Assembly (NCBI GenBank): GCA_028716565.1
Contig: JAQUPL010000001.1
Location: 409,476-473,475, forward strand
Direction: 5' to 3'
DNA from: Candidatus Omnitrophota bacterium
GTDB lineage: Bacteria > Omnitrophota > Gorgyraeia > Pluralincolimonadales > Pluralincolimonadaceae
Length of the DNA stretch: 64,000 bases
Part shown: positions 1-64,000 of the stretch, piece by piece
How the letters are laid out: each line of letters opens with the position of its first letter
How positions within the stretch are numbered: the first letter of the stretch is position 1
The notes under the pieces: generated by a model
Told to the model about the DNA's origin: nothing
What the model saw: the letters and a program-made list of their open reading frames with translations, nothing else
Database searches by the model: none
Program-made: the position numbers and the translations under genes

Positions 1-688
1 CTTCGGCGGCGGCGCTGCGCTCATCTTCTCCGCCGACCAAAACGGCTTTTATCCGGAACGCGTCGATCATCTTATCGCAGACTTGGGCGAATCTTTCGGC
101 CGGCCATAATTTTTCCGGGTTGCTTGTGCCCGGATGGACGGCTGCGAAACCGCCTCCGGTGATGCCGTTCCGCGCTAATATTTCCGCCGCGGCGCGTTCA
201 TCCGTCTCTGCCAAAGGAAAACAGAGTTTTTTGCTTAAGATCACGGCACCTGCGGCCTTCGCAAGGTCGAGGTTATATTCGACCTCGTGTTTCTCGCAAA
301 GGTATTTTTTGTCTTCGATCGAACGCGTAAGCAGGAACCCGAGTTTCCTGTCGTAACCTACCCTTACGGGTATCCCTGCGAGAAAGGCGGCGACATTAAA
401 AAACTTGCTCGGATTGAAGATGACGACCATATCGAACCCCGACACCCTCAGGAAGCGGATAAATCTCAAGCGCTTTGCAAACGAATCGAGATCGGGAACG
501 GGATCGAGCTTGACGATGGAATCGAAGCAGGGATTCCCCTCGACCACAGGCGAAGAAGAAGGTTTTACCAGGAGCGTAATTTTGGCGCCGGGGAAACTCT
601 CTCGTACCGAGCCGAACGCCGGGGTAGTAAGCAACAACTCTCCAATCCTGTCCGTCCTGACGAGAAGTATCCTGCGGGGCTTTAACAA
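1..688 (-). CDS. glycosyltransferase family 9 (ADP-heptose:LPS heptosyltransferase-like), C-terminal part cut by window edge
   Basis: Manual translation of the minus strand from about 688 downward gives LLKPRRILLVRTDRIGELLLTTPAFGSVRESFPGAKITLLVKPSS..., the hallmark N-terminus of GT9 heptosyltransferases. There is no ATG; the probable start is TTG at 688-686, immediately after the upstream stop at 698-696. It is absent from the ORF track because it runs off the window. Confidence 0.6.
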   Translation of the reverse strand, partial: MLKPRRILLVRTDRIGELLLTTPAFGSVRESFPGAKITLLVKPSSSPVVEGNPCFDSIVKLDPVPDLDSFAKRLRFIRFLRVSGFDMVVIFNPSKFFNVAAFLAGIPVRVGYDRKLGFLLTRSIEDKKYLCEKHEVEYNLDLAKAAGAVILSKKLCFPLAETDERAAAEILARNGITGGGFAAVHPGTSNPEKLWPAERFAQVCDKMIDAFRIKAVLVGGEDERSAAAE

Positions 689-695
689 ATTGGAC

Positions 696-2159
696 CTACT
701 CAGGCTGAACCCTTGCGACCGCGAGTCCGCACATCGACCAAAAAAGGACCGCCAGCGGAAGGGAATAGAGGTTGGTATCGACGAAACTATTGACGAGGGT
801 AGCTATTATACATGCGACCGCACCTATTGCGGCAGCTTTCAAGAACTTATCGGAAGTACCCGTAAATTTTGAGATGCCCCGGATAAAAACACTCACGCAG
901 AACCACAAAAAGACCAGAAGGCCTATTATCCCTGTCTCGGCGGCTATCTGGAGGAAACAATTATGGGCATAAACGATCCATTCATAACTAGCGGGTTTAT
1001 ATTTCTCGAATACGCTCATGAATGTATTTAACCCATGGCCGAATAAAGGCCTGTCTAAAAACATCTTCCAGCCTGTCTTCCATATTAAAAATCTGTCCAT
1101 CGAAGAGAGGTCGCTCCCTAATTTAGATAAGGAGCCCAACTGGGCCTTGATATCCGGAGGCGCGATCAACGCAGTTAATGAGACCAGTAAAGCCACTATT
1201 ATGAGCGCGGCAACGAGACGTTTCCAGCCGGTAAAGATAAGAAGAAATAAAAACCCGGCAACGAATCCCAGCCATGCGCCTCTCGCGAAAGTAAGCAGCA
1301 AACAGGCCGCAAGGACCAGGGATATCACTAAAAGCCCGATTTTTTTCTTCCAATTCATCACGCTAAAGGCAATGAGCGCAAGCGGCAAAGGCAACATTGT
1401 CGCTACATAAGTGCCGAAATCATTCGGGGCTTTGAACGCCGCGGTTATTTTCATGTCAGCGAACATGGGGAACTTCCGGAAAAGGTCATAGCCGGCCAAT
1501 CTCTGGTATATGCCGTCTATTCCGGAAAAAAAGGCGGCGATTAAAAAAGAAGAAACAAGATTAAAGACCCTCCTCGGCGTGTTAATTACATCCGCCATTA
1601 TCAGGAATATCAGAAGATATTCCATGGTCTTGAAGAGGAACGCTTCGGCGCTCATCCCAAGCCGCTGGCTTGTGAAGGCAGAGGTTATCAGGCTTACGGC
1701 CATAAAGGATAAGGTTGATGCCTTAAGGCTGAACCCATGATTTGACCTTGCGACCGCCAGGGCTACTATAAAAAAAAGTATGTTCAGGAATATGGCAAAT
1801 AGGGTTATCGGGAGGAAGACCCCGGTCACGAACAGGTCTCCTTCAATATCAAAATGGTGAGAGATGACCGCCAGGGAGATCATGATCGATGAATATACGA
1901 GGAGGACCGCCAGGATACCCACAGGAACGAGGATCTTCAATACATCGTAAGTCGATGCGGGGGGGACAAATGATTTCATCTTCCCTAGCGTCCATTCCCA
2001 TGCTTTGAGGCCGTTTTTATAAAGCCAGATCATTATCGACAATGTGGCAAAGACCTCGACCACGCTCTTGGAGGTGGGAATGAAGAAGACGAGGGTATAA
2101 AGCATATACTCGACGACCTTGTCGCAGGCCGCATAGAGTCTTTGCCTGTCGGCACTCAT
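696..2159 (-). CDS. O-antigen ligase / Wzy_C-family membrane protein (WaaL-type ligase or PglL-type O-oligosaccharyltransferase)
   Basis: 487 aa polytopic membrane protein with the Wzy_C signature YAHNCFLQIAAETGIIGLLVF. Its stop overlaps the downstream start by 4 nt. Confidence 0.7.
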   Translation of the reverse strand: MSADRQRLYAACDKVVEYMLYTLVFFIPTSKSVVEVFATLSIMIWLYKNGLKAWEWTLGKMKSFVPPASTYDVLKILVPVGILAVLLVYSSIMISLAVISHHFDIEGDLFVTGVFLPITLFAIFLNILFFIVALAVARSNHGFSLKASTLSFMAVSLITSAFTSQRLGMSAEAFLFKTMEYLLIFLIMADVINTPRRVFNLVSSFLIAAFFSGIDGIYQRLAGYDLFRKFPMFADMKITAAFKAPNDFGTYVATMLPLPLALIAFSVMNWKKKIGLLVISLVLAACLLLTFARGAWLGFVAGFLFLLIFTGWKRLVAALIIVALLVSLTALIAPPDIKAQLGSLSKLGSDLSSMDRFLIWKTGWKMFLDRPLFGHGLNTFMSVFEKYKPASYEWIVYAHNCFLQIAAETGIIGLLVFLWFCVSVFIRGISKFTGTSDKFLKAAAIGAVACIIATLVNSFVDTNLYSLPLAVLFWSMCGLAVARVQPE

Positions 2160-3946
2160 CTCAGGTATATCCCGCTTACTTGATGGTACTGCGCTCCGCT
2201 CTCCCTGCAGATCGCCTCTATATCCTCTTTTGTCTTGTTATCCGCTGAAGGTATGGCGATGATCACCTCGTCTATCGAGTGTACCTCAACCAACCGCGGG
2301 ATATCGGACCTTACTCCTAATACCGAGACTCCCTGGATCCTCCTGCCCTGCTTCGACGGATCGTCGTCTACAAATCCCACCGGCCAGTAATTAAAGGCCT
2401 TGTTCTTGCGCACCTCGCGAAGGAAGGCATCGCCGGTATCCCCCGCTCCGAAGATCAATATCTTCTTCCCTTTCGCGTCCAGCGAAACGAATATCTGCTC
2501 CTTGAAGAGCCTGAAGGCGACCCTTACCGCGGACATGAGGATCAGCAGGATCATTGCGTCCAGCAGGAATATCATCCTTGAGAAACCCTCGAACCTGAAC
2601 GCTACCACAAGCGCAGTAGCCGAAACCACGGTTCCCAGTATAACGCCTTTGACTATATTCAATATCTCGTTGAGCCCTATATATCTCCAGATATTCCCGT
2701 AAACGCCGGTGATCGAAAAAGCAAGCAGGTTTACCACTATCATTATCGGGAGTGATTTCGCTATCAGTTTAAAATTAAAGGGATCTATTACGCCGTCATA
2801 GCGGATTATATAACTGGAAAAATAAGCGATACAGATCAGACAGAGGTCGCATACTACCTCGAAAATGACCCTCTTATATTTTATCAGGGCGTCGATAAGC
2901 TCGGACTGGTTCTTGTAATATGAAACGCTGCGAGGCAATGTAGCGGCGGTTGCATCCTCTTCCCTGCGGGTCATCTTATTGAGGAACACGCCTAGCGAGA
3001 AGACTACTATGAGGAGCAGCGTCACTACCGTAATGCTTACATATGCCTTCATATACAAAGAAGCGTAGGCCGCAAGCCCGAAGAGGAGCGATATTAAATA
3101 CAGGACCGTGACCGCTTTCCTTTCGTGCCAACCGAGAAAAACCATCCTGTGGGAGGTGTGGTCTTTCCCTCCCTTTGCTACCGACCTCCCGTCTATCGTC
3201 CTGGTCACCGTGACGAAGATCGTATCGAAGATCGGGACCGCGAGCGCCAATACGGGTATAAGCAAGACGAGAAATAGGTGCGAGGCTTCTTTCCATGTCC
3301 CCATGACCGTGATCGAGGCTAGGGTAAAACCCAGGAACATCGCGCCGCAATCTCCCATAAATATCTTAGCCGGATAGAAATTATGCGGCAGGAAGCCAAG
3401 GGCCGCGCCACTCAGTATAAGCGCGAACATGGCCATTTCATGATTATTGAGCGCCAGAGCGCAGGCGAAAACAGTGAGCGAAGCGATCGCGGCAACTCCT
3501 GACGATAAGCCATCCATATTATCGAGCAGGTTAAAGGAATTGGTTATTCCGACGATCCACAGTATAGTCAACGGTATGGCCAACGCCGAAGGTATTATAT
3601 TTATCGAGACCCCCGAAATGACGGTCAGGGAAGCGCAAACTATCTGCCCGACAAGCTTGGACTGAGGGGTCAACCCCTTTAGGTCATCCGCTACTCCGAG
3701 CAAAAATATGGAGGTGCCTCCGATAAGAAGCCCAAACCCTCCCTTTAGGTCCCTGAGATAAACCAGATAGGTTAATATGAACGCGGCATATATCGCCACT
3801 CCGCCCATAATCGGTATGACGTTCTTGTGCCACCTGTCCTCTTTTGGCCTGGCCACAATACCCGCGCGGCCGGCAATCGCTTTTACCAGCGGTGTAAGGA
3901 GGAAACTGATCAAAAATGCCGTCAAAAACAAGTACAAGAATTTCAA
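2156..3946 (-). CDS. polyprenyl-phosphate HexNAc-1-phosphate transferase (WecA/MraY family) fused to a C-terminal 4-TM plus CoA_binding_3-like Rossmann module
   Basis: The N-terminal half carries the conserved NSFNLLDNMDGLSSG and FMGDCGAMFLGF motifs of WecA/WbpL/MraY. The C-terminal roughly 250 aa carry KKILIFGAGDTGDAFLREV...VGFVDDDPSKQGRRIQGVSVLG...VIIAIPSA, which normally forms the N-terminus of WbaP/PglF/CapD proteins. Confidence 0.7.
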   Translation of the reverse strand: MKFLYLFLTAFLISFLLTPLVKAIAGRAGIVARPKEDRWHKNVIPIMGGVAIYAAFILTYLVYLRDLKGGFGLLIGGTSIFLLGVADDLKGLTPQSKLVGQIVCASLTVISGVSINIIPSALAIPLTILWIVGITNSFNLLDNMDGLSSGVAAIASLTVFACALALNNHEMAMFALILSGAALGFLPHNFYPAKIFMGDCGAMFLGFTLASITVMGTWKEASHLFLVLLIPVLALAVPIFDTIFVTVTRTIDGRSVAKGGKDHTSHRMVFLGWHERKAVTVLYLISLLFGLAAYASLYMKAYVSITVVTLLLIVVFSLGVFLNKMTRREEDATAATLPRSVSYYKNQSELIDALIKYKRVIFEVVCDLCLICIAYFSSYIIRYDGVIDPFNFKLIAKSLPIMIVVNLLAFSITGVYGNIWRYIGLNEILNIVKGVILGTVVSATALVVAFRFEGFSRMIFLLDAMILLILMSAVRVAFRLFKEQIFVSLDAKGKKILIFGAGDTGDAFLREVRKNKAFNYWPVGFVDDDPSKQGRRIQGVSVLGVRSDIPRLVEVHSIDEVIIAIPSADNKTKEDIEAICRESGAQYHQVSGIYLR

Positions 3947-3948
3947 GT

Positions 3949-4914
3949 CTAAGCCTTTTCCTTTGTATACATAACAACGTCTTCGATGATAGTCTTTAGA
4001 TCCGCGGTGGGCTTGAACCCTATCAGGTCGCGTATCTTCGTCGTGTCAGGTACCCTCCTCTCCATGTCCTCGAAGCCCTCCTCATAGGCCTTTTCGTAAG
4101 GTATGCGGACTACCTTTGAGCGGCTGCCTGTTATCTCTATGACCTTTTGGGCAAGCCCTTCGATCGTGATCTCTTCCTGGCTCCCGATATTGAAGACCTG
4201 CCCGTAGGCTTTTTGGTTTTCAATGACTTTCGGAAGGGCATTCACAACGTCTTTTACGTGCAGGAAACACCTTGATTGTTTCCCGGAACCGTAAACGGTT
4301 ATATCCCTATTCTCGAGAGCCTGTTTCACGAACCTCGGGACTACCATACCGTATGCCCCCGACTGGCGGGGCCCTACGGTATTAAAAAGCCTGACGATCG
4401 TGGCCGGGACGTTCTTCTCTTTCCAATATACGTAGGCAAGCATCTCGTCCACCGCCTTGGCGGTCGAATAGCTCCATCTCGATTTAAGGGGCGAACCGAG
4501 TATCCTGTCCTGGTCCTCCTTCAGCGGCCCCTGCGTATTCTTACCGTAAATCTCGGACGTGGACGTAATGAGGACCTTTTTATGATAGCGATACGCCATC
4601 TCCAGGACGGTCTCGCTTCCTTTGATATTCGTCGTAAGGGATTCGAGGGGATGATTTACGATAAGCTCGACCCCGACTGCGGCCGCGAGATGGAATATGG
4701 CGTCGCAGCGTTCGGCCAGCTTGTCCACGAGGGATTGATTAAGGATCGTCCCCACAACAAGCTGGAAAGAGGGATTGCTCTCGAGATGTTTCACGTTTTC
4801 TATCTTCCCGGTAGAAAGATCGTCAAGGACGGTCACCTTGTGTCCCTCTCCTACCAGCTTGTCCGACAGATGGGAGCCGATAAAACCGGCCCCTCCCGTG
4901 ATCAGGTAATTCAC
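3949..4914 (-). CDS. NAD-dependent epimerase/dehydratase, UDP-glucuronate decarboxylase (UXS / ArnA C-domain)-like
   Basis: GGAGFIGSH Rossmann motif, ITSTSEIYG, YSTAK (YxxxK), RLFNTVGPRQ and ITVYGSGKQSRCFLHVKDVV match the UXS/ArnA decarboxylase family. GTG start at 4914-4912 is preceded by GGAGA. Confidence 0.6.
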   Translation of the reverse strand: MNYLITGGAGFIGSHLSDKLVGEGHKVTVLDDLSTGKIENVKHLESNPSFQLVVGTILNQSLVDKLAERCDAIFHLAAAVGVELIVNHPLESLTTNIKGSETVLEMAYRYHKKVLITSTSEIYGKNTQGPLKEDQDRILGSPLKSRWSYSTAKAVDEMLAYVYWKEKNVPATIVRLFNTVGPRQSGAYGMVVPRFVKQALENRDITVYGSGKQSRCFLHVKDVVNALPKVIENQKAYGQVFNIGSQEEITIEGLAQKVIEITGSRSKVVRIPYEKAYEEGFEDMERRVPDTTKIRDLIGFKPTADLKTIIEDVVMYTKEKA

Positions 4915-4940
4915 GAATTTATCTCCTTTTGTAAGACTCT

Positions 4941-4969
4941 ATTATAAGTTATCTGATACGATTTTGCAA
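4941..4969 (-). promoter_or_regulatory. sigma70-like promoter (TTGCAA-17 nt-TATAAT) with downstream Shine-Dalgarno GGAGA for the epimerase gene
   Basis: On the minus strand, TTGCAA (plus-strand 4964-4969) is followed by a 17-nt spacer and TATAAT (plus-strand 4941-4946). GGAGA at 4926-4922 lies 7 nt before the GTG start at 4914. This is the only gap over 50 nt in the window. Confidence 0.45.
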
Positions 4970-4975
4970 TATGCC

Positions 4976-6154
4976 TCAATCCCTTTGGCGAAGCGCCTCT
5001 TCGTAAAGGGCTTTCATATCCTTCACAAGGCGCTCTTTGGAATATTTCTGCAGGACTTTCCGGCGGCCGTTCCTGCCGAATTCGTCCCGTTTTTCAGGAT
5101 CCACGGCCAGCTCAAGGAGGCGTTTTGCGAAACCCGCGGCATCTCCCGAAGCGACGAGACAGCCATTTATCCCGTCATCCACTACATCCTTCACGCCGCC
5201 CACATCGGTCGATACGACAGGCCTGCCGGCAGCGAGCGCCTCTATCAAAGCTACGGGAGTGCCTTCATTAAACGATGTCAGGGCGATGATATCCAGGTCC
5301 GCATATACATCGGCCATCTCCTCTTTCCATCCGTGAAAGACGATCTTCTCGCGGATCCCTGACTTCTCCGCATATCCTTCAAGCCCTGCTCTCTCTTCCC
5401 CGTCACCGATCACGATGCACTTTATATCCCGTCCGCCTGCCTTATCAAATAATTTCTTGCAGGCATCCAAAAACATCCTGTGGTTCTTGACCGGAACGAG
5501 CCTTCCGATTATCCCTATCAGGACGCAGTCATTGCCGATACCCAGCTCATTCCTGAGCTTCCCTTCCCTCGACCCGATCGAAGATAACACATCCAACTCC
5601 AGGCCTAAGGGCACTACTTTTACTTTTTCATCGCCGGTTATCTTATATTTTTTAATTATCTCTTTTTTCTGCGTCTCGCTGACTACCACTATATATTTGG
5701 AAAAAAAAGCCAGGGATCTCTCTATGAAAAGAAAGACACCGGCAGAGAAACTATTGAAATAACTCTCAAATATATGCCCGTGGAAAGTGTGTATCCTGAC
5801 CGGGATCCCCGCCAAAATTGCCGCGGCCCTTCCCAATGCACCGGCCTTGGCTGTATGGGTATGCACTATATCCGGCCTCTCCCGCCGCATGATCAAGTAC
5901 ATCTTCCATAGCGCTATGAGATCGTTTACCGGATCGATCCTTCGCCCCAATTCCGGGATGATAAGCGGTTCTACGCCTTTTCCCCTGGCCAAATAGCCCA
6001 TATCCTTTTCATCGATACCGACCCTGCCCGTAACCAGGATAGACCTGTAATATTCGTCATTTAAGGCTTGCGTCAAGAGGATGGTGTGAATGGCCGGGCC
6101 GCCTACATTCAGGCGGGCGATGATCCTGAGGACCTTCAGTTTTTTTGGGGTCAT
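4976..6154 (-). CDS. glycosyltransferase family 4 (GT-B)
   Basis: 392 aa with the EGTPVALIEALAAGRPVVSTDVGG (E-x7-E) GT4 motif. Confidence 0.7.
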   Translation of the reverse strand: MTPKKLKVLRIIARLNVGGPAIHTILLTQALNDEYYRSILVTGRVGIDEKDMGYLARGKGVEPLIIPELGRRIDPVNDLIALWKMYLIMRRERPDIVHTHTAKAGALGRAAAILAGIPVRIHTFHGHIFESYFNSFSAGVFLFIERSLAFFSKYIVVVSETQKKEIIKKYKITGDEKVKVVPLGLELDVLSSIGSREGKLRNELGIGNDCVLIGIIGRLVPVKNHRMFLDACKKLFDKAGGRDIKCIVIGDGEERAGLEGYAEKSGIREKIVFHGWKEEMADVYADLDIIALTSFNEGTPVALIEALAAGRPVVSTDVGGVKDVVDDGINGCLVASGDAAGFAKRLLELAVDPEKRDEFGRNGRRKVLQKYSKERLVKDMKALYEEALRQRD

Positions 6155-6501
6155 TTAAAAATTTTACTTAAAATAAAACTGTTCTTCTTGATCTCCTGCC
6201 AGCCGGTTTCGCAGGAAAATCCGCCCAGGCATAAAATTAAGACTGCGCTTTTTATTATCATATCAAGTAAACTCATTTCCTTGTGAAGCGCTAAATCCAA
6301 AAAAATATTCACCATGACCGCCGTAAATATAAAAATAGACGCCGATCTGACCGCTTTATTGAAAAAGCCTTGTTTGATCCTTGATAACAAGACCGCTGTT
6401 TTGCTGTTTTTTATTAAATCCCCGATGATCGACCGCGATTCACCGTAGAAACCGGACAGCCACGCCGCGACCTTGCTTTCCTCTGTCACTCTTTGGTTCA
6501 T
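6151..6501 (-). CDS. small hypothetical membrane protein
   Basis: 116 aa, two hydrophobic segments, AT-rich. It has 4-nt overlaps with both neighbours, which suggests translational coupling. Confidence 0.35.
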   Translation of the reverse strand: MNQRVTEESKVAAWLSGFYGESRSIIGDLIKNSKTAVLLSRIKQGFFNKAVRSASIFIFTAVMVNIFLDLALHKEMSLLDMIIKSAVLILCLGGFSCETGWQEIKKNSFILSKIFK

Positions 6502-7028
6502 TTATTCCCTTTTTTCTCCGCTAAGTGCGCATTGTCAAAATCTATTATCACGCCCTGGAAATTATAACTATCAGTACTTAATACTACACTATTACCTATT
6601 TTCACGGCGTAATTGTTAAAAAATAAAACCCCTCTCTCTTCCGTGCAATTTACATCAAATAAACACACGACATCCCTGCCGCTCGGGTTCGGGACTAAAA
6701 AATAATCGTTGTTCCTCAGGTTGAACTGGTTTATAGTGATGATCTCCGAAGGTACGTTGCTGATGATCTTCTTTAAGACCCCTATCGTATTGCCTTCGTT
6801 ATCCTTGACTATATCCCCTTCGCGGAAAAAACCCGCTAATTCGGGCATGACACTGGCGCATTTGATCTTTATAGAGATTTTTTTATAATCTTTAACAGCC
6901 CATTTATGCGTCAATGCCTTATTCCCTAAATAAAATACCGGCGTAAGGCCCAGCAAGAACAGGATCACCAGAAAATCAATAAGGTTGATCCTGCCGAATA
7001 TTTTCCCTTTCTCATCGATAAACTTCAT
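6498..7028 (-). CDS. hypothetical protein with N-terminal TM anchor, DUF4330-like
   Basis: N-terminus MKFIDEKGKIFGRINLIDFLVILFLLGL resembles the DUF4330 family from memory. 176 aa. Confidence 0.4.
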   Translation of the reverse strand: MKFIDEKGKIFGRINLIDFLVILFLLGLTPVFYLGNKALTHKWAVKDYKKISIKIKCASVMPELAGFFREGDIVKDNEGNTIGVLKKIISNVPSEIITINQFNLRNNDYFLVPNPSGRDVVCLFDVNCTEERGVLFFNNYAVKIGNSVVLSTDSYNFQGVIIDFDNAHLAEKKGNK

Positions 7029-7056
7029 TTTCCTTCTCCTTTGTTTGGCATCCTGT

Positions 7057-8931
7057 TTAAATATAACCGTTCAACCAATAATAAAAGATGGCCAGATATT
7101 CACGGAATATGCCCTCTATCTGCGCAAAGCTGATCTGCTTCCAACTCCCCCCGGCATAAAAATCATCCGTCCTGTGCTTATAAAATGAATTTTTTTTCAC
7201 CGGGGTATAGGCCACTTCCAGCCCCTTGCCGGTCTTTTTAAATACAAGCGAGACCCGCCGCATATGATACGGGGAGCTTACCACGAGGATCTTGTTCCAT
7301 CCCTTATTTTTCAATATCTCCTCTGAAAATACGACATTTTGATAAGTGCTCATCGCCTTGTCTTCCAGGATGATCGCATCTTCGGGCACTCCCAGTGAAA
7401 CGGCGATGACTTTCATCATGACAGGCTCTTTGAAAATATACATATATCCCGAAGAAAAAATGATATTCTTAGCGAAACCAGCCTTATATAGCTCGACCGC
7501 GTATTCGGTCCTTTCCAGGTAACCTTGGCCTACCTTCCCCGATTCGCCTACGCCCCCGGCAAATACCACAATTGCGTCAGCCTTGCGCGGAACATCGGTT
7601 ATCTTGAGCGGCCCCGCCAAAAACCAGACAAGCGGGGTGTAAAAGATGATGAGGTAAATAAACGCTACGGCTACGGCGAGGCGCGCCAGGCGCTTTTGCG
7701 CCTTCCGGTAAAAGGCGAGCAGGTTCTCTTTCCAGCCGGCCTCGTTCCGGGCCATCTTTTCTTCAACGGCTCCCTCTATAAGCCGGCTCATCTCCTCGAT
7801 CCGGTTCTTCCAGCTGTTCTTTTGGGCATAGGCGACCCGCTTCTCTATCATACTGCTGTCATCTTCGCCCAAGGCCTTATCGATACAGGCGCTGAACTCT
7901 TCCTTATTTTCCGCTATATAAATTATGTTCCCGTATGTTTTTTTCACATGCCTGAGCTCGGGCAGGCCCGTAGAAACGACGCTTTTGCCCAACGCCAGAT
8001 ACTCGTTCAGCTTTGCCGGATAGATGCATTCGGTGAACTCGTTTATGAGATACGGTATGACCGCCACATCAAAATTATTCACGTAATTCGGCAACTCGTC
8101 GTGGGATTTCTGCCCCAGGAAATATATGTTTTTCAGCCGCGCAAGCTCCCCGACGTCCATCTGCAAAGGCCCTACAAACACAAAGGAATATTCAGGGTGC
8201 GACTCGGCCAGGTATTTGATCAACTCCTTGTCCAGCCACTTCCTCACCCCGCCCGAAAAGCCGATCACCGGCCTCCTGATGCCCTTCATGTCTACGGGCA
8301 AATCAGCCGCGCCCGTCTTACCCCTGTCGAATTTATCTATATTTACGGTGAACGGGAATTTATAGACCATTTCGTTAAACTGCGAGCAGTACGAGTAAAG
8401 CTTGTCCGCCGTAACGAATACCAGGTCGCTCATCCCAATGACCTTTTTCTCGTATTGCTCTACTTTTTTCGCCGTAGATGAGACCAGCTTAAGGTTATCA
8501 AGGCAGTAGTATATTAGTAATTTCCTGTCGATCCCGTTGATAAGGTCAAGGGTAAGGGCGGTGGGCAGAAAAACCCAGATTATGGGGTTTGTGAAATTTA
8601 GCGCCTTCATCCATTTTTTCAGGACGGATAAGATCATTATCCTGTTGATCCATCGGGCAGGCCTGAAATACGGGAAAGGCACGACCAGCGGCGAAAGGAT
8701 ATAGAGATTCGCGGATTCCTTTCTCACTCCTTTTACTCCCCTGAACCAGTTCTTGAACCTCTTTTTTATGCGCGAGATGTCCCTCACTCCCGGCATCCGC
8801 ACCCCGGTGTTCTCTATGAAAAACACCTTATTGCCGTTCTTGGCCAAAGTCAGCATTATCTCTTGATGCCCCTGCCAGATGAAATCCCAGTCTATGCTGG
8901 ATATGCAGATAATATTTTCGTTTTTGATCAT
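7057..8931 (-). CDS. GT-B glycosyltransferase fused to C-terminal DUF218 (YdcF/ElyC/SanA-like) domain
   Basis: N-terminal ICISSIDWDFIWQGHQEIM and a GT1/GT4-like core. C-terminal ADAIVVFAGGVGESGKVGQGYLERTEYAVELY...VVSSPYHMRRV matches DUF218. Confidence 0.6.
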   Translation of the reverse strand: MIKNENIICISSIDWDFIWQGHQEIMLTLAKNGNKVFFIENTGVRMPGVRDISRIKKRFKNWFRGVKGVRKESANLYILSPLVVPFPYFRPARWINRIMILSVLKKWMKALNFTNPIIWVFLPTALTLDLINGIDRKLLIYYCLDNLKLVSSTAKKVEQYEKKVIGMSDLVFVTADKLYSYCSQFNEMVYKFPFTVNIDKFDRGKTGAADLPVDMKGIRRPVIGFSGGVRKWLDKELIKYLAESHPEYSFVFVGPLQMDVGELARLKNIYFLGQKSHDELPNYVNNFDVAVIPYLINEFTECIYPAKLNEYLALGKSVVSTGLPELRHVKKTYGNIIYIAENKEEFSACIDKALGEDDSSMIEKRVAYAQKNSWKNRIEEMSRLIEGAVEEKMARNEAGWKENLLAFYRKAQKRLARLAVAVAFIYLIIFYTPLVWFLAGPLKITDVPRKADAIVVFAGGVGESGKVGQGYLERTEYAVELYKAGFAKNIIFSSGYMYIFKEPVMMKVIAVSLGVPEDAIILEDKAMSTYQNVVFSEEILKNKGWNKILVVSSPYHMRRVSLVFKKTGKGLEVAYTPVKKNSFYKHRTDDFYAGGSWKQISFAQIEGIFREYLAIFYYWLNGYI

Positions 8932-9752
8932 TTGCTCTTATGCCCCCAGCAAACCCAACCGGCCGTATCCTTCATTCTCGAAATTTTTGTCCCTGTAAAC
9001 CCGGCTTCCTCCAAAAGGCCCAGTAATTCAGACCTGCCAAACCTATGCTCGATGGGCGCGCCGAATCTATCGTAAAGGTCGCCCCTCAACGAGAATGGCC
9101 CCTTTCCAAAATTAAAAGGGACATTCTCGGCTATCTTTTCCGTTGTTTTAAACATTCCCAATATTTTTGAAGGGACGGTAAAAAATAAATAAATGACCGG
9201 CGAAAGCGCATAACACAATAAATAAAGGACCCTCTTGGGAACCCTTGTCGTGAGCATCCTTAGAAGGTTGATCAATTTGATGGCCATATATTTAAAAAAA
9301 TTCTCGGAATGGTCTTCATAGAGATACAGGAAAATAGGCGCGTCTTTCTTTAAAATCCGCGCGATCTCGGCCAAGCCTTTCTTAGGTTCCGGGGTATGGT
9401 GCAAAACGCCGAATGAATAGGCGAAATCGAATATCCCGCCGTTTAAAGGGATCTCTAAAGCGGAACCCTTGATAATCTCAACATTATTAAGCCCGGCTGT
9501 GATCTTTTTTTCCGTAAATACCCCGTCCGAAATATCCATGCTGACTATCCGGACAGAGGGATTGTCCCTTGCCATGATGAAACTGTCAAAACCGCAGCCT
9601 GAGCCCACATCTATGCCGATCTCCCCCCTTACTATCGGCTCATCTATTACGTCCTGCATCCTGTCAAAATGCCATTTTTCTACCGGCTTTAAGACATTCG
9701 GCCTTGTCCATAGAAACCCGTAAGTCCTCCCCGTTATTCCGGACTTATCCAT
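8928..9752 (-). CDS. class I SAM-dependent methyltransferase
   Basis: IDVGSGCGFDSFIMA motif I and Methyltransf_11-like layout. Confidence 0.7.
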   Translation of the reverse strand: MDKSGITGRTYGFLWTRPNVLKPVEKWHFDRMQDVIDEPIVRGEIGIDVGSGCGFDSFIMARDNPSVRIVSMDISDGVFTEKKITAGLNNVEIIKGSALEIPLNGGIFDFAYSFGVLHHTPEPKKGLAEIARILKKDAPIFLYLYEDHSENFFKYMAIKLINLLRMLTTRVPKRVLYLLCYALSPVIYLFFTVPSKILGMFKTTEKIAENVPFNFGKGPFSLRGDLYDRFGAPIEHRFGRSELLGLLEEAGFTGTKISRMKDTAGWVCWGHKSK

Positions 9753-9754
9753 CT

Positions 9755-11260
9755 TTAGGCGGTAAGGTAGGGTTCCAGTAATTTTGTCACAGGACCCAGA
9801 TCCCTGCTATCATAATACCGGTCAACCATTTCGTTTATATCTTTCTTGTTTACTTTCTCTTCCAGGGCCAGGAAAGAGATATACATTGCCAAACGGTTAA
9901 TAAAAGAAACGTCGTTGTCCCTCCCGTCGATATTTACTTTATAATATTGCACGCCTTCGGGCGGTTTATAAAAATCATCTGTATCGGCTTCTGTGATGAA
10001 CCCGCGCTCCAGGGCCATATTGGTTATTTCTGTCTTTGGAAAATATTTTAAAGAAAACAGGTTAAGGTAGAACGGCTGGGGCAGCTCCAGGATAAGCTTG
10101 ATGCTTTCAAGCGAATCTTCGAATGTTTCGAACGGGTTATCGAAAATGAAGTCGTATTTCACATTTATGCCGTATTCCTTGAATACTTCCGCCTGTTTCA
10201 GGACTTTTTCATTCGGGTAAAACCTTTTGAAGATATCCCTCCTTATCCTCTCGGACCCCGATTGTACTCCGAGCCAGACCCCGTTCAGCATTGCTCCCTT
10301 CAACGCTTTTGCCGTCTCCCTTGAGCATGTCCCGGGATAGAAAAAACAGTAAAAAGGCAGGGCAACCTCTTTCAGATACTTGCCGCAAAATTCCTCCAAC
10401 CATGCCTTGTCCGGGATAAAGACTTCATCCAGGAAATCTATCCTTTCTATTTTCGGGAATCTCGCCTTGATCTCGGACAGTTCCGACAGCACGTGGCTGA
10501 CGCTCCTGTGCCTCGTCTTAGACCAGTCCCGGTGATAGACCTTGTTTGCCATGTATTCATTGGAGCAATATGTGCATTTATAGGGGCAACCCCTGCTGGC
10601 CATGATGCCGTACCGGACATTATTCACAAAAGGCTCTCCCGGGATCAAACTGCCGTCTTCGATGGAATATACGGTCTCATCATTAAAAACCGGTACGGGA
10701 TTGTTGTTTAGGTCCTTAACCAGAGGCCGCACGCCATTTTTTACCGTAGCCCCGGCTTTATTGACCCATAAATTCTGCAAATGGTCGATCGGCCGGCCGT
10801 TGAACAAGCTGTCAACGACCTCGGATATGGTTTCGTCTCCCTCGCCGATACATAACGCATCGCAATATTGTATGGTATGCTCGGGGTTAAGGGATGCCTG
10901 CCAGCCCCCTATTATAATGGTAAAATCGCCGAGGCCGCGGATCTTGCTATATATTTTCTTATAAAGCTCAAAGTTCGATGATACCAGGCTGAATGCTATT
11001 ACATCGGGTTTATAATCTACGACGAAATCCGCAAAGATCTGTAATTCAGTATCTGTCAATTCATTCGGTTCGTGTAAAAACGACTTTTTCAGGTACTCTT
11101 GTCCTCTCTGGTTCCTTATGGGGAATTTCTTGATAAAGACCATCCGGGCATCGTAACCTTTATGGTAGACGATCGAATGCAACAGCCTTATATTCAAGGC
11201 CTCATCGTTAAACAGCGAGGCGAACAGGACGCGGAATTGTTTTTTATCTTTCATATCCAT
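9755..11260 (-). CDS. B12-binding (class B) radical SAM protein
   Basis: N-terminal cobalamin-binding-like Rossmann region followed by RGCPYKCTYCSNEY (CxxxCxxC). Confidence 0.75.
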   Translation of the reverse strand: MDMKDKKQFRVLFASLFNDEALNIRLLHSIVYHKGYDARMVFIKKFPIRNQRGQEYLKKSFLHEPNELTDTELQIFADFVVDYKPDVIAFSLVSSNFELYKKIYSKIRGLGDFTIIIGGWQASLNPEHTIQYCDALCIGEGDETISEVVDSLFNGRPIDHLQNLWVNKAGATVKNGVRPLVKDLNNNPVPVFNDETVYSIEDGSLIPGEPFVNNVRYGIMASRGCPYKCTYCSNEYMANKVYHRDWSKTRHRSVSHVLSELSEIKARFPKIERIDFLDEVFIPDKAWLEEFCGKYLKEVALPFYCFFYPGTCSRETAKALKGAMLNGVWLGVQSGSERIRRDIFKRFYPNEKVLKQAEVFKEYGINVKYDFIFDNPFETFEDSLESIKLILELPQPFYLNLFSLKYFPKTEITNMALERGFITEADTDDFYKPPEGVQYYKVNIDGRDNDVSFINRLAMYISFLALEEKVNKKDINEMVDRYYDSRDLGPVTKLLEPYLTA

Positions 11261-11350
11261 CTTCGACGTATATGTTCCGTTTTATCTACTTTTGTGATAA
11301 AATGTTTCCATTAACAGAATAAATTAACAAGACTTAGACTAGGTATACTG

Positions 11351-12481
11351 ATGAAGATATTATTTATTGCAGAGCCTTTGACCTCACATACCCAAAAGTG
11401 GCTGCGTTTTTTGGGCGAAGCGGGACATCAAATTTATGTGTTATCTTATCATAACAGGTATGCCAATACAATTAAAAATGTCTCTGAAATAGCCCATTTT
11501 GAGCCCGTCAATAAGAACCCTTTCATTTTCTTAAAATACCTCCTCGAACTTAAAAAGATCGCAAAAAGAATAAAGCCGGATGCGCTGACATGCCACTATG
11601 CCCTTGGAACGCCAGGCTTATTAGCGGCGCTCTCCAGTTTCCATCCCCAAATGATAACTATTTTGGGGGGCATAGACATATACGGCCATAGATCTACGAA
11701 TTGGCTAAGATATTTAATACATAATAAACTAATGGCGAAATTTATCTTCAAAACAAGCGATATGATAATCGTCGGCTGTAAAGACCACAAACAACATTTG
11801 CTTGAAAACGGCGTACCCGGCGAAAAAATAGTCGTTATCATGGGCGATATCGGCTTAGGCGTTGACTTAAAGATGTTCAATAACAGGTACGATACCACAC
11901 AGATAAAAAGAGACCTGGATCTAACGGGTAAATTCGTGGTTTTTTGCCCCAGAAGGCTGGTTGCCTATACCAATGTGGAGCTGCTGGTAAAGTCGATCCC
12001 GTTATTAAAGGACAAAATACCCAATATCGTTTTAATGTTGCATACTTATGTCGCAGACGCCAAATATCTGGACTATATCAAAGAGCTTACCCGTAAGACC
12101 GGGATTGAAAACAATGTGGTCTTCACGGAAGAAAGGGCTTATGAAGAAATGCCCCTTCTTTATTGCGCCTCGGATTGTACCGTATCTATCTCCTCTTTCG
12201 ACGGCACGCCCTCAAGCATAGCAGAATCGATGGCCTGCAGAATCCCGGTAATAGCCTATGATATCACTTCTATCCGCGAATGGATAAAAGACGGCCAAAG
12301 CGGGATACTCATCAAAAAACTGGATCCGGAAGAGCTATCTAATGCCATTCTCAAGATCTATTCCGATAAAAAGGAGACGGAAAAAATCATTGAAAATGCG
12401 GCAAACTTTGTAGAGAAAAATCTGGACATGGAAAAATGCAAAAAAACTCTCCTGGATATATACCAAAAGATAAAGGCCTAA
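11351..12481 (+). CDS. glycosyltransferase family 4 (only plus-strand gene in the window)
   Basis: 376 aa, GT-B GT4-like, with a C-terminal E-x7-E-like region. Confidence 0.6.
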   Translation: MKILFIAEPLTSHTQKWLRFLGEAGHQIYVLSYHNRYANTIKNVSEIAHFEPVNKNPFIFLKYLLELKKIAKRIKPDALTCHYALGTPGLLAALSSFHPQMITILGGIDIYGHRSTNWLRYLIHNKLMAKFIFKTSDMIIVGCKDHKQHLLENGVPGEKIVVIMGDIGLGVDLKMFNNRYDTTQIKRDLDLTGKFVVFCPRRLVAYTNVELLVKSIPLLKDKIPNIVLMLHTYVADAKYLDYIKELTRKTGIENNVVFTEERAYEEMPLLYCASDCTVSISSFDGTPSSIAESMACRIPVIAYDITSIREWIKDGQSGILIKKLDPEELSNAILKIYSDKKETEKIIENAANFVEKNLDMEKCKKTLLDIYQKIKA

Positions 12482-13191
12482 TCCTCGGCAACCGGTTTTT
12501 TCATGAAATACATAAATCTCCTAAGCGGAGATTGGATCGCGCCCCTGCTTAGCCTCCATTTCTGAAAGTTTATAGAATCCAAATTTTTGAAAAATTTTTC
12601 ATAGTTACCGGGGATATCTCTTTTAATGCCGCTGACGGCTTTCCAGTCTCCCCCGGATAAGTCTGAAATGCCGGCTATCTGGCCTTTTTTGTTCACGAAA
12701 TAGACGCCGTTATAGACGTCAAAAACGGCCCACGTACCCCTTAAGTTCACGAACGACAAAGGTTTCCTCCCCTCCCCCGTTTCTGAATATACGTCATAAA
12801 AGAAGGAATTGACGTTTGCGTAGTTACAGAGGGTGGTAAAAACGTCCTGGAACTGGTCGTCGACCGCGTATCCCCTTATAATGATATGCCAGACATGATC
12901 GTCTATTATGGGTAATTCCTTCGGATTGTCCTTTAAGTTTGCGCGTGTCCATTCAAATATCTTCATCGCCTTATCTTCGTCGCTTTTGGCGCCCGAGACT
13001 ATCTTCTTCGCCAGGACCCCATAATTATAATGCCTGTCAAAGAAATCCAGTAATTTAAGATATAAAGGCAGCTTGACGGCATGGACTTTATAATTTACTC
13101 CCTGCAGGGTCGTGACCTCCAGGTTAAGGAGGAGCGCCGTTACGGCCAAAGCGGCGATACAGCCCAGCAACCCGTATCTGTATTTTTTCAT
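12478..13191 (-). CDS. hypothetical exported or membrane-anchored protein (last gene of the long minus-strand unit)
   Basis: N-terminal hydrophobic signal/anchor LLGCIAALAVTALLL; no confident family assignment. Confidence 0.45.
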   Translation of the reverse strand: MKKYRYGLLGCIAALAVTALLLNLEVTTLQGVNYKVHAVKLPLYLKLLDFFDRHYNYGVLAKKIVSGAKSDEDKAMKIFEWTRANLKDNPKELPIIDDHVWHIIIRGYAVDDQFQDVFTTLCNYANVNSFFYDVYSETGEGRKPLSFVNLRGTWAVFDVYNGVYFVNKKGQIAGISDLSGGDWKAVSGIKRDIPGNYEKFFKNLDSINFQKWRLSRGAIQSPLRRFMYFMKKPVAED

Positions 13192-15089
13192 ATCGCGGTA
13201 TCCATGAATTTTTTATGCCACAATTCGAGCATCAAGATCGCCCATAACTGGAATGCGTAATCTTTTTTCCCGGAGGTATGGTCTTCGACCATCCTCTTTA
13301 TCGCGCCGGGTTTAAAATACCCCCTTTTAAGAGAGGGCGCGGAAAGCACCGTGTCGCATAAGAAACCCTTGAGTTCCCCCCTGAACCATTGCCCGACCGG
13401 CATTCCGAACCCCATCTTTCTCCTGCGGATATTCTCTTCCGGAAGCAGCCCTTTGACGGCCTTTCGCAGGATGTATTTCTTTGTGCCCCGCCTGATCTTA
13501 AAATCGGAAGGCAGCTTTGCGGCAAACTCGATGAGTTTATGGTCGAGGAACGGAGACCTCGCTTCGAGGGAGTTAGCCATACTGGCTATATCAACCTTGA
13601 CCAGCAGGTCATCGGGCAGGTACGTCGAGGTATCGGCCAAAAGAAGGCGGTCCAGCAGATCCGGTTTGCCGGGGCGATTTAAGTAAGGTTCCAGGATAGC
13701 TAAAGGACCGGATGAACGGGTCTCTTTTAAAAACTCGTCCGAATACAACTCATCCGGGCGGACCTCCCCCAGGATACCGGCCCACCTTAGGTACCTCTCT
13801 CCCGCCGGCAGCCCCGCGCTGCCTAAAAATCTCTTTAACCGCCTGAGCGTATCTTTTTGATTGACAGAATCGGGAAGGATGCCCGCTAACCCGCTTATCA
13901 TGTTTCTTAAGTATATGGGTAATTTTTGCAGGTTTTCCGAGATCAGCATTGCCTGGTATCTCTCGTACCCTCCGAATGCCTCGTCGCCGCCGTCGCCGTT
14001 CAAGGCTACCGTCACGAATCGCCTTGTCTCCCGGCAGACGTAATAAGTAGGTATACAGGAGGAGTCGGCATAAGGTTCCCCGTACCTTTCTACCAACAAA
14101 GGAAGGATCTCAAGCGCGTTCGGTTTCACGATAAACTCGTGATGTTCCGTCGCGAATTTTCCCGCGACCATCCTTGCGTATTTAAGCTCGTTGTAATCGG
14201 ATTCCTCAAAACCTATTGAAAAAGTCTTTACTTTAGCGCCGGATACCTGGCTCATCAGGCCTACTACCGCGCTTGAGTCGATTCCTCCGCTTAAGAAAGC
14301 CCCCAAAGGCACATCGCTGTATAACCTGATTTTTACCGCTTCTTTGAGCAATCTTAAGACTTCCTCCGAGGCTTCTTCTTCCGAAATATTTATTTTGCCG
14401 GAATAATCAACCTGCCAGTACCGTTCCAGGCGGATATTTCCGTCTTTCAATGTCAAGGTATGCGCCGCCGGAAGCTTAAAGACGCCGTTATAGATCGTGA
14501 ACGGGGCCGGCACATAACCGAAATTCATATAATAATCAACCGCCTTGAGATTTATACTTTTATTGATTAAGCCGCTTGCCAAAATTGATGAAAATTCAGA
14601 CGCAAAACAAAAAATATTCCCCGATCGGCAATAGAGAAGCGGCTTTTTCCCTACCCTGTCTCTCCCCAAAAAAAGGTTTTTCTTTTTTTCATCCCATACC
14701 GCAAATGCAAACATGCCGCGGAGATGCCTTACGCACTCCTCTCCGTAAGTTTCGTAAAGATGTACCATGACCTCGGTGTCTGAATCAGACTTGAATATAT
14801 GCCCTCTCATTTTCAGTTCATCTTTTAGATCTTTGTAATTATATATCTCTCCGTTAAAGACCAGCTGGACCGACCCGTCCTCATTGCTCATTGGCTGGTG
14901 GCCTGCCTGGGACAGATCAATGATGCTTAGTCTCCTATGGCCCAGGGCTACGGAAGGAATCCCGTTGTTCAGATAAATACCCCCGTCATCCGGGCCCCTG
15001 TGCCTCAATTCCCTGCACATATCCTTTATCGTCTTTTCTCCCGCAATACCGCTCCCTATATGATCGACGATCCCGCAAACACCGCACAT
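13188..15089 (-). CDS. asparagine synthase (glutamine-hydrolysing) family amidotransferase (WbpS-like)
   Basis: MCGVCGI N-terminal nucleophile Cys and SGGIDSS PP-loop; 633 aa. Confidence 0.8.
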   Translation of the reverse strand: MCGVCGIVDHIGSGIAGEKTIKDMCRELRHRGPDDGGIYLNNGIPSVALGHRRLSIIDLSQAGHQPMSNEDGSVQLVFNGEIYNYKDLKDELKMRGHIFKSDSDTEVMVHLYETYGEECVRHLRGMFAFAVWDEKKKNLFLGRDRVGKKPLLYCRSGNIFCFASEFSSILASGLINKSINLKAVDYYMNFGYVPAPFTIYNGVFKLPAAHTLTLKDGNIRLERYWQVDYSGKINISEEEASEEVLRLLKEAVKIRLYSDVPLGAFLSGGIDSSAVVGLMSQVSGAKVKTFSIGFEESDYNELKYARMVAGKFATEHHEFIVKPNALEILPLLVERYGEPYADSSCIPTYYVCRETRRFVTVALNGDGGDEAFGGYERYQAMLISENLQKLPIYLRNMISGLAGILPDSVNQKDTLRRLKRFLGSAGLPAGERYLRWAGILGEVRPDELYSDEFLKETRSSGPLAILEPYLNRPGKPDLLDRLLLADTSTYLPDDLLVKVDIASMANSLEARSPFLDHKLIEFAAKLPSDFKIRRGTKKYILRKAVKGLLPEENIRRRKMGFGMPVGQWFRGELKGFLCDTVLSAPSLKRGYFKPGAIKRMVEDHTSGKKDYAFQLWAILMLELWHKKFMDTAI

Positions 15090-16180
15090 TATATTTGACC
15101 CTGCCTGTTTTTCTTATAAGCTTCTTTTAAAACAGCTATAAATTTAGGCGCATTTACCTTAACCGAGTATCTTTCTTCCACCGTCTTTTTCGCTTCAATC
15201 CCCATTCTCTTCCTAAGCCCGGAGTCTTCGATCAATAGGGTGAGTTTTTTTAGCCATTGATCTTCGTCAGAAGCCAAGAAACCGTTAACCCCGTCCGCTA
15301 TTATCTCCTTGTTCATGCCCACCGGAGAGCATACAGAAGGTATTGCCATGCTCATGTACAGGATAGCCTTGAACCCGCATTTTCCTCTTGTCCATTCGTT
15401 ATCCGGCATGGGCATTATCCCTATATCAAACGTCCTCAATTGGCCTAATTCTTCTTCAAGCGACCATGGCACGCAGATCACGCCCGGAATTTTACCGTTA
15501 TCGAGATCCCCTCCGACTATCTTAAATTCGATATTGGGAAAGCGCTCCGATAACTTCGCAAATACGCCCGTCATCGGTTTTAAGAAATCCATCGTTGTGA
15601 CGCTGCCTATCCAGCCAACGACCACTTTTTCCCGGATGTCCCCGGCGGCCGGATAATACTTATCCAGATCGACGGGAGTAGGTATCACGGAAACACACCG
15701 GTTATGGCGCAGCGCAAATTCGGCCAGATAGTCGTTTCCTGCTATCACGTAGTCGCTAAGTTCCACTATCTTGGCTATTTTCTGCGGTTTTTTGTATTTT
15801 TCTATAAAATTATTCTGAGGGCTGGTAAAAGGCAGGAATATTGCGTCATCAAAATCGAATATTACCGGTTTTCTGACAAAACTCACAACCGATTCGAAGA
15901 AACAGCTGCCGAGCGGAAAAGCCTCTCTGTGTACAAAAACGACGTCATACCCCGATAACTGAAATATGTCCAGAAAACGCGAGGCGACCCCTAATAAAAA
16001 AAAGAATACCTTTTTAAAATAGTTCCCCTTTTCATATAAAACCTTAAAGGCGGCGCTACTCCAAAAAGGGTGAAGAGCGGCAGATATGCCTTCCTTTTCT
16101 AAATAAGGGAGGTATTGCTCTATCCTATACCTGTTGCTTGCGCCCTCGTGCGGATACGGGACCCAGAATAATACTTTCAT
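15089..16180 (-). CDS. glycosyltransferase family 4-like
   Basis: EWTRGKCGFKAILYMSMAIPSVCSPVGMNKEII region resembles the GT4 donor-binding motif. Confidence 0.6.
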   Translation of the reverse strand: MKVLFWVPYPHEGASNRYRIEQYLPYLEKEGISAALHPFWSSAAFKVLYEKGNYFKKVFFFLLGVASRFLDIFQLSGYDVVFVHREAFPLGSCFFESVVSFVRKPVIFDFDDAIFLPFTSPQNNFIEKYKKPQKIAKIVELSDYVIAGNDYLAEFALRHNRCVSVIPTPVDLDKYYPAAGDIREKVVVGWIGSVTTMDFLKPMTGVFAKLSERFPNIEFKIVGGDLDNGKIPGVICVPWSLEEELGQLRTFDIGIMPMPDNEWTRGKCGFKAILYMSMAIPSVCSPVGMNKEIIADGVNGFLASDEDQWLKKLTLLIEDSGLRKRMGIEAKKTVEERYSVKVNAPKFIAVLKEAYKKNRQGQI

Positions 16181-16181
16181 C

Positions 16182-17378
16182 TCAGGTCAGCCTTCGGTAG
16201 ATCATGCTGTATTTATCGATCCCCTGCTCAAGCGAAAAATATTCTTTCGCGGAGGAGACACACTTCTTCCTGAGGCCTTCACTTACAGGTAATAATCCCG
16301 ATGCCTTCACTGCGGCTTCTTCGATCCCTCCGGGGCCTGAAAGATCGGCGACCACGCCTACGTTTTCCCTGTTTATCACCTCTTCCGTATCGCCGATGCC
16401 GGAATTGATCACTACCGGCAGGCCGCAGGATAAGCTTTCGGCAAATTTTATGGGGGAGCAGCCCGCCGAGGAGAGCCGGCGCTTATAGAACATTATTGAC
16501 AGGGCCGAGGAGGATAAGGCAAGCGGAATATCCTTGCGGGATAGACCGGTTACCGCAAAATCATGCCTGTCTATGCCGTGTCCCAAAATAACGCCCTCGA
16601 CCTCCCCGGCCGCGGAATTCGTGACCAGCCAGAAATAGGCGCCGCGGATCTTTTCCTTTAAGGCCTTAAAAAAAAGCGCCATCCCATCCAGGTCGTAAAA
16701 CGTCCCGGTGCTTCCTAAATATATTAAAACGGGCCTGTTCATTGCGTCACCGGGCAGGATATCCCCCCGCGGTTTCGGACCAAAGAACCCGGTATCAACG
16801 CAGCACGGGATGACCGTGATCGCGGCCCCGGGGAAATCCTTCTTCAGGGACCTCTCCGCCGACCCGGCCAGGACGACTATCTCATCGCTTCCTTTTATAA
16901 GCATCCTCTCTATCTTCTTGAATAACGCATAGACCGGGCTGCCTTTCTCCCAGGCACCTGCGTCGACTTTTTCGTCCGGCCAAAAACCCCTCATGTCAAA
17001 TATTAATCTTTTCCCGGCCACCCGCTTAAGAAAGAGCCCTATCAGCGCAGGGATATATCCCCTTGCGTGCACGGCCCCGACATCGCCCTTTCGTATACTT
17101 GATAACGCCGAACAAGAACCCTTTATAATGTCATAAACAGTGGCCGGGATCGCGGGTGACCTGTGGTATTTTAACGGTCCCCAGGTTATGCCGTTCTTTT
17201 CCAGCTCCGCCTTGACCTCCTCCCGGCCCTTCCCTGCGCCCATTCTTTCCTTCTTCTCGAAACTGATGACGGAGATGCCGAATCCCCTGTTTGACAATCC
17301 CTTGAGATACGGCAAGACCTGAGATTGGGCTACCGGGTCCATCAGGCCGTCATAAGTGATATACAGGATCTTCTTCAT
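16182..17378 (-). CDS. glycosyltransferase family 4
   Basis: 398 aa, GT-B, Glyco_trans_4 N-domain and GT1-type C-domain. Confidence 0.65.
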   Translation of the reverse strand: MKKILYITYDGLMDPVAQSQVLPYLKGLSNRGFGISVISFEKKERMGAGKGREEVKAELEKNGITWGPLKYHRSPAIPATVYDIIKGSCSALSSIRKGDVGAVHARGYIPALIGLFLKRVAGKRLIFDMRGFWPDEKVDAGAWEKGSPVYALFKKIERMLIKGSDEIVVLAGSAERSLKKDFPGAAITVIPCCVDTGFFGPKPRGDILPGDAMNRPVLIYLGSTGTFYDLDGMALFFKALKEKIRGAYFWLVTNSAAGEVEGVILGHGIDRHDFAVTGLSRKDIPLALSSSALSIMFYKRRLSSAGCSPIKFAESLSCGLPVVINSGIGDTEEVINRENVGVVADLSGPGGIEEAAVKASGLLPVSEGLRKKCVSSAKEYFSLEQGIDKYSMIYRRLT

Positions 17379-18802
17379 GAACCCCGGTTATCTGCCCGTT
17401 GTCTTGTAAGGGCGTACGCCGCAAATATAAAAGCGACGGGTATGAACATGTCTTTATGCCGGAAAGCCGTCCCGATATTGCTTTCGAAAAGAGCGGCAGG
17501 CAGGATAAGCACCAAGAGTAAAGCCGTGAGCGTAAGCGAGGTATACTTATCCTTCTTCAGGAAAAGCAACCATCCCGTTACGGTAAACGGGGCCATTAAA
17601 TACCAATAAATGACCTGCGGATAAAAAGGCAGGAAGCTCAGGCTCCAGTTCCCGAACGGGAACGGTGCAAAGAAAAAATACAAGATCGCTTTTAGGATAG
17701 TCGCAAGGTATCCGAAAGAAAAGACATCTCCGGGCGACAGCTTACCCTGCTGGTAGACCAGATCCGAGTATATCCTGTAATTTGTCTGAGAAGGATGGTA
17801 TGCCCCGCCCGAAACTACCTGGGCAAGGTTAATTCGGGCAATGAAATTAGCGGTATTTACGATCTTTGAGGTTATTGTCGTCCTATCCGCAAATACAAAC
17901 GCTAAGATAAAATATACGGCGAAGATCAAAGATACCCTTAGGATAGTGCTTTTCCCTACCTTAAGCGCTTTTAGAAGGGCGAATACAGAAACCACGCCCA
18001 ATCCTGCCAACAATGATATTGATAACTTAGTCCTGAAGAGGTTCGATAGATATATAAAAAGCAGGGCCCAGAATATATATTTAAACTTCTTTTCCGTGAT
18101 CAGCTTGACAAGGAATAATAAATAAGCCAAAAGCAAAAAATTACTGACGCTGTCGCGCAAGCCGGTGACAGACCAGTAGAAAATAGACGGGAAGAACGCA
18201 AAAATTACGGCGGCGATACGCGAGGGCTTCTCCTCTCCAAAGAGCCGGCGGGAGATCAAATACACAAGAATAATGCTTAAGCAGCAAATAAGGCTGTTGG
18301 TCATTTTAGCCGCGACCGGCGCATAACCGAGCCACGCATAAAAAACGCCCAACCCAAAAACATTACTGTCGAATTGGTATCCCCCGAGGTCGGGCAGCCG
18401 GTTGTCATGGAAGTACCGCGTCTTATCAAGCATCCTGTCCAAGAACGGGTCCCTGGCCCTGGCAAGGTTTTCTTCCGCGGGATTATCCTTCAACAAATGA
18501 GAGATATAAAAGGCGTTAACATTGTAGACTGCGGCGTCAGGCTGGGTATCTCCTCCCCAGAAAGGAGGCTCGAGGCCTACATTATAATTGACCAGGCACA
18601 TTGCCGCCCTGAGGATAAAACTTATGATGAAAAGTTTTATCAGGAAACTTGAGGATTCTTTTTTAAAAAATAGTTTTATTGCGAGCAGGGACGCCAAAAA
18701 AAGGGACAGGACGAATAAACCGGCGGTATAGAACGTCAAAATAAAGCCGAGGACGATCCCCAGTAAAATATATGAGAATACCGCTATTTTATTCAAGATC
18801 AT
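17375..18802 (-). CDS. polytopic membrane protein, GT-C (ArnT/PMT, GT39/83)-like or Wzy-like
   Basis: At least 10 TM segments. YLISRRLFGEEKPSRIAAVIFAFFPSIFYWS resembles the ArnT/PMT loop region. Confidence 0.4.
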   Translation of the reverse strand: MILNKIAVFSYILLGIVLGFILTFYTAGLFVLSLFLASLLAIKLFFKKESSSFLIKLFIISFILRAAMCLVNYNVGLEPPFWGGDTQPDAAVYNVNAFYISHLLKDNPAEENLARARDPFLDRMLDKTRYFHDNRLPDLGGYQFDSNVFGLGVFYAWLGYAPVAAKMTNSLICCLSIILVYLISRRLFGEEKPSRIAAVIFAFFPSIFYWSVTGLRDSVSNFLLLAYLLFLVKLITEKKFKYIFWALLFIYLSNLFRTKLSISLLAGLGVVSVFALLKALKVGKSTILRVSLIFAVYFILAFVFADRTTITSKIVNTANFIARINLAQVVSGGAYHPSQTNYRIYSDLVYQQGKLSPGDVFSFGYLATILKAILYFFFAPFPFGNWSLSFLPFYPQVIYWYLMAPFTVTGWLLFLKKDKYTSLTLTALLLVLILPAALFESNIGTAFRHKDMFIPVAFIFAAYALTRQRADNRGS

Positions 18803-19755
18803 TTGCCCTTTGCTTTATAGAGCGAGATTATTTCCGCATCCGTCACGGTTTTATCGCTTTTTCTCCCGAGAAAATAAAACCCTCCCGCCGCGTCGCCGGA
18901 AGATGCCTTTTTTACGAGGTAAAAATCTAAGTATTTGATCCAAAAGAACGCGAAAATAGATAACGTACTTAATATCTTCTTGATGAACGGGGAATCGGTA
19001 AAACTCATGAAAAAATACCTGAGGCTCCACGCCAAGGCGCTGGCAGGCCCGCCGGCTACGCCCCTTTTTATCTCCTCGAAATTCCTGAAAAGCCTCCTGT
19101 GCCCCAAATCAGTGAACCTCGTAAAATCATACCTGCCCATATGGACTTGCTGCATAAAAGGGACTTCGCTATACACAAGCCCTTTCGGTCTCAAGATGCG
19201 GTATATCTCGCTTACGCATCTGTGAGGGTCCGTGACATGTTCGAGCACGGCCTGCGCAATTATCCCGTCAAGGGAAGAATCGGCGAACGGCAGGTTGTGC
19301 GCGTCGCAAATTATTTGCGTCCGCGGGCCGAAAGAAACGTCGCTCTCGATGAGCATTATTTTGTCATTTTTGGCGATCTCCGCCAGGCCCGAGCCCAAAA
19401 CTCCTCCCCCGATGACCAATATCGCGGGCCTCGCCGCGGAATTACATGCCTCCTTGATGAATTTTTTGAAATTCCTTTTGCTGTAAATATTGAGAGTAAG
19501 CTCCGGGGTGACCCTGCTCCATATCTTCCTCAGGAACCCTTTATTAAAGCCGCTTAATTCGATGGTAGTCGAAGATCTGCCCAGAAAATCCTTTATCCTG
19601 AATAAACTTTTGTCCTCATTTATCAGTACCGGGATGCCGTCGACCACCGGGTATTTCCTGTGGCACTTATTACAAGTAAAGTCCCCTTCGCCGAATGACA
19701 GGTCCCCCAAACAGCCCGGGCAAGCCAATTTATCCCTCAACTCTTCATTTAACAT
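18799..19755 (-). CDS. SAM-dependent methyltransferase with N-terminal Trm112-like zinc ribbon
   Basis: CPGC...CNKC zinc ribbon followed by VIGGGVLGSG and a Methyltransf_11-like core. Confidence 0.6.
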   Translation of the reverse strand: MLNEELRDKLACPGCLGDLSFGEGDFTCNKCHRKYPVVDGIPVLINEDKSLFRIKDFLGRSSTTIELSGFNKGFLRKIWSRVTPELTLNIYSKRNFKKFIKEACNSAARPAILVIGGGVLGSGLAEIAKNDKIMLIESDVSFGPRTQIICDAHNLPFADSSLDGIIAQAVLEHVTDPHRCVSEIYRILRPKGLVYSEVPFMQQVHMGRYDFTRFTDLGHRRLFRNFEEIKRGVAGGPASALAWSLRYFFMSFTDSPFIKKILSTLSIFAFFWIKYLDFYLVKKASSGDAAGGFYFLGRKSDKTVTDAEIISLYKAKGK

Positions 19756-21063
19756 CTACCAAAGCCCTATCTTTTGGAATATGGACCTGAAGAACACTTT
19801 TGTTTCATATGAGGCCGCATAAAAACATACGTTCAACATAAAGTAACCGCTTATCAATAGGCCGGGAAAAATCTTATTCCTGGACCTGCGGATAAAATGG
19901 AAAATGCCTGCGGCGCCGATCATGATAATATACGGTTCAATAGGCAGGCGGAACCTCGGCGAACCGTAGAACACCAAAGAAACGCAAAAAGAATAGATAA
20001 TAGGCAGATAGACAGGAGCCAACTCCCAGGACCTTTTGGAATTAACAAATATGCCTAAGATGAAAAACGGCATAATGAACGCATACATGTAATTATACAC
20101 GCCGTTACCCAGGATCTCCCAATCGAAGACGCTCCAGAAATAAACGGTCTTTAATACCTCCAGTTTTAGGACACGCAGCGGGTTGTTTTTTATATATTTT
20201 AGCGCCTCTTTTGCCAGGAAATCGCTTTGCGCAGCCTCGGATCCTAATGACCTGGACTTTTCCACGACTTCATCACTGGCGATAAAGCCGTATAATTTCC
20301 CCTCTCTGGGCACATATGAGCTATAAAGCCCTATTCCCATCGTGGTGGAAATGGGGATAAAACGATGGGTCACTTTCCAGTTCCTGACGGTCCAGGGAGC
20401 TATCGGCAGTATAAAAAAAGTCAGCAGGATGGCCGCACTTATAATATACTTTTTGACGCTGCGGGCATGGGAGAGAAAGATCTTTCCCATCACCAGAAGG
20501 ATAAAAAAGGGAAGCAGGACTATAACAGAGCGCGTGAGCGAAGCTATCCCCAACGCGGCCCCGCAAAAGGCCAAATTCCCATAACCGCCGTTCTGGATAA
20601 ACCTTAAAAGGAAGAATATGATCGAGATAAGCAAAAAGGTATAGAGGAGCTCAGTTATCATAAGCCCGGTGGTCCTGATAAATGCCGGGTAAAAACAACA
20701 GATCAACGCGCCCAAAACGGCTGTTTTGGCGTCGAATAATCGCCTTGCTGTCATAAAAATTATTACGCATGTCAACGCGCCTATGATCGCCTGGATAACT
20801 TTAACGGCCGCGTAGTTATTGCCGAATATATGATATAGCGACGCCAGGAAAAAAGGATAAAACGGCTCTTTGAAAGTAGTAGGCTTCCCGTCCACGCTGA
20901 ATCCCTTGCCCTCGAGGATGTTCCCGGCAAGGCCGTTGTAATAAAGGGAATCCGGCGTAAGGACCTGTCCTTCGGAAAGGGCTGCATAGAGCCGCGGCAG
21001 CAGAGCCACGGCAAAGATCGCCAGGGCGATCAATATTGTTCTTTTCATTTCATGATAACCCAA
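19756..21063 (-). CDS. GT-C family membrane glycosyltransferase (GT39/GT83, ArnT/PMT-like)
   Basis: MTARRLFDAKTAVLGALICCFYPAFI motif, multi-TM. Probable start MKRTIL at about 21048. Confidence 0.6.
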   Translation of the reverse strand: MGYHEMKRTILIALAIFAVALLPRLYAALSEGQVLTPDSLYYNGLAGNILEGKGFSVDGKPTTFKEPFYPFFLASLYHIFGNNYAAVKVIQAIIGALTCVIIFMTARRLFDAKTAVLGALICCFYPAFIRTTGLMITELLYTFLLISIIFFLLRFIQNGGYGNLAFCGAALGIASLTRSVIVLLPFFILLVMGKIFLSHARSVKKYIISAAILLTFFILPIAPWTVRNWKVTHRFIPISTTMGIGLYSSYVPREGKLYGFIASDEVVEKSRSLGSEAAQSDFLAKEALKYIKNNPLRVLKLEVLKTVYFWSVFDWEILGNGVYNYMYAFIMPFFILGIFVNSKRSWELAPVYLPIIYSFCVSLVFYGSPRFRLPIEPYIIMIGAAGIFHFIRRSRNKIFPGLLISGYFMLNVCFYAASYETKVFFRSIFQKIGLW

Positions 21064-22436
21064 TGGAAGAACCTCTTCAGGAGGAACTTGAAATGCCGCG
21101 GAGACTTGATCGCCAATATGTTCTTTATCATTATTCCCGGCCGCATATAAAATCTTAAGAAAGCTTCACGTTGCAAAGATTTGACCTGTTTTTGGTTCAA
21201 GCCGTCTCCCGCGTACGGGGCGCTCATAAAATAAAACCTGTCCCAGTCAACACCGCCCAATTTCCCCTCTGAAGCCAACTCCTTATAACTGGCCGTGCCG
21301 GGAAAAGGCAGGTACGTAAAATAATTCGCCCTGATCAAACCCAGATCAAGCGAAAAACGGATCGTTTTCCTGATGTCCTCTTCTTTCTCGCCCGGGAAGC
21401 CAACGATAAAAAATCCCGCCACATCTATCTTAAACCGGCGGATCATGTCTATCCCCTTCCGTATCTTATCGGTGGTGGTCCCTTTCTTCATTAAGGCAAG
21501 TACCCTGTCTGAGCCTGATTCTATCCCTAATGAAATAAGGTAAAGGCCGCTTTTTTTCATCAGCACAAGCATTTCTTCGTCCAGGCAGTCTATGCGGACC
21601 CCGTTCGGGGTCGCCCAGCTTATACCCAAGTGCAAATCGGCGAGTTTCCGCAGCAATTCCTTTGCGTAGGCCCTGTCAAAAGTAAAGTTATCGTCTATAA
21701 TATGGAACTCACGTATGCCATGCCTATCATACAGATACTTGATCTGCCCTAGGATGAAATCTACGCTGTGCTTCCGTATCTTCTTCCCCCCTATTATGTT
21801 ACCCGCGCAAAACGTGCAGGAGAAAGGGCAACCGCGGGTGACTATTATAGGCGCTATGGGGAACTTCCTGAAAACGGCGCCGTGCTGGCATTCGGGATAT
21901 TCCTCGGGCCGGATAAGGTCCCATGCCGGCATTCCCAAGCTGTCCAGGTCTTCGACGAATATCTGGGGATTTATGCGCACACGGCCGTTCTCCCTCCACC
22001 CTAACCCGGGGATATCCGAAAGGTCCCGGGGTCCTTTTTTCCCAAGCCTGTCGAGCAGAATAGGCAGGCCTTTTTCGGCTTCCCCGACGAAGATGAAGTC
22101 CAAAGGAGCGCCGAAATACTTAATGCTCTCTTCGGGGGCGGCAGAAGGATGCGGCCCGCCCAGGACAGTTATCAAGCCCGGCTCCAGGTTTTTGCATCCT
22201 TCCAGGGCCTCCTTGACGAATTTCAGGTCGAACGTATAGCACTGGAAACCGACGACATCGGGCTTTGCCTCTTTGACCATACGGATCAAGGCATCCGCCT
22301 TCATGCCTTTTTTAATGCAATCAAGTATCGTCACATTATGCCCTGCCTTCCTGCACGACTCGGCCAAATAGCCCAGGCCCAGGGAAGGCTGGATATGATC
22401 GCTGAGGTTATAAGGTTTTACCAGTAAGATGTTCAT
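21045..22436 (-). CDS. B12-binding (class B) radical SAM protein
   Basis: RGCPFSCTFCAGN CxxxCxxC and an N-terminal B12-binding-like domain. Confidence 0.75.
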   Translation of the reverse strand: MNILLVKPYNLSDHIQPSLGLGYLAESCRKAGHNVTILDCIKKGMKADALIRMVKEAKPDVVGFQCYTFDLKFVKEALEGCKNLEPGLITVLGGPHPSAAPEESIKYFGAPLDFIFVGEAEKGLPILLDRLGKKGPRDLSDIPGLGWRENGRVRINPQIFVEDLDSLGMPAWDLIRPEEYPECQHGAVFRKFPIAPIIVTRGCPFSCTFCAGNIIGGKKIRKHSVDFILGQIKYLYDRHGIREFHIIDDNFTFDRAYAKELLRKLADLHLGISWATPNGVRIDCLDEEMLVLMKKSGLYLISLGIESGSDRVLALMKKGTTTDKIRKGIDMIRRFKIDVAGFFIVGFPGEKEEDIRKTIRFSLDLGLIRANYFTYLPFPGTASYKELASEGKLGGVDWDRFYFMSAPYAGDGLNQKQVKSLQREAFLRFYMRPGIMIKNILAIKSPRHFKFLLKRFFHWVIMK

Positions 22437-22440
22437 CTGT

Positions 22441-23913
22441 TTATGTCCACAGGTAATTCCAATGGGATTTCACGAACATGACTAAAGATTCCTTGATGCG
22501 TATATAGGCATTCCTGGGAACGGAAAGGAACGGTATAGAGATGATCCTAGTGAAGCCGTTGATAGGCATCCTCTTGATCACGGGGTGCAAAAACGCCGGC
22601 ATCCTGGTGAGAAAAGGGATCAATACTTGCAACCTCAAGGCCTCTTTCTCGTCTATATCCCTGATAAGCGACCCCTGTTTATACCCTCCCTCGCCGTTAC
22701 AGATCTTTTCGTATTCGCCTTCCTTTATGAACCCGCGTTCAGCGCAGAAATCCGCCAACTCTGTTTTCGGGAACGGATAAAAAATCGACACGATGGTCCC
22801 GTCAGGTTTTATCTTCCTGTTCAACTCGTAAGTCTCCCACATCTGTTCGGTCGTCTCCGTCGGGAAACCCACTATGTTCAATGTGCAGAACTTGATCCCT
22901 GCCTCTTTCAGGACCTTGGCCGTATCAATAATATCGTCGTTGCTCATGTTCCTTTTTAATAATTTATACCTTACGTCCTCGCTCCCCGACTCCAGGCCGA
23001 TATCCACATAGATACACCCCGCCTCCTTCAGGAGCAGCATAATGTCTTTCTTGACATTCTTTGGGTGCACCAGGACCTTAAAAGGCAAGTTTATCTCCTT
23101 CTTATACCTGCCGGCAAAGTCCCTGATCCAAGCGTCGTTTATCGTAAATACATCGTCGTAAAAGAAGACCTCCTTGATGCGGTACCTGGACTTGAAATAT
23201 TTAAGCTCCTCTATCACCCTTCCGACGCTCCTGCGGCGGGTATAGGAATGGCCCGGCTGGTTCAACAGTTTCCTGTAGTAAGAATTAAAACAATACGTGC
23301 ATTGGTACGGGCATCCCCTGCCGGTCATGACATAAAGCCTGTCCGAAAAACATCCGTACCTCCTGAACATATCCTTGTCCGGGAAAGGCAGGGAGTCCAG
23401 GTCCTGCATCAGGGGCCTGGACGGGTTCCGGACGATCTCCCCGTCCTTCTTGAACCAGATGTTCTTTATCGAGTGATCGATCTTCCCATTTTGCATGCTA
23501 TTCGCCAATTCTACCAGGGCCTCTTCGCCTTCGCCGACGCAAATCATGTCTATATCCGGGTTTTTTATGACGAACTCGGGCAGAATGGTGGGATGGAGGC
23601 CTCCCACAATGATAGGCACGGCCATTTCTTTTTTCAGCAGGGAAGCCATTTTGGAGACCCAAGGGTATAAATTGGTCAAACAAGAGAACGCTATGAGGTC
23701 GGGTTTATACGCCTTCGCCTTTTTTATCATTTTACCGGAAACGTCGAAATACCTTTCAATGATATTAAATTTATACTCCACGTCACCCGAACCGGGGTCG
23801 AAGAGCAGCTCGGTGTCGTGCCCCGCCCTCTTCAGGGAGCTAGAAAGATATTCGATCCCCATCCATTCCGCGTTCCTGTGGAAAAATAAGACCTTCATCC
23901 CCTCTTCCTGCAT
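22441..23913 (-). CDS. B12-binding (class B) radical SAM protein
   Basis: RGCPYQCTYCFNSYY. Probable start MKVLFF at 23898, forming an ATGA overlap with the upstream stop. Confidence 0.75.
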   Translation of the reverse strand: MQEEGMKVLFFHRNAEWMGIEYLSSSLKRAGHDTELLFDPGSGDVEYKFNIIERYFDVSGKMIKKAKAYKPDLIAFSCLTNLYPWVSKMASLLKKEMAVPIIVGGLHPTILPEFVIKNPDIDMICVGEGEEALVELANSMQNGKIDHSIKNIWFKKDGEIVRNPSRPLMQDLDSLPFPDKDMFRRYGCFSDRLYVMTGRGCPYQCTYCFNSYYRKLLNQPGHSYTRRRSVGRVIEELKYFKSRYRIKEVFFYDDVFTINDAWIRDFAGRYKKEINLPFKVLVHPKNVKKDIMLLLKEAGCIYVDIGLESGSEDVRYKLLKRNMSNDDIIDTAKVLKEAGIKFCTLNIVGFPTETTEQMWETYELNRKIKPDGTIVSIFYPFPKTELADFCAERGFIKEGEYEKICNGEGGYKQGSLIRDIDEKEALRLQVLIPFLTRMPAFLHPVIKRMPINGFTRIISIPFLSVPRNAYIRIKESLVMFVKSHWNYLWT

Positions 23914-24596
23914 ATCAATATGATAGATAGGCCTATAGGAGGCCCTATCAGGTTCTCGAAAAAATCCAGCAACGGAGTCAAGAAATTAAACATGCTCAAC
24001 AGCCTGGTGGAGATCTTTTCTTTTTTCAAGACCTTCCCGTTGAAAAACCACCCGATCAGTCCGAAAAAATTAAAATACATCTTTTTGTCGATGGTAAAAC
24101 CGCATTTTTCTATCATTTCCGATACCTCTGACAGGCTGTACCTCCTGTAGTGACCTGCCGCCCTGTCAAGGCTGCAGTATAAAGATTGGAAGGCGGGTAC
24201 CAACAAGATAAGGGTGCCCTCTTTGTTTAATATAGAGTTGAAATTATTCAAAACCGCCTCGTCATCCTTTATGTGTTCGAGGGTATTGACGCAAACGACC
24301 GTATCCAGGTTATTTCCCGAAAGCTTTGTTATCGACGGGTCGGTTAAGTCGTATCTTAGGAATTTTACGTTCGGATTATCCGAAAACCTGCTCCTGCATT
24401 CATCCAGCATGTCGGAGTCATTGTCTACTGCCAGCACCAGCTGTTTGCCCGACATGTAAGAAGTCAGGTTCCCGGTCCCGCATCCCGCCTCCAGGATCCT
24501 CTCTCCGAGGTATGGCTCGATCTTTTTGTAAAACCAGGACTTCAAACGCTCGAGCCTTGACATGAAAGTAAGCGTATCAAAAACGACTTTGGGCAT
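23895..24596 (-). CDS. class I SAM-dependent methyltransferase
   Basis: ILEAGCGTGNLTSYM motif I. Confidence 0.7.
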   Translation of the reverse strand: MPKVVFDTLTFMSRLERLKSWFYKKIEPYLGERILEAGCGTGNLTSYMSGKQLVLAVDNDSDMLDECRSRFSDNPNVKFLRYDLTDPSITKLSGNNLDTVVCVNTLEHIKDDEAVLNNFNSILNKEGTLILLVPAFQSLYCSLDRAAGHYRRYSLSEVSEMIEKCGFTIDKKMYFNFFGLIGWFFNGKVLKKEKISTRLLSMFNFLTPLLDFFENLIGPPIGLSIILICRKRG

Positions 24597-25292
24597 TTAT
24601 TTCCCTACCCTGTATTTTACGAGCACGTATAATGCCTTTAAGCCATCCCGCCATGAGATCTTTTTGCCTTCCTGGTAATCTCTCGGAACATAGGAAATAG
24701 GGACCTCGTATATTTTTACCCCTTTTCTCAACAATTTTGCGGTTATTTCAGGCTCTATTTCGAACCCCCTGGCAGATAAGTCTATTCCGTCCAATATCTC
24801 TTTTTTGATGACCTTATAACAAGTCTCCATATCTGTAAGCCTTGCCCCGTAAAGAAGCATCACCATAAAATTAAGAAATTTATTTCCTATAAAATGCGTC
24901 AGATAAAATACCTTTTTGCAATGGAAAAGGTCTTTTCTGTTCAGGAACCTCGAACCATATACAACATCCGCTTTGCCTTCTTTGATGGGTTTCACGAGCT
25001 CCGGATAATCCCCCGGATCATATTCTAAGTCCGCATCCTGGAAGATTATTATGTCGCCGGACGCATTTTTGAGGCCTGTACGGATAGCCGCGCCCTTTCC
25101 GCGGTTTTTATCATGAGAATATACCTTCACCCCTTTAAGGGATAGGCTTTCCAGGATCTTCATGGTATCGTCCTTAGAAAAATCATCGACGATGATTATC
25201 TCGTCGACGACATCGCTATCCGTGACTTTTTTCAAGATCTCTTTTATTGTCCTTGCTTCGTTATAAACAGGGATAATGACGGATACCTTCAT
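24597..25292 (-). CDS. GT2 polyprenyl-phosphate glycosyltransferase (DPM1/ArnC/GtrB-like)
   Basis: VSVIIPVYNEARTI, DDFSKDDT, QDADLEYDP (DxD) and 231 aa, typical of the Dpm1/ArnC family. Confidence 0.75.
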   Translation of the reverse strand: MKVSVIIPVYNEARTIKEILKKVTDSDVVDEIIIVDDFSKDDTMKILESLSLKGVKVYSHDKNRGKGAAIRTGLKNASGDIIIFQDADLEYDPGDYPELVKPIKEGKADVVYGSRFLNRKDLFHCKKVFYLTHFIGNKFLNFMVMLLYGARLTDMETCYKVIKKEILDGIDLSARGFEIEPEITAKLLRKGVKIYEVPISYVPRDYQEGKKISWRDGLKALYVLVKYRVGK

Positions 25293-25293
25293 T

Positions 25294-26472
25294 TCAATCC
25301 ATGCCTCCGCGGTATATCGATTCTATTTCCGGGATAAGTTTCCCGGAGGAATATCTCTCCGTGAACCGGTTGATCGCTGCCTCAGCGAATCTCTTCCTCA
25401 TTTGCGGATCCCCGGCAAGCTTAAGTATGGCATCAGCCAATGCCTCAGGGTCTTTAGGAGCGACCAAAAAACCTGTTTTGCCTTCAACTACCAGTTCACT
25501 TACTCCCCCCACATCGGCGGCTACTACAGGTTTGCCGTAAGCCATACCTTCAAGCAGGACCAATGGCGCGCCCTCTGTCAGGGAAGAAAGCACAAGTATA
25601 TCGATGCGGCACATGATATCGGATATATCCTTAAACGCGCCGGTCAACTCTGTATTTGCGGCCAGGCCGTTTATTTCGATGAGGCTGATTAGCTCGTTTT
25701 TCAGATAGCCCTGGCCCGCGATAATGAATTTGATATTACTGCGTCGTTTATTTATCAACTCCGCGGCCTTTAAAAAAAATACGTGCCCCTTTTCCGGGGT
25801 AAGCCTGCCGACGATGCCTACGCTTACATCCCCCTTCCCCTCAACGGGCACTATTGCATTCTTTCCGGGAGAAGGGAGCATGGTCGGTACGACGTATAGC
25901 TTGTCCGTAACCGCGGCGCCGAGGCCTACCATGTGCCGTTTCATAGATTCCGAGAGGGCTATTATAGCATCACATCGCCTCCAGAAAAACCTCATAACCG
26001 ACAACTGGGAAGGCGAAAGCCAATCCCCGATAAGGGACGTTTCGGTGTAGATTATCCTTTTTACGCCGGCCATCCTGCCGGCAAGGACAGCCATCTTGGT
26101 CTGGTTCTGGTATAGATGGACGACATCCGGCCTTTTTTTCGCAAAGGCGGCAAATAATTTTAAAGCCGCCAGGCATTCGTTAGCCAGCCGCCTTAACCTG
26201 TCGACGGCATCGCCGCTTTTCCTGAAAACGCCGGCCTCTTCCGCGGGCCCGCCGACTTTTTTCCTCGGACCGTCCCCGGTGACGGCCCGGTTATATAGCC
26301 TATGGACCTTTATCCCTTTTCCGGCCAACCTGTCCGCTATCGGGCCGTCGTCGAAGAAACAATAGACTCTTACCGAGTGCCCGTTGCCGGCCAACCCTGA
26401 CGCCAGAAATTCAACCTGCCTCTCCCCGCCGCCGTAATTCAGCGCGGGAGTCACTATAGCTATATCCATCAC
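25294..26472 (-). CDS. glycosyltransferase family 4
   Basis: EGAPLVLLEGMAYGKPVVAADVGG motif. Confidence 0.7.
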   Translation of the reverse strand: MMDIAIVTPALNYGGGERQVEFLASGLAGNGHSVRVYCFFDDGPIADRLAGKGIKVHRLYNRAVTGDGPRKKVGGPAEEAGVFRKSGDAVDRLRRLANECLAALKLFAAFAKKRPDVVHLYQNQTKMAVLAGRMAGVKRIIYTETSLIGDWLSPSQLSVMRFFWRRCDAIIALSESMKRHMVGLGAAVTDKLYVVPTMLPSPGKNAIVPVEGKGDVSVGIVGRLTPEKGHVFFLKAAELINKRRSNIKFIIAGQGYLKNELISLIEINGLAANTELTGAFKDISDIMCRIDILVLSSLTEGAPLVLLEGMAYGKPVVAADVGGVSELVVEGKTGFLVAPKDPEALADAILKLAGDPQMRKRFAEAAINRFTERYSSGKLIPEIESIYRGGMD

Positions 26473-27401
26473 GGCGTATTAAGGTACATATCCATAAGGG
26501 ATGTGCTTATCGGGATCTCCGGTTTCCATCCCGTCAATGCCTTGATCTTGGTAATATCCGCTGTCTGCGCCGGTATGTCTTTCTTCATGACCTTGTCTTT
26601 TCGCTGCTCGACCGAAAATTTCCTCCCGCAAAGGCCGGAAAGTATCTTTACGATCTCCCGCACCGAATGCGGTTTTCCGCTGCCTACGTTAAATATCTCT
26701 CCCGCGACCGGTTTTTTGCATGCCATAAGCATCCAATAAGCCCTGACCGCGTCCCTAACATCTATAAAATCCCTGCTCGTATGAAGGTTTCCTATCAGCA
26801 ACCTGCCTTTCCTGCTCCCCTGCAGACCCATATCCTTGATCTGGTTGATGATCGAACCGCAAACCAGTTGTGATGTCTGGCCCGGCCCTATCAGGTTAAA
26901 AGGCCGCGCGACGACTATGTCCAAGCCGGATCCTTGATGGTATTGCAACGCCAAAAGCGTCTGAGCCGCCTTACTGAGGCCGTAAGCCGTTATAGGCGCC
27001 AAAGGGCCTGTCTCTTTCAATGGTATATTCCGTCTGCTTATCCCATATTCGCCGGAAGTGCCGATAACCAGTATCCGCGGAGATAACCCATTCTCGATCA
27101 CAGCGTCAAAGATGTTCTTCGTCGCAAGTACGTTATATCTCAGCAGGTCTTCATGATCCTTGCTGAAAAGCAATGCCGACAGGTGCAAAATATAATCGGG
27201 GCGGATATCGCCTATGATCTTCGAGATCTTCCCCTTGTCGAGTAGGTCTGACTTTATGAATTTAAAATCCTCCGGACTTCCCGGGAAACACTTTTTATCT
27301 ACCCCGAAGATCCTTACCGTCCCGGGCCTCATCTTGCCGGCGAAATCGACAAAATACCTTCCCGTAAAACCGCTGACTCCCGTGACTAAGATTTTTTTCA
27401 T
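26469..27401 (-). CDS. NAD-dependent epimerase/dehydratase (GDP-4-keto-6-deoxyhexose reductase-like SDR)
   Basis: VTGVSGFTGRY Rossmann motif and YGLSKAAQ (YxxxK). Confidence 0.6.
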   Translation of the reverse strand: MKKILVTGVSGFTGRYFVDFAGKMRPGTVRIFGVDKKCFPGSPEDFKFIKSDLLDKGKISKIIGDIRPDYILHLSALLFSKDHEDLLRYNVLATKNIFDAVIENGLSPRILVIGTSGEYGISRRNIPLKETGPLAPITAYGLSKAAQTLLALQYHQGSGLDIVVARPFNLIGPGQTSQLVCGSIINQIKDMGLQGSRKGRLLIGNLHTSRDFIDVRDAVRAYWMLMACKKPVAGEIFNVGSGKPHSVREIVKILSGLCGRKFSVEQRKDKVMKKDIPAQTADITKIKALTGWKPEIPISTSLMDMYLNTP

Positions 27402-28366
27402 GTATTTACCTTCCTTCGGATGTGCCTGATACGCAGCCGGACCCTTGATGCCAGTTTAATGAATATTCCCCTAAGGTGCGCATAAGCGGGTGACACGAAA
27501 ACATACAAAATGAAGGACGGAAATCCCGACACTTTCAATGCGGACTTGAAATTTTCCCGCGCTTTCCCCGGGTCATTCCTGCGTAAATGCCTTCTTCCTA
27601 AAATAACATGGAACCTCGACAACTCCCCTCTCCCCCTCCTGTCGATGAGGCCGTTGAGATCCGGGTAATCCGCGATAACGCCCTTAAGGGTATTTACGAT
27701 ATTGGTAAAAGTCCTTACGTCGTCCTTTCGGAATGTGGCGGCGTGGTCCCTGTACCTGACTAAAGGCCTGTCGATAAAATCAACCTCGTAAAAAGCCGCG
27801 ATCCTCAGCCATCTGTCGTAGTCCTCTATCGGGACAAGCGCTGAATTGAAGAGGCCGACTTTGCTAAAACACTCTTTTCGCGCCATCACCGAAGATGTTG
27901 GAATGAAATTTTGCGCAAACAGGTATTTGAAGACTTTTCCCCTGTGCGGGGGCCTGAATTGAAAAGTCCTCAAGTTCCCGGGGCCGTAATCGTTAAAAGA
28001 ACCGTCTTTTAACATGTATTCATCGGCATACACAAGGCCCAACGACCCCTTCTTCTCAAAAAGATCGACCTGCATTCCCAGCTTATCGGGCAACCACGCG
28101 TCATCCTGGTCCAAAAATGCCACATACTCCCCCTCCGCGGCTAAAACTCCCGCGTTCCTGGCATTTGCCGGGCCCCCGTTCTTTTGGGATATATAGGTGA
28201 TCCTGGAACGAAATCCGGAAAGGGCATTTTCCGTGGAATCCGTCGAGCCGTCATTCACGACGATCAATTCGTAATCTTTATAAGACTGCCCCAGCACGCT
28301 ATTGACGGCGGCAGCTATGAACCTTTCGCAGTTATATGCGGGTATAACGACGCTTACCTTTGGCAT
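27398..28366 (-). CDS. glycosyltransferase family 2
   Basis: VSVVIPAYNCERFI, VVNDGSTDST and DQDDAW motifs. Confidence 0.7.
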   Translation of the reverse strand: MPKVSVVIPAYNCERFIAAAVNSVLGQSYKDYELIVVNDGSTDSTENALSGFRSRITYISQKNGGPANARNAGVLAAEGEYVAFLDQDDAWLPDKLGMQVDLFEKKGSLGLVYADEYMLKDGSFNDYGPGNLRTFQFRPPHRGKVFKYLFAQNFIPTSSVMARKECFSKVGLFNSALVPIEDYDRWLRIAAFYEVDFIDRPLVRYRDHAATFRKDDVRTFTNIVNTLKGVIADYPDLNGLIDRRGRGELSRFHVILGRRHLRRNDPGKARENFKSALKVSGFPSFILYVFVSPAYAHLRGIFIKLASRVRLRIRHIRRKVNT

Positions 28367-28367
28367 A

Positions 28368-29300
28368 TCATCCTTGGGCTGATTTCTTCATTAATTCCAG
28401 CCCTTCTTTTACGGTCAAAAGCTTTATCTTCAGTTCTCTTTCGATCTTGGCGGTGTTATAGCTCGTGTTGCTCGGACGAGGCGCCAAATCTTTGAATGCG
28501 GCGCTTGAAACGGAGCTGATGAGGGCGCGGTTTAACCCAAAGATATCCGCCACAAGAAGGGCAAACTCATACCGGTTCAAGATATCTTTCCCGGCTATAT
28601 GATAAAGCCCCTCCTTGCCCGATCTTATAAGGGCCCATATTATCTCGGCGCAACTGGTATTTAACAACGGATTTTCAAAGACATCGTTCACCATCTTCAC
28701 CCCTTCGCCGCGGCCAAGCTTCTGGATCAACCAGGTAACGGGATTAGACCGCTCATTTTTGTTATTCCAGCCATACATCAGTATCGGCCTGACGATGAGG
28801 TGCTTCAAGCCGCTCTCCCTGACGATCTTTTCCCCTTCCAGTTTCATCTCGCCGTATTTGTTGATGGGCGAGGGCTTATCGTCCTCCGAATAGGGGGCGG
28901 ACTTGCCGTCAAAAACCGCGTTTGTGGATATGAAGGCCATCTCCGAGCCGTATTCCCTGCATAATTCCGTAATGACCTGCGTGCCGAATACGTTTGAATT
29001 CCGGGCAACATCGTAATTTCGCTCGCAATAATCTACGCTTGCGGCGCCGGCCGTGTGTATGACGACCTGGGGCCTTGCCTTGTCAAAGAGACTGCGCATT
29101 TCGTCCTTTTTGCAGATATCGGCCTTATGGTAGGCGACATTTGCCCCGTCTTGCATGTTATAGGCGCCGATATAGGCGGCACCTATCTTGGCATCCCCGC
29201 CGGTCTCGATAAGCGCTTTTCCCAGCAATCCCGTGCCGCCGGTGATCAATATCCTGTTTTTTCCCATTATCCTTCCCTTAACCCGTACCATGCGTAACAT
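28368..29300 (-). CDS. dTDP-4-dehydrorhamnose reductase (RmlD)-like SDR
   Basis: ILITGGTGLLG, VVIHTAGAASVDYCE, NAVFDG...PYSEDD...NKYGEMK are RmlD-like. Probable true start MGKNRIL at about 29267. Confidence 0.6.
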   Translation of the reverse strand: MLRMVRVKGRIMGKNRILITGGTGLLGKALIETGGDAKIGAAYIGAYNMQDGANVAYHKADICKKDEMRSLFDKARPQVVIHTAGAASVDYCERNYDVARNSNVFGTQVITELCREYGSEMAFISTNAVFDGKSAPYSEDDKPSPINKYGEMKLEGEKIVRESGLKHLIVRPILMYGWNNKNERSNPVTWLIQKLGRGEGVKMVNDVFENPLLNTSCAEIIWALIRSGKEGLYHIAGKDILNRYEFALLVADIFGLNRALISSVSSAAFKDLAPRPSNTSYNTAKIERELKIKLLTVKEGLELMKKSAQG

Positions 29301-31005
29301 GCTTTAAGAAGACTAAATAATCCGGCGGGGAGAAAAATTCCTTAATATTAAATTCGGGGTACTCCTTAGTCCCAAGCGCGGCAACAAGCTTCTCCTTGAA
29401 ATCGTCCGCAAAAGAAACCTCTAAATAGTCCCTTATAAAATACTCGAGCCCCAAAGAAATACCCTCGGGGATGTAATACAGCGTTTTAACGCCCAGTGAG
29501 AGGGCTTCAAACACTACCGTTGACGCGGAGGTGACCAGCAAAAAACAATCCTCCAGCAGTCCACTCATGTCTTTTCCGGTAAATTCGCAATTTTCATATC
29601 CGGAGAACTCTTTGGCAAGTAAGACTGAGCCCCATGAATACGGGTGGGGCTTGATAAGGAACTTATATCCGTTGAATTCACCGCTAGCCAGGCACGCGAG
29701 GACCTGCCTTTGTAAAGATACTGTTACCTCGGGGAAAATAGGAAGGGCAACGACGATATTATTCGTCTTCCTCCCGTTACGGTCCTTGCCGCGAAGAAAG
29801 AGGTGCTGAAGCCGGGTAGCGCCGGCCTCCTCCACCCGGCAGGCCCTATAGCGATCTTTTAAAAAATCGAGCCACTTCTTCCCGGCAGCCAGTATCACCT
29901 CCGGCAGGGGCGCATCCTTCTCGAAAACCGAAACGTGGTAATCCAGCCAATTGACCGGAATCGTCATATGCTGGTAGGCGATCTTCTTTACCTTCTCACC
30001 GAAAGCAAGGTTGAGCATCTTCTCCCACGGCTGGTTCTCGAACGGATATATCATAGAAGTCCCCGGAGCCAGCTTTTTTGCAAGGTTCCTGTAACAGTAA
30101 TAATAGAAAAGGTACGCCTGGAAGCCGTTCGTCTCGTTCTCGTTCTTTTCTTCGTTCTTCAGGAGAAAATCCAGCAATTCCTTGTCTTTGATACCGCTGT
30201 CTTCGGAGGGCCCGCAGTCAATAGACATCCTGGTAAAGAATACGCGCAAAAAGTCTGCCAATCTTAAATATGGCAGGAGAAGCGCGATATCCTTAAAATT
30301 TTTTTTCAATTCAATCGCGTGTTTACGCTCTACAAAAAGCGGCGTTACCCTGAAGACACCACGGCCGTTCTTTCTTAAAAAACTTTCCAACCCCCCGAAG
30401 TATGGGTCATTGTACTCCGGAAGCCGCGAGAAGACCCTGTCGTCGATAAAGCTGTGCAGCAAGGTATCGCCGGCTTTAGGCCCGGCGGAAGTAAAGAACA
30501 ACCTGAAAAATAGCCAATGGAAAAATATGTCAAAGAACGCCCGGGCGCCCTTGATCTTTTTCAGGGCCGTCTTTAGATAGTCCGGAGCCACCGGCCCGCA
30601 GACCTCTGTATTCGGAAGCCGGAGCCGCTTAAGATTCGCCAAAAGCCGGATGTCGTCCGCCAAAAATACATGGCTGCCTTTGGAAGCCGCATAGGATCCT
30701 ATGAGCTTGATATATACATATTGGTGGAACATGGCCATCTGGGAAGTCGACTTAGATGCCACCCTGCTCGAATACCACAGTACCCTGTCCTTTTGGAGCG
30801 TCGAGACCTTTCCTATATAGTCGATGTAATTATCCCTGACCAGAGAGACAATCCGTTCTATCCCCTTGCCCACAAATACCCTTTTCTGCCTGCCGAGGAC
30901 GGCCTCGGCCGGGCAAGATCCTTTATCGACGCCCAGGTAAGACCAGGACAAGCCTTTTAATTTTTCTATATTACGTCTATCTTCCGGAAAGACAATGTAT
31001 ACCAT
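29278..31005 (-). CDS. hypothetical GT-B-like protein with KPHP motif (TagF/Glyphos_transf or KpsC/KpsS Capsule_synth-like)
   Basis: 575 aa. FLIKPHPYSWG followed by LLVTSASTVVFEALSLGVKT, the pattern shared by CDP-glycerol glycerophosphotransferases and capsule beta-Kdo transferases. Confidence 0.35.
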   Translation of the reverse strand: MVYIVFPEDRRNIEKLKGLSWSYLGVDKGSCPAEAVLGRQKRVFVGKGIERIVSLVRDNYIDYIGKVSTLQKDRVLWYSSRVASKSTSQMAMFHQYVYIKLIGSYAASKGSHVFLADDIRLLANLKRLRLPNTEVCGPVAPDYLKTALKKIKGARAFFDIFFHWLFFRLFFTSAGPKAGDTLLHSFIDDRVFSRLPEYNDPYFGGLESFLRKNGRGVFRVTPLFVERKHAIELKKNFKDIALLLPYLRLADFLRVFFTRMSIDCGPSEDSGIKDKELLDFLLKNEEKNENETNGFQAYLFYYYCYRNLAKKLAPGTSMIYPFENQPWEKMLNLAFGEKVKKIAYQHMTIPVNWLDYHVSVFEKDAPLPEVILAAGKKWLDFLKDRYRACRVEEAGATRLQHLFLRGKDRNGRKTNNIVVALPIFPEVTVSLQRQVLACLASGEFNGYKFLIKPHPYSWGSVLLAKEFSGYENCEFTGKDMSGLLEDCFLLVTSASTVVFEALSLGVKTLYYIPEGISLGLEYFIRDYLEVSFADDFKEKLVAALGTKEYPEFNIKEFFSPPDYLVFLKHVTHGTG

Positions 31006-31011
31006 TAAATA

Positions 31012-31653
31012 TTATAAGGATCCCAGGATAGAAGACAATCCGGACAGGTCGTTTATCTTCAGGCAATCTACCGCCGCGAAAATACCGGTATTGCCGTTTA
31101 TCCGCGCGATGAACCTGACGCCGTTATCTTTTGCCGCCGAATAATCGCTCATCGCGTCGCCGACGTACACCGCCTCGCCGGGCGATAACCGGTTTCCGCT
31201 TAAGATATCTTTTACGATGGCCGATTTCGATTTGGGCGCGCCGTAAATACCCGCAAAATACCGGGCCATCTTCCTCTTCTGCGCTATCTCTTCGATCTCC
31301 TCCTGCGGGGTAGCGGACGCGATAAAGCATTTGTATCCGGCGCTGTAAGCTTCAAGGAATTCCCTGCCGCCTTTGACATAAGGGGCGTTTACGACTTCTT
31401 CGAGGACAAGGCCGGAGAAACGCTCGCAGAGTTCCTTGAACCTGCGTTCCGTAAGCTCCTTCTTAAGGAGCGTCTTGTAAAAATATTTTATCTTATCGAA
31501 CCTTGATACGCCGGTATGCCTCACATGATAATCGACGACCTGCTTGACGATCTCAGGGCCTTCATCCTCAAACAGCCTGGCGAACGCGTTTGTCTTTATA
31601 TCGACCGATTCAACGAGGACGCCGTCGAAGTCGAATACTATCGCCTTAATCAC
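31012..31653 (-). CDS. HAD-superfamily hydrolase (subfamily IA phosphatase/phosphomutase-like)
   Basis: IVFDFDGVLVES motif I and VGDAMSDYSAAKDNG motif IV. Confidence 0.7.
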   Translation of the reverse strand: MIKAIVFDFDGVLVESVDIKTNAFARLFEDEGPEIVKQVVDYHVRHTGVSRFDKIKYFYKTLLKKELTERRFKELCERFSGLVLEEVVNAPYVKGGREFLEAYSAGYKCFIASATPQEEIEEIAQKRKMARYFAGIYGAPKSKSAIVKDILSGNRLSPGEAVYVGDAMSDYSAAKDNGVRFIARINGNTGIFAAVDCLKINDLSGLSSILGSL

Positions 31654-32311
31654 TAAAACCTCCTATGATAGTGCATGGCGCGCTGTCTGCTCCCTCAACC
31701 CTAAGCGGCGAGACCGTCGCTTCGGACAGGCCCTTTAGGTCGCACGATAAGTCCATATCTTCTATTATAAGGACGGGGTTGTTCTCGCCCTCCGGGTCCA
31801 GGAATGCCTTGTGGGCCTGCCTGCCGATAGGACGGGCGCAGAACGGGGAAACGGATATCCAGTCGATCCCCACGGCCCTTATGTTAGGCAGCTTCTTCCT
31901 TATATACATCCCCACGTCAGGGTGTATCCCCGGGTTCTCCTTGCAGTACAATTCCTTGTCCCTGTGCCTTGTCCAGCCGGACTTCAAAAGCAGGATGTCC
32001 TTCGACCCGTCTATCTTCTCCAGCCACTTGCCGGCGCTCAAAAGCTCCGAAGGGGCCAGCGTGACGTCAATGGCCTGGGGAGCCCTGAAGACCCAAAATT
32101 CGGGCGGATAATCCGCGGCCTTCTTCCCGGCCTCAAAAAAATGATTGGGCGCATCTACGTGGGTACCCCAATGGCTTCCCATCGAAAACCGGTAGATGTT
32201 AGCCGAGCCGCCCCCTGAGATAGAACCTGTCTTGGCCATATCGAGGGAGTGTCCGCCGCCGTACGCGGGCAATTTATCCGTTAAGAGATGGGATAAAAAC
32301 CTGTATATCAT
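31646..32311 (-). CDS. cyclase-family metal hydrolase (kynurenine formamidase-like, PF04199-type)
   Basis: SHWGTHVDAPNHF (HxGTHxDAPxH) motif. Confidence 0.6.
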   Translation of the reverse strand: MIYRFLSHLLTDKLPAYGGGHSLDMAKTGSISGGGSANIYRFSMGSHWGTHVDAPNHFFEAGKKAADYPPEFWVFRAPQAIDVTLAPSELLSAGKWLEKIDGSKDILLLKSGWTRHRDKELYCKENPGIHPDVGMYIRKKLPNIRAVGIDWISVSPFCARPIGRQAHKAFLDPEGENNPVLIIEDMDLSCDLKGLSEATVSPLRVEGADSAPCTIIGGFSD

Positions 32312-33225
32312 TTTCCGGCTTTCTTTTTAGCTGCTTTTACGGCATGATCCGCGCGCGGGCTGAATTGCTTGTGCATTTCATAAATGCTGTCCAGGATCCC
32401 CTGGCTCAGGTCGAGATAAGTCTTGCTCGCCAGCCTCTTGCCTATCCTGGGCTTAAACGAATAAGGCGTTATCTCGTAGTGGCCGCTCTCCCTCGGGGAC
32501 AGGAATTCGATATCTATCTTGTTATCGAACATCTCGCGTATCATGACGAGGAGGTCTTTTATCCTCATCTGCTGGTTCCCGGTGAGGATCACGTGCTGGT
32601 TGGAGAACTCCTTCGCGAGTATTTCAACACTTCCTTTGGAGGCGTCGAATACGTGTATATATTCCCTTAATTCTTCCCCGTCGCCGTACCGCCTTATCTT
32701 GCCTTCGGTCAGGGCCTCTCTTATTATCCTGTGGATGAAATTGCCTTTATCCGACCGCGGGCCGTAAAGGGACCCGTAACGCAGGATCGTATAGGGAAGG
32801 CCGTACACTTCGTGGTAGTCCTCGATCAAGAACTCGCATGCCTGTTTAGCGCTCCTGTAGAACGAACCGGCCTTGCTGTAGACGTAAAGGGAGCTGGCAA
32901 ATACGAACCTTTTGATGCCGGCTTTCCTTGCGGCTTCCAGCAGCACGGAATTGCCGAGTATATTGGCCTTCACGGTATCGATAGGCCGCTTGCTCGCTTC
33001 CTCTATGTCCGCAATTCCGGCAAAATTATAGACGACCTCGCACCCCTTCATGCTCTTTGACACCAATTCCTCGTCCAGCACGTCGCCTACGATCATCTTT
33101 TGCCCCTTCTTGAGATATTGTGAGCGGACAAGGTCATAAACTATGACATCGTGCCCGGCATCGGTCAGGGCGTCCGCCACATGACTGCCGAGGAATCCCG
33201 AACCGCCAAAGACTATGACTTTCAT
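32308..33225 (-). CDS. NAD-dependent epimerase/dehydratase (SDR)
   Basis: VFGGSGFLGSH Rossmann motif and YRSAK (YxxxK). Confidence 0.65.
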   Translation of the reverse strand: MKVIVFGGSGFLGSHVADALTDAGHDVIVYDLVRSQYLKKGQKMIVGDVLDEELVSKSMKGCEVVYNFAGIADIEEASKRPIDTVKANILGNSVLLEAARKAGIKRFVFASSLYVYSKAGSFYRSAKQACEFLIEDYHEVYGLPYTILRYGSLYGPRSDKGNFIHRIIREALTEGKIRRYGDGEELREYIHVFDASKGSVEILAKEFSNQHVILTGNQQMRIKDLLVMIREMFDNKIDIEFLSPRESGHYEITPYSFKPRIGKRLASKTYLDLSQGILDSIYEMHKQFSPRADHAVKAAKKKAGK

Positions 33226-34145
33226 TTAACGTCCTCCAGTCCTTTTAACAGATTCTTCACCGCTTCCACCTCCATCTGTATCCTTGCCTCCCTGGCATAA
33301 GAACCGATGTGCGGCGTAAGTATGACATTTTCCATCTCTTTTAAAGGCCCCTGGTAGGGCTCCTGCTCAAAGACATCCATTGCCGCCCCTGACAGGCTGC
33401 CGTCTTTCAAGGCGCGGCATAAGGCCGCTTCGTCGACCATTCCTCCGCGCGACACATTGACGACCCACGCAAGTTTCTTCATCTTCTTAAGCTCGTTCTC
33501 CCCCAGCAGGTATCCTTCTTTTGTCTTGGAGACGTGTATCAGAACTATATCGGACGTACTTAATAATTCGTCGAGCCCGGTCTTTTTGGCGCCTGCGGCC
33601 GGCTGCCCGGCGGCATCCTTTATGTCATAATATGACAATTCGCATTTAAACGGGCCCAATAACTCCGCCACTTTCCTTCCTATGCGGCCAAAACCGATTA
33701 TGCCGACCCGTTTCCCGCTCAGGAGGCTTCCCATCCTTTTTTTCCATTTCCCGCCGCGGATCTCCCTGTCCATCTGGGACGTCCTTCTCAACAGGCTTAA
33801 CAATAATCCCACGGTAAGCTCAGCCACGGCGAGCGTCGGGGCGTCGGGCGTATTAAAGACGCGTATGCCTAACTCCGCGGCTGCCTTCAGGTCCACATTA
33901 TCCATCCCGGCTCCGCAGCGTGATATGACTTTAAGGCCGGGAAGGCGGGCCAAGTTATCCCTGTCGAGCGGCTCGGTCCCGGCGACGATGCCTACCGCAC
34001 CCGAAGCGAGCTTGGCTATCTCGTCTTTTGCCAGGCTCCTGCCGTTCGTGTTCAGGCCGGCCTCATAACCTGCCTCTTTGAGCAGGTCAAGCGGCGCGCG
34101 GTCAAATTCCCCAAAACTCGATGTCGAAATAAATATTTTTTTCAT
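33222..34145 (-). CDS. D-isomer-specific 2-hydroxyacid dehydrogenase (phosphoglycerate dehydrogenase-like)
   Basis: VGIIGFGRIGRKVAELL NAD-binding motif and a conserved R/E/H catalytic-region layout. Confidence 0.75.
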   Translation of the reverse strand: MKKIFISTSSFGEFDRAPLDLLKEAGYEAGLNTNGRSLAKDEIAKLASGAVGIVAGTEPLDRDNLARLPGLKVISRCGAGMDNVDLKAAAELGIRVFNTPDAPTLAVAELTVGLLLSLLRRTSQMDREIRGGKWKKRMGSLLSGKRVGIIGFGRIGRKVAELLGPFKCELSYYDIKDAAGQPAAGAKKTGLDELLSTSDIVLIHVSKTKEGYLLGENELKKMKKLAWVVNVSRGGMVDEAALCRALKDGSLSGAAMDVFEQEPYQGPLKEMENVILTPHIGSYAREARIQMEVEAVKNLLKGLEDVK

Positions 34146-34155
34146 GGGCTCCTCG

Positions 34156-35649
34156 TTAGAAATACTTCTTTTGGTATTCTTCGCTCAATTTCTTGAATAT
34201 CGCTTCGCTTCCCGGTTCAAGATTCTCAACTTTTTCGATATCAGGCCACATCGCTTCCGGGAACTTCACATAGAGACAGAATGTCTTGAGGAGCTGGTTG
34301 AGGCGCTCCTTTGTAATATTCTTGTTCTTTATGACACTATTCTGCAGGAGCGAGGCATTCGTGACAGAGCGGTCGATAAGGCCGTCCTTTACGCAAAGGT
34401 CATATAATCTCGTCCCGGTATAGGGATAGAATATGAAAACGCTCACCGTATCCGACCTTACCTTCCTGTTCAATCTTATGGTGTCAAAGATGAGTTCGCG
34501 CGTCTCATAGGGGAACCCTATGATATTGTTGACGCTCAGGGGGACGCCCACTTTATTGATGGTCTCGGTGGCCCTGATAAATTGATCGTTGGTAAAGTTC
34601 TTCCTTATTATCTTTCTCCTGAATTCCTCGTTGCCGTGTTCGAGCCCGACGGTGATACGGTCGCAGCCGCAATCCTTAAGCAGCCGCACCTTATCTTCGC
34701 TTATCGTCTCCACCCGCGACTGGCACCAGAAAGGAAGGCCGACCTCGTCCCTTATCCTCGACATCAACTTCACTAATACATCATCTCGGAGCGTCAGGAA
34801 AGTGTCGCTGTTAAAATAAAGGTACTCGAGACGGTATTTTTCCGCCATCTCTTTCATCTCTTCGATTATCTTCCCGGGGTCCTTCTTCCTGAAATAGCAT
34901 CCGCCGTTCTGCTCCCGGTACCAGTTCCGGTAAGCGGGCGAGGCACAAAAACTGCAGTCATAAGGGCATCCCCTGTCAAAGTCTACAGGCAGCATCCTGT
35001 ACATCTTTCCCTGCATGGGGCTGTGCAGCCTCTTTGGGTCAAAAAGCGAATAGTCGGGGGTAGGCAGCTTGTCCAGGTCGACCAGCGGCCTGACCTTGTT
35101 CTTGACGACCTCGCTGCCGCGCCTAAAGCATAAGTTTTGGACGTCCGAGTGATCCAGGCCGTTTTGCATCCTTTCGCATAATTCCACCAAAGCGCCTTCG
35201 CCTTCGCCGAGGCAGATGGAATCTATCTCCTTATTCTCAAACGCCTTCTCCTTGAGGTAAGAGATATAAATGCCGCCGAAGATGGTCGGCGGCCTGTCCT
35301 TACCCAACGATCCTATCAGCCTTAAAGCTAGCGGCATCGTGTCTTCCACGACCGTAACGCCTATCAGGTCGGGCTTGAATTCAGCGACCTTTTTTTTGAA
35401 ATCTTCGGTAACATCCGTTTTTTTGATGGATATCCCGTAATCCTGGGCGTCATAGCTCCTTACCTGCAGGTACGACTTCCGGATCTCGTCCGGGTTCTCC
35501 ATGTCGGTGCAGTAATATGTGGTATCGAACAACCCGACTTCAAAACCCTTCTGCTTAAGGCAAGCCGTGAGCAGCCCTATGGACGGGGGAAGCAGGTTCT
35601 TCATCATCATGTTCGGATATACCAACAGCGCTTTTATGTTATTCTTCAT
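34156..35649 (-). CDS. B12-binding (class B) radical SAM protein
   Basis: RGCPYDCSFCASPAY and an N-terminal B12-binding-like domain. Confidence 0.75.
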   Translation of the reverse strand: MKNNIKALLVYPNMMMKNLLPPSIGLLTACLKQKGFEVGLFDTTYYCTDMENPDEIRKSYLQVRSYDAQDYGISIKKTDVTEDFKKKVAEFKPDLIGVTVVEDTMPLALRLIGSLGKDRPPTIFGGIYISYLKEKAFENKEIDSICLGEGEGALVELCERMQNGLDHSDVQNLCFRRGSEVVKNKVRPLVDLDKLPTPDYSLFDPKRLHSPMQGKMYRMLPVDFDRGCPYDCSFCASPAYRNWYREQNGGCYFRKKDPGKIIEEMKEMAEKYRLEYLYFNSDTFLTLRDDVLVKLMSRIRDEVGLPFWCQSRVETISEDKVRLLKDCGCDRITVGLEHGNEEFRRKIIRKNFTNDQFIRATETINKVGVPLSVNNIIGFPYETRELIFDTIRLNRKVRSDTVSVFIFYPYTGTRLYDLCVKDGLIDRSVTNASLLQNSVIKNKNITKERLNQLLKTFCLYVKFPEAMWPDIEKVENLEPGSEAIFKKLSEEYQKKYF

Positions 35650-36461
35650 TTTCCAGGCTTCCGATCCGGGGATCCCTTGGCGGTAAACGCTTCTTTAATT
35701 ACCTTGTAAATCTGTCCGTGTCCTAATCCGGTGTAATGGACGCCGTCGTAGGAAAGTTTTTCGGGCCTATAAGCGGCCCCCTCAAAAGGATAGAGATATT
35801 CGATCCTGCCGCTCATCCCGCAGATTCCGGCTAAAAATCTGTTAGAATCTTTCAGTTTTGTAAAAAACTCTTTCGGCCGATTCCTTTTGATCTTTATTCC
35901 CTGGCTTACTTCTAACGTGCCCATGAGTATCGCGTTTCCCGAATGGCGTTCGATGCAATCCGCTATCTCCTTCTTGAACCTCTCCCGGTTAAAATCTATG
36001 GAGTAGAGATCCTTGATTTCGCCGTTCGATAGCAGGTATTTGCTTAATCTTTCAACCCGGAACCGCGCTTTTTTAAAATAGACGGCCTTTTGGTCCAGTA
36101 TATCGTTTATTATTTCAATCTTTTTCGGAGTAAAGTCGACGAGCCCGATCTCGGTGATCAAATGCTTAAAATAGAGTTTGTTCGACTCCAGGAAATTTAC
36201 CAGCGTCAAAAAGACCGTGCATTCCTTGGGACGGACCACAAGCATTACTGACATCTTCTTGTCCTTAAAATAACGGAACATCCTCATGCTCCAGCTGTCA
36301 TTGATAGATTTGATGTTGGAGCTCCTTGAATCGGAAAATATCAATACGTCTATCGCGCCTTTTTTCGGAAGGTTGCAGCATTTGAATACAAAGTCCCTGT
36401 TCGGGTTATCCCTGCCCGGCCCGAATTTCAGTCCTGCCTGTTTTTTCCCGCTTCTCGCCAT
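35646..36461 (-). CDS. SGNH/GDSL-type hydrolase-like protein
   Basis: DVLIFSDSRS near the N-terminus and DGVHYT (DxxH) near the C-terminus fit the SGNH blocks I and V. Confidence 0.4.
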   Translation of the reverse strand: MARSGKKQAGLKFGPGRDNPNRDFVFKCCNLPKKGAIDVLIFSDSRSSNIKSINDSWSMRMFRYFKDKKMSVMLVVRPKECTVFLTLVNFLESNKLYFKHLITEIGLVDFTPKKIEIINDILDQKAVYFKKARFRVERLSKYLLSNGEIKDLYSIDFNRERFKKEIADCIERHSGNAILMGTLEVSQGIKIKRNRPKEFFTKLKDSNRFLAGICGMSGRIEYLYPFEGAAYRPEKLSYDGVHYTGLGHGQIYKVIKEAFTAKGSPDRKPGK

Positions 36462-36471
36462 TTCCGGTATC

Positions 36472-37089
36472 TCAGCCCCTGCAATCCGCCTTTATTACCT
36501 TTGCGGGAACCCCGCAAGCCAGGGCCCCCGGCGGTATATCGCGGTTCACGACTGCGCCGGCGCCTATGACGGCTCCTTTACCTATCGTCACATTGCGCAG
36601 CACGACCGCATTTGCGCCTATCCAGACATCATCCTCCACGACTATCCTGCCTCCGGTATGGCCTTGTTTGTTGATAGGGATATCCTTGCGTCCGTATATG
36701 TGGTTGCTCGCGCGAATGACGACATTCGGCCCGATCGCCACGTTGTCGCCCAGGATTATTTCGCCGTCGTTTGCGGCCCCTATTATCACGTTGCTGTTCA
36801 TGTTGACCCCGTTGCCGATCTTGATGGTCCCGTTATCATTGGCATAAAGGCAGCAGTTGTGCATTATATTCACGCGATCGCCCATAGTGATGCCTTTCGG
36901 GTTCGTGACCCTGCAGCCGTATGAGATAATGAAGGAACGGCACCGGAGGAATTGCGGCGACCAGTATAAGCGCCGCGCCAATATCCCTATCCTTCCCGGA
37001 AGATAAGCGATAAACAACCTCTCGAACCACTCCCTGCACTCGGCGACCACCGTTCCTGCGGCGCGTTTCATGTTTCCTATCAAGCTCAT
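36472..37089 (-). CDS. hexapeptide-repeat (left-handed beta-helix) sugar O/N-acetyltransferase (WcaF/WbbJ-like)
   Basis: Tandem hexapeptide repeats IGNGVNMNSNVIIGAANDGEIILGDNVAIGPNVVI...IGANAVV. Confidence 0.7.
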   Translation of the reverse strand: MSLIGNMKRAAGTVVAECREWFERLFIAYLPGRIGILARRLYWSPQFLRCRSFIISYGCRVTNPKGITMGDRVNIMHNCCLYANDNGTIKIGNGVNMNSNVIIGAANDGEIILGDNVAIGPNVVIRASNHIYGRKDIPINKQGHTGGRIVVEDDVWIGANAVVLRNVTIGKGAVIGAGAVVNRDIPPGALACGVPAKVIKADCRG

Positions 37090-38078
37090 GACAAGGGCCC
37101 TTTCTTCCTGGCTATTATCCGCATATGGGAACTGAGATCGTTACTTGCGATCCAATCCTGCAACCCTTCCTTGCACACGTCAGTGCCGGAACGCGCTACC
37201 ATCTCCCATAGCCTGCCGGCTTTTACGCCTTCATCCTTTATCATCCCTTCGACTATATCCCAGTCAAGCTTGCCCGGCGTCGAGACCTCTTCCGCCTCGA
37301 AACCGATCCTCTCCATCAAATATCTCAATGAATGGGGATTAAAGAAATTAAGGTGGTGGGGCGGCGAAATACTCTTTGACTTTTCCCATAACAGCAGTAT
37401 GTCAAAGCCCATCCCGTTCAAGGTGGTCGCGAACAGCCGTCCGCCCGGCTTCAAGAGCGAGTGGGCCTTCTTGAAAAAGGAAAACGGGTCATGCAGGTGC
37501 TCGGCCAGTTCAAAAATGCTGAGCACATCGAATGAGCCGTCCAGGCCGGTTATATCTTCCATGCATGCGCATTCCACCTCAAGGCCGTTCTTTTTGCAGA
37601 TATCGGCCATTTCCAATGACGGCTCTACCGCAATATACTTGTTCCCGGAGGCAATATCCCTCAATTCTTCAAGGAAGATCCCGAACCCGGCCCCTATGTC
37701 CCCTATGACAAGCTCCCCGCTTTTACCGAGCATCTTGGCCAGATATTCCGCCCTCGGCCTGAATATCTTTTCCCTCCTGGCCGCGGCTACCGGCTTAAAG
37801 AACTCGTTTACCCAATAACTCGTCGAAGGCGAGTTTGAGTAAAATTCCTTCAATTTATTGAACGGCGGCCTCGGATTCACGAACAGGGTTGAACATTTCT
37901 TGCATGACACATACTTAAAACCCGCCTTTTCAAACTCGAAGGTGTGCTCTGCGCCGCCGCAGGACGGGCACCCGGCCGCGGCAAACGAAGCCGGGTCAAA
38001 GAATTCCCGCGCGTCTTTTTCGACCAACTCGAGATACTTATTGAATGTACTGCGTTTTCTTATATCGTTTTCTTTCAT
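37086..38078 (-). CDS. SAM-dependent methyltransferase with N-terminal Cys4 zinc ribbon (sugar C/O-methyltransferase-like)
   Basis: CPSCGG...CKKCS zinc ribbon, then IGDIGAGFGIF motif I. Confidence 0.6.
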   Translation of the reverse strand: MKENDIRKRSTFNKYLELVEKDAREFFDPASFAAAGCPSCGGAEHTFEFEKAGFKYVSCKKCSTLFVNPRPPFNKLKEFYSNSPSTSYWVNEFFKPVAAARREKIFRPRAEYLAKMLGKSGELVIGDIGAGFGIFLEELRDIASGNKYIAVEPSLEMADICKKNGLEVECACMEDITGLDGSFDVLSIFELAEHLHDPFSFFKKAHSLLKPGGRLFATTLNGMGFDILLLWEKSKSISPPHHLNFFNPHSLRYLMERIGFEAEEVSTPGKLDWDIVEGMIKDEGVKAGRLWEMVARSGTDVCKEGLQDWIASNDLSSHMRIIARKKGPLS

Positions 38079-38088
38079 GGTATCCCGC

Positions 38089-38874
38089 CTAACGGTATCC
38101 CTTCATCAAACGGTCCTTAAGCATCAGGTTCTCGACCTTGCGGAGGTCTTCTTCGGTATCCACGCTGTATGTGTCGTATTTCGTCCGGACCATCTTTACC
38201 TTATAGCCGTGCTCCAGGACCCTGAGCATGTCTACGGATTCCACGACCTCAAGCGGCGTCATCTTCAGCTTATTGAACTTGATGAGGAAATCCCTCCTGA
38301 AAGGGATTATGCAGACCTGCTTATACATCGGGACCTCCTTTGCGCCTTTCTTCCAGGACGGGATAGGCTCACGCGAAAAATACAGGGCCGAACCTTCCAG
38401 GTCCGTCACTACTTTTACCGCATTGGGGTCTCCCTGCTCTTCCTGCGATTTCAGGGGCGCCATAAGGTTGACTATCTGGACGTCCTTATCCTTCAACATC
38501 GGCCTTATCGATTCCTGGATCATCTCGGGATAGATCATGGGCTCATCGCCCTGTATCATGACCACTATGTCCAGCCTCTTTCCGGTCTTCTTCTCTATCT
38601 TCAGCATCGCTTCAGCTGCCCTGTCGGATGCGCGCTCGTGCGTATCTTTGGTCATGACCGCATTCATGCCGTTTTTTTCGCAATACTCCTTTATCTCCTC
38701 ATCGCATGTGGCGATATATACGTCCTTAAGGGACTTCGCCAGCTTACTCCTTAGGTATACATGGCCCACCATCGGGATGCCGCAGATCCCGGCCATCGGT
38801 TTCCCCGGAAAGCGCGATGATGCCATGCGGGCCGGGATGATGCCTGCGATATTGATACTATGTTTTTTGTTCAC
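38089..38874 (-). CDS. kdsB: 3-deoxy-manno-octulosonate cytidylyltransferase (KdsB, CMP-Kdo synthetase) family
   Basis: IIPARMASSRFPGKPM, VVMIQGDEPMI, NAVKVVTDLEGSALYFSREPIP and LRVLEHG track KdsB closely. Confidence 0.7.
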   Translation of the reverse strand: MNKKHSINIAGIIPARMASSRFPGKPMAGICGIPMVGHVYLRSKLAKSLKDVYIATCDEEIKEYCEKNGMNAVMTKDTHERASDRAAEAMLKIEKKTGKRLDIVVMIQGDEPMIYPEMIQESIRPMLKDKDVQIVNLMAPLKSQEEQGDPNAVKVVTDLEGSALYFSREPIPSWKKGAKEVPMYKQVCIIPFRRDFLIKFNKLKMTPLEVVESVDMLRVLEHGYKVKMVRTKYDTYSVDTEEDLRKVENLMLKDRLMKGYR

Positions 38875-39626
38875 CTCAGCTCTCCTGTCACTTCAAGGCA
38901 TTTCCTGCCGAGATACAGGGAATCCAGCCCTACCGCCAGGAATTTATAACCTTTTTGCTTCAATTCCTTTGCCCTTTTTATATCCGGCTCTACCACATGG
39001 AATCCCATCGGCTTCTTCATCTTCCTGCAGACATCCTCATAACGCTTGATCGCTTTTTTGACTTCGGGCCTGTCAAATCGACCGGGATACCCAAGCGAAC
39101 CGGATAGGTCATACGGCCCTATTATCGAGCCGTCGATCCCGTCAACGGCAAGGATCTCCTCCAGGTTATCAACGCTTTCTATGTGTTCTACTTGGGCTAT
39201 GATTATGCTTTTCTCTCGCAGCCATTTCTTGTAACGCTCGAACCCAAAACCGTACCCCTGGGCCCTTGCCAGTCCTACGCCCCTTGTCCCTTTCGGCGGA
39301 TAATTCACCGCCTTTACCGCCGCCTCGGCGTCAAACCTCGTATTTACCATCGGGACTACCACGCCGTGGGCGCCCGCGTCCATCACTCTTTTTATAAGGC
39401 ATGGGTCATTTTCCCCTACCCGGACAAGAGGGACGACCCCGGACAACTCAATGGTCCGGATCAATTCCTGCGCCTCAGGCAAAGTCATGGCGGAGTGCTC
39501 CATATCCACAACAAGCCAGTCGAAGCCCGCCCTTGCCATTATCTCGGCGACGGCGGTATCCCCGATAGTAATCCAGGAACCTACGCTGTATTCATTCCTT
39601 CCCAATTTCTTTTTCAGGTCAACCAT
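38871..39626 (-). CDS. HpcH/HpaI-family class II (metal-dependent) pyruvate aldolase
   Basis: 251 aa (beta/alpha)8 protein with the DWLVVDMEHS, AHGVVVPMV and IAQVEHIESVDNLEEI family signatures. Overlaps the kdsB-like start by 4 nt. Confidence 0.7.
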   Translation of the reverse strand: MVDLKKKLGRNEYSVGSWITIGDTAVAEIMARAGFDWLVVDMEHSAMTLPEAQELIRTIELSGVVPLVRVGENDPCLIKRVMDAGAHGVVVPMVNTRFDAEAAVKAVNYPPKGTRGVGLARAQGYGFGFERYKKWLREKSIIIAQVEHIESVDNLEEILAVDGIDGSIIGPYDLSGSLGYPGRFDRPEVKKAIKRYEDVCRKMKKPMGFHVVEPDIKRAKELKQKGYKFLAVGLDSLYLGRKCLEVTGELR

Positions 39627-41445
39627 TATCGCCTCCCTCTGATTTTTGCCTCGCTATCCTTTTGAATGCCTCGGATCCTTTGGAGAGGTCCGAAAAAGTC
39701 CCTTCATCGACGATTTTCCCGCCGTCAATGACATAAATATGGTCGGCGTGCTCAAGCGTATGCAGCCGGTGCGTAACTATGATGACCGTCATCTTCCTTC
39801 CGAGGTTTTTCAGCGCATTATATACCTTCTCCTCGGTATTGCCGTCCAGCGCCGATGTGGCCTCGTCGAGGACCAGTATCTCCGGGTCCCTGTAGAGCGC
39901 CCTCGCGATGCCTATCCGCTGCTTTTGGCCTCCCGATATCCGCACACCTTTTTCGCCGACATGGGTATCGACCCCTGCGGGCAATTCTTTCACAAAATCT
40001 TCGAGCTGGGAGACCCTGATGACCTGCCGCAGCTTCTCAGCATCGACCTTTTCAGCGGGGACCCCGAATGCGATATTGGACGAGATACTCTCATCGGTAA
40101 GGAATATATTCTGGGGGATATACCCTATCGACCGGCGGTATTGCAGCATATTGCCCTTGTCAAGCGCCTGGTCCCGGTAAAAGATTTTGCCCTGGTCCGC
40201 GCCCAACAGGCCTACAATTATATCTACCAGGGTGCTCTTTCCCGCGCCTGTCTCGCCTGCAATAGCTACCGTGCTGCCCAGTGGGATGGAAATATTCAGG
40301 CCTTTAAAGATGGGCTGGGCCGCGGCCTTGTAGCGGAACGTGACATCATCCAGCCGCAAGGTCCTGGCTCCCGGCCCGGCACGCAGGGCCCTGCTACCGG
40401 CAGGCGCTGCCTCCAAATCTTCGATCTCATCCTTGAGTATTTCATGCACTATATTCAAACTGTTGAAACCGTATTGGAGATAGCTGATGCTTGAATATAT
40501 CTTGGTAAATGACGGAAGGAGCCTTAACGCTGCCACCGCGAGGACAACTAACACCGGTATTACCTCTGCGGGCGTCCTATGCATGTACGAACTGGCCAAT
40601 ATCATGGAAAGTATAAAAGCGAACAATATGAGTTCGAATATGTAACGCGGCAACCCCGAAAGGACCGAGAACTTCACGAACCCGTCCGCATATTTCCTGG
40701 TCACGTCATAATATTTTGATATGAAAAACTGCTGGGCGTTATAAAGTTTTATTTCCTTGATCGCGCCTAAAGATTCTAAAGCCACCTTGAACATCTTTCC
40801 GTTGAATAACTCCCGCTGGCTCGCATACCCATTTATGCGCTTTTTGAAAAAAATGTTCACCCATATGGCAACGATACCCACTACGGAAACAAGTATTACC
40901 ATCAACAGCGGATACAGGGCTAATAAGAACAGGGATATGCCTATGATTATTATGCTCTCCGAGACCACCGAGACGACCGGGTTCAGGAAATAATATACGA
41001 CGTTCGAGACCTCGGTGGAGACGTTCTTAAAGAGTGCGGCTGAATTGCTGTCGAGATAAAATGCGTAAGGTTTGGTCAAATATGCCCTTAAGGTCTCACT
41101 GCTAAGGCGGGAATATATGACTCCCATTACCTTCTGCTGATAGTAGAGCATTGCAGCCGAGTAAAGCGACTTAAATAAGAATATCAGGAATGCTGCGGCG
41201 ACCAGGATGGTAAGGAAAGACACTTCGTCCTTCGCGCCTGACATGACATAAAGGTCCGACAGTATCTTTGAAGAGTGTATCTTCTCCGGCGCAAGGAAGA
41301 GCCCCAGCACAGGGATCAGGATCCCTATGCTGAATATCTCCGATACCGATAATACGCACGCGCCGAGAGACAAGCCTAAAAGCTTCAGCTTCTCGCCCTT
41401 GGTCAGCATCCCCCTTATCTTAGTCAACGATCCTGTCTTTGGCAT
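39619..41445 (-). CDS. ABC transporter, fused permease/ATPase (MsbA/PglK-like exporter)
   Basis: N-terminal 6-TM domain, Walker A GETGAGKST, signature LSGGQKQR and Walker B ILVLDEATSALD. Confidence 0.8.
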   Translation of the reverse strand: MPKTGSLTKIRGMLTKGEKLKLLGLSLGACVLSVSEIFSIGILIPVLGLFLAPEKIHSSKILSDLYVMSGAKDEVSFLTILVAAAFLIFLFKSLYSAAMLYYQQKVMGVIYSRLSSETLRAYLTKPYAFYLDSNSAALFKNVSTEVSNVVYYFLNPVVSVVSESIIIIGISLFLLALYPLLMVILVSVVGIVAIWVNIFFKKRINGYASQRELFNGKMFKVALESLGAIKEIKLYNAQQFFISKYYDVTRKYADGFVKFSVLSGLPRYIFELILFAFILSMILASSYMHRTPAEVIPVLVVLAVAALRLLPSFTKIYSSISYLQYGFNSLNIVHEILKDEIEDLEAAPAGSRALRAGPGARTLRLDDVTFRYKAAAQPIFKGLNISIPLGSTVAIAGETGAGKSTLVDIIVGLLGADQGKIFYRDQALDKGNMLQYRRSIGYIPQNIFLTDESISSNIAFGVPAEKVDAEKLRQVIRVSQLEDFVKELPAGVDTHVGEKGVRISGGQKQRIGIARALYRDPEILVLDEATSALDGNTEEKVYNALKNLGRKMTVIIVTHRLHTLEHADHIYVIDGGKIVDEGTFSDLSKGSEAFKRIARQKSEGGDNG

Positions 41446-41464
41446 ATCCCCTCTGCGTTAAATA

Positions 41465-43327
41465 TTAATTGCGTAGGTATTCGATTATCCTGCTGCCGGC
41501 ATTCCCGTCGAGTTTCCCCATGTATTTGGCCGCGTGTTTCCCGAGGAAATCCTCCAGGAACCGGTTAAGATCTTCAGGGTCATCCAGGTTTTTCATTATG
41601 ATATCCATCAGCTCTTTCCCGGTTGACACCCTTAACACCTCTTCTCCGTTGATCCCGTTTAGCGGCGGGAGCAGGGTTTCGGGGTTGAAATAAGGCTCGA
41701 GGAAGACTGTCGGCACGCCCGCCGCCTGCGCTTCATAAAAACAGCTGGTTACGTTGGAGACAACCAGGTCCATGTCGTACACGACCCTGGAGAAAGGCGT
41801 GTCTTCAATATATACGAACTTCGATGTATCCACCTTGAAAAAATCAAAAAGATATTCAAAATACTTTTTTTCATAACCCGGATGGGGCTTGAAATAGACC
41901 TTCACATTACGGGAATTGAGCTCGCCGAATATAGAGAAGATCTCCTCGTAATACTTTTCCTGGTATGCGAACCGGTCCAAGTGGCTGTAAAAACCGTCCT
42001 CAAAGCTCAGGAACATTACGTTCCTGATCGAACTTACGTGCTTGACCTTGTCGGGGGTATAAATATCCAAAGACGGGTTTCCCAGCGCAACGTACCGGCT
42101 CGTGCCCGTGCCCTGCGAACGGTAGTAACCGGTAAAGAATTCTCCGGAACAGATGACCAGGTCGGACCTGCCCCTGTCGCATACTTTTTGGGCGTGGTTG
42201 CTCCCCTGGATACCGTGGTCTACCCATACTGACATGATGCCTGCCGACCTGCATGCGGCAATGACCGCCTGGAATTGTTCGTCGATCTCTTCAAATATTA
42301 TCATCTTCGAGATACCGAACTGCCTTACCGCTTTTCTCACCTTTCCCGCATACTCCATCAAACCGGGTATCACGCTGCGCACCAGGTCCTTGACCGCGGG
42401 GTAATATAAGAAACGGTAGTCTATGCCGTTGAATACAAAAAAGCCGTCGAGATATGCTCCTGCCCCTTCAACCAGGTATTTATTTTCGATCGACTCCAGA
42501 AATCTTCTTTCATCTTTATCAAGATTATATGAAACATCGTCGAACTGGAGAAAACGCGGATTCAGGAAACGGCGCGGGTTTAATACGTTCGAGCCGGACC
42601 CGCTAACTATGAACTTATCCGTCATGTGTTCCAGGATGCTGTTTATATTAAAATAGGAAAAGAAATATATGTTACCGCGTGACCCGGTTAGCGCGCTAAT
42701 GAGCGCGCTAACTTCTATCAACATGCCTTTTACGGCATCCTTTAGGCCGCGTACCAGAGTCTTACGGCTGCCTGCCTGCTTAAAAGATACGCATAGGGAC
42801 GGGATGTGAGTGGCCGGGACGATCGGGACGCATTCGCGTTCCAACTGCCTGCACACCTGCTCGACAAGGCGCACTTTATTAAAGAACCTTCCCTTGTCAT
42901 CGCCGCGAAGATAGAAACTGTTACTTGAAACAGAAAGGTCAAAGTAGACCTTTTGCGCTTCCGGCCAGCGCCTTATCGCTTTCCGGACGGCTTCACCGTA
43001 CTTCAGCAAGACCGTTAACATGTATTTCCGTGAAAATGTGATCCTTGCCATATCCCCGTAAGATATCCCCCCGTAGACGGAATGGTCTGTTCCGTCCCTC
43101 CGATACCAATCAAGCGCGAAATGGTCCGTGGCCGAATGGAGCGACTTATAATCAGCCGGGGTGAACAGGTCTTCGATAAAATAAAAAATATGCTTCCCGC
43201 CTTCTCTCTTCAGGCGCAGGTAGGCCAGGTAGTTGAAGCAGACCGTCACGTCGCTGCCCTCACGATATGCTGCGGACCCTTTGAAGGAATCTAGGGTGCG
43301 GTCATTTTCGACAAGGAACAAGTTCAT
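41465..43327 (-). CDS. hypothetical GT-B-like protein with KPHP motif (TagF or KpsC/KpsS-like), paralogous in layout to 29278..31005
   Basis: 620 aa. VYFKPHPGYEKKY followed by LVVSNVTSCFYEAQAAGVPTVFL. Confidence 0.35.
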   Translation of the reverse strand: MNLFLVENDRTLDSFKGSAAYREGSDVTVCFNYLAYLRLKREGGKHIFYFIEDLFTPADYKSLHSATDHFALDWYRRDGTDHSVYGGISYGDMARITFSRKYMLTVLLKYGEAVRKAIRRWPEAQKVYFDLSVSSNSFYLRGDDKGRFFNKVRLVEQVCRQLERECVPIVPATHIPSLCVSFKQAGSRKTLVRGLKDAVKGMLIEVSALISALTGSRGNIYFFSYFNINSILEHMTDKFIVSGSGSNVLNPRRFLNPRFLQFDDVSYNLDKDERRFLESIENKYLVEGAGAYLDGFFVFNGIDYRFLYYPAVKDLVRSVIPGLMEYAGKVRKAVRQFGISKMIIFEEIDEQFQAVIAACRSAGIMSVWVDHGIQGSNHAQKVCDRGRSDLVICSGEFFTGYYRSQGTGTSRYVALGNPSLDIYTPDKVKHVSSIRNVMFLSFEDGFYSHLDRFAYQEKYYEEIFSIFGELNSRNVKVYFKPHPGYEKKYFEYLFDFFKVDTSKFVYIEDTPFSRVVYDMDLVVSNVTSCFYEAQAAGVPTVFLEPYFNPETLLPPLNGINGEEVLRVSTGKELMDIIMKNLDDPEDLNRFLEDFLGKHAAKYMGKLDGNAGSRIIEYLRN

Positions 43328-44676
43328 CCGGCTGCGCGCCCGTCTTTATTGGCAAGGAAATATTTTGCGATATGGAGCATCTTATAATCATCATATTTTT
43401 TCGCCGCGACCTGCAAGCCGAAAGGCAATCCGTTCGGGCCCGTAAATGCCGGTATGTTCAAGACAGGGTAACCGAGGAATGTCCAGATCAGGCAGGTATC
43501 CGGCTTTTCCCTCTCGTCGATAAGGGGAGGCTCTCCGGAAGTGGACAGTGTCAACACCGCATCGTATCCCGCCAGTTCCTTCCCTATCCTTGCGCCGATC
43601 CGGACTTGCTCTCCTAACGCATCGGCATATTCGGCGCCTGTGATCCGGTTGCCCCGCTCTATTATCTCATACATCAATTCACTGATAAGCGTGTGCTGTT
43701 TAAACTCATCCTTGAAATAATAGGACAGTGTCTTGTCGTAGATCGTCGAGTGGATGTCATGTATCTTATTAAAATCTGCGGAGGGCTTGATCTTGACAAG
43801 CTCGACCTGCCCCTTCCCCTTCAGGCCGCGGATATACGAATCGAACGCATCCATCGCGTATTTTTCGAACTTATTAAAGACATGTATCCCGCCGGAAATG
43901 AAACCGACTTTGATCTTCCTGGAAAGTCTTATTGGGGAATTCCGGTCAAGGGTCGCGTTGACGAAAGGATAATTGCTCCCCCTCACCCTGATGACGTCAA
44001 AAAGCAGCTTGACGTCATCGACGGTCCTGGCCAGCAATCCGACCGTATCCAATGAATCCGTCGTCTTGAGCATGGCCGTCCTCGGGACCGTCCCGAACGT
44101 CGGCTTAAAACCGTATACCCCGCAATAGCTCGCCGGCCTTATTATCGAACCCGCGGTCTGGGTGCCTAAAGCTAACGGCACCATATACGAAGCGACGGCC
44201 GCAGCCGAACCGCTCGATGAAGTGCCGGGGGAATAACGGGGATCGTGCGGGTTAACCGTCTTATTCTTAGGCAGGTAATGGACTGCGAACTCTGCGCTGA
44301 CGGTCTTGCCCAGGACCAGCCCGTCCTGCATCCGGATAGAATGGACTACCCTTGCGTCGTTGCCGGGCGTAAAACCCTTCCATAAGGGGCTCCCCATAGC
44401 GGTAGGCATATCGCTGGTATTGAATATATCCTTCACTCCTACCGGGACCCCGGCCAATGACCCTAATTCCTTCTTCTTGTCAAGGCGCTTCGCATGCCTT
44501 ATTGCCGATTCCGGGTCTATATATTCCCAGGCCTTGACTACAGGGTCTTTTTCCGAGACCGCTTCCAGACAGTCGCGGCAGGCCTCTTCGACGCTTACTT
44601 TTTTACTCTTGATTTTCTTGATCAGCTCTGTCGCAGAAAGAAGGTTTAATTTCATATTTTTACCTTTTCGTATCAC
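43324..44676 (-). CDS. amidase-signature family enzyme
   Basis: GGSSSGSAAAVAS amidase signature. Confidence 0.7.
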   Translation of the reverse strand: MIRKGKNMKLNLLSATELIKKIKSKKVSVEEACRDCLEAVSEKDPVVKAWEYIDPESAIRHAKRLDKKKELGSLAGVPVGVKDIFNTSDMPTAMGSPLWKGFTPGNDARVVHSIRMQDGLVLGKTVSAEFAVHYLPKNKTVNPHDPRYSPGTSSSGSAAAVASYMVPLALGTQTAGSIIRPASYCGVYGFKPTFGTVPRTAMLKTTDSLDTVGLLARTVDDVKLLFDVIRVRGSNYPFVNATLDRNSPIRLSRKIKVGFISGGIHVFNKFEKYAMDAFDSYIRGLKGKGQVELVKIKPSADFNKIHDIHSTIYDKTLSYYFKDEFKQHTLISELMYEIIERGNRITGAEYADALGEQVRIGARIGKELAGYDAVLTLSTSGEPPLIDEREKPDTCLIWTFLGYPVLNIPAFTGPNGLPFGLQVAAKKYDDYKMLHIAKYFLANKDGRAAG

Positions 44677-45824
44677 GGGAGCAGCTTCGCCTTTTTGTCG
44701 CGCTTATCTTTCAGTATCTTCTCAAACTCCTTTTCGCTGTAACCCGTAATTTTAAGGTAGTAATCGAGCGATTTCGAGGGCCTTTGGGCGTCATGTTTCT
44801 TCGCCAGCTCAAAACCTTCCTCCCGCGTCAATAGCCCGGTGCGGACGTCGATCGAGGCGTGGTCGGTGCCCCTGCCGAATCCCCTCTTGATGAATTTGGA
44901 ATAATCGTGCATCCCTGCCATCCTGCATTCGGCGCTTTTGTATCCCTTGTAAGTCCCCTCGATCTTATCTTCGCGCCAGCCGAAATTGTCGCGGACGAAC
45001 TCTGTCTGTCTTTCGTCGTCCCAGAACATGTAGTCCCCAAGGTAGATACCTACGATGCCCGCCTTCTCGACCTCTTCTTTCGAAGGAAGGACATACCCGA
45101 GGACATCGCTTAAGGATATGTTTTTGTCTACCACCTCTTCCGCGTAGTATCTTGCCGATATCTTGGTGAAATAATCGCGGTCATACGGGATGGGATCGAA
45201 ATACGTAGCGCGGCCGTGATTCTCCCCGCCCGGCTCGCCCCATATCAGCAGCTTTATTTTGTATTTCACCGCTATCTGCAAAGGGAACGCCCCCACGCCG
45301 GCATGGCAATGCCAGCACGTGTCCCCTATAAGCTGCAGGGATTTCTTCGCCAGTTTATTGACCGCCGACCTTTTGGGCGTGAACATGATGTGGTCCACAT
45401 CAAATCTCTCTAGCGCGTTCTCGAGGTTATATTTGCCGGTCTCGCTGTACCAGTTATGGTTGAAGGTGACAGCCAAAGGGTTCAATTTGTATACCTGCGT
45501 CACAACATACAGCTGGAAGGTGCTGTCCTTTCCGCCGCTTATAGGGACGATACAGTCGTAATTGCTCCCGTCCTTTGAACGGTATTTCTCAAGGATCTTC
45601 CTCAGCTTCGCCTCCCTCTCCTTCCAGTTTATGTGTATCTTCTGTTCGGAAGAACGGCAGGGCTGGCAGATACCCATTTCGTCGAATGCCAGGCCTTCGG
45701 CCGTCTCCGGCATGCAGCAGCGGACACAGTATCTTATCTTCCCGTGAAAGAGCGGTTTGCCGTATCCGGCCTTTTTGGCCAACCGTTCGTAACGCGTCTG
45801 CTTAACGCGCTTTTTATCGCCCAT
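44673..45824 (-). CDS. N-acetyl sugar amidotransferase (WbpG/PseA/WbuX family PP-loop ATPase)
   Basis: CxxC zinc ribbon at the N-terminus and CIVPISGGKDST PP-loop. Confidence 0.7.
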   Translation of the reverse strand: MGDKKRVKQTRYERLAKKAGYGKPLFHGKIRYCVRCCMPETAEGLAFDEMGICQPCRSSEQKIHINWKEREAKLRKILEKYRSKDGSNYDCIVPISGGKDSTFQLYVVTQVYKLNPLAVTFNHNWYSETGKYNLENALERFDVDHIMFTPKRSAVNKLAKKSLQLIGDTCWHCHAGVGAFPLQIAVKYKIKLLIWGEPGGENHGRATYFDPIPYDRDYFTKISARYYAEEVVDKNISLSDVLGYVLPSKEEVEKAGIVGIYLGDYMFWDDERQTEFVRDNFGWREDKIEGTYKGYKSAECRMAGMHDYSKFIKRGFGRGTDHASIDVRTGLLTREEGFELAKKHDAQRPSKSLDYYLKITGYSEKEFEKILKDKRDKKAKLLP

Positions 45825-45830
45825 TTCCCG

Positions 45831-46388
45831 TCACCTCGCCTTCTTTCTTCTCATATACTCATCGCGCAATATGCCGTATTCTATGATATCCTGGTAGGCG
45901 CCGTCCTTTAAGAACGCCTGGCGCCTGCGGCCTTCCTTTTTCATCCCCATGTGGGCGGCCAGTCCTTGCATCGCGATATTTTTCTCGTTGGTCCCGCAGT
46001 AGACCCTGTGCAAATTAAGCGCCAGGAAAGCGTGCCGCAATAACAGGCCCGACGCTTCCTTGGCTATTCCCCTGCCCCAATACTTCTTCTCCCCGATGAT
46101 TATGGCAAATTCCCCATTTCTCGCTATCCAGTCGATCCCGTGCAATGCAATATTCCCGATATGCCGGTCGTTCTTTTTGGACACTATCGCGAGCACAAGG
46201 TCAGAGCCGCTGTTATTCACCCTGTCTACGTAACTTTCCGCCTTGGCGGCCGAGTTCGGGAAGCGCCCATGGGCGTTGTTGCGGCATACTTCCCGGTCGT
46301 TAAGCCACTGAGGATAATTGCCTTTAACATCACCCTTCTCAATAGCTCTGAGATAGATCTGTTTTCCTTCCAAAAATACGGATCTCAT
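45831..46388 (-). CDS. GNAT-family N-acetyltransferase
   Basis: RGRGIAKEASGLL acetyl-CoA binding motif; 185 aa. Confidence 0.65.
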   Translation of the reverse strand: MRSVFLEGKQIYLRAIEKGDVKGNYPQWLNDREVCRNNAHGRFPNSAAKAESYVDRVNNSGSDLVLAIVSKKNDRHIGNIALHGIDWIARNGEFAIIIGEKKYWGRGIAKEASGLLLRHAFLALNLHRVYCGTNEKNIAMQGLAAHMGMKKEGRRRQAFLKDGAYQDIIEYGILRDEYMRRKKAR

Positions 46389-47749
46389 GCGCTACTCCTT
46401 CTTTTTAGTTCGGAACGGTTCTCCCAGACTTTTTCGAAGGCTCTCACGACATCATCCAGGTCATTCTTCTTCATCCCGGCATGCATCAGGTCGTTTATAA
46501 AAAGTTCCGACCCGTACATCCGCTCTGCGACAGGACAGGACCCTTTCGAATAATCGGCCTTCCCTTTATAGAACTTCCTGCCAAACGGCAGGCCGGACCT
46601 GCCGTAGGCGATCCTCTTTTGGTACATCGGCTGCATATATAAGGGCCTGACGTATCCGCCCCATATGCGGACGCCAAGGTCTTCGGACTTTTCGGTAGGC
46701 GCAAGCTCGGCGCGGACCGCGTCGAGGAACAAGTCCCGCCCTACGCCTGCGGCCTCTTTATCGAATTTGAACGGTTGTATATAATACGCGTGCTCGCAAT
46801 GCGGCCTCTTGGGCGGGACGACTATCGCCGGTACGGCGCCCAGTTTTGATTCCAGGTACCGGCAATTATTCTGCCGGATCCCCAGCAGGCCCTTAAGCTT
46901 TTTCAACTGGCATATGCTTACCGCCGCTTCAAGCTCGGTCATCCTGAAATTGTAGCCTATCATGTTCACGAGGTTTTTTTGTTTTTTGTCTCCTACGACC
47001 GCTTCGGCGTGGTTACGGATAAGCCGCACCCGGTCGGCCAATTCATCGTTGTCCGTGACTACTATACCGCCTTCCCCACACTGGATATGCTTATGACAAT
47101 TCAAGGAGAATACGCCGATATCGGCCAGGGTCCCTGCGTACTTTCTTTTGTATCTTGCTCCGGGTGCCTGGGCGGCATCCTCTATTACTGCCAGCTTATG
47201 GCGCCGGGCTATCGCATTTATCCTGTCCGCGTCATAGGGTTGGCCGAATATATCGACAACTATTATAGCCCTGGTCCTGGACGTTATGCGCTCTTCCACC
47301 GATACCGGGTCGAGGCAAAAGTAATCTTCCTCTATATCGGCAAAGACCGGGACGCCCTGGAAAATAACGGCCGCCGTGGCCGAGGCTGACATGGTATAGG
47401 GTGAAACTATTACCTCGTCCCCAAGGCTTATCCCCGCTGCGCCTGCCGCGCAATAAAGTCCCGACGTACAGGAATTGACCGCAACAGCGTGCTTCACGCC
47501 GAAGTATTTTGCCCATTCACCTTCAAGCCGGCGCACCCCGGGACCGCCGAAAAAATACTTCTCATCCCATGATCCCAGGAATTCCGAAAGTACCCCGGAA
47601 TCTATGACTCCGCAAAGCGCCTTCTTCTCTTCCTTTCCTACTGTCCTATAAAAAGGAAAAAGCCTCTTGCGGACCGGCTTTCCGCCGTAAATCGCCAATC
47701 TGCTCATCTTCGCCCCTTCCTGGTTAATTCCGCCTTCGCGATCCCGCAA
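46385..47749 (-). CDS. DegT/DnrJ/EryC1/StrS-family PLP-dependent sugar aminotransferase
   Basis: DAAQAPGA...GVFSLNCHKHIQCGEGG with the PLP lysine. Probable true start MSRLAIYGG at about 47710. Confidence 0.8.
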   Translation of the reverse strand: MRDREGGINQEGAKMSRLAIYGGKPVRKRLFPFYRTVGKEEKKALCGVIDSGVLSEFLGSWDEKYFFGGPGVRRLEGEWAKYFGVKHAVAVNSCTSGLYCAAGAAGISLGDEVIVSPYTMSASATAAVIFQGVPVFADIEEDYFCLDPVSVEERITSRTRAIIVVDIFGQPYDADRINAIARRHKLAVIEDAAQAPGARYKRKYAGTLADIGVFSLNCHKHIQCGEGGIVVTDNDELADRVRLIRNHAEAVVGDKKQKNLVNMIGYNFRMTELEAAVSICQLKKLKGLLGIRQNNCRYLESKLGAVPAIVVPPKRPHCEHAYYIQPFKFDKEAAGVGRDLFLDAVRAELAPTEKSEDLGVRIWGGYVRPLYMQPMYQKRIAYGRSGLPFGRKFYKGKADYSKGSCPVAERMYGSELFINDLMHAGMKKNDLDDVVRAFEKVWENRSELKRRSSA

Positions 47750-48837
47750 AATGTCTTGAAAAAATTCTCCCGCGGCATCTCATAGCGTTTCTGGGCAAGC
47801 CGGGCCTTCCTGACGAATTTTTCGTCGGTCAACAGGCTGCGAACCAGGCCCGGGAACTGGGAATACGCGTTCGCCGAAGGGCAGTATCCTGCCATCTTCA
47901 AAAAAGGTATGCCCGGGATATCAACGCCCGGCAGGAAAGATGAGACAAGCCTTCCTCTCATCATCGCCTCGAACAGGGGCGTCGTATTCATGCCCCAGAC
48001 ATAGTCTGAGCTTGCTATCAGTTCGCTGGCATTATATTTTTTCTTCACCATCCTGACGTTGATATTCCCGGCCAGCTTCTCTTTGGCTATACGGCCGTAA
48101 CGCCTGTAAATATCCTCTTTCTCGCCGTTAGGGTGGAACTTTACGATCAGGTTCAGGCTCTTGCCGTATCCGGCGGAAACCTTTGACAGCTCGCCCGCTA
48201 CCCGTTCAAAGATCTTAAATTGGTTGTATTCTACCGGCGGTTCGGTCGGCTCGGCAAGATATAATATTGTCTTTGTGCCCGGATCCAGCGACAACTGCCT
48301 TAGCATACGCTTTCTAATATTGCCAAGGCCTCTCAAAGGGGCTGTTGCCGATGAAAAATACGGGTTCCCTGTGCGGACTATCCTTGCCCGATTGCCGAAA
48401 TATTTGCGGCATAAACCTTCCGCTATGCCGTCGACCACGCAGATCCAGTCGGGGACGCAGGTCTCGCCGGTCTTAGAATAAATGAACCTCTTTTCGAAAT
48501 TTGTCCACCAATCTATGAAAGATACGACCGGAACCCCGCAGGCCTTTCCGGCCTTTATATAATCCCTCTCGAGGTCATCGTTTATGCTCGTGCCGGTCAC
48601 GATCAGGTCCGGCCTTTCGGCCCGGACAAAATCACATATGTACGGATAACCGCTCTGCGCCTGCCTGCGCACGTCTGGTCCGGTGCCCGCTTCTACGGCC
48701 AGGGGAAATCCCGGCCCCCGGGCCGCTACGCAGACATTTGCGCCGAGCTTTTTCAACGGCCGGTACAAGAGCAGCACCGCCTGCGATGCGCCGGGGTCGC
48801 GGATAGCCATTATTATCTTTTTCCCATTTAAATCCAT
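47704..48837 (-). CDS. TagF/Glyphos_transf-like GT-B protein (ILYLAEPT and KFHP motifs)
   Basis: TILYLAEPTEPP resembles the TagF ILYAPTWR block; LIVKFHPNGEK and IASSDYVWGMNTT resemble the HP and DYSS blocks. Confidence 0.4.
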   Translation of the reverse strand: MDLNGKKIIMAIRDPGASQAVLLLYRPLKKLGANVCVAARGPGFPLAVEAGTGPDVRRQAQSGYPYICDFVRAERPDLIVTGTSINDDLERDYIKAGKACGVPVVSFIDWWTNFEKRFIYSKTGETCVPDWICVVDGIAEGLCRKYFGNRARIVRTGNPYFSSATAPLRGLGNIRKRMLRQLSLDPGTKTILYLAEPTEPPVEYNQFKIFERVAGELSKVSAGYGKSLNLIVKFHPNGEKEDIYRRYGRIAKEKLAGNINVRMVKKKYNASELIASSDYVWGMNTTPLFEAMMRGRLVSSFLPGVDIPGIPFLKMAGYCPSANAYSQFPGLVRSLLTDEKFVRKARLAQKRYEMPRENFFKTFCGIAKAELTRKGRR

Positions 48838-48844
48838 ATGTTTC

Positions 48845-49807
48845 TTACGGCCTTCTTGCCTTGCGCCAGATCTCCGACGCCAGCCTGATTATTTCCATTT
48901 CATTCTTCAAGGGCCCGTGGTCTATAGACTGCGCGCGGAAGGCCTTCACGATACCGGAGACGGAATTTTTCATTGCCTTCGAGATCGTTGAAGGATAACG
49001 ACGGGCAGGTGCCAACTCCTGAAAATCCGGATACACACATGATCTCCTTACCTTAAAGATATCGACCTCGCCCTGATCGCCTATTCTCACACGCGCCTTT
49101 TTGTAAAACAGGTCCAGCTCAAGATAAGGGTAGTCTTTCCCGTCTACCCAGCTGAAGAATACCGGTTTCCCGTCCTTCGTTTTTAAAAGGATTGAAGCGC
49201 CAAAATCGTCTTTGTAAAGCTTGACTATTGACGCGATCAGCGAAAAATCCGGCTTGTGCCCGAACAATAAAAGTAGGTCGACAAGGTGAACCGCATTTTG
49301 CAGGAAACCGCCGTAATAGACCGCCCGGCCGGCTTGGAAACCTCCGAACTCACCCCCGATTATGCGTCCTTTAACCCTGTTTATCGATTCATCCCAGCGA
49401 CGGAGGTAATTTACGGCGATATAAGCGCCTTTCTTTTTAGCTAAATCGGCGAGTTCCGCGGTCTGGGAGATCTTGTAAGTAAGCGGTTTTTCCGCCAGGA
49501 TATACCTGACCCCCGAATTCTCCAGGATCCATTTTATTATATTATAGTGGGCCGATGTCGTGGCGCAGACGCTGACGACGTCAAGGCGCTCCTTCCTGAA
49601 CATTTCCCTGTAATCCCTGTATGGGATAACCCCCGGATAAACGCGGGCCATTTCACGCGCCCGGTCGAATATGATATCGCTGCAGGAGACCAGCCTCGCA
49701 GACGGCTCATTAAAGTACGATTTGGCGTGCGTATTATAATGCGGCCCTTTTGGGTTGTCCCATTTAAACGCTATATTCCCGCAACCAATTATCCCTGCTC
49801 TGACCAT
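48845..49807 (-). CDS. Gfo/Idh/MocA-family NAD(P)-dependent oxidoreductase (WbpB-like sugar dehydrogenase)
   Basis: AGIIGCGNIAFKW Rossmann motif and the EKP motif ILAEKPLTY. Confidence 0.7.
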   Translation of the reverse strand: MVRAGIIGCGNIAFKWDNPKGPHYNTHAKSYFNEPSARLVSCSDIIFDRAREMARVYPGVIPYRDYREMFRKERLDVVSVCATTSAHYNIIKWILENSGVRYILAEKPLTYKISQTAELADLAKKKGAYIAVNYLRRWDESINRVKGRIIGGEFGGFQAGRAVYYGGFLQNAVHLVDLLLLFGHKPDFSLIASIVKLYKDDFGASILLKTKDGKPVFFSWVDGKDYPYLELDLFYKKARVRIGDQGEVDIFKVRRSCVYPDFQELAPARRYPSTISKAMKNSVSGIVKAFRAQSIDHGPLKNEMEIIRLASEIWRKARRP

Positions 49808-49808
49808 G

Positions 49809-50588
49809 TTATTTTATACCTGTCCTGTTTATGGAACGGCCTTTTAAAGGCTCCAATATCCCGGGCTCATCATCAAGCAACTTGATGATGTCGCCGGTAT
49901 CGAATAATTTGTTCACCGGGTAAAGCCGCCCGTATATCCTCCTCATGACCTCAAGGTCCGCCTCGGTATCGAGGGCAAGATGGATATCCGGCCGGTTAAA
50001 TTTTGCCGGGGCCGGATACCGGTACGACGAAAATAACTCCGGGTGGCTTTTAATGAAATAATTTGTGTGCTCGAAATTATTGCTGTCCGAATTGTAAGGG
50101 GCGCGGCACGCCGTCTCATGCGCCCTGGATAACGCGGAAAATCCGGCCACCTGCATATCTATGCCTACGGGATAAGAGTCCTCCAGGCAATTCGATACCA
50201 GGTCATACGCATTCTTGAAGAAGAAATCGACGCCTTCATCTATTAACGAAGGAGAGATGCATGAGCAATCGCCGGTGACCAAAACAAGCGCCTTCGCGGC
50301 TGCGACCGTCCCCGCTCCCACTACCCTTCCCAGGACATCCGTTTCGCTGCCCCGGTAGCATCCGGCCCCGAACCTTTTCGCGATCGGCAGCAGCCGGTCG
50401 TCGCTGTCTTTTTCGGTCGTCGCTACCACCACCCCTTTGACATTTTTACACGCCGAAAGCCTTTCTATGACCGCCCCCAAAGCGGGAAGCCCCGGGTACA
50501 GGTCAAGCGCCATCTTTCCGGGAAGGCGCGTAGACCCCATCCTGGCCTCTATCACGGCGTATACCTCTTTCGCGGTTTTCATGGTCAA
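49809..50588 (-). CDS. CTP_transf_3 cytidylyltransferase (SpsF/PseF-like CMP-nonulosonate synthetase)
   Basis: AVIEARMGSTRLPGKM nucleotide-binding motif. Confidence 0.65.
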   Translation of the reverse strand: MTMKTAKEVYAVIEARMGSTRLPGKMALDLYPGLPALGAVIERLSACKNVKGVVVATTEKDSDDRLLPIAKRFGAGCYRGSETDVLGRVVGAGTVAAAKALVLVTGDCSCISPSLIDEGVDFFFKNAYDLVSNCLEDSYPVGIDMQVAGFSALSRAHETACRAPYNSDSNNFEHTNYFIKSHPELFSSYRYPAPAKFNRPDIHLALDTEADLEVMRRIYGRLYPVNKLFDTGDIIKLLDDEPGILEPLKGRSINRTGIK

Positions 50589-51502
50589 ATAAACCTGTCG
50601 CCTTTTGCGAAATCACGGGCCGGCCTTCCGCCCTCAGCTGCCACATCGCTTATCCATATAGCCCTATCCCCGGCAGACACCAAAAACGAGCGTTTATTGC
50701 CCTTCTTTCGCACCGACAGTATTTCACCGGCATCTCCGGCCGCCCTCCGGGAGCCGCCGATCTTCGCGCTCCAAACAAAATACTTTACGCCCTTGCTATA
50801 TGTGAACGCGCCGGGATAAGGACGGGTCAGGGCCCGTATCCAGTTGTAAACATCGATAGCCGGGGCGTTCCAGTTGATGCGCCCGTCTTCCGGCCGCCGC
50901 TTCGGCCAAAACTTACGGTTCCCGGAAACATTCTTTATCCTGCGCGCGCGCCCCGCCTCGATCTCAGGCAGGTGCCTGCTGATCAAACGGCACACCGCCG
51001 ACGCGGCCTTGTCGTATACCGTAGCGCAAGTGTCCTTAATACTTATCGGAAAACTCATTTGGGCAATTATATCCCCGGTGTCCGCCTGAGGGTCGCAGTA
51101 GAACATGGTAACACCGGTCTTCTTCTCTCCGTTTATTATCGCCCAGTTCACGGGCGCGCGGCCCCTGTATTTTGGCAGCAATGAAGAATGGAAACCTATC
51201 GCGCCTTTGCCGGGGATCTTCAATATCTCCGCGCAGACCAATCTTTGCCAGCCGCATATCACTATCAATTCCGGTCCCATCTTTTTAATGCGCGAGATAT
51301 TCGCAGGATCGTTGAGGTCCTTTACCCTGTACAGCGGTATGCCGTGTTTCCTGGCGACCGCAGAGAAATCCGAGAACCCCGAGGTCCTGCCGGCATATTT
51401 CCGGGAGAGGGTAAATATGGCCGCAACATCGCCGCCGTCTTTTATCACCTGCCTCAGGCATTTCATTCCAATCTCGACGCAACCTATAAAAACTATCCTC
51501 AT
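50585..51502 (-). CDS. formyltransferase (Fmt/ArnA N-domain family; sugar N-formyltransferase-like)
   Basis: HSSLLPKYRGRAPVNWAI (HxSLLPxxxG) and MFYCDPQADTGDII motifs. Confidence 0.75.
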   Translation of the reverse strand: MRIVFIGCVEIGMKCLRQVIKDGGDVAAIFTLSRKYAGRTSGFSDFSAVARKHGIPLYRVKDLNDPANISRIKKMGPELIVICGWQRLVCAEILKIPGKGAIGFHSSLLPKYRGRAPVNWAIINGEKKTGVTMFYCDPQADTGDIIAQMSFPISIKDTCATVYDKAASAVCRLISRHLPEIEAGRARRIKNVSGNRKFWPKRRPEDGRINWNAPAIDVYNWIRALTRPYPGAFTYSKGVKYFVWSAKIGGSRRAAGDAGEILSVRKKGNKRSFLVSAGDRAIWISDVAAEGGRPARDFAKGDRFI

Positions 51503-51504
51503 CC

Positions 51505-52179
51505 CTATTTTCGCACTTCCCTTATAAGCCTGAACGGCTCGGCATATTTAATGCCCGCCGAGATCCCCCAGTAATTCGCGTAAGCCTTTATGGCTTCGGG
51601 GCTCCTGGGATGCGGGTACGGCCTGGCTTCGCTTTCGTACCGCGACATCGCCGCCGTCTTCACCCCGATCTCGCCGGCGATATCGAGAAATATATTAGGT
51701 ATGAACAGGTCCTCTTTTTCCATGGAGTTCCATTCGGTAGTGGAAGCCACATTATACGTGAAAAGCCTTTTTATCTTCTGCCCGGGGATGGGCCTAGCGG
51801 CGGTTATCGACGCCTCGTATACTATCCGGTGGTCCTTGTTCAGGTCCGCGGCGTGGTGGGTATACAGGCTGTCCGCATCCAGCCGCGATATATATTTTTC
51901 TATGCACCCGATGATATCTGAAAGCGCGATGGTATCGAACTTCTGGTTCGGGAAATCCTCGAAAAAGACTTTCTTGGTTCCGACCTTCTTATTCGCCTCA
52001 AGGGCGTTCTTCCTGAGCGCCGCAGCCTGCCGCGGCGAATACCTGCCCTTTGCGCCGTCCGTCAGGATCACGACGTATGAATCGATGCCGCATTTCTTTT
52101 GCTTGGCGATCAGGCCTCCGCATCCCAATATCTCGTCATCGGGGTGCGCCGCGATTATCAAGTTTTTCATCGGCTCCAC
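51505..52179 (-). CDS. PIG-L/LmbE-family N-deacetylase
   Basis: IIAAHPDDEILGCGG motif. Confidence 0.7.
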   Translation of the reverse strand: MEPMKNLIIAAHPDDEILGCGGLIAKQKKCGIDSYVVILTDGAKGRYSPRQAAALRKNALEANKKVGTKKVFFEDFPNQKFDTIALSDIIGCIEKYISRLDADSLYTHHAADLNKDHRIVYEASITAARPIPGQKIKRLFTYNVASTTEWNSMEKEDLFIPNIFLDIAGEIGVKTAAMSRYESEARPYPHPRSPEAIKAYANYWGISAGIKYAEPFRLIREVRK

Positions 52180-53009
52180 CTGTGTAATATGGTCCTGGTT
52201 TTTTCGATCACGGAAAACCCGTTCCTGATGTAAAAATTCATAGCCGCAATATTCCCGATCTGCGTTTCAGTCACCATTTCAAAACGCCTAAAATGCCTGA
52301 TAACATGCCGTATCAACGCGGTGCCCACGCCTGCGCCCGCGAACTTTGCCGCTACCGCCACATAGGCCAAAAAGACCTTTTTCTTCCGCGCATCCTTATG
52401 GCACAGGATTACTCCCGCAGCTTCACCGCCGATTCGCGCGGCGAAGAGAGACCGCGTTGCGGAAGGTTTGAAATTTTTTAAATAACTGATCCAAAGCAGG
52501 TCTGCTTTTTCTTTCCGTATATGCCGATCGGTATGGAAACGGTCGCATGTGAATACCGAGCCCAGTCTGGAATACGGCAGGCCCTCATTCGTTTCCAGCT
52601 TTTCTATCTTACAACCAAGCGCTCCTCTCTTGGCGTGCGCAGCCATAGACCTCCCGGCGCAGCATTCCCTATCCTGATATTTAAGGGTTACTTCGGTATT
52701 AATGTATTTAAAACCGGCAGAATACAAAAAATCTAATACCTTTATTCCGGTCGCCGTGTCGATCTTGGCGGTAATAAATGTATCCTTAAAGGATCTCCTG
52801 AACTTTTCGTCAAGCTCGGAGGACGGCGTCAATTCCAGCCTGCCGGCATCCAGCAGAAAAGAAGGCCTTCCGAAAAAACCGGTGTCCCACGACAAAAATT
52901 TCAGGCGGATCTTCGCGCCGGCCGCCTTAAGCGTGATGTCTTTCATATATTTCATCCACTGCCTCCCTGATAGAGTCTGTCCTCGGGAAAATGCCCGGGT
53001 CCACGGCAA
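52167..53009 (-). CDS. GNAT-family N-acetyltransferase (PseH/WecD-like position after the PseG-like gene)
   Basis: C-terminal VAVAAKFAGAGVGTALI acetyl-CoA motif. Likely internal start MKYMKDI at about 52955. Confidence 0.5.
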   Translation of the reverse strand: MPWTRAFSRGQTLSGRQWMKYMKDITLKAAGAKIRLKFLSWDTGFFGRPSFLLDAGRLELTPSSELDEKFRRSFKDTFITAKIDTATGIKVLDFLYSAGFKYINTEVTLKYQDRECCAGRSMAAHAKRGALGCKIEKLETNEGLPYSRLGSVFTCDRFHTDRHIRKEKADLLWISYLKNFKPSATRSLFAARIGGEAAGVILCHKDARKKKVFLAYVAVAAKFAGAGVGTALIRHVIRHFRRFEMVTETQIGNIAAMNFYIRNGFSVIEKTRTILHRWSR

Positions 53010-53931
53010 CGCTGCGGCGCAGCGCCTCTTTTACCATTACGGGATCGATCGTCCGGAATCCCATATAACGGGCGTATCTTTTCTTATCAAAATATTCGCA
53101 CCTCGTGACTTGATGTTCATACACCGCCGTCAGTAAAGCCGGCGTACGCGTACAGACCAGTTCATACGCGGTAAGCCCCCCCGCGGAGATAGCAAGGTCG
53201 CAATTCATATATTCCTGGAACATGCTCGCAATATTCTGTTTTAATTCATACTTTAGCGCCAGGTCACCGAGCCTGCGCTTCAGCGTTTCCCTGTATCTAT
53301 AACCCGAGCCCAGGATAATATGCAATTCCAGCGAGGTATCGAGGCCTGCCAGCGCCTCTACCGCCTTTTTTGTGAGGTCAAATTCATCGGCTCCGCCTAG
53401 CGTTATCAATACAGTCCTGACCGTCTCTTTATCCTTCCTTTCGCGTATACGATCGAATTGAAAGTCGGCCGGCAGGATCACATACTGCGGCCCAAGGAGG
53501 AAACGCGCCCTGCCTGCCGCGCGCCCTCTAAAGGTCTCCTCAGCCGATACATCCCAGTTCACGACCAGGTCGAAATCGTCCGGCACGGCGCCGTCAAAGC
53601 ACACACACGCCTTTATCGCTTCAGGCGTTATCCCGCGGTAATCAGCCAGCGGCCTTTCAGTGATCTCAAAGAAGGCCGCGTCGATACCGTTCTTCTTTAT
53701 ATACCTGTTTATGTTGTCCACCTCTTCTTCGATGCCGCTGTCCGGGTCGATCACGCTCAGGTTCTTTAACGCGTGTTTTTCTGCCAGCGCTAGGCCCAGG
53801 TCATACCCCCTGATGATAAAATGCGCTCTCCAGCCCTCCTTCTCAAAATACCTGGACAGGTGTATCAGGGAGACCAGGTCACCCGTGCCGATACAGGTTT
53901 TAGCGTCTGCCCTGAATACTATGTTCTTCAT
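52927..53931 (-). CDS. PseG-like UDP-sugar hydrolase (pseudaminic acid biosynthesis-associated, MurG-like fold)
   Basis: MKNIVFRADAKTCIGTGDLVSLIHL N-terminus and C-terminal LITLGGAD...CDLAISAGGLTAYEL resemble PseG. Confidence 0.5.
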   Translation of the reverse strand: MKNIVFRADAKTCIGTGDLVSLIHLSRYFEKEGWRAHFIIRGYDLGLALAEKHALKNLSVIDPDSGIEEEVDNINRYIKKNGIDAAFFEITERPLADYRGITPEAIKACVCFDGAVPDDFDLVVNWDVSAEETFRGRAAGRARFLLGPQYVILPADFQFDRIRERKDKETVRTVLITLGGADEFDLTKKAVEALAGLDTSLELHIILGSGYRYRETLKRRLGDLALKYELKQNIASMFQEYMNCDLAISAGGLTAYELVCTRTPALLTAVYEHQVTRCEYFDKKRYARYMGFRTIDPVMVKEALRRSVAVDPGIFPRTDSIREAVDEIYERHHA

Positions 53932-55001
53932 CTCAAAATGTCCGCCCAGGTAAGAGGTTCGCCTGACGGAATATCCCTTTTAGCGGTGACCCTGTGATCC
54001 TCGAATAAGCTCATATATTCCGGCGCAAGCCCATGCGCCTTTTTGCCGGGCCTGAGGACGGCGATGTGCGAGGGCTTTATTGCCTTCCCTTTCTTAATGT
54101 CCCTGCGCGCAAAAAGGCTCATGAAGGCAAAATCCCTCAGGTAACGTTCATGGGGAAATGTCACCTTGGCCGTCGTGCCGTACAAAAGTTTATCGATAGT
54201 GAAATTTTTACGCTTATGCGCGGTTTCTGCCGACCTGACATCCTTTACCATCTTTTCAATCTCATCCGGTTCCAACGCAAAGAAATGGTCAGGACCCGCC
54301 ATTTTTCTGTCCAGGGTAATGTGTTTTTCTATGATAGAAGCGCCGAGATAGACCGCCTGTACCGCGGCGTCGGAGACCTCTGCGGTGTGGTCGGAGAATC
54401 CGACCGCGATGCCCGAAAAAGCCAGCTTCAAGGTCTCTATCACCCCAAGGTTGCAGTCCTTGAGCGGCGTCGGATACTTCAACGAGCAATGTAAGAGCGC
54501 TATTTTATCATGATAACGTTTAACGGTAAAAACTGCCTTTTCAACCTCGCCCAGGCTCGCTCCGCCCGTGGAGATGATTACCGGAAGCCCGGTCTGCGCG
54601 CACTGTTGGAGCAACGGCAGGTTTGTAATCGAATACGAAGCGATCTTGATCCGTTTCAGTCCCTTCTCAACCATTGTCCTGAGCCCGCGCGCGTCGAAAA
54701 CAGAGGCGAGGAAATCTATCTTCTTCCCTGCGCAATGGCGCATGAGCCGCGTAATCCACGCTTCGGGCATTTCAAACCGCTTTGCCGCATCGAAGATATC
54801 GTAAGAATATGCCCCTTTGGCGTCTTTCCAGTCCAGTTTGCCCGCCGTCTCCGGATAAAGATATTTCGCTTTGAAATGCTGGAACTTCGCGGCATTACAG
54901 CCCGCGGCTGCGGCGGCGTCGATCATCTCCAGGCAGTTATCGAGAGAGCCGTTATGGTTGATGCCTATTTCCGCTATTACATAGACCGGCCTGTCAGGCA
55001 C
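53928..55001 (-). CDS. NeuB/PseI-family nonulosonic acid synthase with C-terminal SAF domain
   Basis: VIAEIGINHNGSLDNCLEMIDAAAAAGCNAAKFQ TIM-barrel motif and a C-terminal SAF-like region. Confidence 0.8.
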   Translation of the reverse strand: MPDRPVYVIAEIGINHNGSLDNCLEMIDAAAAAGCNAAKFQHFKAKYLYPETAGKLDWKDAKGAYSYDIFDAAKRFEMPEAWITRLMRHCAGKKIDFLASVFDARGLRTMVEKGLKRIKIASYSITNLPLLQQCAQTGLPVIISTGGASLGEVEKAVFTVKRYHDKIALLHCSLKYPTPLKDCNLGVIETLKLAFSGIAVGFSDHTAEVSDAAVQAVYLGASIIEKHITLDRKMAGPDHFFALEPDEIEKMVKDVRSAETAHKRKNFTIDKLLYGTTAKVTFPHERYLRDFAFMSLFARRDIKKGKAIKPSHIAVLRPGKKAHGLAPEYMSLFEDHRVTAKRDIPSGEPLTWADILR

Positions 55002-56019
55002 TCCTTAACCTTCCCACCATATTGATATTCCTTGCCAGGTGGTTCTTGTAGATCAGTTCCGGTGTAAGAAAATCCAGGGCATCGGCATTATCGCCGAAAT
55101 AGGGGTCCTTGTAGCTAAGGTAATTCTTGATCACCCCGATCTCCGTGATTATCGTTTCGTGCTCCAGGACCTCAAACCCCGCTTTTTCAAAAAGCATGGA
55201 AAGGGTCTCCCTGCTAAAGAACTGGATATGAGAATGCCCCGCAAAAACGCCTGCTTTTTCATGCATGATCCGGTTGACAAGCGCATCCATGCAAGGGACT
55301 GAAATAAAAATTATGCCTTTTGGTTTTAATATCTTCTTTACCTCCAGCACTGTCTCTAAGGGCTCCCTCAAGTGCTCAAGGGTGTTCAATAAAAAGATGC
55401 AATCAAACCTACGCTTGATCTCTTGCTTAAGCGGGAAAAAATCGCCTATATAATCTATTTCTTTTTCCGTTAAAAATTTATGGCAGCGCCGGTTAGGTTC
55501 GACGCCAAAAGCGTAGTATCCCCTCTTTTTTGCTTCGCCAAGTAATGTGCCCGGCCCGCAGCCCACATCGCAAATACCTATATCACTTTTTTCCTTACTG
55601 TCGAAATAAAACTCGGCGATATCCAGGCTGTACCTTGCCTCCAGGGCCTGCATCTTTATCTGCTCCGCGCTTTCCAAAACAGCCTCCCAGGAATCCTCGG
55701 CGCTCCAGAGTTTCTTGTATTCATCATTATTCAGGATCCGGTTTACATATACCAACCCGCAGCTCTTGCACTTTACATGAGGGAACCCATACTTTACAAA
55801 AACCGCATCGTGGTCTCCTGACTTGCACAACGGACAGGCTCTCTTCTCGGCGAACTTATCATAAATAAGCCCGGTACCGGGATCGGTCCATTGGTCATCA
55901 TGGGTCTCCCTGTAAGCGAGGTGGTCATCGCGCTTGGTCAACAGGTTGAACTTGCGAGTGCCATAGACTATACTGGCATCAAACTCATTCCTTCTTTTTA
56001 CTCGTTCCTCAAAATTCAT
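54994..56019 (-). CDS. SAM-dependent methyltransferase with N-terminal Cys4 zinc ribbon
   Basis: CPLCKS...CKSCG zinc ribbon and ICDVGCGPGTLL motif I. Same architecture as 37086..38078. Confidence 0.6.
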   Translation of the reverse strand: MNFEERVKRRNEFDASIVYGTRKFNLLTKRDDHLAYRETHDDQWTDPGTGLIYDKFAEKRACPLCKSGDHDAVFVKYGFPHVKCKSCGLVYVNRILNNDEYKKLWSAEDSWEAVLESAEQIKMQALEARYSLDIAEFYFDSKEKSDIGICDVGCGPGTLLGEAKKRGYYAFGVEPNRRCHKFLTEKEIDYIGDFFPLKQEIKRRFDCIFLLNTLEHLREPLETVLEVKKILKPKGIIFISVPCMDALVNRIMHEKAGVFAGHSHIQFFSRETLSMLFEKAGFEVLEHETIITEIGVIKNYLSYKDPYFGDNADALDFLTPELIYKNHLARNINMVGRLRSA

Positions 56020-56041
56020 TTTTCACTCCCGTGTTTGCATG

Positions 56042-57154
56042 TCAGCGTAAGGGGTATCGCAATTGCCACTTCCCGCCCTCTTTCTTCCAGATCTCGGGAT
56101 TCCTGTGCTTATCCACTATCTCATGGAAATCTTTTTCTGTAAGATCCAGGTATTCCAGCATATCCTTGAAATAATACGCCGGGAATTCATCGTCGTATTT
56201 TTTTGCCAATTCCAGGCCCTGCTCCCTGGTGAGCTGCTTATTCTGGATCATCCTGCTGGCATCCCTCACCGCCCTGCCGAAACCGAACTTTATGAACTGC
56301 ATGTAATAGTAAAGGTTGTCGGACTTGTCATCGAGGCTGTCGAAATCGGTGTAGGTCCCTTCCGACCTTCCGGTGGGGCATGTCTTGAAGTCGAATTTTT
56401 CCTTTATGTACAGGAAGTTCTCGTAACTGCTCCATTTGAAGAAATAACCGAAGTAAAGCGCCTTTACTCCCACCTTCCTGACTTCCTCCAGGCCGGGATA
56501 GAGGTAAGGATTGAGGTCCTTCGCCGTGATTTTGTCGTCTACCCAGTTCCTGGGATCGTCGCCTATCTGGTGCTCTATGACCTCGGTAAAGTCCCGCAGT
56601 TTCTTCGACTCCTCTTTCAGGACCTTCCCCCCGTATTCGCTCTCCCCGTGTTCGGCGTAAAAGACCAGCGGCACCTTGTAATTCACCGCGGCCTGGACGG
56701 GTATCGTATTGACGCCGGCGTCCCATGCTACCTTATGGTTGCCGCGTTCTATAAAGAACCTGCGCGACAGCCGACGGTGTATGCGCTGGTTGGGGCGGAA
56801 GAAAAGATGGTCGAAACCAAGTTGGACCATCATCTCGCGGTTGTAGTTTCCCACATCAGTAGGCAGCTGCGGGGAGAATGTCGTCATGAGCGGGTTCATC
56901 CCGAACTCATATTTCAACTTGTATGCCACGGCGCTGCTGTCCTTTCCGCCGCTCCACGGTACGATACAGTCCCATGACCCGTTTTCGGACCGATATTGCC
57001 CCAGGAGGTCGAGGAATTCCTTTTTTCTGGCCTGCCAATCTATGCCTTCCCATTTATTCTCGGCATTCCTGCACGCGTTGCAAATACCTTCCTTGTCAAA
57101 AGATATCCTCGGCCTGGTGGAAGGCATGAGGCACCGTTTACAATAAATGACCAT
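56042..57154 (-). CDS. N-acetyl sugar amidotransferase (WbpG/WbuX family), second copy
   Basis: CKRC...CNAC zinc ribbon and CIVPWSGGKDSS PP-loop. Confidence 0.7.
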   Translation of the reverse strand: MVIYCKRCLMPSTRPRISFDKEGICNACRNAENKWEGIDWQARKKEFLDLLGQYRSENGSWDCIVPWSGGKDSSAVAYKLKYEFGMNPLMTTFSPQLPTDVGNYNREMMVQLGFDHLFFRPNQRIHRRLSRRFFIERGNHKVAWDAGVNTIPVQAAVNYKVPLVFYAEHGESEYGGKVLKEESKKLRDFTEVIEHQIGDDPRNWVDDKITAKDLNPYLYPGLEEVRKVGVKALYFGYFFKWSSYENFLYIKEKFDFKTCPTGRSEGTYTDFDSLDDKSDNLYYYMQFIKFGFGRAVRDASRMIQNKQLTREQGLELAKKYDDEFPAYYFKDMLEYLDLTEKDFHEIVDKHRNPEIWKKEGGKWQLRYPLR

Positions 57155-57171
57155 TTTAAATCCTCTCCCGT

Positions 57172-57945
57172 TTATGTCCTGACATCGATACCCGAGTCCT
57201 TCAGGAAATTTTTCGCGCTCTTTATGCTCGTTTCCGTAAAATGGTATATATTCGTGGTGCAGACAGCCGACGCGTGGCCGTCCTTAAAGCCGTCCACAAA
57301 ATCCTGCCATTTCCCCGCGCCTCCGCATACGAGGACCGGTATCCCTACCTCATCGGCGACCATCCTGTTAAGCCCGTTATCGTATCCTTCCAAAGAACCG
57401 TCCTTATCTATGGAAGATATAAATATCTCTCCCGCGCCGAGGCCTTCGGCCCTTTTTGCCCATTCCGCCGGGTCCAGCCCGGATTTCTTCCTGCCAAAAT
57501 CCGTGAAAACTTCGTATTTACCCCGTTCGTCTTTCTTCGCGTCGATGGAGAGGACGACGCATTGCGAGCCGTACAGCTTTGCAGCCTCGCTGATGAACTC
57601 CGGCCGTTCCACCGCCGCAGTATTGATGACCACTTTATCCGCACCCAAACCAAGCAGCGTCTTAAAGTCCTCAATGCACCTTACCCCGCCTCCGGCCGCA
57701 AGAGGGACAAAGCATTTTTCGGCGAAGCGGCCCACGACATCATAAAAATTCTTCCTCTCTCCGGTGCCTGGACGGGTCACGTCCAGGACGACGATCTCAT
57801 CGACCGACCAGGAATCTACGAAATTCAGGGTATAACGGTAATCCGGGCAGAAATCTTTAGTCCGGAAAAGGACCCCGTTATTGAACGTCAGGACGGTTAT
57901 CAGCCTGTTCTTAAGCATGCCGGGCCCCGGCCAAAAAATTCTCAA
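57172..57945 (-). CDS. HisF-like imidazole glycerol phosphate synthase cyclase-subunit homolog (WbuZ/HisF2-like)
   Basis: (beta/alpha)8 HisF motifs VPLAAGGGVR, GADKVVINTAAV and VLVCGGAG. Probable start MLKNRLI at about 57918. Confidence 0.75.
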   Translation of the reverse strand: MRIFWPGPGMLKNRLITVLTFNNGVLFRTKDFCPDYRYTLNFVDSWSVDEIVVLDVTRPGTGERKNFYDVVGRFAEKCFVPLAAGGGVRCIEDFKTLLGLGADKVVINTAAVERPEFISEAAKLYGSQCVVLSIDAKKDERGKYEVFTDFGRKKSGLDPAEWAKRAEGLGAGEIFISSIDKDGSLEGYDNGLNRMVADEVGIPVLVCGGAGKWQDFVDGFKDGHASAVCTTNIYHFTETSIKSAKNFLKDSGIDVRT

Positions 57946-58528
57946 GCATCTTTAACCCGTGGAGCTGGCTCTTCTCCGGATGGAATTGTGTCGCGTATAT
58001 GTTTCCGCGGTTAAGTACGGCGGCGAACCGGTTTCCATATTCGCATTCTCCGATGACATCATCCGGATTGGCGCACCGGATATGATAACTGTGCACATAA
58101 TAAAAAAGTGCGTCCTGCGGGATCCCGTCGAAAAGCATGTTCGCCTTCCGCTGGATAAGGCCGTTCCACCCGACATGGGGGATCCGGACGCCCGGCGCAT
58201 CTATCTTTACCACCGACGCATCGATCCATCCGAGGCCTTTATGGTGGCCGAATTCAAAACTCTCTTTTGCCATCAGTTGCGACCCCAGGCATATACCAAG
58301 GACGGGTTTATGTTCCCTAAGGACCATCCTGTCAAGCGCATCTGCGAGCCCCAACCGGCGCAGGTTCCCGATGCCGTCCCCGAACGCGCCGACTCCGGGT
58401 ATTATGATCTTTTCGCACTTTTCCAGCCCGGCGGGATCGGCGGTGATAAGAGGCTCATAATTCAGTTTCCTGACCGCGCCTGCGACCGAACGGAGGTTGC
58501 CCAGGCCGTAATCGACGATGGCTATCAT
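57911..58528 (-). CDS. HisH-like class I glutamine amidotransferase (WbuY/HisH2-like)
   Basis: MIAIVDYGLGNLRSV N-terminus and catalytic GICLGSQLM. Start at 58528 forms an ATGA overlap with the upstream stop. Confidence 0.75.
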   Translation of the reverse strand: MIAIVDYGLGNLRSVAGAVRKLNYEPLITADPAGLEKCEKIIIPGVGAFGDGIGNLRRLGLADALDRMVLREHKPVLGICLGSQLMAKESFEFGHHKGLGWIDASVVKIDAPGVRIPHVGWNGLIQRKANMLFDGIPQDALFYYVHSYHIRCANPDDVIGECEYGNRFAAVLNRGNIYATQFHPEKSQLHGLKMLENFLAGARHA

Positions 58529-60213
58529 CGGGGACCTGCCGGAGGCACGGTCTCGACATTGAAGACCTTGACCCATTCGTTGAAGACATGCTTCCTGTAT
58601 TCGCTCCTGTCATACTTGCCGTTCTTTCCCCATCCGAACCAGCGGTTCACCGGCGCGCTGAAACCCCTTTTATCGACACGCGCTGCTATTTCGGCCGGGA
58701 TGAACTTCTTCGCTACCCTCTTCAGTATCCATTTGGTGACACCATCCTTGATCTTATACTTGGACGGCATGCTGAATGCGAACTGGATAAGCCGGTAGTC
58801 CAAAAACGGCGCGCGGTTCTCGACATGAAAAGCCATGTTGATCCTGTCGGCGAACTGCAGGAGCTCTTGCATGCTCGTATAGAAATCCGCGAGCCCCATG
58901 GCGTGGATATGGTCGTTATTTATCCTCCCGAAGAAATCCCCTATCGTCTCCTCAAGGTACTTCACGACTTCCTGGTTATATTTGTTCTCACAGCGGTTCA
59001 CGATCCTGGCGTACCTCTCCACCGTGGAACCGTAATAACGGTCTATGAGGTAAGAATACTGTCTGAGGGCCTCCAGCTGCTTTATGCTCTCATCGTGGTT
59101 CAAAAGGTGGTAGCGGTGATACCCGGAAAATATCTCATCCGCCCCGTCCCCGGAAAGGACGACCTTTATATCCCTGCTGGCGCGCTCAAGGAGCATCCAG
59201 AGGCTGAAGCTGGTCCAGGTGCACGGCGTATCAAGATGGTATACGATCTTTCGGTTCGTTCGGCGGAAATCCTCCTGCGTGGGCCTGACCACCACCAGCC
59301 TCTTCTTGATCTTTTTCGCGACAAGCTGGGCATAATGCAATTCGTCATAGTCCTTGGCTATGGGATAATGGCACGTGTAGATGTAATCCGGCTTGGCAAT
59401 GCAGGCGATCAGCGCGCTGTCCACGCCGCCGCTCACGAATGTCCCGAAACGGTGCACGCAATTCTTCGTCCTCAAAAGTATGGAATCGACAAGAAGGTCT
59501 GTCAACCGCGACTCTATCTTCTTAAGGTCATCCGGCATCTCCGTCAGGTTGTCCCATATCTTCCAATATGAGTGTTTCGTCACGTTAAGCGCCCTGTCGA
59601 TCTTCAGGTAGTCGCCAGGCATCAAGCAGTAGATGTCTTTGAACAGGGTCTTCTCGCCGGTGTTGAACTCGAACGCCTCATACGAAAGGCACTCGCGGTT
59701 GTAGATGGGCTTCACCAGTTTAAGCAGCGCTTTGATCTCGCTCGCAAAAGCGAAAAAATCACCGCTGCGTACATAATACAACGGTTTTTCTCCCGCCCTG
59801 TCCCGGACGATATACATCTCTTTATCCCGGCCGTCATAGATAGCGAACGCATACATACCGTTATAATCACGGAACGAAGAAGTTTTTTGTTTCAGGTAAT
59901 GGCAAAGCACAGTCTCCGCATCCGATTGGGTCTTGAACTCATACTCTCCGCGGTATGAACGCCGTATATCTTCGTGGTTATAGATCTCGCCGTTATATAC
60001 GATGACAGCCGAGCCGTCCGGCGCCTCATAGGGTATATCGTGCCTTTCCTTGTCGATGATGCTCAGCCTCACCATCCCCAGCGCCAGGCCCTTACGGGAA
60101 TAGATCCCGGACTGGTCCGGGCCGCGGTGGCTGATCTCCTTCAGCATATCATGCACGATCTGCCGCGGGTCATGTTCGGGGTTGTTCGATATGTAGCCGG
60201 CTATTCCGCACAT
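58525..60213 (-). CDS. asparagine synthase (glutamine-hydrolysing) family amidotransferase, second copy
   Basis: MCGIAGY nucleophile Cys and SGGVDSA PP-loop. Confidence 0.8.
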   Translation of the reverse strand: MCGIAGYISNNPEHDPRQIVHDMLKEISHRGPDQSGIYSRKGLALGMVRLSIIDKERHDIPYEAPDGSAVIVYNGEIYNHEDIRRSYRGEYEFKTQSDAETVLCHYLKQKTSSFRDYNGMYAFAIYDGRDKEMYIVRDRAGEKPLYYVRSGDFFAFASEIKALLKLVKPIYNRECLSYEAFEFNTGEKTLFKDIYCLMPGDYLKIDRALNVTKHSYWKIWDNLTEMPDDLKKIESRLTDLLVDSILLRTKNCVHRFGTFVSGGVDSALIACIAKPDYIYTCHYPIAKDYDELHYAQLVAKKIKKRLVVVRPTQEDFRRTNRKIVYHLDTPCTWTSFSLWMLLERASRDIKVVLSGDGADEIFSGYHRYHLLNHDESIKQLEALRQYSYLIDRYYGSTVERYARIVNRCENKYNQEVVKYLEETIGDFFGRINNDHIHAMGLADFYTSMQELLQFADRINMAFHVENRAPFLDYRLIQFAFSMPSKYKIKDGVTKWILKRVAKKFIPAEIAARVDKRGFSAPVNRWFGWGKNGKYDRSEYRKHVFNEWVKVFNVETVPPAGPR

Positions 60214-60216
60214 AGT

Positions 60217-61566
60217 CTATTTTGAAAGGTCCAGCGACCCGTCTCCCACCTGGTGGTAACGTATGGGATCCCCAAAACGGAGGTGTTCCCATATCCCGTA
60301 ATTATCGATGATCAGCTTCACTTTCTTTTTGGCATTCCTCACCTTTTGCGGGGCTATGCATTTGTACTGGTTGTGGTCGGAGGCGACCACCACGACATCC
60401 GCGGAGAATACCTTGGACGGGAACGATCTCACCGTGACGCCTTTTATGTACCTGCGTATCTCATCCCCGGTGCAGTACGGGTCGCATATGGAGACCTTCA
60501 ACCCGTTTTTTATGAGATAGTCCGCCAACGTAACCGATGGGGAAAGGGTCAGGTCTTTCTGGTTGCCTTTATAAGTTATGCCCAGTATCTCCACGCTCTT
60601 ATAACCGTGCCGGATGATATAGTCCGCATAACTGAGCACTGACGAAATGCCTATATCCTGGAACTCCTTAAGCAGGGTAAGGTTCCCCGGCTTGTCGCTG
60701 CCTTCTATGAGATAGTCTGTCGAGAACGTCATCTTTTCCCCGCCGGTGCCGATGTTCAATTCGCAATCGGCGAGCGAGATATTGCCGAAAAGGGCTTTCG
60801 ACATCTTCTTCATATTCACGAACGGATACCCCATCGCGAGCTGGCGCAGGAAATCTATGGCCATCGCCTGGATGACGTTCATGGAATTTGCGTAGATCTC
60901 GGCATCTTTTATGCTGTCGAGCATTATTACGGGCAGGCCGAGATGTTCAAGGAGCCTGCGTATCGCCTCCGAACCCTTCGGGCAGCACCCCGCAACGGGC
61001 ATCTTGTCCTTTTTACCGATAAATGCCTCCACGCTCCAGTCTGTCCGGAAAAAGACCCCCACATGATAATCCTTTGATACAGTTATCCTCTCCTTACGGA
61101 GCTTGTCTATGAAGTTCTTCTGGATGTTCCCGGGGATGAAAGCCGATTCGAATATCACCAGGGGGACCGTACCGCTCTTTTTTATATTGCGGGCGAAGAT
61201 CACCGCCATCCTGGACGCAATGGTGTCCTTCCCCGTGTTCTTGCGGCTCTCCGGCATCGCGATGATATGCAGGCGGGAATCTTTGAACATCTCCTCCGCG
61301 CTCTTCGCCACCTGGATGGACGGATAATCCAGTTTCGGCAGGAACCCGTTAAGCGACCAGGTCGCCTTTTGGTTGTTGTCGGGATACCTGCCCCCCGTGA
61401 AGGCCTTAAGCTGCCCGGCATTCAGGTCATAGACCTTGACCTTGAACCCGCTCGTCTGCAGCTTGAATATCGTGGTGTATCCCAGATAGCCAAGGCCCCA
61501 GACGGAAACCGTCTTGTTCTTCATGATATTTTCGAATATCATCTTACCCTCCGCTCTTAAGGACAT
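60217..61566 (-). CDS. UDP-glucose/GDP-mannose dehydrogenase-family homolog, divergent in catalytic region
   Basis: VWGLGYLGYTT NAD motif and C-terminal ILGITYKGNQKDLTLSP UDP-binding motif. The expected GGHCxPxD region reads GTGGEKMTFSTD. Probable start MIFENIM at about 61542. Confidence 0.55.
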   Translation of the reverse strand: MSLRAEGKMIFENIMKNKTVSVWGLGYLGYTTIFKLQTSGFKVKVYDLNAGQLKAFTGGRYPDNNQKATWSLNGFLPKLDYPSIQVAKSAEEMFKDSRLHIIAMPESRKNTGKDTIASRMAVIFARNIKKSGTVPLVIFESAFIPGNIQKNFIDKLRKERITVSKDYHVGVFFRTDWSVEAFIGKKDKMPVAGCCPKGSEAIRRLLEHLGLPVIMLDSIKDAEIYANSMNVIQAMAIDFLRQLAMGYPFVNMKKMSKALFGNISLADCELNIGTGGEKMTFSTDYLIEGSDKPGNLTLLKEFQDIGISSVLSYADYIIRHGYKSVEILGITYKGNQKDLTLSPSVTLADYLIKNGLKVSICDPYCTGDEIRRYIKGVTVRSFPSKVFSADVVVVASDHNQYKCIAPQKVRNAKKKVKLIIDNYGIWEHLRFGDPIRYHQVGDGSLDLSK

Positions 61567-62755
61567 CGTTAATGGTCTCGATCACGTAATCAACGTCCGG
61601 ATCAGACATTCCGGGATACATAGGTATGGATACTATCTCCTCGTAAGCGCGGTCCGCCGCGGGAAAGTCCGAATGGATGAGATCCTTATAGAAAGGATGC
61701 TTATGCAGCGGGATAAAATGCACGCTCGTGCCGATATTGCGCGCCCTGAGCTGCTTAATGAATTCGTCCCTGGGGATGATATCCTTGCCGATGCGCATGG
61801 TAAAGAGGTGGTAAATGTGGTAGTGTTCCGGCTTGTCCTCGGAAAAACGGGCGCGCGGATCAAGGCCGGCCCGGTAGAGCGATGCGATGCGCCTCCGCCT
61901 CTCGTTCATCCGGTCCAGTTTTTTAAACTGCTCAAGGCCTATGGCGGCATGGATGCTGTCCATGTTATATTTATAGCCGATCTCCTCTATCTCGTAGAAC
62001 CAATTGCCTTTTTGGGAATAACGGTTGAAGGCTTCCTTGTTGATGCCAAAATAACTTAATTTCCGCATCTTCTCTATCATTTTCTTGTCCCGGGAAACCG
62101 CCATGCCCCCTTCGCCGCATGCCAGGTTCTTGGTAGCGTAGAAACTGAAGACGGAGACATCCCCGAAGCTGCCGATCTTCCTGCCTTTATATTGCGTGCC
62201 GATGGCGTGCGCGGCATCCTCTATGACCGTCAGGCCATGCTCTTTGGCCGCGGAAAGTATCGCATCCATCTCGCACGGATAGCCCGCAAAATGGACCGGC
62301 ATGATTGCCTTGGTCCGCGGATTGATAAGGGACTTCATCTTTTCGACGTCGATATTAAGGGATGACTCATAGACATCGCATAATACGGGTGTTGCTCCGG
62401 TCCATAAGACCACGTGGCCCGTAGCGGCAAATGTCCATGTCGGGACTATCACCTCATCCCCTTTACCGATACCGCAGGCCAATAAGGCCAGGTAGAGGCC
62501 CGCCGTGCAGGAATTCAGGGCTACGGCATTGGCCTGGCCTCCGAGATATCCCGTCACGGCATTTTCAAATTCCGTCACACGCGGCCCGGTAGTCAAATAC
62601 CCGCTCCGGATGACTTCGGCCACCGCCTCGATCTCTTCGGTCCCCATAAACGGCTTTGCCAGCGGCAAAAATTCATTACGCATTTTGTACGGTCTCCCCT
62701 GTTCCCTGGTTGCCGATCTCCGGATACCAGGAATCGCATCCTTTACACACTTCAT
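61544..62755 (-). CDS. DegT/DnrJ/EryC1/StrS-family PLP-dependent sugar aminotransferase, second copy
   Basis: DAAHAIGT...VFSFYATKNLACGEGG. Probable start MRNEFLPLAKP at about 62683. Confidence 0.8.
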   Translation of the reverse strand: MKCVKDAIPGIRRSATREQGRPYKMRNEFLPLAKPFMGTEEIEAVAEVIRSGYLTTGPRVTEFENAVTGYLGGQANAVALNSCTAGLYLALLACGIGKGDEVIVPTWTFAATGHVVLWTGATPVLCDVYESSLNIDVEKMKSLINPRTKAIMPVHFAGYPCEMDAILSAAKEHGLTVIEDAAHAIGTQYKGRKIGSFGDVSVFSFYATKNLACGEGGMAVSRDKKMIEKMRKLSYFGINKEAFNRYSQKGNWFYEIEEIGYKYNMDSIHAAIGLEQFKKLDRMNERRRRIASLYRAGLDPRARFSEDKPEHYHIYHLFTMRIGKDIIPRDEFIKQLRARNIGTSVHFIPLHKHPFYKDLIHSDFPAADRAYEEIVSIPMYPGMSDPDVDYVIETINDVLKSGG

Positions 62756-63542
62756 CGATCAATTCCATCGTTTCGTGCTGCCTCCGCAGGTCCTTATAAG
62801 ACCGGCAATTCCATATCGCTTTGATGGGCGAGGTATTGGCGTCCCCCAGCGGCGAACTGTTCCAATCGTGGTTGCATCTTCCCACTTTACCGTCAAAAAA
62901 TATAAGCATCTCATAGAACGGCATCACGCACCCCACACGCCCGCTCCTCTTCACGCCAAGGGAGCCGAACGTGCCGTTACGGGAATGTTCCTCATATATA
63001 CGTATGCGGTCTACCTTGCCATTCCATATGTTTTTGAAGATCTCCGCGTTCCGGGGCGGCGTCTCCGGTGTTTTTACCATTGAGACCTGGGTTTTAACGC
63101 GGCCTTTATTCATTTTTAAGAACTGCAGTATTGCGGCCTCGACCTTGTCGTATTTCGCCGGCGCGCGCGTCTTGTTGTATACTTCCGGGATATCGAGGCT
63201 GAATGAGATAAAATTTATCGCCTCGATGACCGCCTTTGACTTCGGCCCGTCTAAGAGCGTCGCGTTGGTCGCCATCTGGACTTCCTTGAATTTACCCTTC
63301 ACATACCCGCATATCTCGATGAAATCCGGGTGCAACAAGCTCTCCCCGCGCCTGTGGAGCACGAGGATCGTATCCGGATACGCTGATATCTCATCGATCA
63401 GCCTTTTAAAGAATGAGAGGTCCATGAAACCGCGGAGGTCGTCCACGTACCTGCGCGGGCAATAGGAGCAGCGCAGGTTGCACGAAGCCGCCAACTCGAT
63501 CTCTATCCTCCGGGGGAAATCCCCCGCATCATATTTCTTCAT
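62676..63542 (-). CDS. radical SAM protein with C-terminal Cys-rich SPASM/twitch-like extension
   Basis: ASCNLRCSYC (CxxxCxxC) and additional Cys clusters CVMPF...RCNHDW and CKGCDSW. Confidence 0.65.
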   Translation of the reverse strand: MKKYDAGDFPRRIEIELAASCNLRCSYCPRRYVDDLRGFMDLSFFKRLIDEISAYPDTILVLHRRGESLLHPDFIEICGYVKGKFKEVQMATNATLLDGPKSKAVIEAINFISFSLDIPEVYNKTRAPAKYDKVEAAILQFLKMNKGRVKTQVSMVKTPETPPRNAEIFKNIWNGKVDRIRIYEEHSRNGTFGSLGVKRSGRVGCVMPFYEMLIFFDGKVGRCNHDWNSSPLGDANTSPIKAIWNCRSYKDLRRQHETMELIDEVCKGCDSWYPEIGNQGTGETVQNA

Positions 63543-64000
63543 GCCATAAGCCCGATCGTTTTGTTCCTTACGGTTTCCAGCACCTCTTTTGAAGTGAAGG
63601 CGAGCGGGTCGACCAATTCGCTCACGATAGCGTTAGCCCTTTTCAGGTCGCCGGGTTGGTCGATAGTCAACCTTATCCCATGCAAAAATTCCGGGTTGAG
63701 CCCGGCGTCGATGAATTTTGCCGAAAATTCCTGCGGATGCGACGTTATGTATTTTGTCACGTGCTCCAGGTCTTCTTTTTCCCTGGTCCTCATCGCCGCC
63801 TTCTCCAGGGCTTCCGCGGTTACCGCCTCCGAATAGAAACCGGACGCGCATGTGCTGCGCTCCAATGAAGCATAATCCAGTTTTTCTGCGATGAGCGCCT
63901 TCAGCAGCGTATTGACTAAAGCGGTATCCACGAAAGGGGTATCCGCGCACACGCGGACGACGTATCCGGCGTTCACCGATCCGGCTGCCCGTATGTACCT
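63539..64000 (-). CDS. CTP_transf_3 cytidylyltransferase-like, C-terminal part only (N-terminus beyond window)
   Basis: RLTIDQPGDLKRANAIV resembles the conserved SpsF/NeuA C-terminal block. The reading frame stays open to the window edge. Confidence 0.4.
   Translation of the reverse strand, partial: RYIRAAGSVNAGYVVRVCADTPFVDTALVNTLLKALIAEKLDYASLERSTCASGFYSEAVTAEALEKAAMRTREKEDLEHVTKYITSHPQEFSAKFIDAGLNPEFLHGIRLTIDQPGDLKRANAIVSELVDPLAFTSKEVLETVRNKTIGLMA

Follow-up and report, generated by a model that had tools for sequence, protein, structure and literature searches.

A recurring arrangement of class B radical SAM and glycosyltransferase genes suggests undescribed chemical tailoring of cell-surface sugars across uncultured phyla

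What do two adjacent class B radical SAM proteins do in an operon for a surface glycan? The question is raised by a 64-kb stretch of DNA (hereafter, the window), which represents a minus-strand glycan operon of an Omnitrophota MAG. Of the more than 220,000 class B radical SAM sequences, only a few dozen have known reactions, and these reactions belong mostly to antibiotic, RiPP, cofactor or lipid pathways (2026 review, PMC12931638).

In transcription order, the genes concerned encode a DPM1/AglJ/PpgS/ArnC-like polyprenyl-phosphate glycosyltransferase (GT2s, 24597–25292, 231 aa), a class I SAM-dependent methyltransferase (MT233, 23895–24596, 233 aa), the radical SAM proteins rS-B (22441–23913, 490 aa) and rS-A (21045–22436, 463 aa), and a polytopic PMT_2/ArnT-like glycosyltransferase (GT-C 435, 19756–21063, 435 aa), all on the minus strand. 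The end of MT233 overlaps the start of rS-B by 19 nt, and the start of GT-C 435 overlaps the stop of rS-A. The two adjacent radical SAM genes had been described in an earlier note on this DNA, and their coordinates and motifs were verified; the note had placed them directly upstream of the methyltransferase gene, which on the minus strand in fact precedes both in transcription. GT-C 435 is followed on the same strand by genes for a 318-aa protein with a Trm112 domain and a SAM methyltransferase domain (18799–19755) and for a second polytopic PMT_2-like membrane protein (GT-C 475, 17375–18802). Between 26472 and 17375, each gene abuts or overlaps the next, and a scan of the window gave promoter- and terminator-like sites at no more than chance counts, indicating that the region is one transcription unit. 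No tRNAs were found in the window by a tRNA scan. MT233 matched the Pfam families Methyltransf_25/12/11/23, and the 318-aa protein matched Methyltransf_11 (50.5 bits) and Trm112p (24.5 bits). The gene for the latter adjoins or overlaps the GT-C gene on either side. No homolog of it was found near rS-A across 80 loci, and it is therefore probably specific to the window locus.

The CxxxCxxC motif is located at residues 203–210 of rS-A, within RGCPFSCTFC at 201–210, and at residues 201–208 of rS-B, within RGCPYQCTYC at 199–208. The cysteines C203/C207/C210 of rS-A and C201/C205/C208 of rS-B were invariant in alignments of 52 and 54 sequences, respectively. In the profile HMM check that the earlier note had proposed, all four of the window's class B radical SAM proteins exceeded the Pfam cut-offs for both Radical_SAM (PF04055, 29.5 bits) and B12-binding (PF02310, 32.1 bits), with matches far beyond chance (E 1e-9 to 1e-28). 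PF04055 and PF02310 scores were 97.9 and 74.4 bits for rS-A and 98.2 and 70.3 bits for rS-B, respectively, which bears out the cobalamin-binding-like N-terminal domains described before. In both proteins, the motif lies within the PF04055 match, and a Rossmann-type PF02310 domain precedes the barrel. These features confirm rS-A and rS-B, at the sequence level, as class B (B12-binding-domain) radical SAM proteins that may bind cobalamin; AprD4 shares this layout and binds none (PMC12931638). The AF2 model of rS-B (pLDDT 92.9) gave MgmA, TsrM, AprD4, CysS, OxsB, and TokK as its best Foldseek matches, and confident models of rS-A and rS-B both matched MgmA, AprD4, TsrM, CysS, and TokK.

Membership of a characterised curated family was considered and rejected, as none of the four proteins reached the cut-off of any NCBIfam equivalog compared (HpnJ, BchE, Sden_1168 P-methylase, ApyD, MgmA, PhpK, HpnR, BzaD, AprD4, KedN5, and TsrM-type). 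The best scores, with the cut-offs in parentheses, were 178 (575), 162 (750), 152 (578), 149 (481), and 132 (360) for rS-A, and 137 (578) and 125 (750) for rS-B. A membrane-binding helix at the conserved basic, aromatic C-terminus of rS-A (RHFKFLLKRFFHW) was also rejected, the hydrophobic moment being moderate and not above that of other segments. No transmembrane segment was found in any radical SAM protein of the window.

The two further class B genes reported earlier proved real by Pfam. One encodes rS-C (9755–11260, minus strand, 501 aa; PF04055 59.7 bits, PF02310 38.0 bits) and is followed by a gene for a 274-aa SAM methyltransferase (8928–9752). The other encodes rS-D (34156–35649, minus strand, 497 aa; PF04055 88.4 bits, PF02310 49.1 bits). 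It belongs to a separate block, upstream of which lie KdsB-like and HpaI-like genes, and the block also encodes a 2-hydroxyacid dehydrogenase, an SDR, a cyclase-family protein, and a HAD phosphatase. The Omnitrophota locus L008 holds a block with the same Pfam families in a slightly different order, and its radical SAM protein shares only about 30% identity with any in the window. A fifth radical SAM gene, of the SPASM type, is located at 62676–63542. The presence of four class B genes in one locus thus stands, but the claim that this is rare holds only with qualification, because three or four per locus occur elsewhere in Omnitrophota and Scalindua (L007, L008, L009, L056). Likewise, the proteins are paralogous at the superfamily level but are not close paralogs: the other three are 22–25% identical to rS-A (rS-C, 22%), so they represent four separate families. 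A recent duplication giving rise to the rS-A/rS-B pair was rejected on the same values.

The DPM1-like GT2 and GT-C neighbours named in the earlier note were both found. GT2s scored 130 bits against PF00535, and its three best PDB matches, the P. furiosus DPMS (5mlz, E 9e-25), ArnC (E 9e-16), and GtrB, are all polyprenyl-phosphate glycosyltransferases; its best NCBIfam matches (AglJ, PpgS, and ArnC) were below cut-off and do not give its substrate specificity. Unlike GtrB, ArnC, and the archaeal DPMS, which have C-terminal transmembrane helices, GT2s consists of the catalytic domain only, with no TM-like segments in its 231 residues. GT-C 435 scored 69 bits against PF13231 (PMT_2), contains 7 TM-like segments, and its family aligned with the PMT_2-positive cluster c14 with 97.7% probability by hhalign. 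GT-C 475, which the note had not listed, scored 28.3 bits against PF13231, just over the cut-off of 26.1, contains 10 TM-like segments, and aligned with the GT-C 435 family with 98.5% probability. A GT2 polyprenyl-phosphate glycosyltransferase and GT-C fold transferases are thus encoded together. 

To our knowledge, no known three-component periplasmic glycosylation system contains a radical SAM enzyme. The systems ArnC/ArnD/ArnT, GtrA/GtrB/GtrV, CsbB/GtcA/YfhO, and the mycobacterial PpgS/Rv3779 resemble the window in that a GT2 and a GT-C protein are co-encoded. No gene for a small flippase of the GtrA/ArnEF/GtcA type was found in the window's unit, where annotated genes fill 17375–26472 and no small multi-TM protein is encoded; an ABC exporter gene is located 15 kb away (39619–41445).

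Conservation of the linkage was examined in 80 species-level genomes with rS-A orthologs, all members of the family being from uncultured organisms. The family is tightly conserved (50–72% identity, about 460 aa). A GT2s ortholog was located within 3 kb of the rS-A ortholog in 42/80 loci and was the immediately upstream gene (position −1) in 32/71. In 80 control loci of distant class B relatives (30–48% identity to rS-B), GT2s was found within 3 kb in only 6/80 (Fisher p 3e-10, for loci that are not phylogenetically independent). A polytopic protein with at least seven TM segments was encoded within five genes in 45/54 rS-A loci with full flanks, compared with 15/26 control loci. These neighbours were identified by TM counting and hhalign, tblastn being too insensitive for GT-C proteins, and hhalign tied those of rS-A to the PMT_2/GT-C superfamily with 95–98% probability. 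The linkage spans genomes labelled by their submitters as Omnitrophota, Elusimicrobiota, Planctomycetota, Nitrospinota, a 'delta proteobacterium' MAG, and Nitrospirota. In L005, it is kept outside a glycan island, among fatty-acid oxidation and Mla/Pqi genes, as a minimal module of a 145-aa protein, PMT_2, GT2, and the radical SAM protein. In the canonical operon, gene +1 encodes a 135-aa single-TM protein without a Pfam match, and SDR epimerase/dehydratase genes (cluster 5) are frequent.

The exact cassette GT2s-(MT)-rS-B-rS-A-GT-C also occurs on three other Omnitrophota contigs (L007, L008, and L056), where rS-B orthologs (69–73% identity) adjoin the rS-A orthologs. GT-C 435 homologs (37–46% identity) come after rS-A in L008 and L056. 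MT233, an accessory member, has homologs (40–48% identity) within 2.5 kb of rS-A in L056, L011, L026, L082, and L065 and is missing from the cassette in L007 and L008. rS-A is the conserved core, universal in the cassette, and rS-B is present in the window variant; the tandem pair was rejected as a conserved unit, since a true rS-B ortholog stands beside rS-A in only 1/80 species-level loci (L056). A natural 1879-aa fusion, P0357, joins B12-rSAM-MT-GT2-MT-GT2-B12-rSAM in one ORF without an internal stop codon, which shows that these three kinds of enzyme can function as a single unit. Its radical SAM domains share only about 30% identity with rS-A, so it supports this coupling in general and not for the rS-A family specifically. 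A full-text literature search found no paper on the GT2/B12-rSAM/GT-C arrangement or on radical SAM glycan work in Omnitrophota, and in an Omnitrophota preprint, radical SAM comes up solely as a Pfam module of giant proteins.

From this linkage, we tentatively favour, at a little under an even chance, a reading in which the radical SAM proteins tailor a polyprenyl-phosphate-linked monosaccharide before its periplasmic-side transfer by a GT-C protein; with the same reserve, the region would form the core that tailors a lipid-linked monosaccharide branch in a large Omnitrophota surface-glycan operon. At the cytoplasmic face, GT2s would use a nucleotide sugar to glycosylate polyprenyl phosphate. 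The cytoplasmic rS-A and rS-B would then cleave SAM reductively and abstract H atoms, thereby modifying unactivated carbons of the lipid-linked sugar, with cobalamin-mediated C-methylation as the favoured outcome for rS-A, and MT233 would add a conventional O- or N-methyl group. The tailored polyprenyl-P-sugar would be flipped across the membrane and transferred by GT-C 435 or GT-C 475 to an acceptor, which may be a protein, the LPS core, or the glycan that the remaining genes of the locus assemble. Sugar modification on the carrier has precedents in ArnD and DprE1/E2. The ArnC/ArnD/ArnT system and the mycobacterial conversion of decaprenyl-P-ribose to decaprenyl-P-arabinose, which feeds GT-C arabinosyltransferases, follow the same logic: the carrier is loaded, the sugar is modified there, and a GT-C protein transfers it. 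Several observations count against the carrier-linked reading. Among 52 loci scored for both features, 12 had a polytopic protein but no GT2s, and 8 had neither. The flippase gene is missing from the unit, and an Rfam scan detected no cobalamin riboswitch in the window. In addition, all characterised sugar-modifying class B enzymes that we know of (GenK, GenD1, Fms7, and Fom3) use soluble substrates.

The earlier suggestion of radical-modified sugars is supported in part, and C-methylation is favoured only for rS-A, as a prediction from sequence. Searched alone, the N-terminal domain of rS-A matched the cobalamin domains of 4Q37, TokK, and CysS and gave no match to AprD4. The residue aligned to the lower-axial Trp76 of TokK is aromatic (Phe in 45/52, Tyr in 7/52), the placement of rS-A Phe69 relying on a weak pairwise alignment (E 0.013); because radical methylases are reported to have a hydrophobic lower face (PMC12931638), this hints at methylation. 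In rS-B, this position is occupied by Asn in 50/54 sequences. OxsB and TsrM, which do not perform radical methylation, have a polar residue of this type, and rS-B may therefore have a function other than methylation. The class B C-methyltransferases (MgmA/QCMT 9CCB, TokK, CysS, and TsrM) share the N-terminal Rossmann B12-type domain and the CxxxCxxC TIM barrel with the window proteins, and rS-A resembles them further in its GGPHP motif and the aromatic residue, from which rS-B departs with its Asn. However, identities are only 17–24%, no curated family cut-off is reached, and their contexts are antibiotic, RiPP, or MCR, in contrast to the polyprenyl-P-sugar cassette of the window.

Structurally, rS-A is most similar to AprD4, an enzyme that does not bind cobalamin (PMC12931638), and this counts against the favoured reading. 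It is quite unlikely, in our estimate, that rS-A, in an unchanged pathway position, is a cobalamin-independent AprD4-like 1,2-diol dehydratase (deoxygenation) or an HpnJ/OxsB-like rearranging enzyme and not a methylase. The similarity to AprD4 (PDB 6FD2, apramycin 1,2-diol dehydratase) is limited to the barrel (residues 163–395), and the family score is 85.6 against a cut-off of 500. AprD4 acts on a soluble pseudodisaccharide and belongs to an antibiotic gene cluster. HpnJ, a hopanoid-associated class B enzyme for which glucosamine ring contraction on a lipid-linked sugar has been proposed, works with the GT2 HpnI, and a GT2 is likewise paired with a radical SAM protein on a lipid-anchored sugar in our reading of the window. 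HpnJ was among the top NCBIfam matches of all four proteins with near full-length alignment, but their scores were 90–152 bits against a cut-off of 578, the window has no hopanoid genes, and a carbocyclic product would be unable to serve as a GT-C donor.

The radical SAM proteins could instead act earlier, on a soluble nucleotide-activated sugar (e.g., a C-methyl-branched or deoxy NDP-sugar) that GT2s then loads; we regard this as unlikely. Soluble substrates are used by AprD4, GenK, GenD1, and Fms7, and CMP-linked HEP by Fom3; the window proteins have no TM segment, and SDR epimerase/dehydratase genes are common in the conserved operon, one lying two genes upstream in the window (26469–27401). 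GenK, GenD1, Fms7, and Fom3 are given as C-methylases (PMC12931638). Yet neither nucleotidyltransferases nor other nucleotide-sugar genes recur consistently nearby, linkage is closest with GT-C proteins and the carrier-loading GT2 (the latter at −1 in 32/71), and the minimal module of L005 contains only the small protein, GT-C, GT2s, and the radical SAM protein. That the lipid is modified instead, as polyprenyl carrier or as glycolipid head group or chain, is improbable. Several class B enzymes do act on lipids, including HpnP, HpnR, and a ladderane-associated family (PMC12931638) as well as GrsA/B and Hgm (bioRxiv 10.1101/2023.10.20.563219), TIGR04072 ('lipid biosynthesis B12/rSAM') matched at 117–119 bits, and an MGDG-synthase-like gene occurs downstream of rS-A (16 loci, positions +2 to +4), as the third or fourth gene in many canonical Omnitrophota operons. 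All lipid-family NCBIfam scores, however, were far under cut-off, the window cassette has no lipid-synthesis genes, and the linkage to GT2s and GT-C is stronger than that to the MGDG-synthase-like gene. We consider it very improbable that the target is an acceptor (a protein, peptide, or cytoplasmic-face LPS core) later glycosylated by GT-C. MgmA, the closest cobalamin-dependent structure, methylates a protein side chain (PMC11796369), the RiPP families ApyD and rSAM_ocin_1 gave partial matches, PMT-type GT-C proteins include protein O-mannosyltransferases, and rS-A in L004 is located in a heptosyltransferase (LPS-core) locus. Nevertheless, the ApyD and rSAM_ocin_1 scores were far under cut-off, no precursor-peptide or RiPP-type genes were seen in the loci examined, and the frequent direct adjacency to the carrier-loading GT2 would be left unexplained.

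These results suggest that a gene arrangement recurring across uncultured phyla serves an undescribed chemical tailoring of cell-surface sugars. In its boldest form, which we consider doubtful, rS-A would represent a phylum-spanning, unrecognised family of cobalamin-dependent radical SAM enzymes acting on a polyprenyl-phosphate-linked sugar. Radical C-H functionalisation, by C-methylation or rearrangement, would then be a fourth conserved component of GT2/GT-C systems and a core Omnitrophota envelope trait, and further modifications by rS-B and the SAM methyltransferase in this locus would yield a sugar tailored in several ways and without a described counterpart. The cassette of three to five genes is compact, which makes a direct test by heterologous expression feasible. 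If the reading is true, rS-A would be the first class B enzyme to act on a sugar bound to a carrier lipid in the primary synthesis of cell-envelope glycans. C-methyl-branched or otherwise radical-modified surface sugars would be predicted in Omnitrophota, Nitrospinota, Planctomycetota, and Elusimicrobiota, and the envelope biogenesis of these uncultured groups would be tied to cobalamin availability.

The tandem radical SAM genes lay on the minus strand at 21045–22436 (rS-A, 463 aa, RGCPFSCTFC) and 22441–23913 (rS-B, 490 aa, RGCPYQCTYC), and a 233-aa SAM methyltransferase (MT233) was encoded on the same strand at 23895–24596, in agreement with the ORFs and cluster motifs described in the earlier note. 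Both radical SAM proteins scored 98 bits against Radical_SAM (Pfam gathering cut-off, 29.5), and rS-A and rS-B scored 74 and 70 bits, respectively, against the B12-binding family (cut-off, 32.1). Their AlphaFold2 models were confident (pLDDT of 91.0 and 92.9, respectively) and resembled the solved class B enzymes MgmA, TsrM, CysS, TokK, and OxsB over both domains, and AprD4 was likewise matched across both domains. Therefore, the absence of a B12-type fold or of radical SAM identity, considered in the earlier note as a possible outcome, does not apply to either protein. The two further class B genes that it had pointed out, rS-C (9755–11260) and rS-D (34156–35649), both on the minus strand, also passed the Pfam gathering scores for Radical_SAM and B12-binding. 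Their description as paralogs held only at superfamily level: rS-A was only 22–25% identical to the other three, and the four proteins appear from their sequences to be separate class B lineages rather than recent paralogs.

The pair and the methyltransferase gene were adjacent as proposed, and the placement of the methyltransferase after the pair was reversed. Since the cassette is on the minus strand, the order of transcription is a small 231-aa DPM1/ArnC-like GT2 (24597–25292), MT233, rS-B, rS-A, a PMT_2-like GT-C of 435 aa (19756–21063), Trm112-MT (18799–19755), and a second GT-C (17375–18802), and these genes abut or overlap by 4–19 nt. The best NCBIfam model for MT233 was the corrinoid protein-associated methyltransferase CpaM at 52.9 bits (cut-off, 180), a score far below membership yet curious beside two B12-domain enzymes, and the C-terminus of MT233 was markedly hydrophobic (…NLIGPPIGLSIILICRKRG).

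The whole 64-kb window was a single minus-strand glycan locus. Nearly all of its genes (about 55 in 1–64000) shared the minus strand and abutted or overlapped one another, the sole plus-strand gene being a GT4 at 11351–12481, and the GC skew was negative in every 2-kb bin. The locus contained a Wzy_C ligase/polymerase-like gene, a WecA/MraY-family initiating transferase, many GT4 and GT2 genes, two AsnB-like amidotransferases, and an ABC exporter. A nonulosonic-acid set of the pseudaminic/legionaminic-like type (46385–58576, minus strand) comprised NeuB, a PseG-like GT28 C-terminal domain, GNATs, a PIG-L deacetylase, a formyltransferase, a second CTP_transf_3 cytidylyltransferase, and a HisH/HisF-like amidotransferase pair, was counted with two DegT aminotransferases, and was followed just downstream by an AsnB-like gene. 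A KdsB-like CMP-ulosonic acid synthetase (within 38089–39626, minus strand; NCBIfam subfamily score 308 bits, cut-off 255) was located directly after a HpaI/GarL-like class II aldolase in the same interval, and downstream of it were a methyltransferase, a hexapeptide acetyltransferase, a 271-aa protein of no assigned function, and rS-D. This block is suggestive of a second ulosonic-acid pathway, one that is CMP-linked and has a class B radical SAM enzyme as well. The fifth radical SAM gene of the window was of SPASM/twitch type (62676–63542, minus strand; PF04055, 40.8 bits; SPASM, 37.3 bits); it overlapped the start of a DegT aminotransferase gene (61544–62755) and reached no curated family, the best being W_rSAM_matur at 84 bits (cut-off, 380). 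Six minus-strand ORFs of 271–620 aa had no Pfam family above threshold: two carried faint DUF6716 and polysialyltransferase-like traces (29278–31005 and 41465–43327), and four had no match of any kind (35646–36461, 44673–45824, 47704–48837, and 56042–57154). Scans of the window for Rfam families and tRNAs found neither; a cobalamin riboswitch was accordingly absent.

The rS-A family was tight, with more than 100 database clusters at 59–72% identity, all of 459–472 aa, and the top 150 matches of a profile search against 1.84 billion representatives were nearly all full-length proteins of about 460 aa. A protein identical to rS-A is recorded from a Candidatus Omnitrophica MAG. A scan in which each GTDB species was represented by a single genome found 80 rS-A loci at 50–69% identity, all from MAGs or SAGs. 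Most were from Omnitrophota, and the others were labelled by their submitters as Nitrospinota, Planctomycetota/Phycisphaerae, Elusimicrobiota, Dependentiae, Shapirobacteria, and Nitrospirae. ORFs were called in these loci and clustered to find recurrent neighbours. In 42 of the 80 loci, the ortholog of the small GT2 (about 232 aa) was no more than 3 kb from rS-A, and in 32 of 71 it was the immediate upstream gene; where the ±10-kb flanks held any DPM1-like GT2 match, it was within 3 kb in 42 of 46 loci. Polytopic membrane proteins, defined by at least seven TM segments and at least 350 aa, accounted for 35% of the genes two positions from rS-A and 6% at five positions, and at least one occurred within five genes in 45 of the 54 loci with full flanks. 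By hhalign, the polytopic clusters, including the two GT-C genes of the window, connected to PMT_2-positive GT-C families with 95–98% probability; the Pfam-negative 460-aa cluster c4 reached the GT-C superfamily only via cluster c28 (98%) and matched PMT_2-positive clusters directly at 61–67%. Among 80 control loci around distant class B relatives (30–48% identity to rS-B), 6 had the small GT2 within 3 kb, and a polytopic neighbour occurred in 15 of 26 (Fisher p = 3e-10 and 0.025, respectively, against the rS-A loci, values that are overstated because many loci are related).

About 30 Omnitrophota genomes shared a canonical operon consisting of GT2(n), the small GT2, rS-A, a 135-aa single-TM protein, a polytopic protein of about 460 aa, in some cases a GT-C of about 530 aa, a GmhB-like HAD protein, in some cases an SDR, and an MGDG-synthase-like GT. 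The single-TM (c6) and polytopic (c4) proteins, for which Pfam gave no match, always followed rS-A in this operon (8051–9854 in L003/L028 and about 28 other loci). The linkage also extended outside glycan islands: one locus (L005) carried a 145-aa protein, PMT_2, GT2, and the radical SAM gene amid fatty-acid oxidation and Mla/Pqi genes, and in a Nitrospirota LPS-core locus rS-A was directly preceded by a PA14-PMT_2 gene.

The three best PDB matches of the small GT2, P. furiosus DPMS (E = 9e-25), ArnC (E = 9e-16), and GtrB, were all polyprenyl-phosphate glycosyltransferases, and its best NCBIfam models were AglJ, PpgS, and ArnC, all below cut-off. It contained a DADLEYDP motif, which resembles the DADL(Q/S)xxP signature of DPM1, GtrB, and ArnC. 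A TM scan of the protein detected no TM-like segment, as is the case for human DPM1 and mycobacterial PpgS.

The arrangement of the window was found again, with orthologous proteins, in three loci (L007, L008, and L056), where identities to the window proteins were 59–63% for the small GT2, 69–73% for rS-B, and 59–69% for rS-A. MT233 was present only in L056 among the three (48%), and the 435-aa GT-C was present in L008 and L056 (37–46%), the L007 contig stopping just past rS-A. A true rS-B ortholog adjoined rS-A in only one of the 80 species-level loci (L056); therefore, the core component is rS-A, with rS-B and MT233 as accessories that would contribute extra tailoring in some Omnitrophota. 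Proteins more distantly related to rS-B (43–54% identity) occurred in Patescibacteria, Promethearchaeota, Nanoarchaeota, and Scalindua, and in Scalindua japonica a 238-aa GT2 was encoded between two such copies near a PMT-type GT-C.

The domains, folds, operon structure, and conserved linkage of the cassette, which the analysis demonstrates, are most economically read as a four-step tailoring of a carrier-bound sugar, to which we give slightly less than an even chance. The small GT2 would load polyprenyl phosphate with a sugar, the cytoplasmic radical SAM enzymes, together with MT233 where present, would modify this sugar on the carrier, the tailored polyprenyl-P-sugar would be flipped across the membrane, and a GT-C would pass the sugar to a periplasm-facing acceptor; substrate, chemistry, cobalamin use, and acceptor are what we infer here. 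The same logic is known from ArnC/ArnD/ArnT and from the conversion of decaprenyl-P-ribose to decaprenyl-P-arabinose, which feeds GT-C arabinosyltransferases, whereas here a radical SAM step would replace the hydrolytic/redox step. The glycan-tailoring interpretation of the earlier note is supported in part and sharpened, and the observation behind it was confirmed. A natural 1879-aa protein (P0357; L170, 2649–8288), an uninterrupted ORF under the standard code with the order B12-rSAM-MT-GT2-MT-GT2-B12-rSAM, shows that these activities can form a single unit; its radical SAM domains share only about 30% identity with rS-A, so this support is general and not specific to the rS-A family. Other giant natural fusions (P0344, P0352, and P0376; 2096–2331 aa) contained four or five radical SAM domains per polypeptide. 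Action of the radical SAM enzymes on a nucleotide sugar before carrier loading is an unlikely alternative placement of the same step. That the enzymes act on the carrier itself or on a lipid of the membrane, in the manner of HpnP/R and of GrsA/B and Hgm (bioRxiv 10.1101/2023.10.20.563219), is improbable, and modification of an acceptor protein or the LPS core is very improbable.

Within carrier-sugar tailoring, C-methylation by rS-A is favoured only modestly over AprD4-like deoxygenation or rearrangement, and cobalamin-independent chemistry of the latter kinds at the same pathway position is doubtful. The N-terminal 200 residues of rS-A alone matched the cobalamin domains of 4Q37, TokK, and CysS, and did not match AprD4 at E ≤ 0.1. 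All four class B proteins scored below every curated NCBIfam cut-off; rS-A scored highest with Sden_1168 P-methylase (178; cut-off, 575), ApyD (162; 750), HpnJ (152; 578), BchE (149; 481), and MgmA (132; 360). In low-scoring pairwise alignments with TokK, Phe or Tyr aligned with the lower-axial Trp76 in 52 of 52 rS-A orthologs, and Asn occupied this position in 50 of 54 rS-B sequences. The lower-axial residue is hydrophobic in radical methylases and polar in TsrM (Arg69) and OxsB (Asn186) (PMC12931638). The N-terminal matches and the aromatic residue are weak hints of a methylase-type cofactor site in rS-A, and given the Asn, rS-B may catalyse a reaction other than radical methylation.

Neither full-text literature searches nor a 2026 review on radical SAM enzymes that depend on B12 (PMC12931638) yielded a report of a class B enzyme in a GT2/GT-C polyprenyl-sugar system. 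Given the very large and for the most part uncharacterised class B superfamily, an orphan member is unsurprising in itself. What is notable is that one highly conserved family is tightly linked to a carrier-loading GT2 and GT-C transferases across phyla, and that two radical SAM enzymes and a methyltransferase are stacked in the locus of the window.

Follow-up and report, generated by a model that had tools for sequence, protein, structure and literature searches.

The 271-aa protein encoded next to a B12-binding radical SAM gene in the window (the whole analysed stretch of 64,000 nucleotides from a Candidatus Omnitrophota bacterium) belongs, as judged from its structure model, genuinely to the SGNH esterase/acyltransferase fold, although it is highly divergent. 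Its family is new, unnamed and uncharacterised, but the fold is known and the system is not novel in kind. The family is best explained as a standing component of glycan clusters that use cytidine-activated anionic building blocks. For the window, we tentatively hypothesize, with somewhat less than even confidence, that the protein is an O-acyltransferase with ping-pong kinetics and an acyl-Ser45 intermediate, acting in a CMP-acid-sugar cassette.

The three ORFs described by the original prediction for this region are all found, on the minus strand (Table 1). The ATGA at 35649..35646 is common to the TGA stop of the 271-aa ORF and the ATG of the radical SAM gene, which bears out the claimed 4-nt overlap between these two genes. 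The acetyltransferase gene, said to follow the 271-aa gene, does adjoin it; when transcribed, however, it comes first, the order being acetyltransferase, SGNH-like gene, radical SAM gene. A gap of 10 nt separates its stop from the start of the 271-aa ORF, and its own start overlaps the stop of the upstream methyltransferase gene in a further ATGA. The radical SAM gene was correctly counted as the fourth of the B12-dependent type, with the others at 9755-11260, 21045-22436 and 22441-23913.

Table 1. Genes of the acid-sugar cassette and its flanks in the window.
Feature	Coordinates	Strand	Length	Family evidence
575-aa protein without firm family	29278..31005	-	575 aa	weak DUF6716 'putative glycosyltransferase' match, E 0.003
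HAD-family phosphatase	31012..31653	-		NCBIfam HAD-IA matches
Cyclase/kynurenine-formamidase-fold metal hydrolase	31646..32311	-		Pfam Cyclase 1.2e-19
Extended SDR, epimerase/dehydratase-type	32308..33225	-		Pfam Epimerase 2e-44
D-2-hydroxyacid dehydrogenase (PGDH/glyoxylate reductase-like)	33222..34145	-		2-Hacid_dh_C 2.2e-54
B12-binding radical SAM enzyme	34156..35649	-	497 aa	
SGNH-fold protein, unnamed family	35646..36461	-	271 aa	
Hexapeptide acetyltransferase	36472..37089	-	205 aa	
Zn-ribbon and class I SAM methyltransferase (Methyltransf_23)	37086..38078	-		Pfam matches
KdsB-like CMP-ulosonate synthetase (CTP_transf_3)	38089..38874	-		Pfam 5e-47; NF009905 308 bits, cut-off 255
HpcH/HpaI class II pyruvate aldolase	38871..39626	-		Pfam 3.6e-39
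ABC exporter, fused transmembrane and ATPase domains	39619..41445	-		Pfam ABC_tran and ABC_membrane
620-aa protein without firm family	41465..43327	-	620 aa	weak PF07388 alpha-2,8-polysialyltransferase match, E 0.007

The 271-aa protein has no match in Pfam even at E<=1 and none in NCBIfam at E<=0.01; this includes the curated SGNH models (PF00657, PF13472 and relatives) and the PC-esterase model PF13839. Profile searches against PDB display SGNH matches below threshold only, OatA/PatB-type O-acetyltransferases among them. The AlphaFold model, built from a 99-sequence alignment (pLDDT 90.6, pTM 0.89), displays the order b1-aA-b2-aB-b3-aC-b4-aD-b5-aE, which is a three-layer alpha/beta/alpha arrangement with a five-stranded parallel sheet, and an extra beta-hairpin at 135-156. 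Foldseek comparison with PDB yields 51 matches at E<=1e-3, almost all of them SGNH hydrolases or transferases (E 9e-7 to 1e-3), including PAF-AH, TesA, GDSL esterases, a sialate O-acetylesterase and the C-terminal O-acetyltransferase domain of OatA; TM-scores reach 0.69 when normalised to the target, and 0.4-0.5 when normalised to the query. Global profile alignment (hhalign) with P0251, a true Pfam GDSL protein, gives a probability of 96.8-97.5%, with Asp44-Ser45 falling on GDS and DGVH on DGIH. The SGNH fold suggested earlier from two short motifs is thus upheld by a confident model, by matches almost exclusive to this fold, and by an invariant Ser/Asp/His set.

The family of the 271-aa protein comprises 175 clusters at 50% identity. 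The two motifs, FSDSRS (Asp44-Ser45-Arg46) and DGVHYT (Asp239..His242), are genuine and not chance occurrences: Ser45, Asp239 and His242, the predicted catalytic triad, are invariant in two sets of 101 and 99 diverse relatives (about 200), and nearly all of the 156 family proteins long enough to cover both motifs keep DS[RK] and DxxH. In block I, Asp44-Ser45 is invariant, and Ser, Ala or Thr stands in place of the Gly preceding Asp. Block II, which in SGNH proteins has an oxyanion-hole Gly after strand 2, contains none that is conserved between residues 76 and 84, and a backbone NH might take over its role; this loop carries Arg77-Pro78 in the close group of relatives, Cys-Pro in the distant group, and Thr82 invariantly. 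Block III reads Gly106-x-Val108-Asp109, i.e. GxVD and not GxND, with Val in 96/101 and 99/99 sequences. In block V, Asp239 and His242 stand immediately before helix 245-261. Residues specific to the family are the invariant Arg after Ser45, Thr82, Arg195-Pro196 and T/S-P-K/R(111-113); many basic residues are conserved across the family.

At two positions the window protein and its closest ortholog differ from all other relatives. Gly47, elsewhere 92-98% conserved, is Ser, and position 104, elsewhere Asn, Gln or His, is Glu. This polar residue, two positions before the block III Gly, might compensate for the missing Asn. Due to the departures Ser47 and Glu104, the activity of the window protein may differ from that of the family. 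A dN/dS of 0.22 between the window gene and its ortholog in locus L009 indicates that the gene is functional. The protein (pI 9.8) has neither a transmembrane segment nor a signal peptide (maximum KD19 1.36); it is cytoplasmic and soluble.

The ABC exporter heads the cassette and is syntenic in L001, L007 and L009. The aldolase is HpaI/GarL/RhmA-like, scores under the NCBIfam equivalog cut-offs, and is proposed to carry out the carbon-carbon bond-forming step of an acid sugar; its orthologs are found at 49-51% identity even in Aliarcobacter skirrowii (L010) and L012. The KdsB-like gene, two genes upstream of the SGNH-like gene, is syntenic in L001-L004 and L007 (62-70% identity) and in L009 (98%). 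The methyltransferase, which displays a weak BioC-like NCBIfam match (1.3e-8), is syntenic in the same loci (58-69%, and 94% in L009), and its position directly upstream of the SGNH-like gene is conserved in the close clade, with the acetyltransferase intervening in the window. The D-2-hydroxyacid dehydrogenase is present in all module-bearing loci (see below) with a fetched downstream flank, while L007 ends inside the SGNH-like gene. SDR and HAD phosphatase orthologs are both found in L001-L004, L009, L010 and L012. Cyclase orthologs occur in L001, L004, L009 and L010, a distant cyclase (23%) in L002, and a 6-phosphogluconolactonase-family gene takes its place in L012. The 575-aa protein, with an ortholog in L009 only, is a weak candidate for the glycosyltransferase of the cassette product, and the 620-aa protein a weak candidate for a sialyltransferase-like enzyme, both on the basis of the matches in Table 1. 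Our literature search found no paper describing this acid-sugar cassette.

The 497-aa protein is, by its predicted domains, a class B (cobalamin-dependent) radical SAM enzyme. It displays an N-terminal B12-binding domain (PF02310, 6.3e-13, 49 bits; cut-off 32 bits) and a Radical_SAM domain (PF04055, 7.7e-25, 88 bits), with the motif CxxxCxxC present as CPYDCSFC at residue 228. No NCBIfam equivalog cut-off is reached among those compared (HpnJ, BchE, PhpK, Fom3-like and others): the best score is 118 bits for HpnJ (cut-off 578), and BchE gives 112 (cut-off 481). Orthologs of 65-69% identity reside in the same cassette of L001, L002 and L004, and more than 2800 relatives are unnamed. It is probably a C-methylase of the acid sugar.

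The partner of the SGNH-like gene that recurs across phyla is a module of CTP_transf_3 cytidylyltransferase, 2-hydroxyacid dehydrogenase and SDR. Among 15 distinct loci, 11 have a CTP_transf_3 gene and/or a module ortholog; eight of these 11 additionally contain an HpcH aldolase, and cyclase and HAD genes are usual. L006 has a TagD-like cytidylyltransferase instead of CTP_transf_3. In distant relatives, the SGNH-like gene is found one gene upstream of a Maf/WaaZ-like (PF01973) transferase, or a CDP-glycerol glycerophosphotransferase gene follows it immediately. A Thiovulum relative (L008) is located outside any glycan cluster.

The hexapeptide acetyltransferase is no such constant partner. The 205-aa protein is a predicted left-handed beta-helix acetyltransferase (Hexapep, PF00132, 7.9e-15) of WbbJ/LacA/WcaF-like type, which scores under every NCBIfam equivalog cut-off (best WbbJ, 82 bits against 243), and it is a lineage-specific insertion. 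Next to the SGNH-like gene, it is found only in the window and at L009, the locus of a 78%-identical relative and the only one of twelve loci compared to contain a homolog. L001, L002/L003, L004 and L007 lack it at this position, and no distant relative has an adjacent acetyltransferase at the SGNH-like gene. An acetyltransferase is likewise absent from the fetched flanks of L001, L002, L004, L005, L006, L010, L012, L014, L015 and E. coli O130 (L016). Hence the pair of acetyltransferase and esterase does not define the SGNH-like family. The B12-radical SAM enzyme, too, is a partner only in the close (Omnitrophota-type) clade. The functional coupling is thus weaker than originally proposed, while the combination of a radical step and O-acyl chemistry on the same sugar is plausible for this genome.

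Based on this dataset, the best reading appears to be O-acyl addition to a CMP-activated ulosonic-type acid sugar, with removal being less likely. The cassette comprises the translationally coupled genes for the ABC exporter, HpcH aldolase, KdsB-like CMP-transferase, methyltransferase, acetyltransferase, SGNH-like protein, B12-radical SAM enzyme, 2-hydroxyacid dehydrogenase, SDR, cyclase-fold hydrolase and HAD phosphatase. It would join pyruvate and an aldehyde to a 2-keto-3-deoxy (ulosonic-type) acid sugar, which would then be CMP-activated and decorated. Acetyl- or acyl-CoA would acylate Ser45, with His242 acting as base and Asp239 as its partner, and the acyl group would then move to a hydroxyl, either on the CMP-activated acid sugar or on its lipid-linked carrier unit. 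The conserved residues Arg46, Lys/Arg113 and Arg195 may hold phosphate and carboxylate groups. In this clade, the B12-radical SAM enzyme and the methyltransferase would put C- and O-methyl groups on the same sugar. As the SGNH Gly and Asn are missing, a transferase is favoured at least as much as a hydrolase. Counting against a transferase, hydrolases make up the majority of SGNH proteins and also of the top structural matches, and the hexapeptide acetyltransferase 10 nt upstream is at least equally compatible with an acetylate/de-acetylate pair.

Such a pair, to which the original suggestion of O-acyl addition or removal on the same sugar comes close, we regard as possible but rather unlikely: the SGNH-like protein would be an O-acetylesterase like the C-terminal domain of NeuA, trimming esters that the NeuD/WbbJ-like hexapeptide acetyltransferase sets on the free or CMP-activated acid sugar and so fixing the level of O-acetylation. 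The interplay of NeuD acetyltransferase and NeuA cytidylyltransferase-esterase on CMP-sialic acid is documented (PMC8319020), and PAF-AH (E 2-4e-6) and sialate O-acetylesterases of Bacteroides/Phocaeicola rank among the top structural matches. In the window, the acetyltransferase, SGNH-like and CTP_transf_3 genes all lie inside 2.5 kb and are translationally coupled, and small Hexapep genes are located 4-6 kb downstream in two distant relatives as well (L011 and L013 only). The exchanges G47S and N104E, together with faster divergence, coincide with the gain of the acetyltransferase and could mark a shift to hydrolysis. However, the SGNH-like gene is kept in at least nine loci without an acetyltransferase in their fetched flanks, where a dedicated esterase would find no ester. 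The canonical oxyanion-hole Gly and Asn of hydrolases are missing family-wide, and in contrast to NeuA, the protein is not fused to a cytidylyltransferase in any of the 15 loci examined.

It is considerably less probable that the SGNH-like protein is a biosynthetic hydrolase in the making of the acid sugar, i.e. that it opens a lactone, releases a thioester or, in the Omnitrophota clade, removes a transient carboxyl methyl ester set by the adjacent methyltransferase around the radical SAM step, following BioC/BioH logic. The gene does sit among sugar-synthesis genes, following the HAD phosphatase gene immediately in L010 and being flanked by methyltransferase and radical SAM gene in six close loci; the BioC-like match of the methyltransferase and the lactonase-family gene of L012, which hints at lactone chemistry, point in the same direction. 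However, none of the distant loci contains the methyltransferase or the radical SAM gene, so that methyl-ester removal cannot be the function of the family. In Bacteroidota, moreover, the gene belongs to the assembly side of its cluster, adjoining flippase-like, polymerase or transferase genes, and E. coli O130, E. albertii and V. cholerae carry it with a glycerophosphotransferase and no acid-sugar pathway. Action on the nucleotide, either as a cytidylyltransferase or as a hydrolase removing CMP after the radical SAM step like FomD after Fom3, is very improbable: the UniRef name of the E. albertii homolog ('Predicted glycerol-3-phosphate cytidylyltransferase'), the consistent association with CMP- or CDP-dependent steps, the conserved basic residues, and the precedent of a B12-radical SAM methylase whose cytidylylated substrate is later hydrolysed (PMC8158854) all speak for it, but by its fold and its invariant Ser/Asp/His the protein is like acyl-serine enzymes and unlike nucleotidyltransferases or the unrelated FomD, a separate TagD-like gene adjoins the SGNH-like gene in V. 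cholerae, a CMP-sugar has to remain activated for transferase use, and the name was apparently assigned by elimination, not by test.

Extending the O-acyltransferase reading, we may speculate on a wider scheme, although we consider it improbable. The cassette would be an undescribed, NeuB-independent route to a CMP-acid sugar, with an HpcH-made skeleton, C-methylation by radical SAM chemistry and O-methylation, and the SGNH-like family would be a stand-alone cytoplasmic bacterial counterpart of CASD1, acylating CMP- or CDP-activated donors before transfer. Such an action would account for the presence of the family beside both CMP-acid-sugar modules and CDP-glycerol glycerophosphotransferases.

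Comparison with known systems displays likeness in parts. The 497-aa enzyme resembles class B radical SAM methylases, among them Fom3, in its B12-binding and radical SAM domains and in its proximity to a cytidylyltransferase, and the substrate that Fom3 methylates is a cytidylylated one (PMC8158854); similarity is only remote, however, no equivalog threshold is reached, and the substrate would be a sugar acid and not a phosphonate. The SGNH/GDSL superfamily (TesA, PAF-AH alpha subunits, bacterial GDSL esterases, CE3 acetyl-xylan esterases) shares with the 271-aa protein the five-stranded parallel alpha/beta/alpha fold, the D-S nucleophile right after strand 1 and DxxH just before the last helix, and provides the best Foldseek matches. 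The 271-aa protein differs by the lack of a Pfam or NCBIfam match and of the block II Gly, by GxVD in place of GxND, by its family-specific residues, and by the beta-hairpin. The OatA C-terminal domain and PatB are among both its sequence-profile and its structure matches, but they are extracytoplasmic, rely on a membrane acyl-translocating partner, and retain the Asn of block III (PMC5697884); in the window, the SGNH-like gene has neither an AT3 nor an MBOAT gene beside it. AlgX-type O-acetyltransferases are without this Asn, and the oxyanion hole of OatA is non-canonical (PMC5697884).

The NeuA esterase and NeuD of E. coli K1 and group B Streptococcus provide a cytoplasmic SGNH/PAF-AH-like enzyme in a pathway with CTP_transf_3 and a hexapeptide acetyltransferase acting on a CMP-acid sugar (PMC8319020), and the window has all three gene types next to one another. 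In contrast to NeuA, the 271-aa protein is encoded by a separate gene and is not a C-terminal fusion to CTP_transf_3; a NeuD-like acetyltransferase is missing from the fetched flanks of most of its relatives, and the sugar of the window would stem from an HpcH aldolase cassette and not from the NeuB route. CASD1 and the PC-esterases (PF13839) are transferases in which Gly and Asn are absent while GDS and DxxH are retained; CASD1 forms an acetyl-Ser intermediate and prefers CMP-Neu5Ac as acceptor (PMC4510713). The CASD1 domain lies in the lumen and is joined to a multi-pass membrane domain, whereas the 271-aa protein is bacterial, cytoplasmic and stand-alone, and has no sequence match to PF13839, no extracytoplasmic domain and no membrane acyl-translocating module. 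Nevertheless, it displays the same reduced signature and sits in CMP-acid-sugar clusters.

The three open reading frames lie on the minus strand at the positions listed in the table, within a tightly packed minus-strand run that covers nearly all of the 64-kb window. The stop of the 271-aa frame and the start of the 497-aa frame have the sequence ATGA in common, which is the 4-nt overlap that the original prediction had described between the SGNH-like gene and the B12-radical SAM gene. Ten nucleotides separate the end of the 205-aa frame from the 271-aa start, and the 205-aa start overlaps the upstream methyltransferase gene, again by ATGA. The neighbour described as a beta-helix acetyltransferase is indeed a hexapeptide-repeat protein, and the count of the radical SAM enzyme as the fourth of its kind is borne out by three other B12-radical SAM genes in the same glycan island, each with a CxxxCxxC motif. 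Two of these are mutually adjacent, beside class I methyltransferases and PMT_2-type membrane glycosyltransferases. Identity among the B12-radical SAM enzymes of the window, the 497-aa one included, is 23-37%, and they are therefore not recent duplicates. A single sizeable gene of the window is on the plus strand; it encodes a GT4 glycosyltransferase and is convergent with the gene of a 237-aa protein.

Coordinates of features in the window and in related loci.
Feature	Locus	Coordinates	Strand	Remarks
B12-radical SAM enzyme	window	34156..35649	-	497 aa; Pfam B12-binding and Radical_SAM, CPYDCSFC cluster motif
SGNH-like protein	window	35646..36461	-	271 aa
Hexapeptide-repeat acetyltransferase	window	36472..37089	-	205 aa; WbbJ/LacA/WcaF type, under every equivalog cut-off
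Module orthologs	window	31012-39626
Module orthologs	L010 (Aliarcobacter skirrowii)	1962-7780
Module orthologs	L012 (metagenomic contig)	1-7744
575-aa protein	window	29278-31005		weak DUF6716 'putative glycosyltransferase' match, E 0.003; no firm family
620-aa protein	window	41465-43327		weak alpha-2,8-polysialyltransferase match, E 0.007; no firm family
Nonulosonic-type genes	window	41465-63542		NeuB, PseG-like GT28 domain, GNATs, PIG-L deacetylase, formyltransferase, second CTP_transf_3; DegT aminotransferase, amidase, HisH/HisF-like pair, two asparagine-synthase-like amidotransferases
~375-aa protein	window	44673-45824		no Pfam family
~375-aa protein	window	56042-57154		no Pfam family
Other B12-radical SAM gene	window	9755-11260
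Other B12-radical SAM gene	window	21045-22436
Other B12-radical SAM gene	window	22441-23913
GT4 glycosyltransferase	window	11351-12481	+
237-aa protein	window	12478-13191	-	weak transglutaminase-core match
SGNH-like gene	L009 (closest relative)	10001-10801
SGNH-like gene	L016 (E. coli O130 O-antigen cluster, NZ_CP027462.1)	7990-8790		WP_047083370, RefSeq 'hypothetical protein'
SGNH-like gene	L008 (Candidatus Thiovulum karukerense)	9926-10678		31% identical family member

The 271-aa protein has no match in Pfam, even at E<=1, none in NCBIfam at E<=0.01, and nothing significant among PDB sequence profiles. A word-indexed search of 5.8 billion proteins returned 8 relatives, all unnamed, one of them an identical protein from a Candidatus Omnitrophica MAG, by which the window is assigned to Omnitrophota. 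An exhaustive profile search extended the family to 175 clusters at 50% identity (E<=1e-3), and a second profile search added about 100 more distant members from Bacteroidota, Campylobacterota, Vibrio and Escherichia, a few of which have been named automatically, for example as 'SGNH/GDSL hydrolase family protein'. A contig profile search with the narrow family alignment gave two loci only.

The protein is tied to the SGNH superfamily solely by fold comparison and by a bridging, Pfam-positive GDSL protein (P0251). An initial AlphaFold model from 8 sequences was of modest quality (pLDDT 72), and its Foldseek matches were weak though already mostly SGNH; it was superseded by a confident model from a 99-sequence alignment (pLDDT 90.6, pTM 0.89). 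With the latter, Foldseek returned 51 PDB matches at E<=1e-3, almost all of the SGNH fold, with target-normalised TM-scores up to 0.69; they include PAF-acetylhydrolase, TesA, GDSL esterases, acetyl-xylan esterases, sialate O-acetylesterases and the C-terminal O-acetyltransferase domain of OatA. In the model, Ser45 directly follows strand 1 and Asp239/His242 directly precede the last helix, as is canonical for blocks I and V. Profile comparison with P0251 (96.8-97.5% probability) places Asp44-Ser45 on its GDS and DGVH on its DGIH. Since both the fold and the residues of a predicted Ser/Asp/His triad are present, the SGNH assignment of the original prediction stands.

Of the 156 family proteins of sufficient length to span both motifs, nearly all keep DS[RK] near residue 45 and DxxH near residues 239-242. 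Two independent alignments (101 and 99 sequences) show Ser45, Thr82, Arg195, Asp239 and His242 as invariant, and Asp44, Arg/Lys46, Gly47, Gly106, Val108, Asp109, Pro112, Lys/Arg113 and Pro196 as nearly so. The 271-aa protein is basic (pI 9.8) and has neither signal peptide nor membrane segment; it is therefore cytoplasmic and probably binds an anionic ligand, for which Arg46, Lys/Arg113 and Arg195 are the probable contacts. The family is a new, unnamed one inside a known fold and catalytic type.

The genomic context was examined at 15 distinct loci with family members, counting the window and taking L002/L003 as one. In all six loci of the close clade (window, L009, L001, L002/L003, L004 and L007; 42-78% identity) the SGNH-like gene is surrounded by the same cassette. 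An HpcH/HpaI aldolase, a KdsB-like CTP_transf_3 protein and a Zn-ribbon methyltransferase precede it, and a B12-radical SAM enzyme, a 2-hydroxyacid dehydrogenase, an SDR, a cyclase-fold hydrolase and a HAD phosphatase follow; one locus (L007) ends inside the SGNH-like gene, and the downstream order rests on the remaining ones. An FkbM-type methyltransferase directly follows the SGNH-like gene in L001 and L004, and the SDR, hydrolase and phosphatase genes are differently ordered in L002. Cassette orthologs are 48-74% identical in the more distant loci of the clade, and orthology is clear. An adjacent hexapeptide acetyltransferase occurs in the window and in its closest relative, L009, only.

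Distant relatives of the 271-aa protein (15-25% identity) have no radical SAM gene, no Zn-ribbon methyltransferase and no acetyltransferase adjoining the SGNH-like gene; L014 has an FkbM-type methyltransferase. In Aliarcobacter skirrowii (L010) and the metagenomic contig L012, the HpcH aldolase, 2-hydroxyacid dehydrogenase, SDR and HAD genes all have orthologs (37-51% identity; 25% for the L012 dehydrogenase), joined in L010 by a CTP_transf_3 gene and the cyclase (36%). After the SGNH-like gene, both loci have a flippase-like gene or a gene of about 400 aa without family, and next a PF01973 (Maf/WaaZ-like) transferase. This recurrence points to an undescribed, widely distributed pathway to a CMP-activated acid sugar. 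Larkinella, Mucilaginibacter, Emticicia and a further metagenome (L011, L013, L014, L015) carry a reduced, Bacteroidota-type module of CTP_transf_3, 2-Hacid_dh, adh_short, the SGNH-like gene, a protein of about 470 aa without Pfam match, a PF01973 (MptE/Maf/WaaZ-like) transferase and a GT2, with no aldolase; in L011 and L014 a polymerase gene comes before the SGNH-like gene. The family member of E. albertii, V. cholerae and E. coli O130 lies between a flippase (wzx) and a CDP-glycerol glycerophosphotransferase. The UniRef name 'Predicted glycerol-3-phosphate cytidylyltransferase' on one such homolog is unsupported by the fold. The Thiovulum gene is an exception to the consistent context, standing alone, outside any glycan cluster, among genes for FeoB, a PAS-HD regulator and DapB.

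The common denominator of the loci is a glycan cluster using a cytidine-activated anionic building block. As the distant loci have no radical SAM gene and no acetyltransferase adjoining the SGNH-like gene, neither of these is the common denominator. Hence an obligate partnership of the SGNH-like enzyme with the B12-radical SAM enzyme is rejected at the level of the family, and the acetyltransferase/esterase pair, being lineage-specific in its acetyltransferase, is rejected as a conserved unit. The proposal that a radical step is combined with O-acyl addition or removal on the same sugar is thus supported in part: its fold and triad residues are confirmed, and its coupling is not general, the acetyltransferase being lineage-specific and the radical SAM enzyme clade-specific. 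The real conserved partner of the SGNH-like gene is the cytidylyltransferase-centred acid-sugar module. It combines the cytidylyltransferase with a 2-hydroxyacid dehydrogenase and an SDR, to which genes for an HpcH aldolase, a cyclase and a HAD protein are often added, and it probably makes a CMP-activated acid sugar.

Aldolases of the HpaI/GarL/RhmA type convert pyruvate and an aldehyde to 4-hydroxy-2-oxo acids. From the HpcH aldolase one would expect a 2-keto-3-deoxy (ulosonic or ulosaric) acid, which the KdsB-like enzyme (308 bits against a cut-off of 255 in the NCBIfam KdsB subfamily) would activate to a CMP-ketoside. Supplying the aldehyde or modifying the product would be the part of the dehydrogenase, SDR, cyclase-fold hydrolase and HAD phosphatase. 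The 575-aa and 620-aa proteins on either side of the cassette are candidates for the enzymes that transfer CMP-activated sugars. The Omnitrophota-type cassette additionally has the methyltransferase and the B12-radical SAM enzyme, which suggest, by analogy with class B methylases, that the sugar is O- and C-methylated; Fom3 is an example of a class B-type enzyme with a cytidylylated substrate (PMC8158854). The 497-aa enzyme reaches no characterised equivalog; it has more than 2800 unnamed relatives and a tight ortholog set of about 10 clusters (62-70% identity). A literature search found no description of the cassette.

The cassette adjoins a pseudaminic-acid-like pathway at 41-63 kb of the window, the upstream half of the island, whose genes have the appearance of a pseudaminic/legionaminic-type nonulosonic acid pathway. 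The two proteins of about 375 aa in this region show faint PP-loop/QueC/NAD-synthase-like signals (E 0.09-0.3) and may be ATP-dependent amidating enzymes of that pathway.

Fold and conservation lend good support to the predicted acyl-Ser45 mechanism; they bear on the catalytic serine and not on the direction of the reaction. The name SGNH refers to Ser in block I, Gly after strand 2, Asn in the GxND motif after strand 3 and His in DxxH (PMC4510713; PMC5697884). In the 271-aa family no Gly is conserved after strand 2, and block III reads GxVD, with Val in 96 of 101 and in 99 of 99 sequences. Gly and Asn are both absent from CASD1 and other PC-esterases, Asn is absent from AlgX-type enzymes, and all of these are O-acetyltransferases; OatA is a transferase whose oxyanion hole is non-canonical (PMC4510713; PMC5697884). 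In isolation, CASD1's SGNH-like domain forms an acetyl-Ser intermediate, with CMP-Neu5Ac as preferred acceptor (PMC4510713).

We tentatively favour a stand-alone O-acyltransferase acting on a CMP-activated sugar or a lipid-linked unit, because the family lacks the hydrolase Gly and Asn and has this reduced signature in common with CASD1-type transferases, and because in the fetched flanks of at least nine loci there is no acetyltransferase to provide a removable ester. Both points speak against an esterase, as originally read; this is the somewhat less likely reading, yet NeuD/NeuA offers a good precedent for it (PMC8319020) and it suits the window genome, where the hexapeptide acetyltransferase is inserted directly upstream. 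Less likely than either transferase or esterase are a purely biosynthetic hydrolase, which seems improbable, and a nucleotide-directed role, which we hardly expect; removal of a methyl ester in the manner of BioC/BioH and removal of CMP in that of FomD were ranked low.

The window and L009, the only two genomes with the adjacent acetyltransferase, also differ from the family in the SGNH-like protein itself. They alone have Ser at Gly47, which is 92-98% conserved, and Glu at position 104 (Asn/Gln/His in the family), two residues before the Gly of block III. Their SGNH-like proteins are about 77% identical, compared with 89-98.5% for flanking cassette genes, which suggests allelic replacement or accelerated evolution of this gene alone. 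The gene is under purifying selection (dN 0.12, dS 0.55, dN/dS 0.22). The differences may reflect a change of function, or replacement of the allele, connected with acquisition of the acetyltransferase.

With this analysis, a family without Pfam model, comprising about 175 clusters at 50% identity, gains a name and a testable catalytic hypothesis, and a conserved uncharacterised module is flagged in Omnitrophota, Campylobacterota and Bacteroidota. The surface-polysaccharide loci of E. coli O130, E. albertii and V. cholerae each hold a family member as 'hypothetical protein'. If the enzyme is a plain esterase or an ordinary O-acetyltransferase, the result is routine annotation of a divergent family. 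A further possibility is a NeuB-independent, radical-SAM-decorated pathway to a CMP-acid sugar, with a cytoplasmic, CASD1-like acyltransferase working on nucleotide-activated donors. Should such donors indeed be acylated by the SGNH-like enzyme, this would constitute a third route of glycan O-acylation, cytoplasmic and membrane-independent, beside the hexapeptide and the AT3/MBOAT-SGNH systems.

Follow-up and report, generated by a model that had tools for sequence, protein, structure and literature searches.

The locus described here joins a gene resembling that of CMP-Kdo synthetase (KdsB) to the gene of a pyruvate aldolase, and the question it raises is which sugar acid the two enzymes might make and activate together. 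To our knowledge, PEP-dependent synthases of the KdsA or NeuB type build the sugar in every established route to Kdo, Kdn, and the sialic, legionaminic, and pseudaminic acids, and we know of no HpcH-type enzyme that is tied at the gene level to the biosynthesis of an ulosonic acid. Literature searches on HpcH-type aldolases in connection with ulosonic or nonulosonic acids or cytidylyltransferases found no such link, and searches on the gene combination itself found no paper on the cassette. The window, that is, the whole stretch of DNA analyzed, comprises 64,000 nucleotides from a Candidatus Omnitrophota bacterium. Based on the comparisons below, the cassette may on balance (with a probability of roughly 0.55) encode the synthesis, by an aldolase and independently of PEP, of a CMP-activated 3-deoxy-2-ulosonic acid related to Kdo but different from it.

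The aldolase (ALD, 38871..39626, 251 aa) and the cytidylyltransferase (CT, 38089..38874, 261 aa, GTG start) were both found on the minus strand, with the coordinates and the 4-nt overlap given in the preliminary description. The TGA stop of ALD and the GTG start of CT share the letters GTGA within the junction GGAGAGCTGAGGTGAAC, which bears out the translational coupling claimed for the pair, and a GGAGAG upstream of the GTG forms the ribosome-binding site. The CT reading frame contains the two segments quoted earlier, IIPARMASSRFPGKP and NAVKVV...ALYFSREPIP. On its other side, the start of ALD overlaps the stop of an ABC exporter gene by 8 nt, and the pair is part of a single-strand operon with overlapping stops and starts. 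Among 73 related genome loci, a KdsB-like CT starts less than 100 nt from the ALD stop in 29 and lies within 4 kb of ALD in 43. Conversely, ALD was found just upstream of CT in all three loci that were seeded from CT. The adjacency of ALD and this CT subfamily is conserved both ways across more than 20 phyla, and the pairing is well beyond chance.

Scans of all 59 ORFs of at least 90 aa and of one missed ORF with Pfam or NCBIfam models revealed no KdsA (DAHP_synth_1), no SIS/CBS-type KdsD, and no KdsC-type phosphatase in the window, in agreement with the earlier claim that KdsA and KdsD are absent from the 64 kb. The preliminary description had allowed for kds genes just outside the window; none of the three types was found within 10 kb beyond its left end. 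Similarly, no waaA was detected in the window or in the 10 kb of left flank. Heptosyltransferase genes of the LPS-core type adjoin the cluster in the left flank. As the host is a diderm with such genes, a CMP-Kdo synthetase is needed somewhere, and this counts against the aldolase reading.

CT belongs to the CTP_transf_3 family (Pfam, 5e-47), and its best PDB match is KpsU (1gq9, 3.5e-40 with phmmer). It exceeds the cutoff of the NCBIfam 'KdsB' subfamily model NF009905 (308 bits, cutoff 255) and that of the subfamily model NF003952, but stays below that of the equivalog NF003948 (194 bits, cutoff 281). A score of only 31 bits was obtained with the PseF model. The TIGR00466 kdsB cutoff is formally passed, if barely (162.6 bits, cutoff 155.2), which is a point to the disadvantage of the aldolase route. 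The CTP- and Mg-binding residues R10, R15, K19, QGDEP, and D225 (KpsU numbering) are kept in 49 of 49 family members, and the arginine of FSR is likewise kept in CT. A signature of C57, R81, Q186, I190, D215, and M216 is invariant in the 49 locus orthologs and in 120 database homologs; at these positions, the solved KdsB and KpsU enzymes have D, S, H, Y, E, and Q.

According to a single modelling paper, the probable Kdo contacts of EcKdsB include Q98, Y185 (to the C5-OH), and the active-site residue H181 (PMC12199768). Q98 is kept in the CT family, whereas Y185 is replaced by I, H181 by Q, and LEQLR by VDMLR in all 169 members; a role of LEQLR in KdsB was assigned from its conservation alone. 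Six of the 13 KdsB/KpsU structures in the PDB were compared residue by residue, and the H, the Y, and the EQ are kept in E. coli KdsB, in KpsU, and in the KdsB of Coxiella, Yersinia, Vibrio, and Aquifex, the last of which was characterized enzymatically (PMC3149649). Because Y185, H181, and LEQLR are invariantly replaced, Kdo is, judged from these alignments, unlikely to be the substrate of CT. The same replacements make the earlier statement that CT follows KdsB closely too strong. Canonical supply of Kdo to LPS was rejected as the main reading in view of the signature substitutions together with the occurrence of the cassette in Archaea and monoderms.

The assignment of the upstream partner to the HpcH/HpaI family of class II (metal-dependent) pyruvate aldolases was confirmed: Pfam PF03328 (HpcH_HpaI, 3.6e-39, 134.8 bits) matches ALD residues 17-236 as a full-length family domain, and the catalytic His, Arg, Glu, and Asp are kept. 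These residues, H44, R69, E147, and D173, show no variation among 30 orthologs and align with H49, R74, E153, and D179, which we take to be the catalytic residues of YfaU (Rea et al.). YfaU (2vws, 1.6e-45) is also the best of 21 PDB relatives at E ≤ 1e-10. ALD failed the NCBIfam equivalogs HpaI (195 bits, cutoff 369), GarL (174, cutoff 407), and RhmA (166, cutoff 441). Its identity to the 120 nearest database relatives, which are spread across phyla, is 63-71%, and the orthologs in the 80 genome loci kept share 52-71%. Residues such as LARAQGYGF and GPYDLSGS are invariant in this family only. By these sequence criteria, ALD forms a clade of its own. It shares the Pfam family, the TIM-barrel fold, and the catalytic residues with HpaI, GarL, YfaU/RhmA, and the hydroxyketoacid aldolase SwHKA, and the expected chemistry would be the same, namely the addition of pyruvate (or hydroxypyruvate) to an aldehyde to give a 4-hydroxy-2-oxo acid. 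It differs from the curated equivalogs in scoring about half their cutoffs and in its glycan-biosynthetic, not catabolic, context. The reaction type proposed for ALD is that of the sialic acid aldolase NanA and of Kdo aldolase (EC 4.1.2.23), which reversibly join pyruvate and an aldose to an ulosonic acid; NanA, however, belongs to the DHDPS family, works through a Schiff base (class I), and serves catabolism.

The remaining genes of the cassette are also on the minus strand. Upstream of ALD lies the ABC exporter (39619..41445), an MsbA/PglK/HepA-like half-transporter with the Pfam domains ABC_membrane and ABC_tran that scores below the NCBIfam cutoffs for PglK and MsbA; akin genes precede ALD in three further loci. 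Candidate tailoring enzymes follow CT. A SAM-dependent methyltransferase (37086..38078, Methyltransf_23 3.3e-22) has orthologs in 25 of 47 full-flank loci (median identity 42%), mostly adjoining CT. The hexapeptide-repeat acyl/acetyltransferase (36472..37089, Pfam Hexapep, NCBIfam WbbJ-like) has counterparts between or after ALD and CT in six loci. No Pfam or NCBIfam match was found for the 271-aa protein at 35646..36461, homologs of which occur in three other cassettes. The B12-binding radical SAM enzyme (34156..35649, Pfam B12-binding and Radical_SAM), a probable C-methylase, is present in 14 of the 47 loci. Weak PhpK-type matches in the window had prompted a reading as phosphonate tailoring (PEP mutase, cytidylyltransferase, and PhpK-like B12-radical-SAM enzyme), which was dropped as the window holds no PEP mutase or decarboxylase.

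Four further enzymes form a sub-module that the two-step scheme of the preliminary description, an aldol reaction followed by CMP activation, ignores in spite of its conservation. A short, PGDH-like D-2-hydroxyacid dehydrogenase (HADH, 33222..34145, 2-Hacid_dh_C 2.2e-54) has as its best PDB match 1wwk, 'phosphoglycerate dehydrogenase' (3.7e-56). Together with a cytidylyltransferase, HADH is among the most constant partners of ALD (43/47 full-flank loci, 48/55 in a second count), and metagenome loci seeded from HADH at about 44% identity or more mostly contain ALD and CT. The aldolase scheme leaves this constancy of HADH unexplained, which counts against it. The extended SDR (32308..33225, Epimerase 2e-44; PDB 4zrm, 4.6e-28), similar to GalE and NDP-sugar dehydratases, occurs in 27/47 loci with 51% identity. 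A cyclase-family, kynurenine-formamidase-like metal hydrolase (31646..32311, PF04199 1.2e-19; PDB 4cz1, 1.8e-10) was found in 18/47 loci and a capped HAD-IA phosphatase (31012..31653, HAD_2 7e-20) in 25/47. The latter exceeds the TIGR01549 HAD-IA cutoff and is not of the KdsC type (TIGR01670, 15.9 bits, cutoff 107).

Two 'KPHP' proteins, also encoded on the minus strand, had been suggested as transferases, and this remains plausible. The 575-aa protein (29278..31005), which closes the cassette, is a putative glycosyltransferase with a confident GT-B fold in the predicted model, and the His of the motif is invariant across its family. The 620-aa protein (41465..43327), encoded upstream of the exporter, may be a second transferase: hhalign aligned its C-terminal 200 residues, including KPHP, with the 575-aa family (95.4% probability, E 1.7e-8), and it gave sub-threshold matches to TIGR04396 and to the polysialyltransferase family PF07388 (E 0.0068). 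Its homologs lie upstream of ALD in two loci. An HP motif is common to CMP-Kdo and CMP-sialic acid transferases (PMC10148158). The fold search matched the KPHP protein to no specific family of CMP-sugar transferases.

At least 528 species genomes, some of them from monoderm bacteria and Archaea, have an ortholog of ALD. The recurring cassette consists of ALD, CT, HADH, extended SDR, HAD phosphatase, cyclase-family hydrolase, tailoring enzymes, and a GT-B protein of about 590 aa. Full cassettes are present in the Archaea Methanoperedens, Thermoplasmatales, and Methanoregula and in Syntrophomonas wolfei, with the cultured strain JCM 14075 (subsp. methylbutyratica) as a carrier. Patescibacteria and Saccharibacteria have ALD-CT pairs, and Dehalococcoidia carry either the pair (one locus) or a variant with a short NeuA-like CT (two loci). 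Production of LPS Kdo is not expected in these archaeal, monoderm, patescibacterial, saccharibacterial, and dehalococcoidial carriers. A CTP_transf_3 gene lies within 5 kb of ALD in at least 49 of 55 loci. Cassettes that have no KdsB-like CT carry a short NeuA-like CTP_transf_3 gene and an MptE/Maf-like transferase gene just upstream of ALD, and in most of them no NeuB was seen within the flanks examined, so that the aldolase is the only conserved C-C-forming enzyme beside the cytidylyltransferase. The sub-module and the pair also occur apart, which counts against the aldolase route: three HADH-SDR-HAD-cyclase sets have no ALD within the flanks examined, and one cassette (L088) has ALD and CT with no HADH, SDR, or HAD nearby. 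That the synteny spans phyla and both domains and extends to organisms without LPS suggests that ALD and CT act together on a non-canonical ulosonic acid.

The window additionally holds genes of a second pathway, which the preliminary description had overlooked: a PEP-dependent NeuB-family synthase (53928..55001), 14 kb from ALD and CT, and a second CTP_transf_3 gene (49809..50588) embedded among NeuB/PseG/PseC-like genes. In the window, one NeuB stands beside two, possibly three, cytidylyltransferases, a point in favor of the aldolase route. Therefore, the aldolase route would be the second CMP-sugar line within a nonulosonic-acid/O-antigen cluster and not the only one. With a NeuB synthase at this distance, a nonulosonic acid is in principle conceivable as the substrate of CT, which is a further point against the aldolase route. 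NeuB lies within 10 kb of the cassette in 17 of the 47 full-flank loci (about 17-20 loci overall). Of the non-canonical ulosonic route proposed earlier, the coupling, the local absence of KdsA and KdsD, and now the cross-domain synteny speak for the core idea; Kdo itself is an unlikely product, the window has another CMP-sugar line, and the two-step scheme leaves conserved partners aside.

In the mechanism proposed here, ALD and CT would be the synthase and activase of a horizontally mobile cassette, the product of which would enter a surface glycan, in this Omnitrophota bacterium an LPS O-antigen-type polymer. The HADH/SDR/HAD/cyclase sub-module might supply the aldehyde acceptor or a 3-substituted pyruvate, for example hydroxypyruvate, which the PGDH-like enzyme and the phosphatase could form from 3-phosphoglycerate. 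By analogy with the HpcH/HpaI family, the metal-bound pyruvate enolate would then add to the aldehyde, and the resulting 4-hydroxy-2-oxo acid would cyclize; this step would replace the PEP-dependent reaction of KdsA or NeuB. Subsequently, CT would join the anomeric 2-OH to CMP from CTP. The catalytic residues for both steps are present in ALD and CT, respectively. The methyltransferase, acetyltransferase, and B12-radical-SAM enzyme may tailor the sugar, the GT-B 'KPHP' protein may move it from its presumed CMP donor onto the glycan, and the coupled ABC transporter would export the product. Candidates weighed for the aldehyde were two compounds derived from 3-phosphoglycerate (hydroxypyruvate and tartronate semialdehyde), aldose phosphates, and an aldose set free from an NDP-sugar; no candidate from the sub-module was supported beyond family-level plausibility, and the product is left unnamed. 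Glyoxylate was rejected as acceptor since 4-hydroxy-2-oxoglutarate, the product it would give, is unable to close into the ring that a CMP-ketoside requires.

Such a route would resemble the Kdo pathway (KdsD-KdsA-KdsC-KdsB, or KpsU) in the kind of its last step, catalyzed by a homologous enzyme of the CTP_transf_3 fold, in the presence of a phosphatase, and in the presumed transfer of a CMP-linked 3-deoxy-2-ulosonic acid by a GT-B transferase with an HP motif. It differs in the absence of the PEP-dependent KdsA, of KdsD, and of a phosphatase of the KdsC type (capless HAD-IIIA), in the assignment of C-C bond formation to a class II pyruvate aldolase, in the replacement of Kdo-contact residues of KdsB, and in its occurrence in organisms without LPS. 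The NeuB/PseI/LegI and NeuA/PseF/LegF pathways follow a like logic from free aldose through C3 condensation, CMP activation, and tailoring to transfer, and the cassette often adjoins nonulosonic clusters, some variants having a short NeuA-like CT and Maf/MptE-like transferases. Unlike in those pathways, condensation falls to an enzyme outside the NeuB family, pyruvate would take the place of PEP, the core cassette has no aminotransferase, and the CT of the window is of the KdsB type.

Other explanations have to be weighed against the aldolase route. ALD and HADH might make a hydroxy-acid (of the 2,4-dihydroxy or glycerate type, for instance) as a decoration for a nonulosonic acid that stems from NeuB, with CT as the CMP-nonulosonate synthetase for the sugar so modified. 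An aldol addition followed by reduction of the 2-oxo group is a natural two-step sequence, HADH is among the steadiest companions of ALD (43/47 and 48/55 loci), and a NeuB gene is close by in about 17-20 loci, as it is in the window. Glyceroyl and other acyl groups have been described on nonulosonic acids (SugarBase preprint), and in L088 ALD, the hexapeptide acyltransferase, CT, and the methyltransferase adjoin a legionaminic-type cluster, and no further CT is visible there. However, an acyl-activating enzyme (ligase, ACP, or CoA-transferase) is not conserved in the cassette, cassettes without a visible NeuB still have a CT and a transferase beside ALD, and the window's NeuB/PseG/PseC-like genes already include a CT of their own. 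CT is furthermore closest to the enzymes of 8-carbon Kdo and scored only 31 bits with PseF, and we regard such a side-chain role as improbable.

An equally low probability is given to CT being a genuine CMP-Kdo synthetase, a KpsU-like paralog that supplies Kdo to a polysaccharide, with the Kdo coming from a housekeeping KdsA pathway elsewhere or from ALD acting as a Kdo aldolase on D-arabinose and pyruvate. The Kdo aldolase reaction (EC 4.1.2.23) is established, the catalytic residues of CT are all kept, among solved structures the capsule enzyme KpsU is nearest to it, the cutoffs of the NCBIfam KdsB subfamily and TIGR00466 are passed, and LPS-core-type genes adjoin the cluster in the host. 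Against this stand the replacement of Y185, H181, and LEQLR in 169/169 members, which six solved KdsB/KpsU enzymes including that of Aquifex keep, the failed equivalog NF003948 (194 bits, cutoff 281), and the cassettes of Archaea and monoderms without LPS; the HADH, SDR, HAD, and cyclase partners would also be left unexplained. That ALD cleaves a 2-keto-3-deoxy sugar acid in catabolism or salvage, as HpaI, GarL, and RhmA do, and adjoins CT without functional meaning, appears very improbable. Pyruvate aldolases are reversible and mostly catabolic, which weighs against a biosynthetic role of ALD, and its characterized close relatives (YfaU/RhmA, HpaI, GarL) are all catabolic lyases. Yet the companions typical of a gene for sugar-acid catabolism (transporter, dehydratase, kinase, or regulator) were not found, ALD is placed within a biosynthetic single-strand operon with overlapping stops and starts, and CT, transferases, and tailoring enzymes stay in synteny with it across domains.

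The chances are about even that an HpcH-type aldolase and a KdsB-derived CT subfamily constitute a third, PEP-independent class of ulosonic-acid 'synthase' leading to an undescribed CMP-keto-deoxy sugar acid. If the proposal is true, thousands of database entries that bear the name '3-deoxy-manno-octulosonate cytidylyltransferase' probably act on something other than Kdo, and the signature ATC, H-E-R, Q..I.F, and VDMLR offers a simple rule for their re-annotation. In that case, genes of the cassette are mis-annotated as CMP-Kdo synthetase and catabolic aldolases, and such a sugar decorates the surfaces of hundreds of mostly uncultured Bacteria and Archaea. HpcH-type aldolases are attractive biocatalysts, and a conserved biosynthetic cassette with a class II pyruvate aldolase would open a new way into the acidic sugars that are activated with CMP. 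Many phyla, among them candidate phyla and Archaea of the methanogen and ANME type, would then carry a surface monosaccharide that is not yet known.

Nearly all of the window is a single glycan-biosynthesis cluster on the minus strand. Within it, an HpcH/HpaI-family aldolase (251 aa, 38871..39626, minus strand; Pfam 3.6e-39) precedes a CTP_transf_3 cytidylyltransferase (261 aa, 38089..38874, minus strand), which carries the KdsB-like motifs quoted in the preliminary description. The stop codon TGA of the aldolase overlaps the GTG start of the cytidylyltransferase (GTGA), with GGAGAG upstream of that start; the beginning of the aldolase gene in turn shares 8 nt with an ABC exporter gene upstream of it. 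Owing to these overlaps at both junctions, exporter, aldolase, and cytidylyltransferase are translationally coupled, as had been proposed for the latter two. Long plus-strand ORFs antisense to these genes (36286..39665, e.g., 298 aa at 37858..38754) match no protein family and resemble shadow ORFs, the coding strand being strongly skewed.

The closest solved relatives of the aldolase are YfaU/RhmA, HpaI, and GarL, but its scores reached roughly half the respective equivalog cutoffs, and its clade is not covered by any curated family. Its residues H44, R69, E147, and D173, aligned to the His, Arg, Glu, and Asp of YfaU that we take to be catalytic, are intact and invariant in 30 orthologs.

The closest solved relative of the cytidylyltransferase is KpsU, the capsule CMP-Kdo synthetase, and database sources label its homologs CMP-Kdo synthetases. 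It passed the NCBIfam KdsB subfamily model NF009905 (308 bits, cutoff 255), barely passed TIGR00466 (162.6 bits, cutoff 155.2), and failed the equivalog NF003948 (194 bits, cutoff 281). Alignment of 49 cassette transferases with solved KdsB/KpsU revealed that the residues for CTP and Mg are retained, as is the FSR arginine. KdsB-invariant positions are changed, namely ATD to ATC, S to R, H181 (E. coli KdsB numbering) to Q, Y185 to I, and LEQLR to VDMLR; the signature is also invariant in the nearest 120 database homologs. The C5-OH of Kdo is hydrogen-bonded by Y185 and Q98 in the E. coli enzyme KdsB, whose active site also contains H181 (PMC12199768). The H, Y, and LEQLR are all kept in the Vibrio enzyme and in the enzymatically characterized KdsB-type enzyme of Aquifex (PMC3149649). 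As the Kdo-contact residues are replaced here but kept there, Kdo is unlikely to be the substrate; the simplest inference from these alignments is that the substrate is a related ulosonic acid differing from Kdo at C5 or in the tail region. That the cassette serves true Kdo is considered improbable.

Family scans of all ORFs ≥90 aa found no KdsA (DAHP_synth_1), KdsD, or KdsC-type phosphatase in the window, and no kds genes were found in the 10 kb past its left end, so the reported local lack of KdsA and KdsD holds for both. This flank (L086) contains an O-antigen-ligase-like gene and, in 11472..17894, two Glyco_transf_9 (heptosyltransferase-type) genes, further glycosyltransferases, and a GmhB-like phosphatase, followed by housekeeping genes (UDG, PriA). 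The transferase and GmhB-like genes assign the window to the LPS core/O-antigen region of a diderm.

The aldolase matches a protein from a Candidatus Omnitrophica MAG at 100% identity. Its nearest 120 database relatives (63–71% identical) are spread over many phyla, and a pattern scan with one genome per species found relatives in at least 528 genomes. The best 80 of these (52–71% identity) were examined; they include Planctomycetota, Firmicutes (with the cultured Syntrophomonas wolfei subsp. methylbutyratica), Patescibacteria, Dehalococcoidia, Bacteroidota, Campylobacterota, and Desulfobacterota, and, among Archaea, Methanoperedens, Methanoregula, Thermoplasmatales, Hadarchaeum, and Woesearchaeota.

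Neighborhoods were compared by tblastn/blastp with window proteins and by de novo clustering of locus ORFs. Among 47 loci with full flanks, a PGDH-like 2-hydroxyacid dehydrogenase was found near the aldolase in 43, the KdsB-like cytidylyltransferase in 34 (median identity 62%), an extended SDR in 27, a HAD phosphatase and a methyltransferase in 25 each, a cyclase-family hydrolase in 18, NeuB in 17, and a B12-radical-SAM protein in 14. The KdsB-like gene lies <4 kb from the aldolase in 43 of 73 loci and starts <100 nt from its stop in 29, five of which share the 4-nt overlap. The synteny is conserved in both directions: in a search seeded with the cytidylyltransferase, the aldolase was directly upstream of all three homologs used. 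Dehydrogenase-seeded searches of metagenomes returned orthologs of at least ~44% identity mostly within aldolase/cytidylyltransferase/SDR/HAD/cyclase cassettes, whereas more distant matches were ordinary dehydrogenases; in L097, L113, and L114 no aldolase was found within the fetched DNA. A cytidylyltransferase of some kind lies <5 kb from the aldolase in at least 49 of 55 loci. A catabolic aldolase is the least probable of the readings considered.

Some Archaea (L013, L032, L074) and S. wolfei (L009) carry the complete cassette; in Patescibacteria (L012, L028) and Dehalococcoidia (L017) it is the aldolase–cytidylyltransferase pair that is present. Loci lacking the KdsB-like gene carry a ~225-aa NeuA-like CTP_transf_3 protein and an MptE/Maf-like gene directly upstream of the aldolase. 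In nine (L024, L027, L035, L037, L039, L044, L046, L058, L067; L035 and L037 from Dehalococcoidia) the short protein, together with an MptE/Maf (DUF115)-like or ~400-aa unknown protein, precedes aldolase, dehydrogenase, SDR, HAD, and in some cases cyclase; most of the nine have no NeuB within the fetched flanks. A third arrangement (L040, L042, L053, L078, L080, L082; Dehalococcoidia, Bacteroidota, Desulfamplus) combines aldolase, short NeuA-like cytidylyltransferase, and dehydrogenase with SIS (GmhA-like), adh_short, DHQS-like, and Gfo/Idh/MocA genes; some of these loci also carry YhcH/DUF386 and an IMPase-like gene. This gene set suggests that the acceptor is another one, perhaps derived from heptose. 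In L088 (Eremiobacterota), a toxin-antitoxin-type set (PhdYeFM, DUF2442, Uma2; 4832..6326) separates a legionaminic-type cluster from a minimal aldolase-acetyltransferase-cytidylyltransferase-methyltransferase cassette, which fits insertion as a mobile unit. In L001/L002 (Dissulfurispiraceae), a gene with 23S_rRNA_IVP and bAvd-like matches (20415..20765) adjoins the cassette; bAvd-like proteins are accessory to diversity-generating retroelements.

Missing from the preliminary description was a nonulosonic-acid line in the same window (43324..57154, minus strand), comprising a PEP-dependent NeuB-family synthase (53928..55001; below the equivalog cutoffs of both NeuB and PseI), PseG-like (52927..53931) and GNAT/PseH-like (52167..53009) proteins, a second CTP_transf_3 cytidylyltransferase (49809..50588), a BFO_1060-like glycosyltransferase (47704..48837), two WbuX amidotransferases (44673..45824, 56042..57154), and PIG-L deacetylase, formyltransferase, Gfo/Idh/MocA, PseC-like/DegT aminotransferase, GNAT, and amidase genes. 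As this line has its own cytidylyltransferase, the aldolase pair represents a second CMP-sugar line in a nonulosonic-acid-containing O-antigen-type cluster. That a NeuB-derived sugar instead receives a hydroxy-acid side chain and is the substrate of the KdsB-like enzyme is about as doubtful as the Kdo reading. A third cytidylyltransferase may be encoded by a minus-strand ORF truncated at the right end (63539..63976): its 145 residues show a weak, below-cutoff similarity (E 0.0013) to the C-terminal half of CTP_transf_3. Two AsnB-type glutamine amidotransferases (13188..15089, 58525..60213, minus strand), besides the WbuX paralogs and amidase, hint that the glycan is decorated with several amide or amidine groups. 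The cluster also has four genes for B12-binding radical SAM proteins (9755..11260, 21045..22436, 22441..23913, 34156..35649, all minus strand), which are likewise found in related cassettes and may C-methylate sugars; for Magnetospirillum, a 2026 preprint (SugarBase, 10.64898/2026.04.20.719630) describes C10 ulosonic acids that are CMP-activated and whose origin is unknown.

The two KPHP proteins had been put forward as possible transferases. The 575-aa protein (29278..31005) ends the cassette, as do ~590-aa proteins in L009, L013, L026, and L076; its model (pLDDT 92, 53-sequence alignment) predicts a GT-B fold, and the KPHP His and E500 are invariant in its family. The 620-aa protein (41465..43327) is homologous across the C-terminal domain (hhalign 95%), and its KPHP region matches a polysialyltransferase family below threshold. 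The HP motif is common to beta-Kdo and CMP-sialic acid transferases (PMC10148158). Both are reasonable candidate transferases.

We favor, at roughly 55%, a mobile cassette that would make a CMP-activated 3-deoxy-2-ulosonic acid, in which the class II aldolase would replace the PEP-dependent synthase, acting on a still putative aldehyde in the condensing direction, and its product would be activated by the KdsB-derived cytidylyltransferase. The sugar would next be methylated, acetylated, and possibly C-methylated, after which the GT-B protein would transfer it and it would be exported. The dehydrogenase (nearest match a short archaeal "phosphoglycerate dehydrogenase") and the HAD phosphatase (capped HAD-IA type, not KdsC-like) might convert 3-phosphoglycerate to hydroxypyruvate, an attractive but speculative source of the donor or, as tartronate semialdehyde, the acceptor. 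Alternatively, the GalE/dehydratase-like SDR, the distantly kynurenine-formamidase-like cyclase, and the HAD might, by analogy with nonulosonic acid pathways, use a nucleotide sugar as the source of a free aldose. The four explanations considered very probably include the correct one; one outside them is less likely than the Kdo or NeuB readings, yet likelier than catabolism.

No description of this aldolase–cytidylyltransferase combination turned up in the literature searched. The parts belong to known enzyme kinds; judged from sequence, what would set this CMP-ulosonic acid pathway apart is the enzyme that performs the condensation, together with a distinct product.
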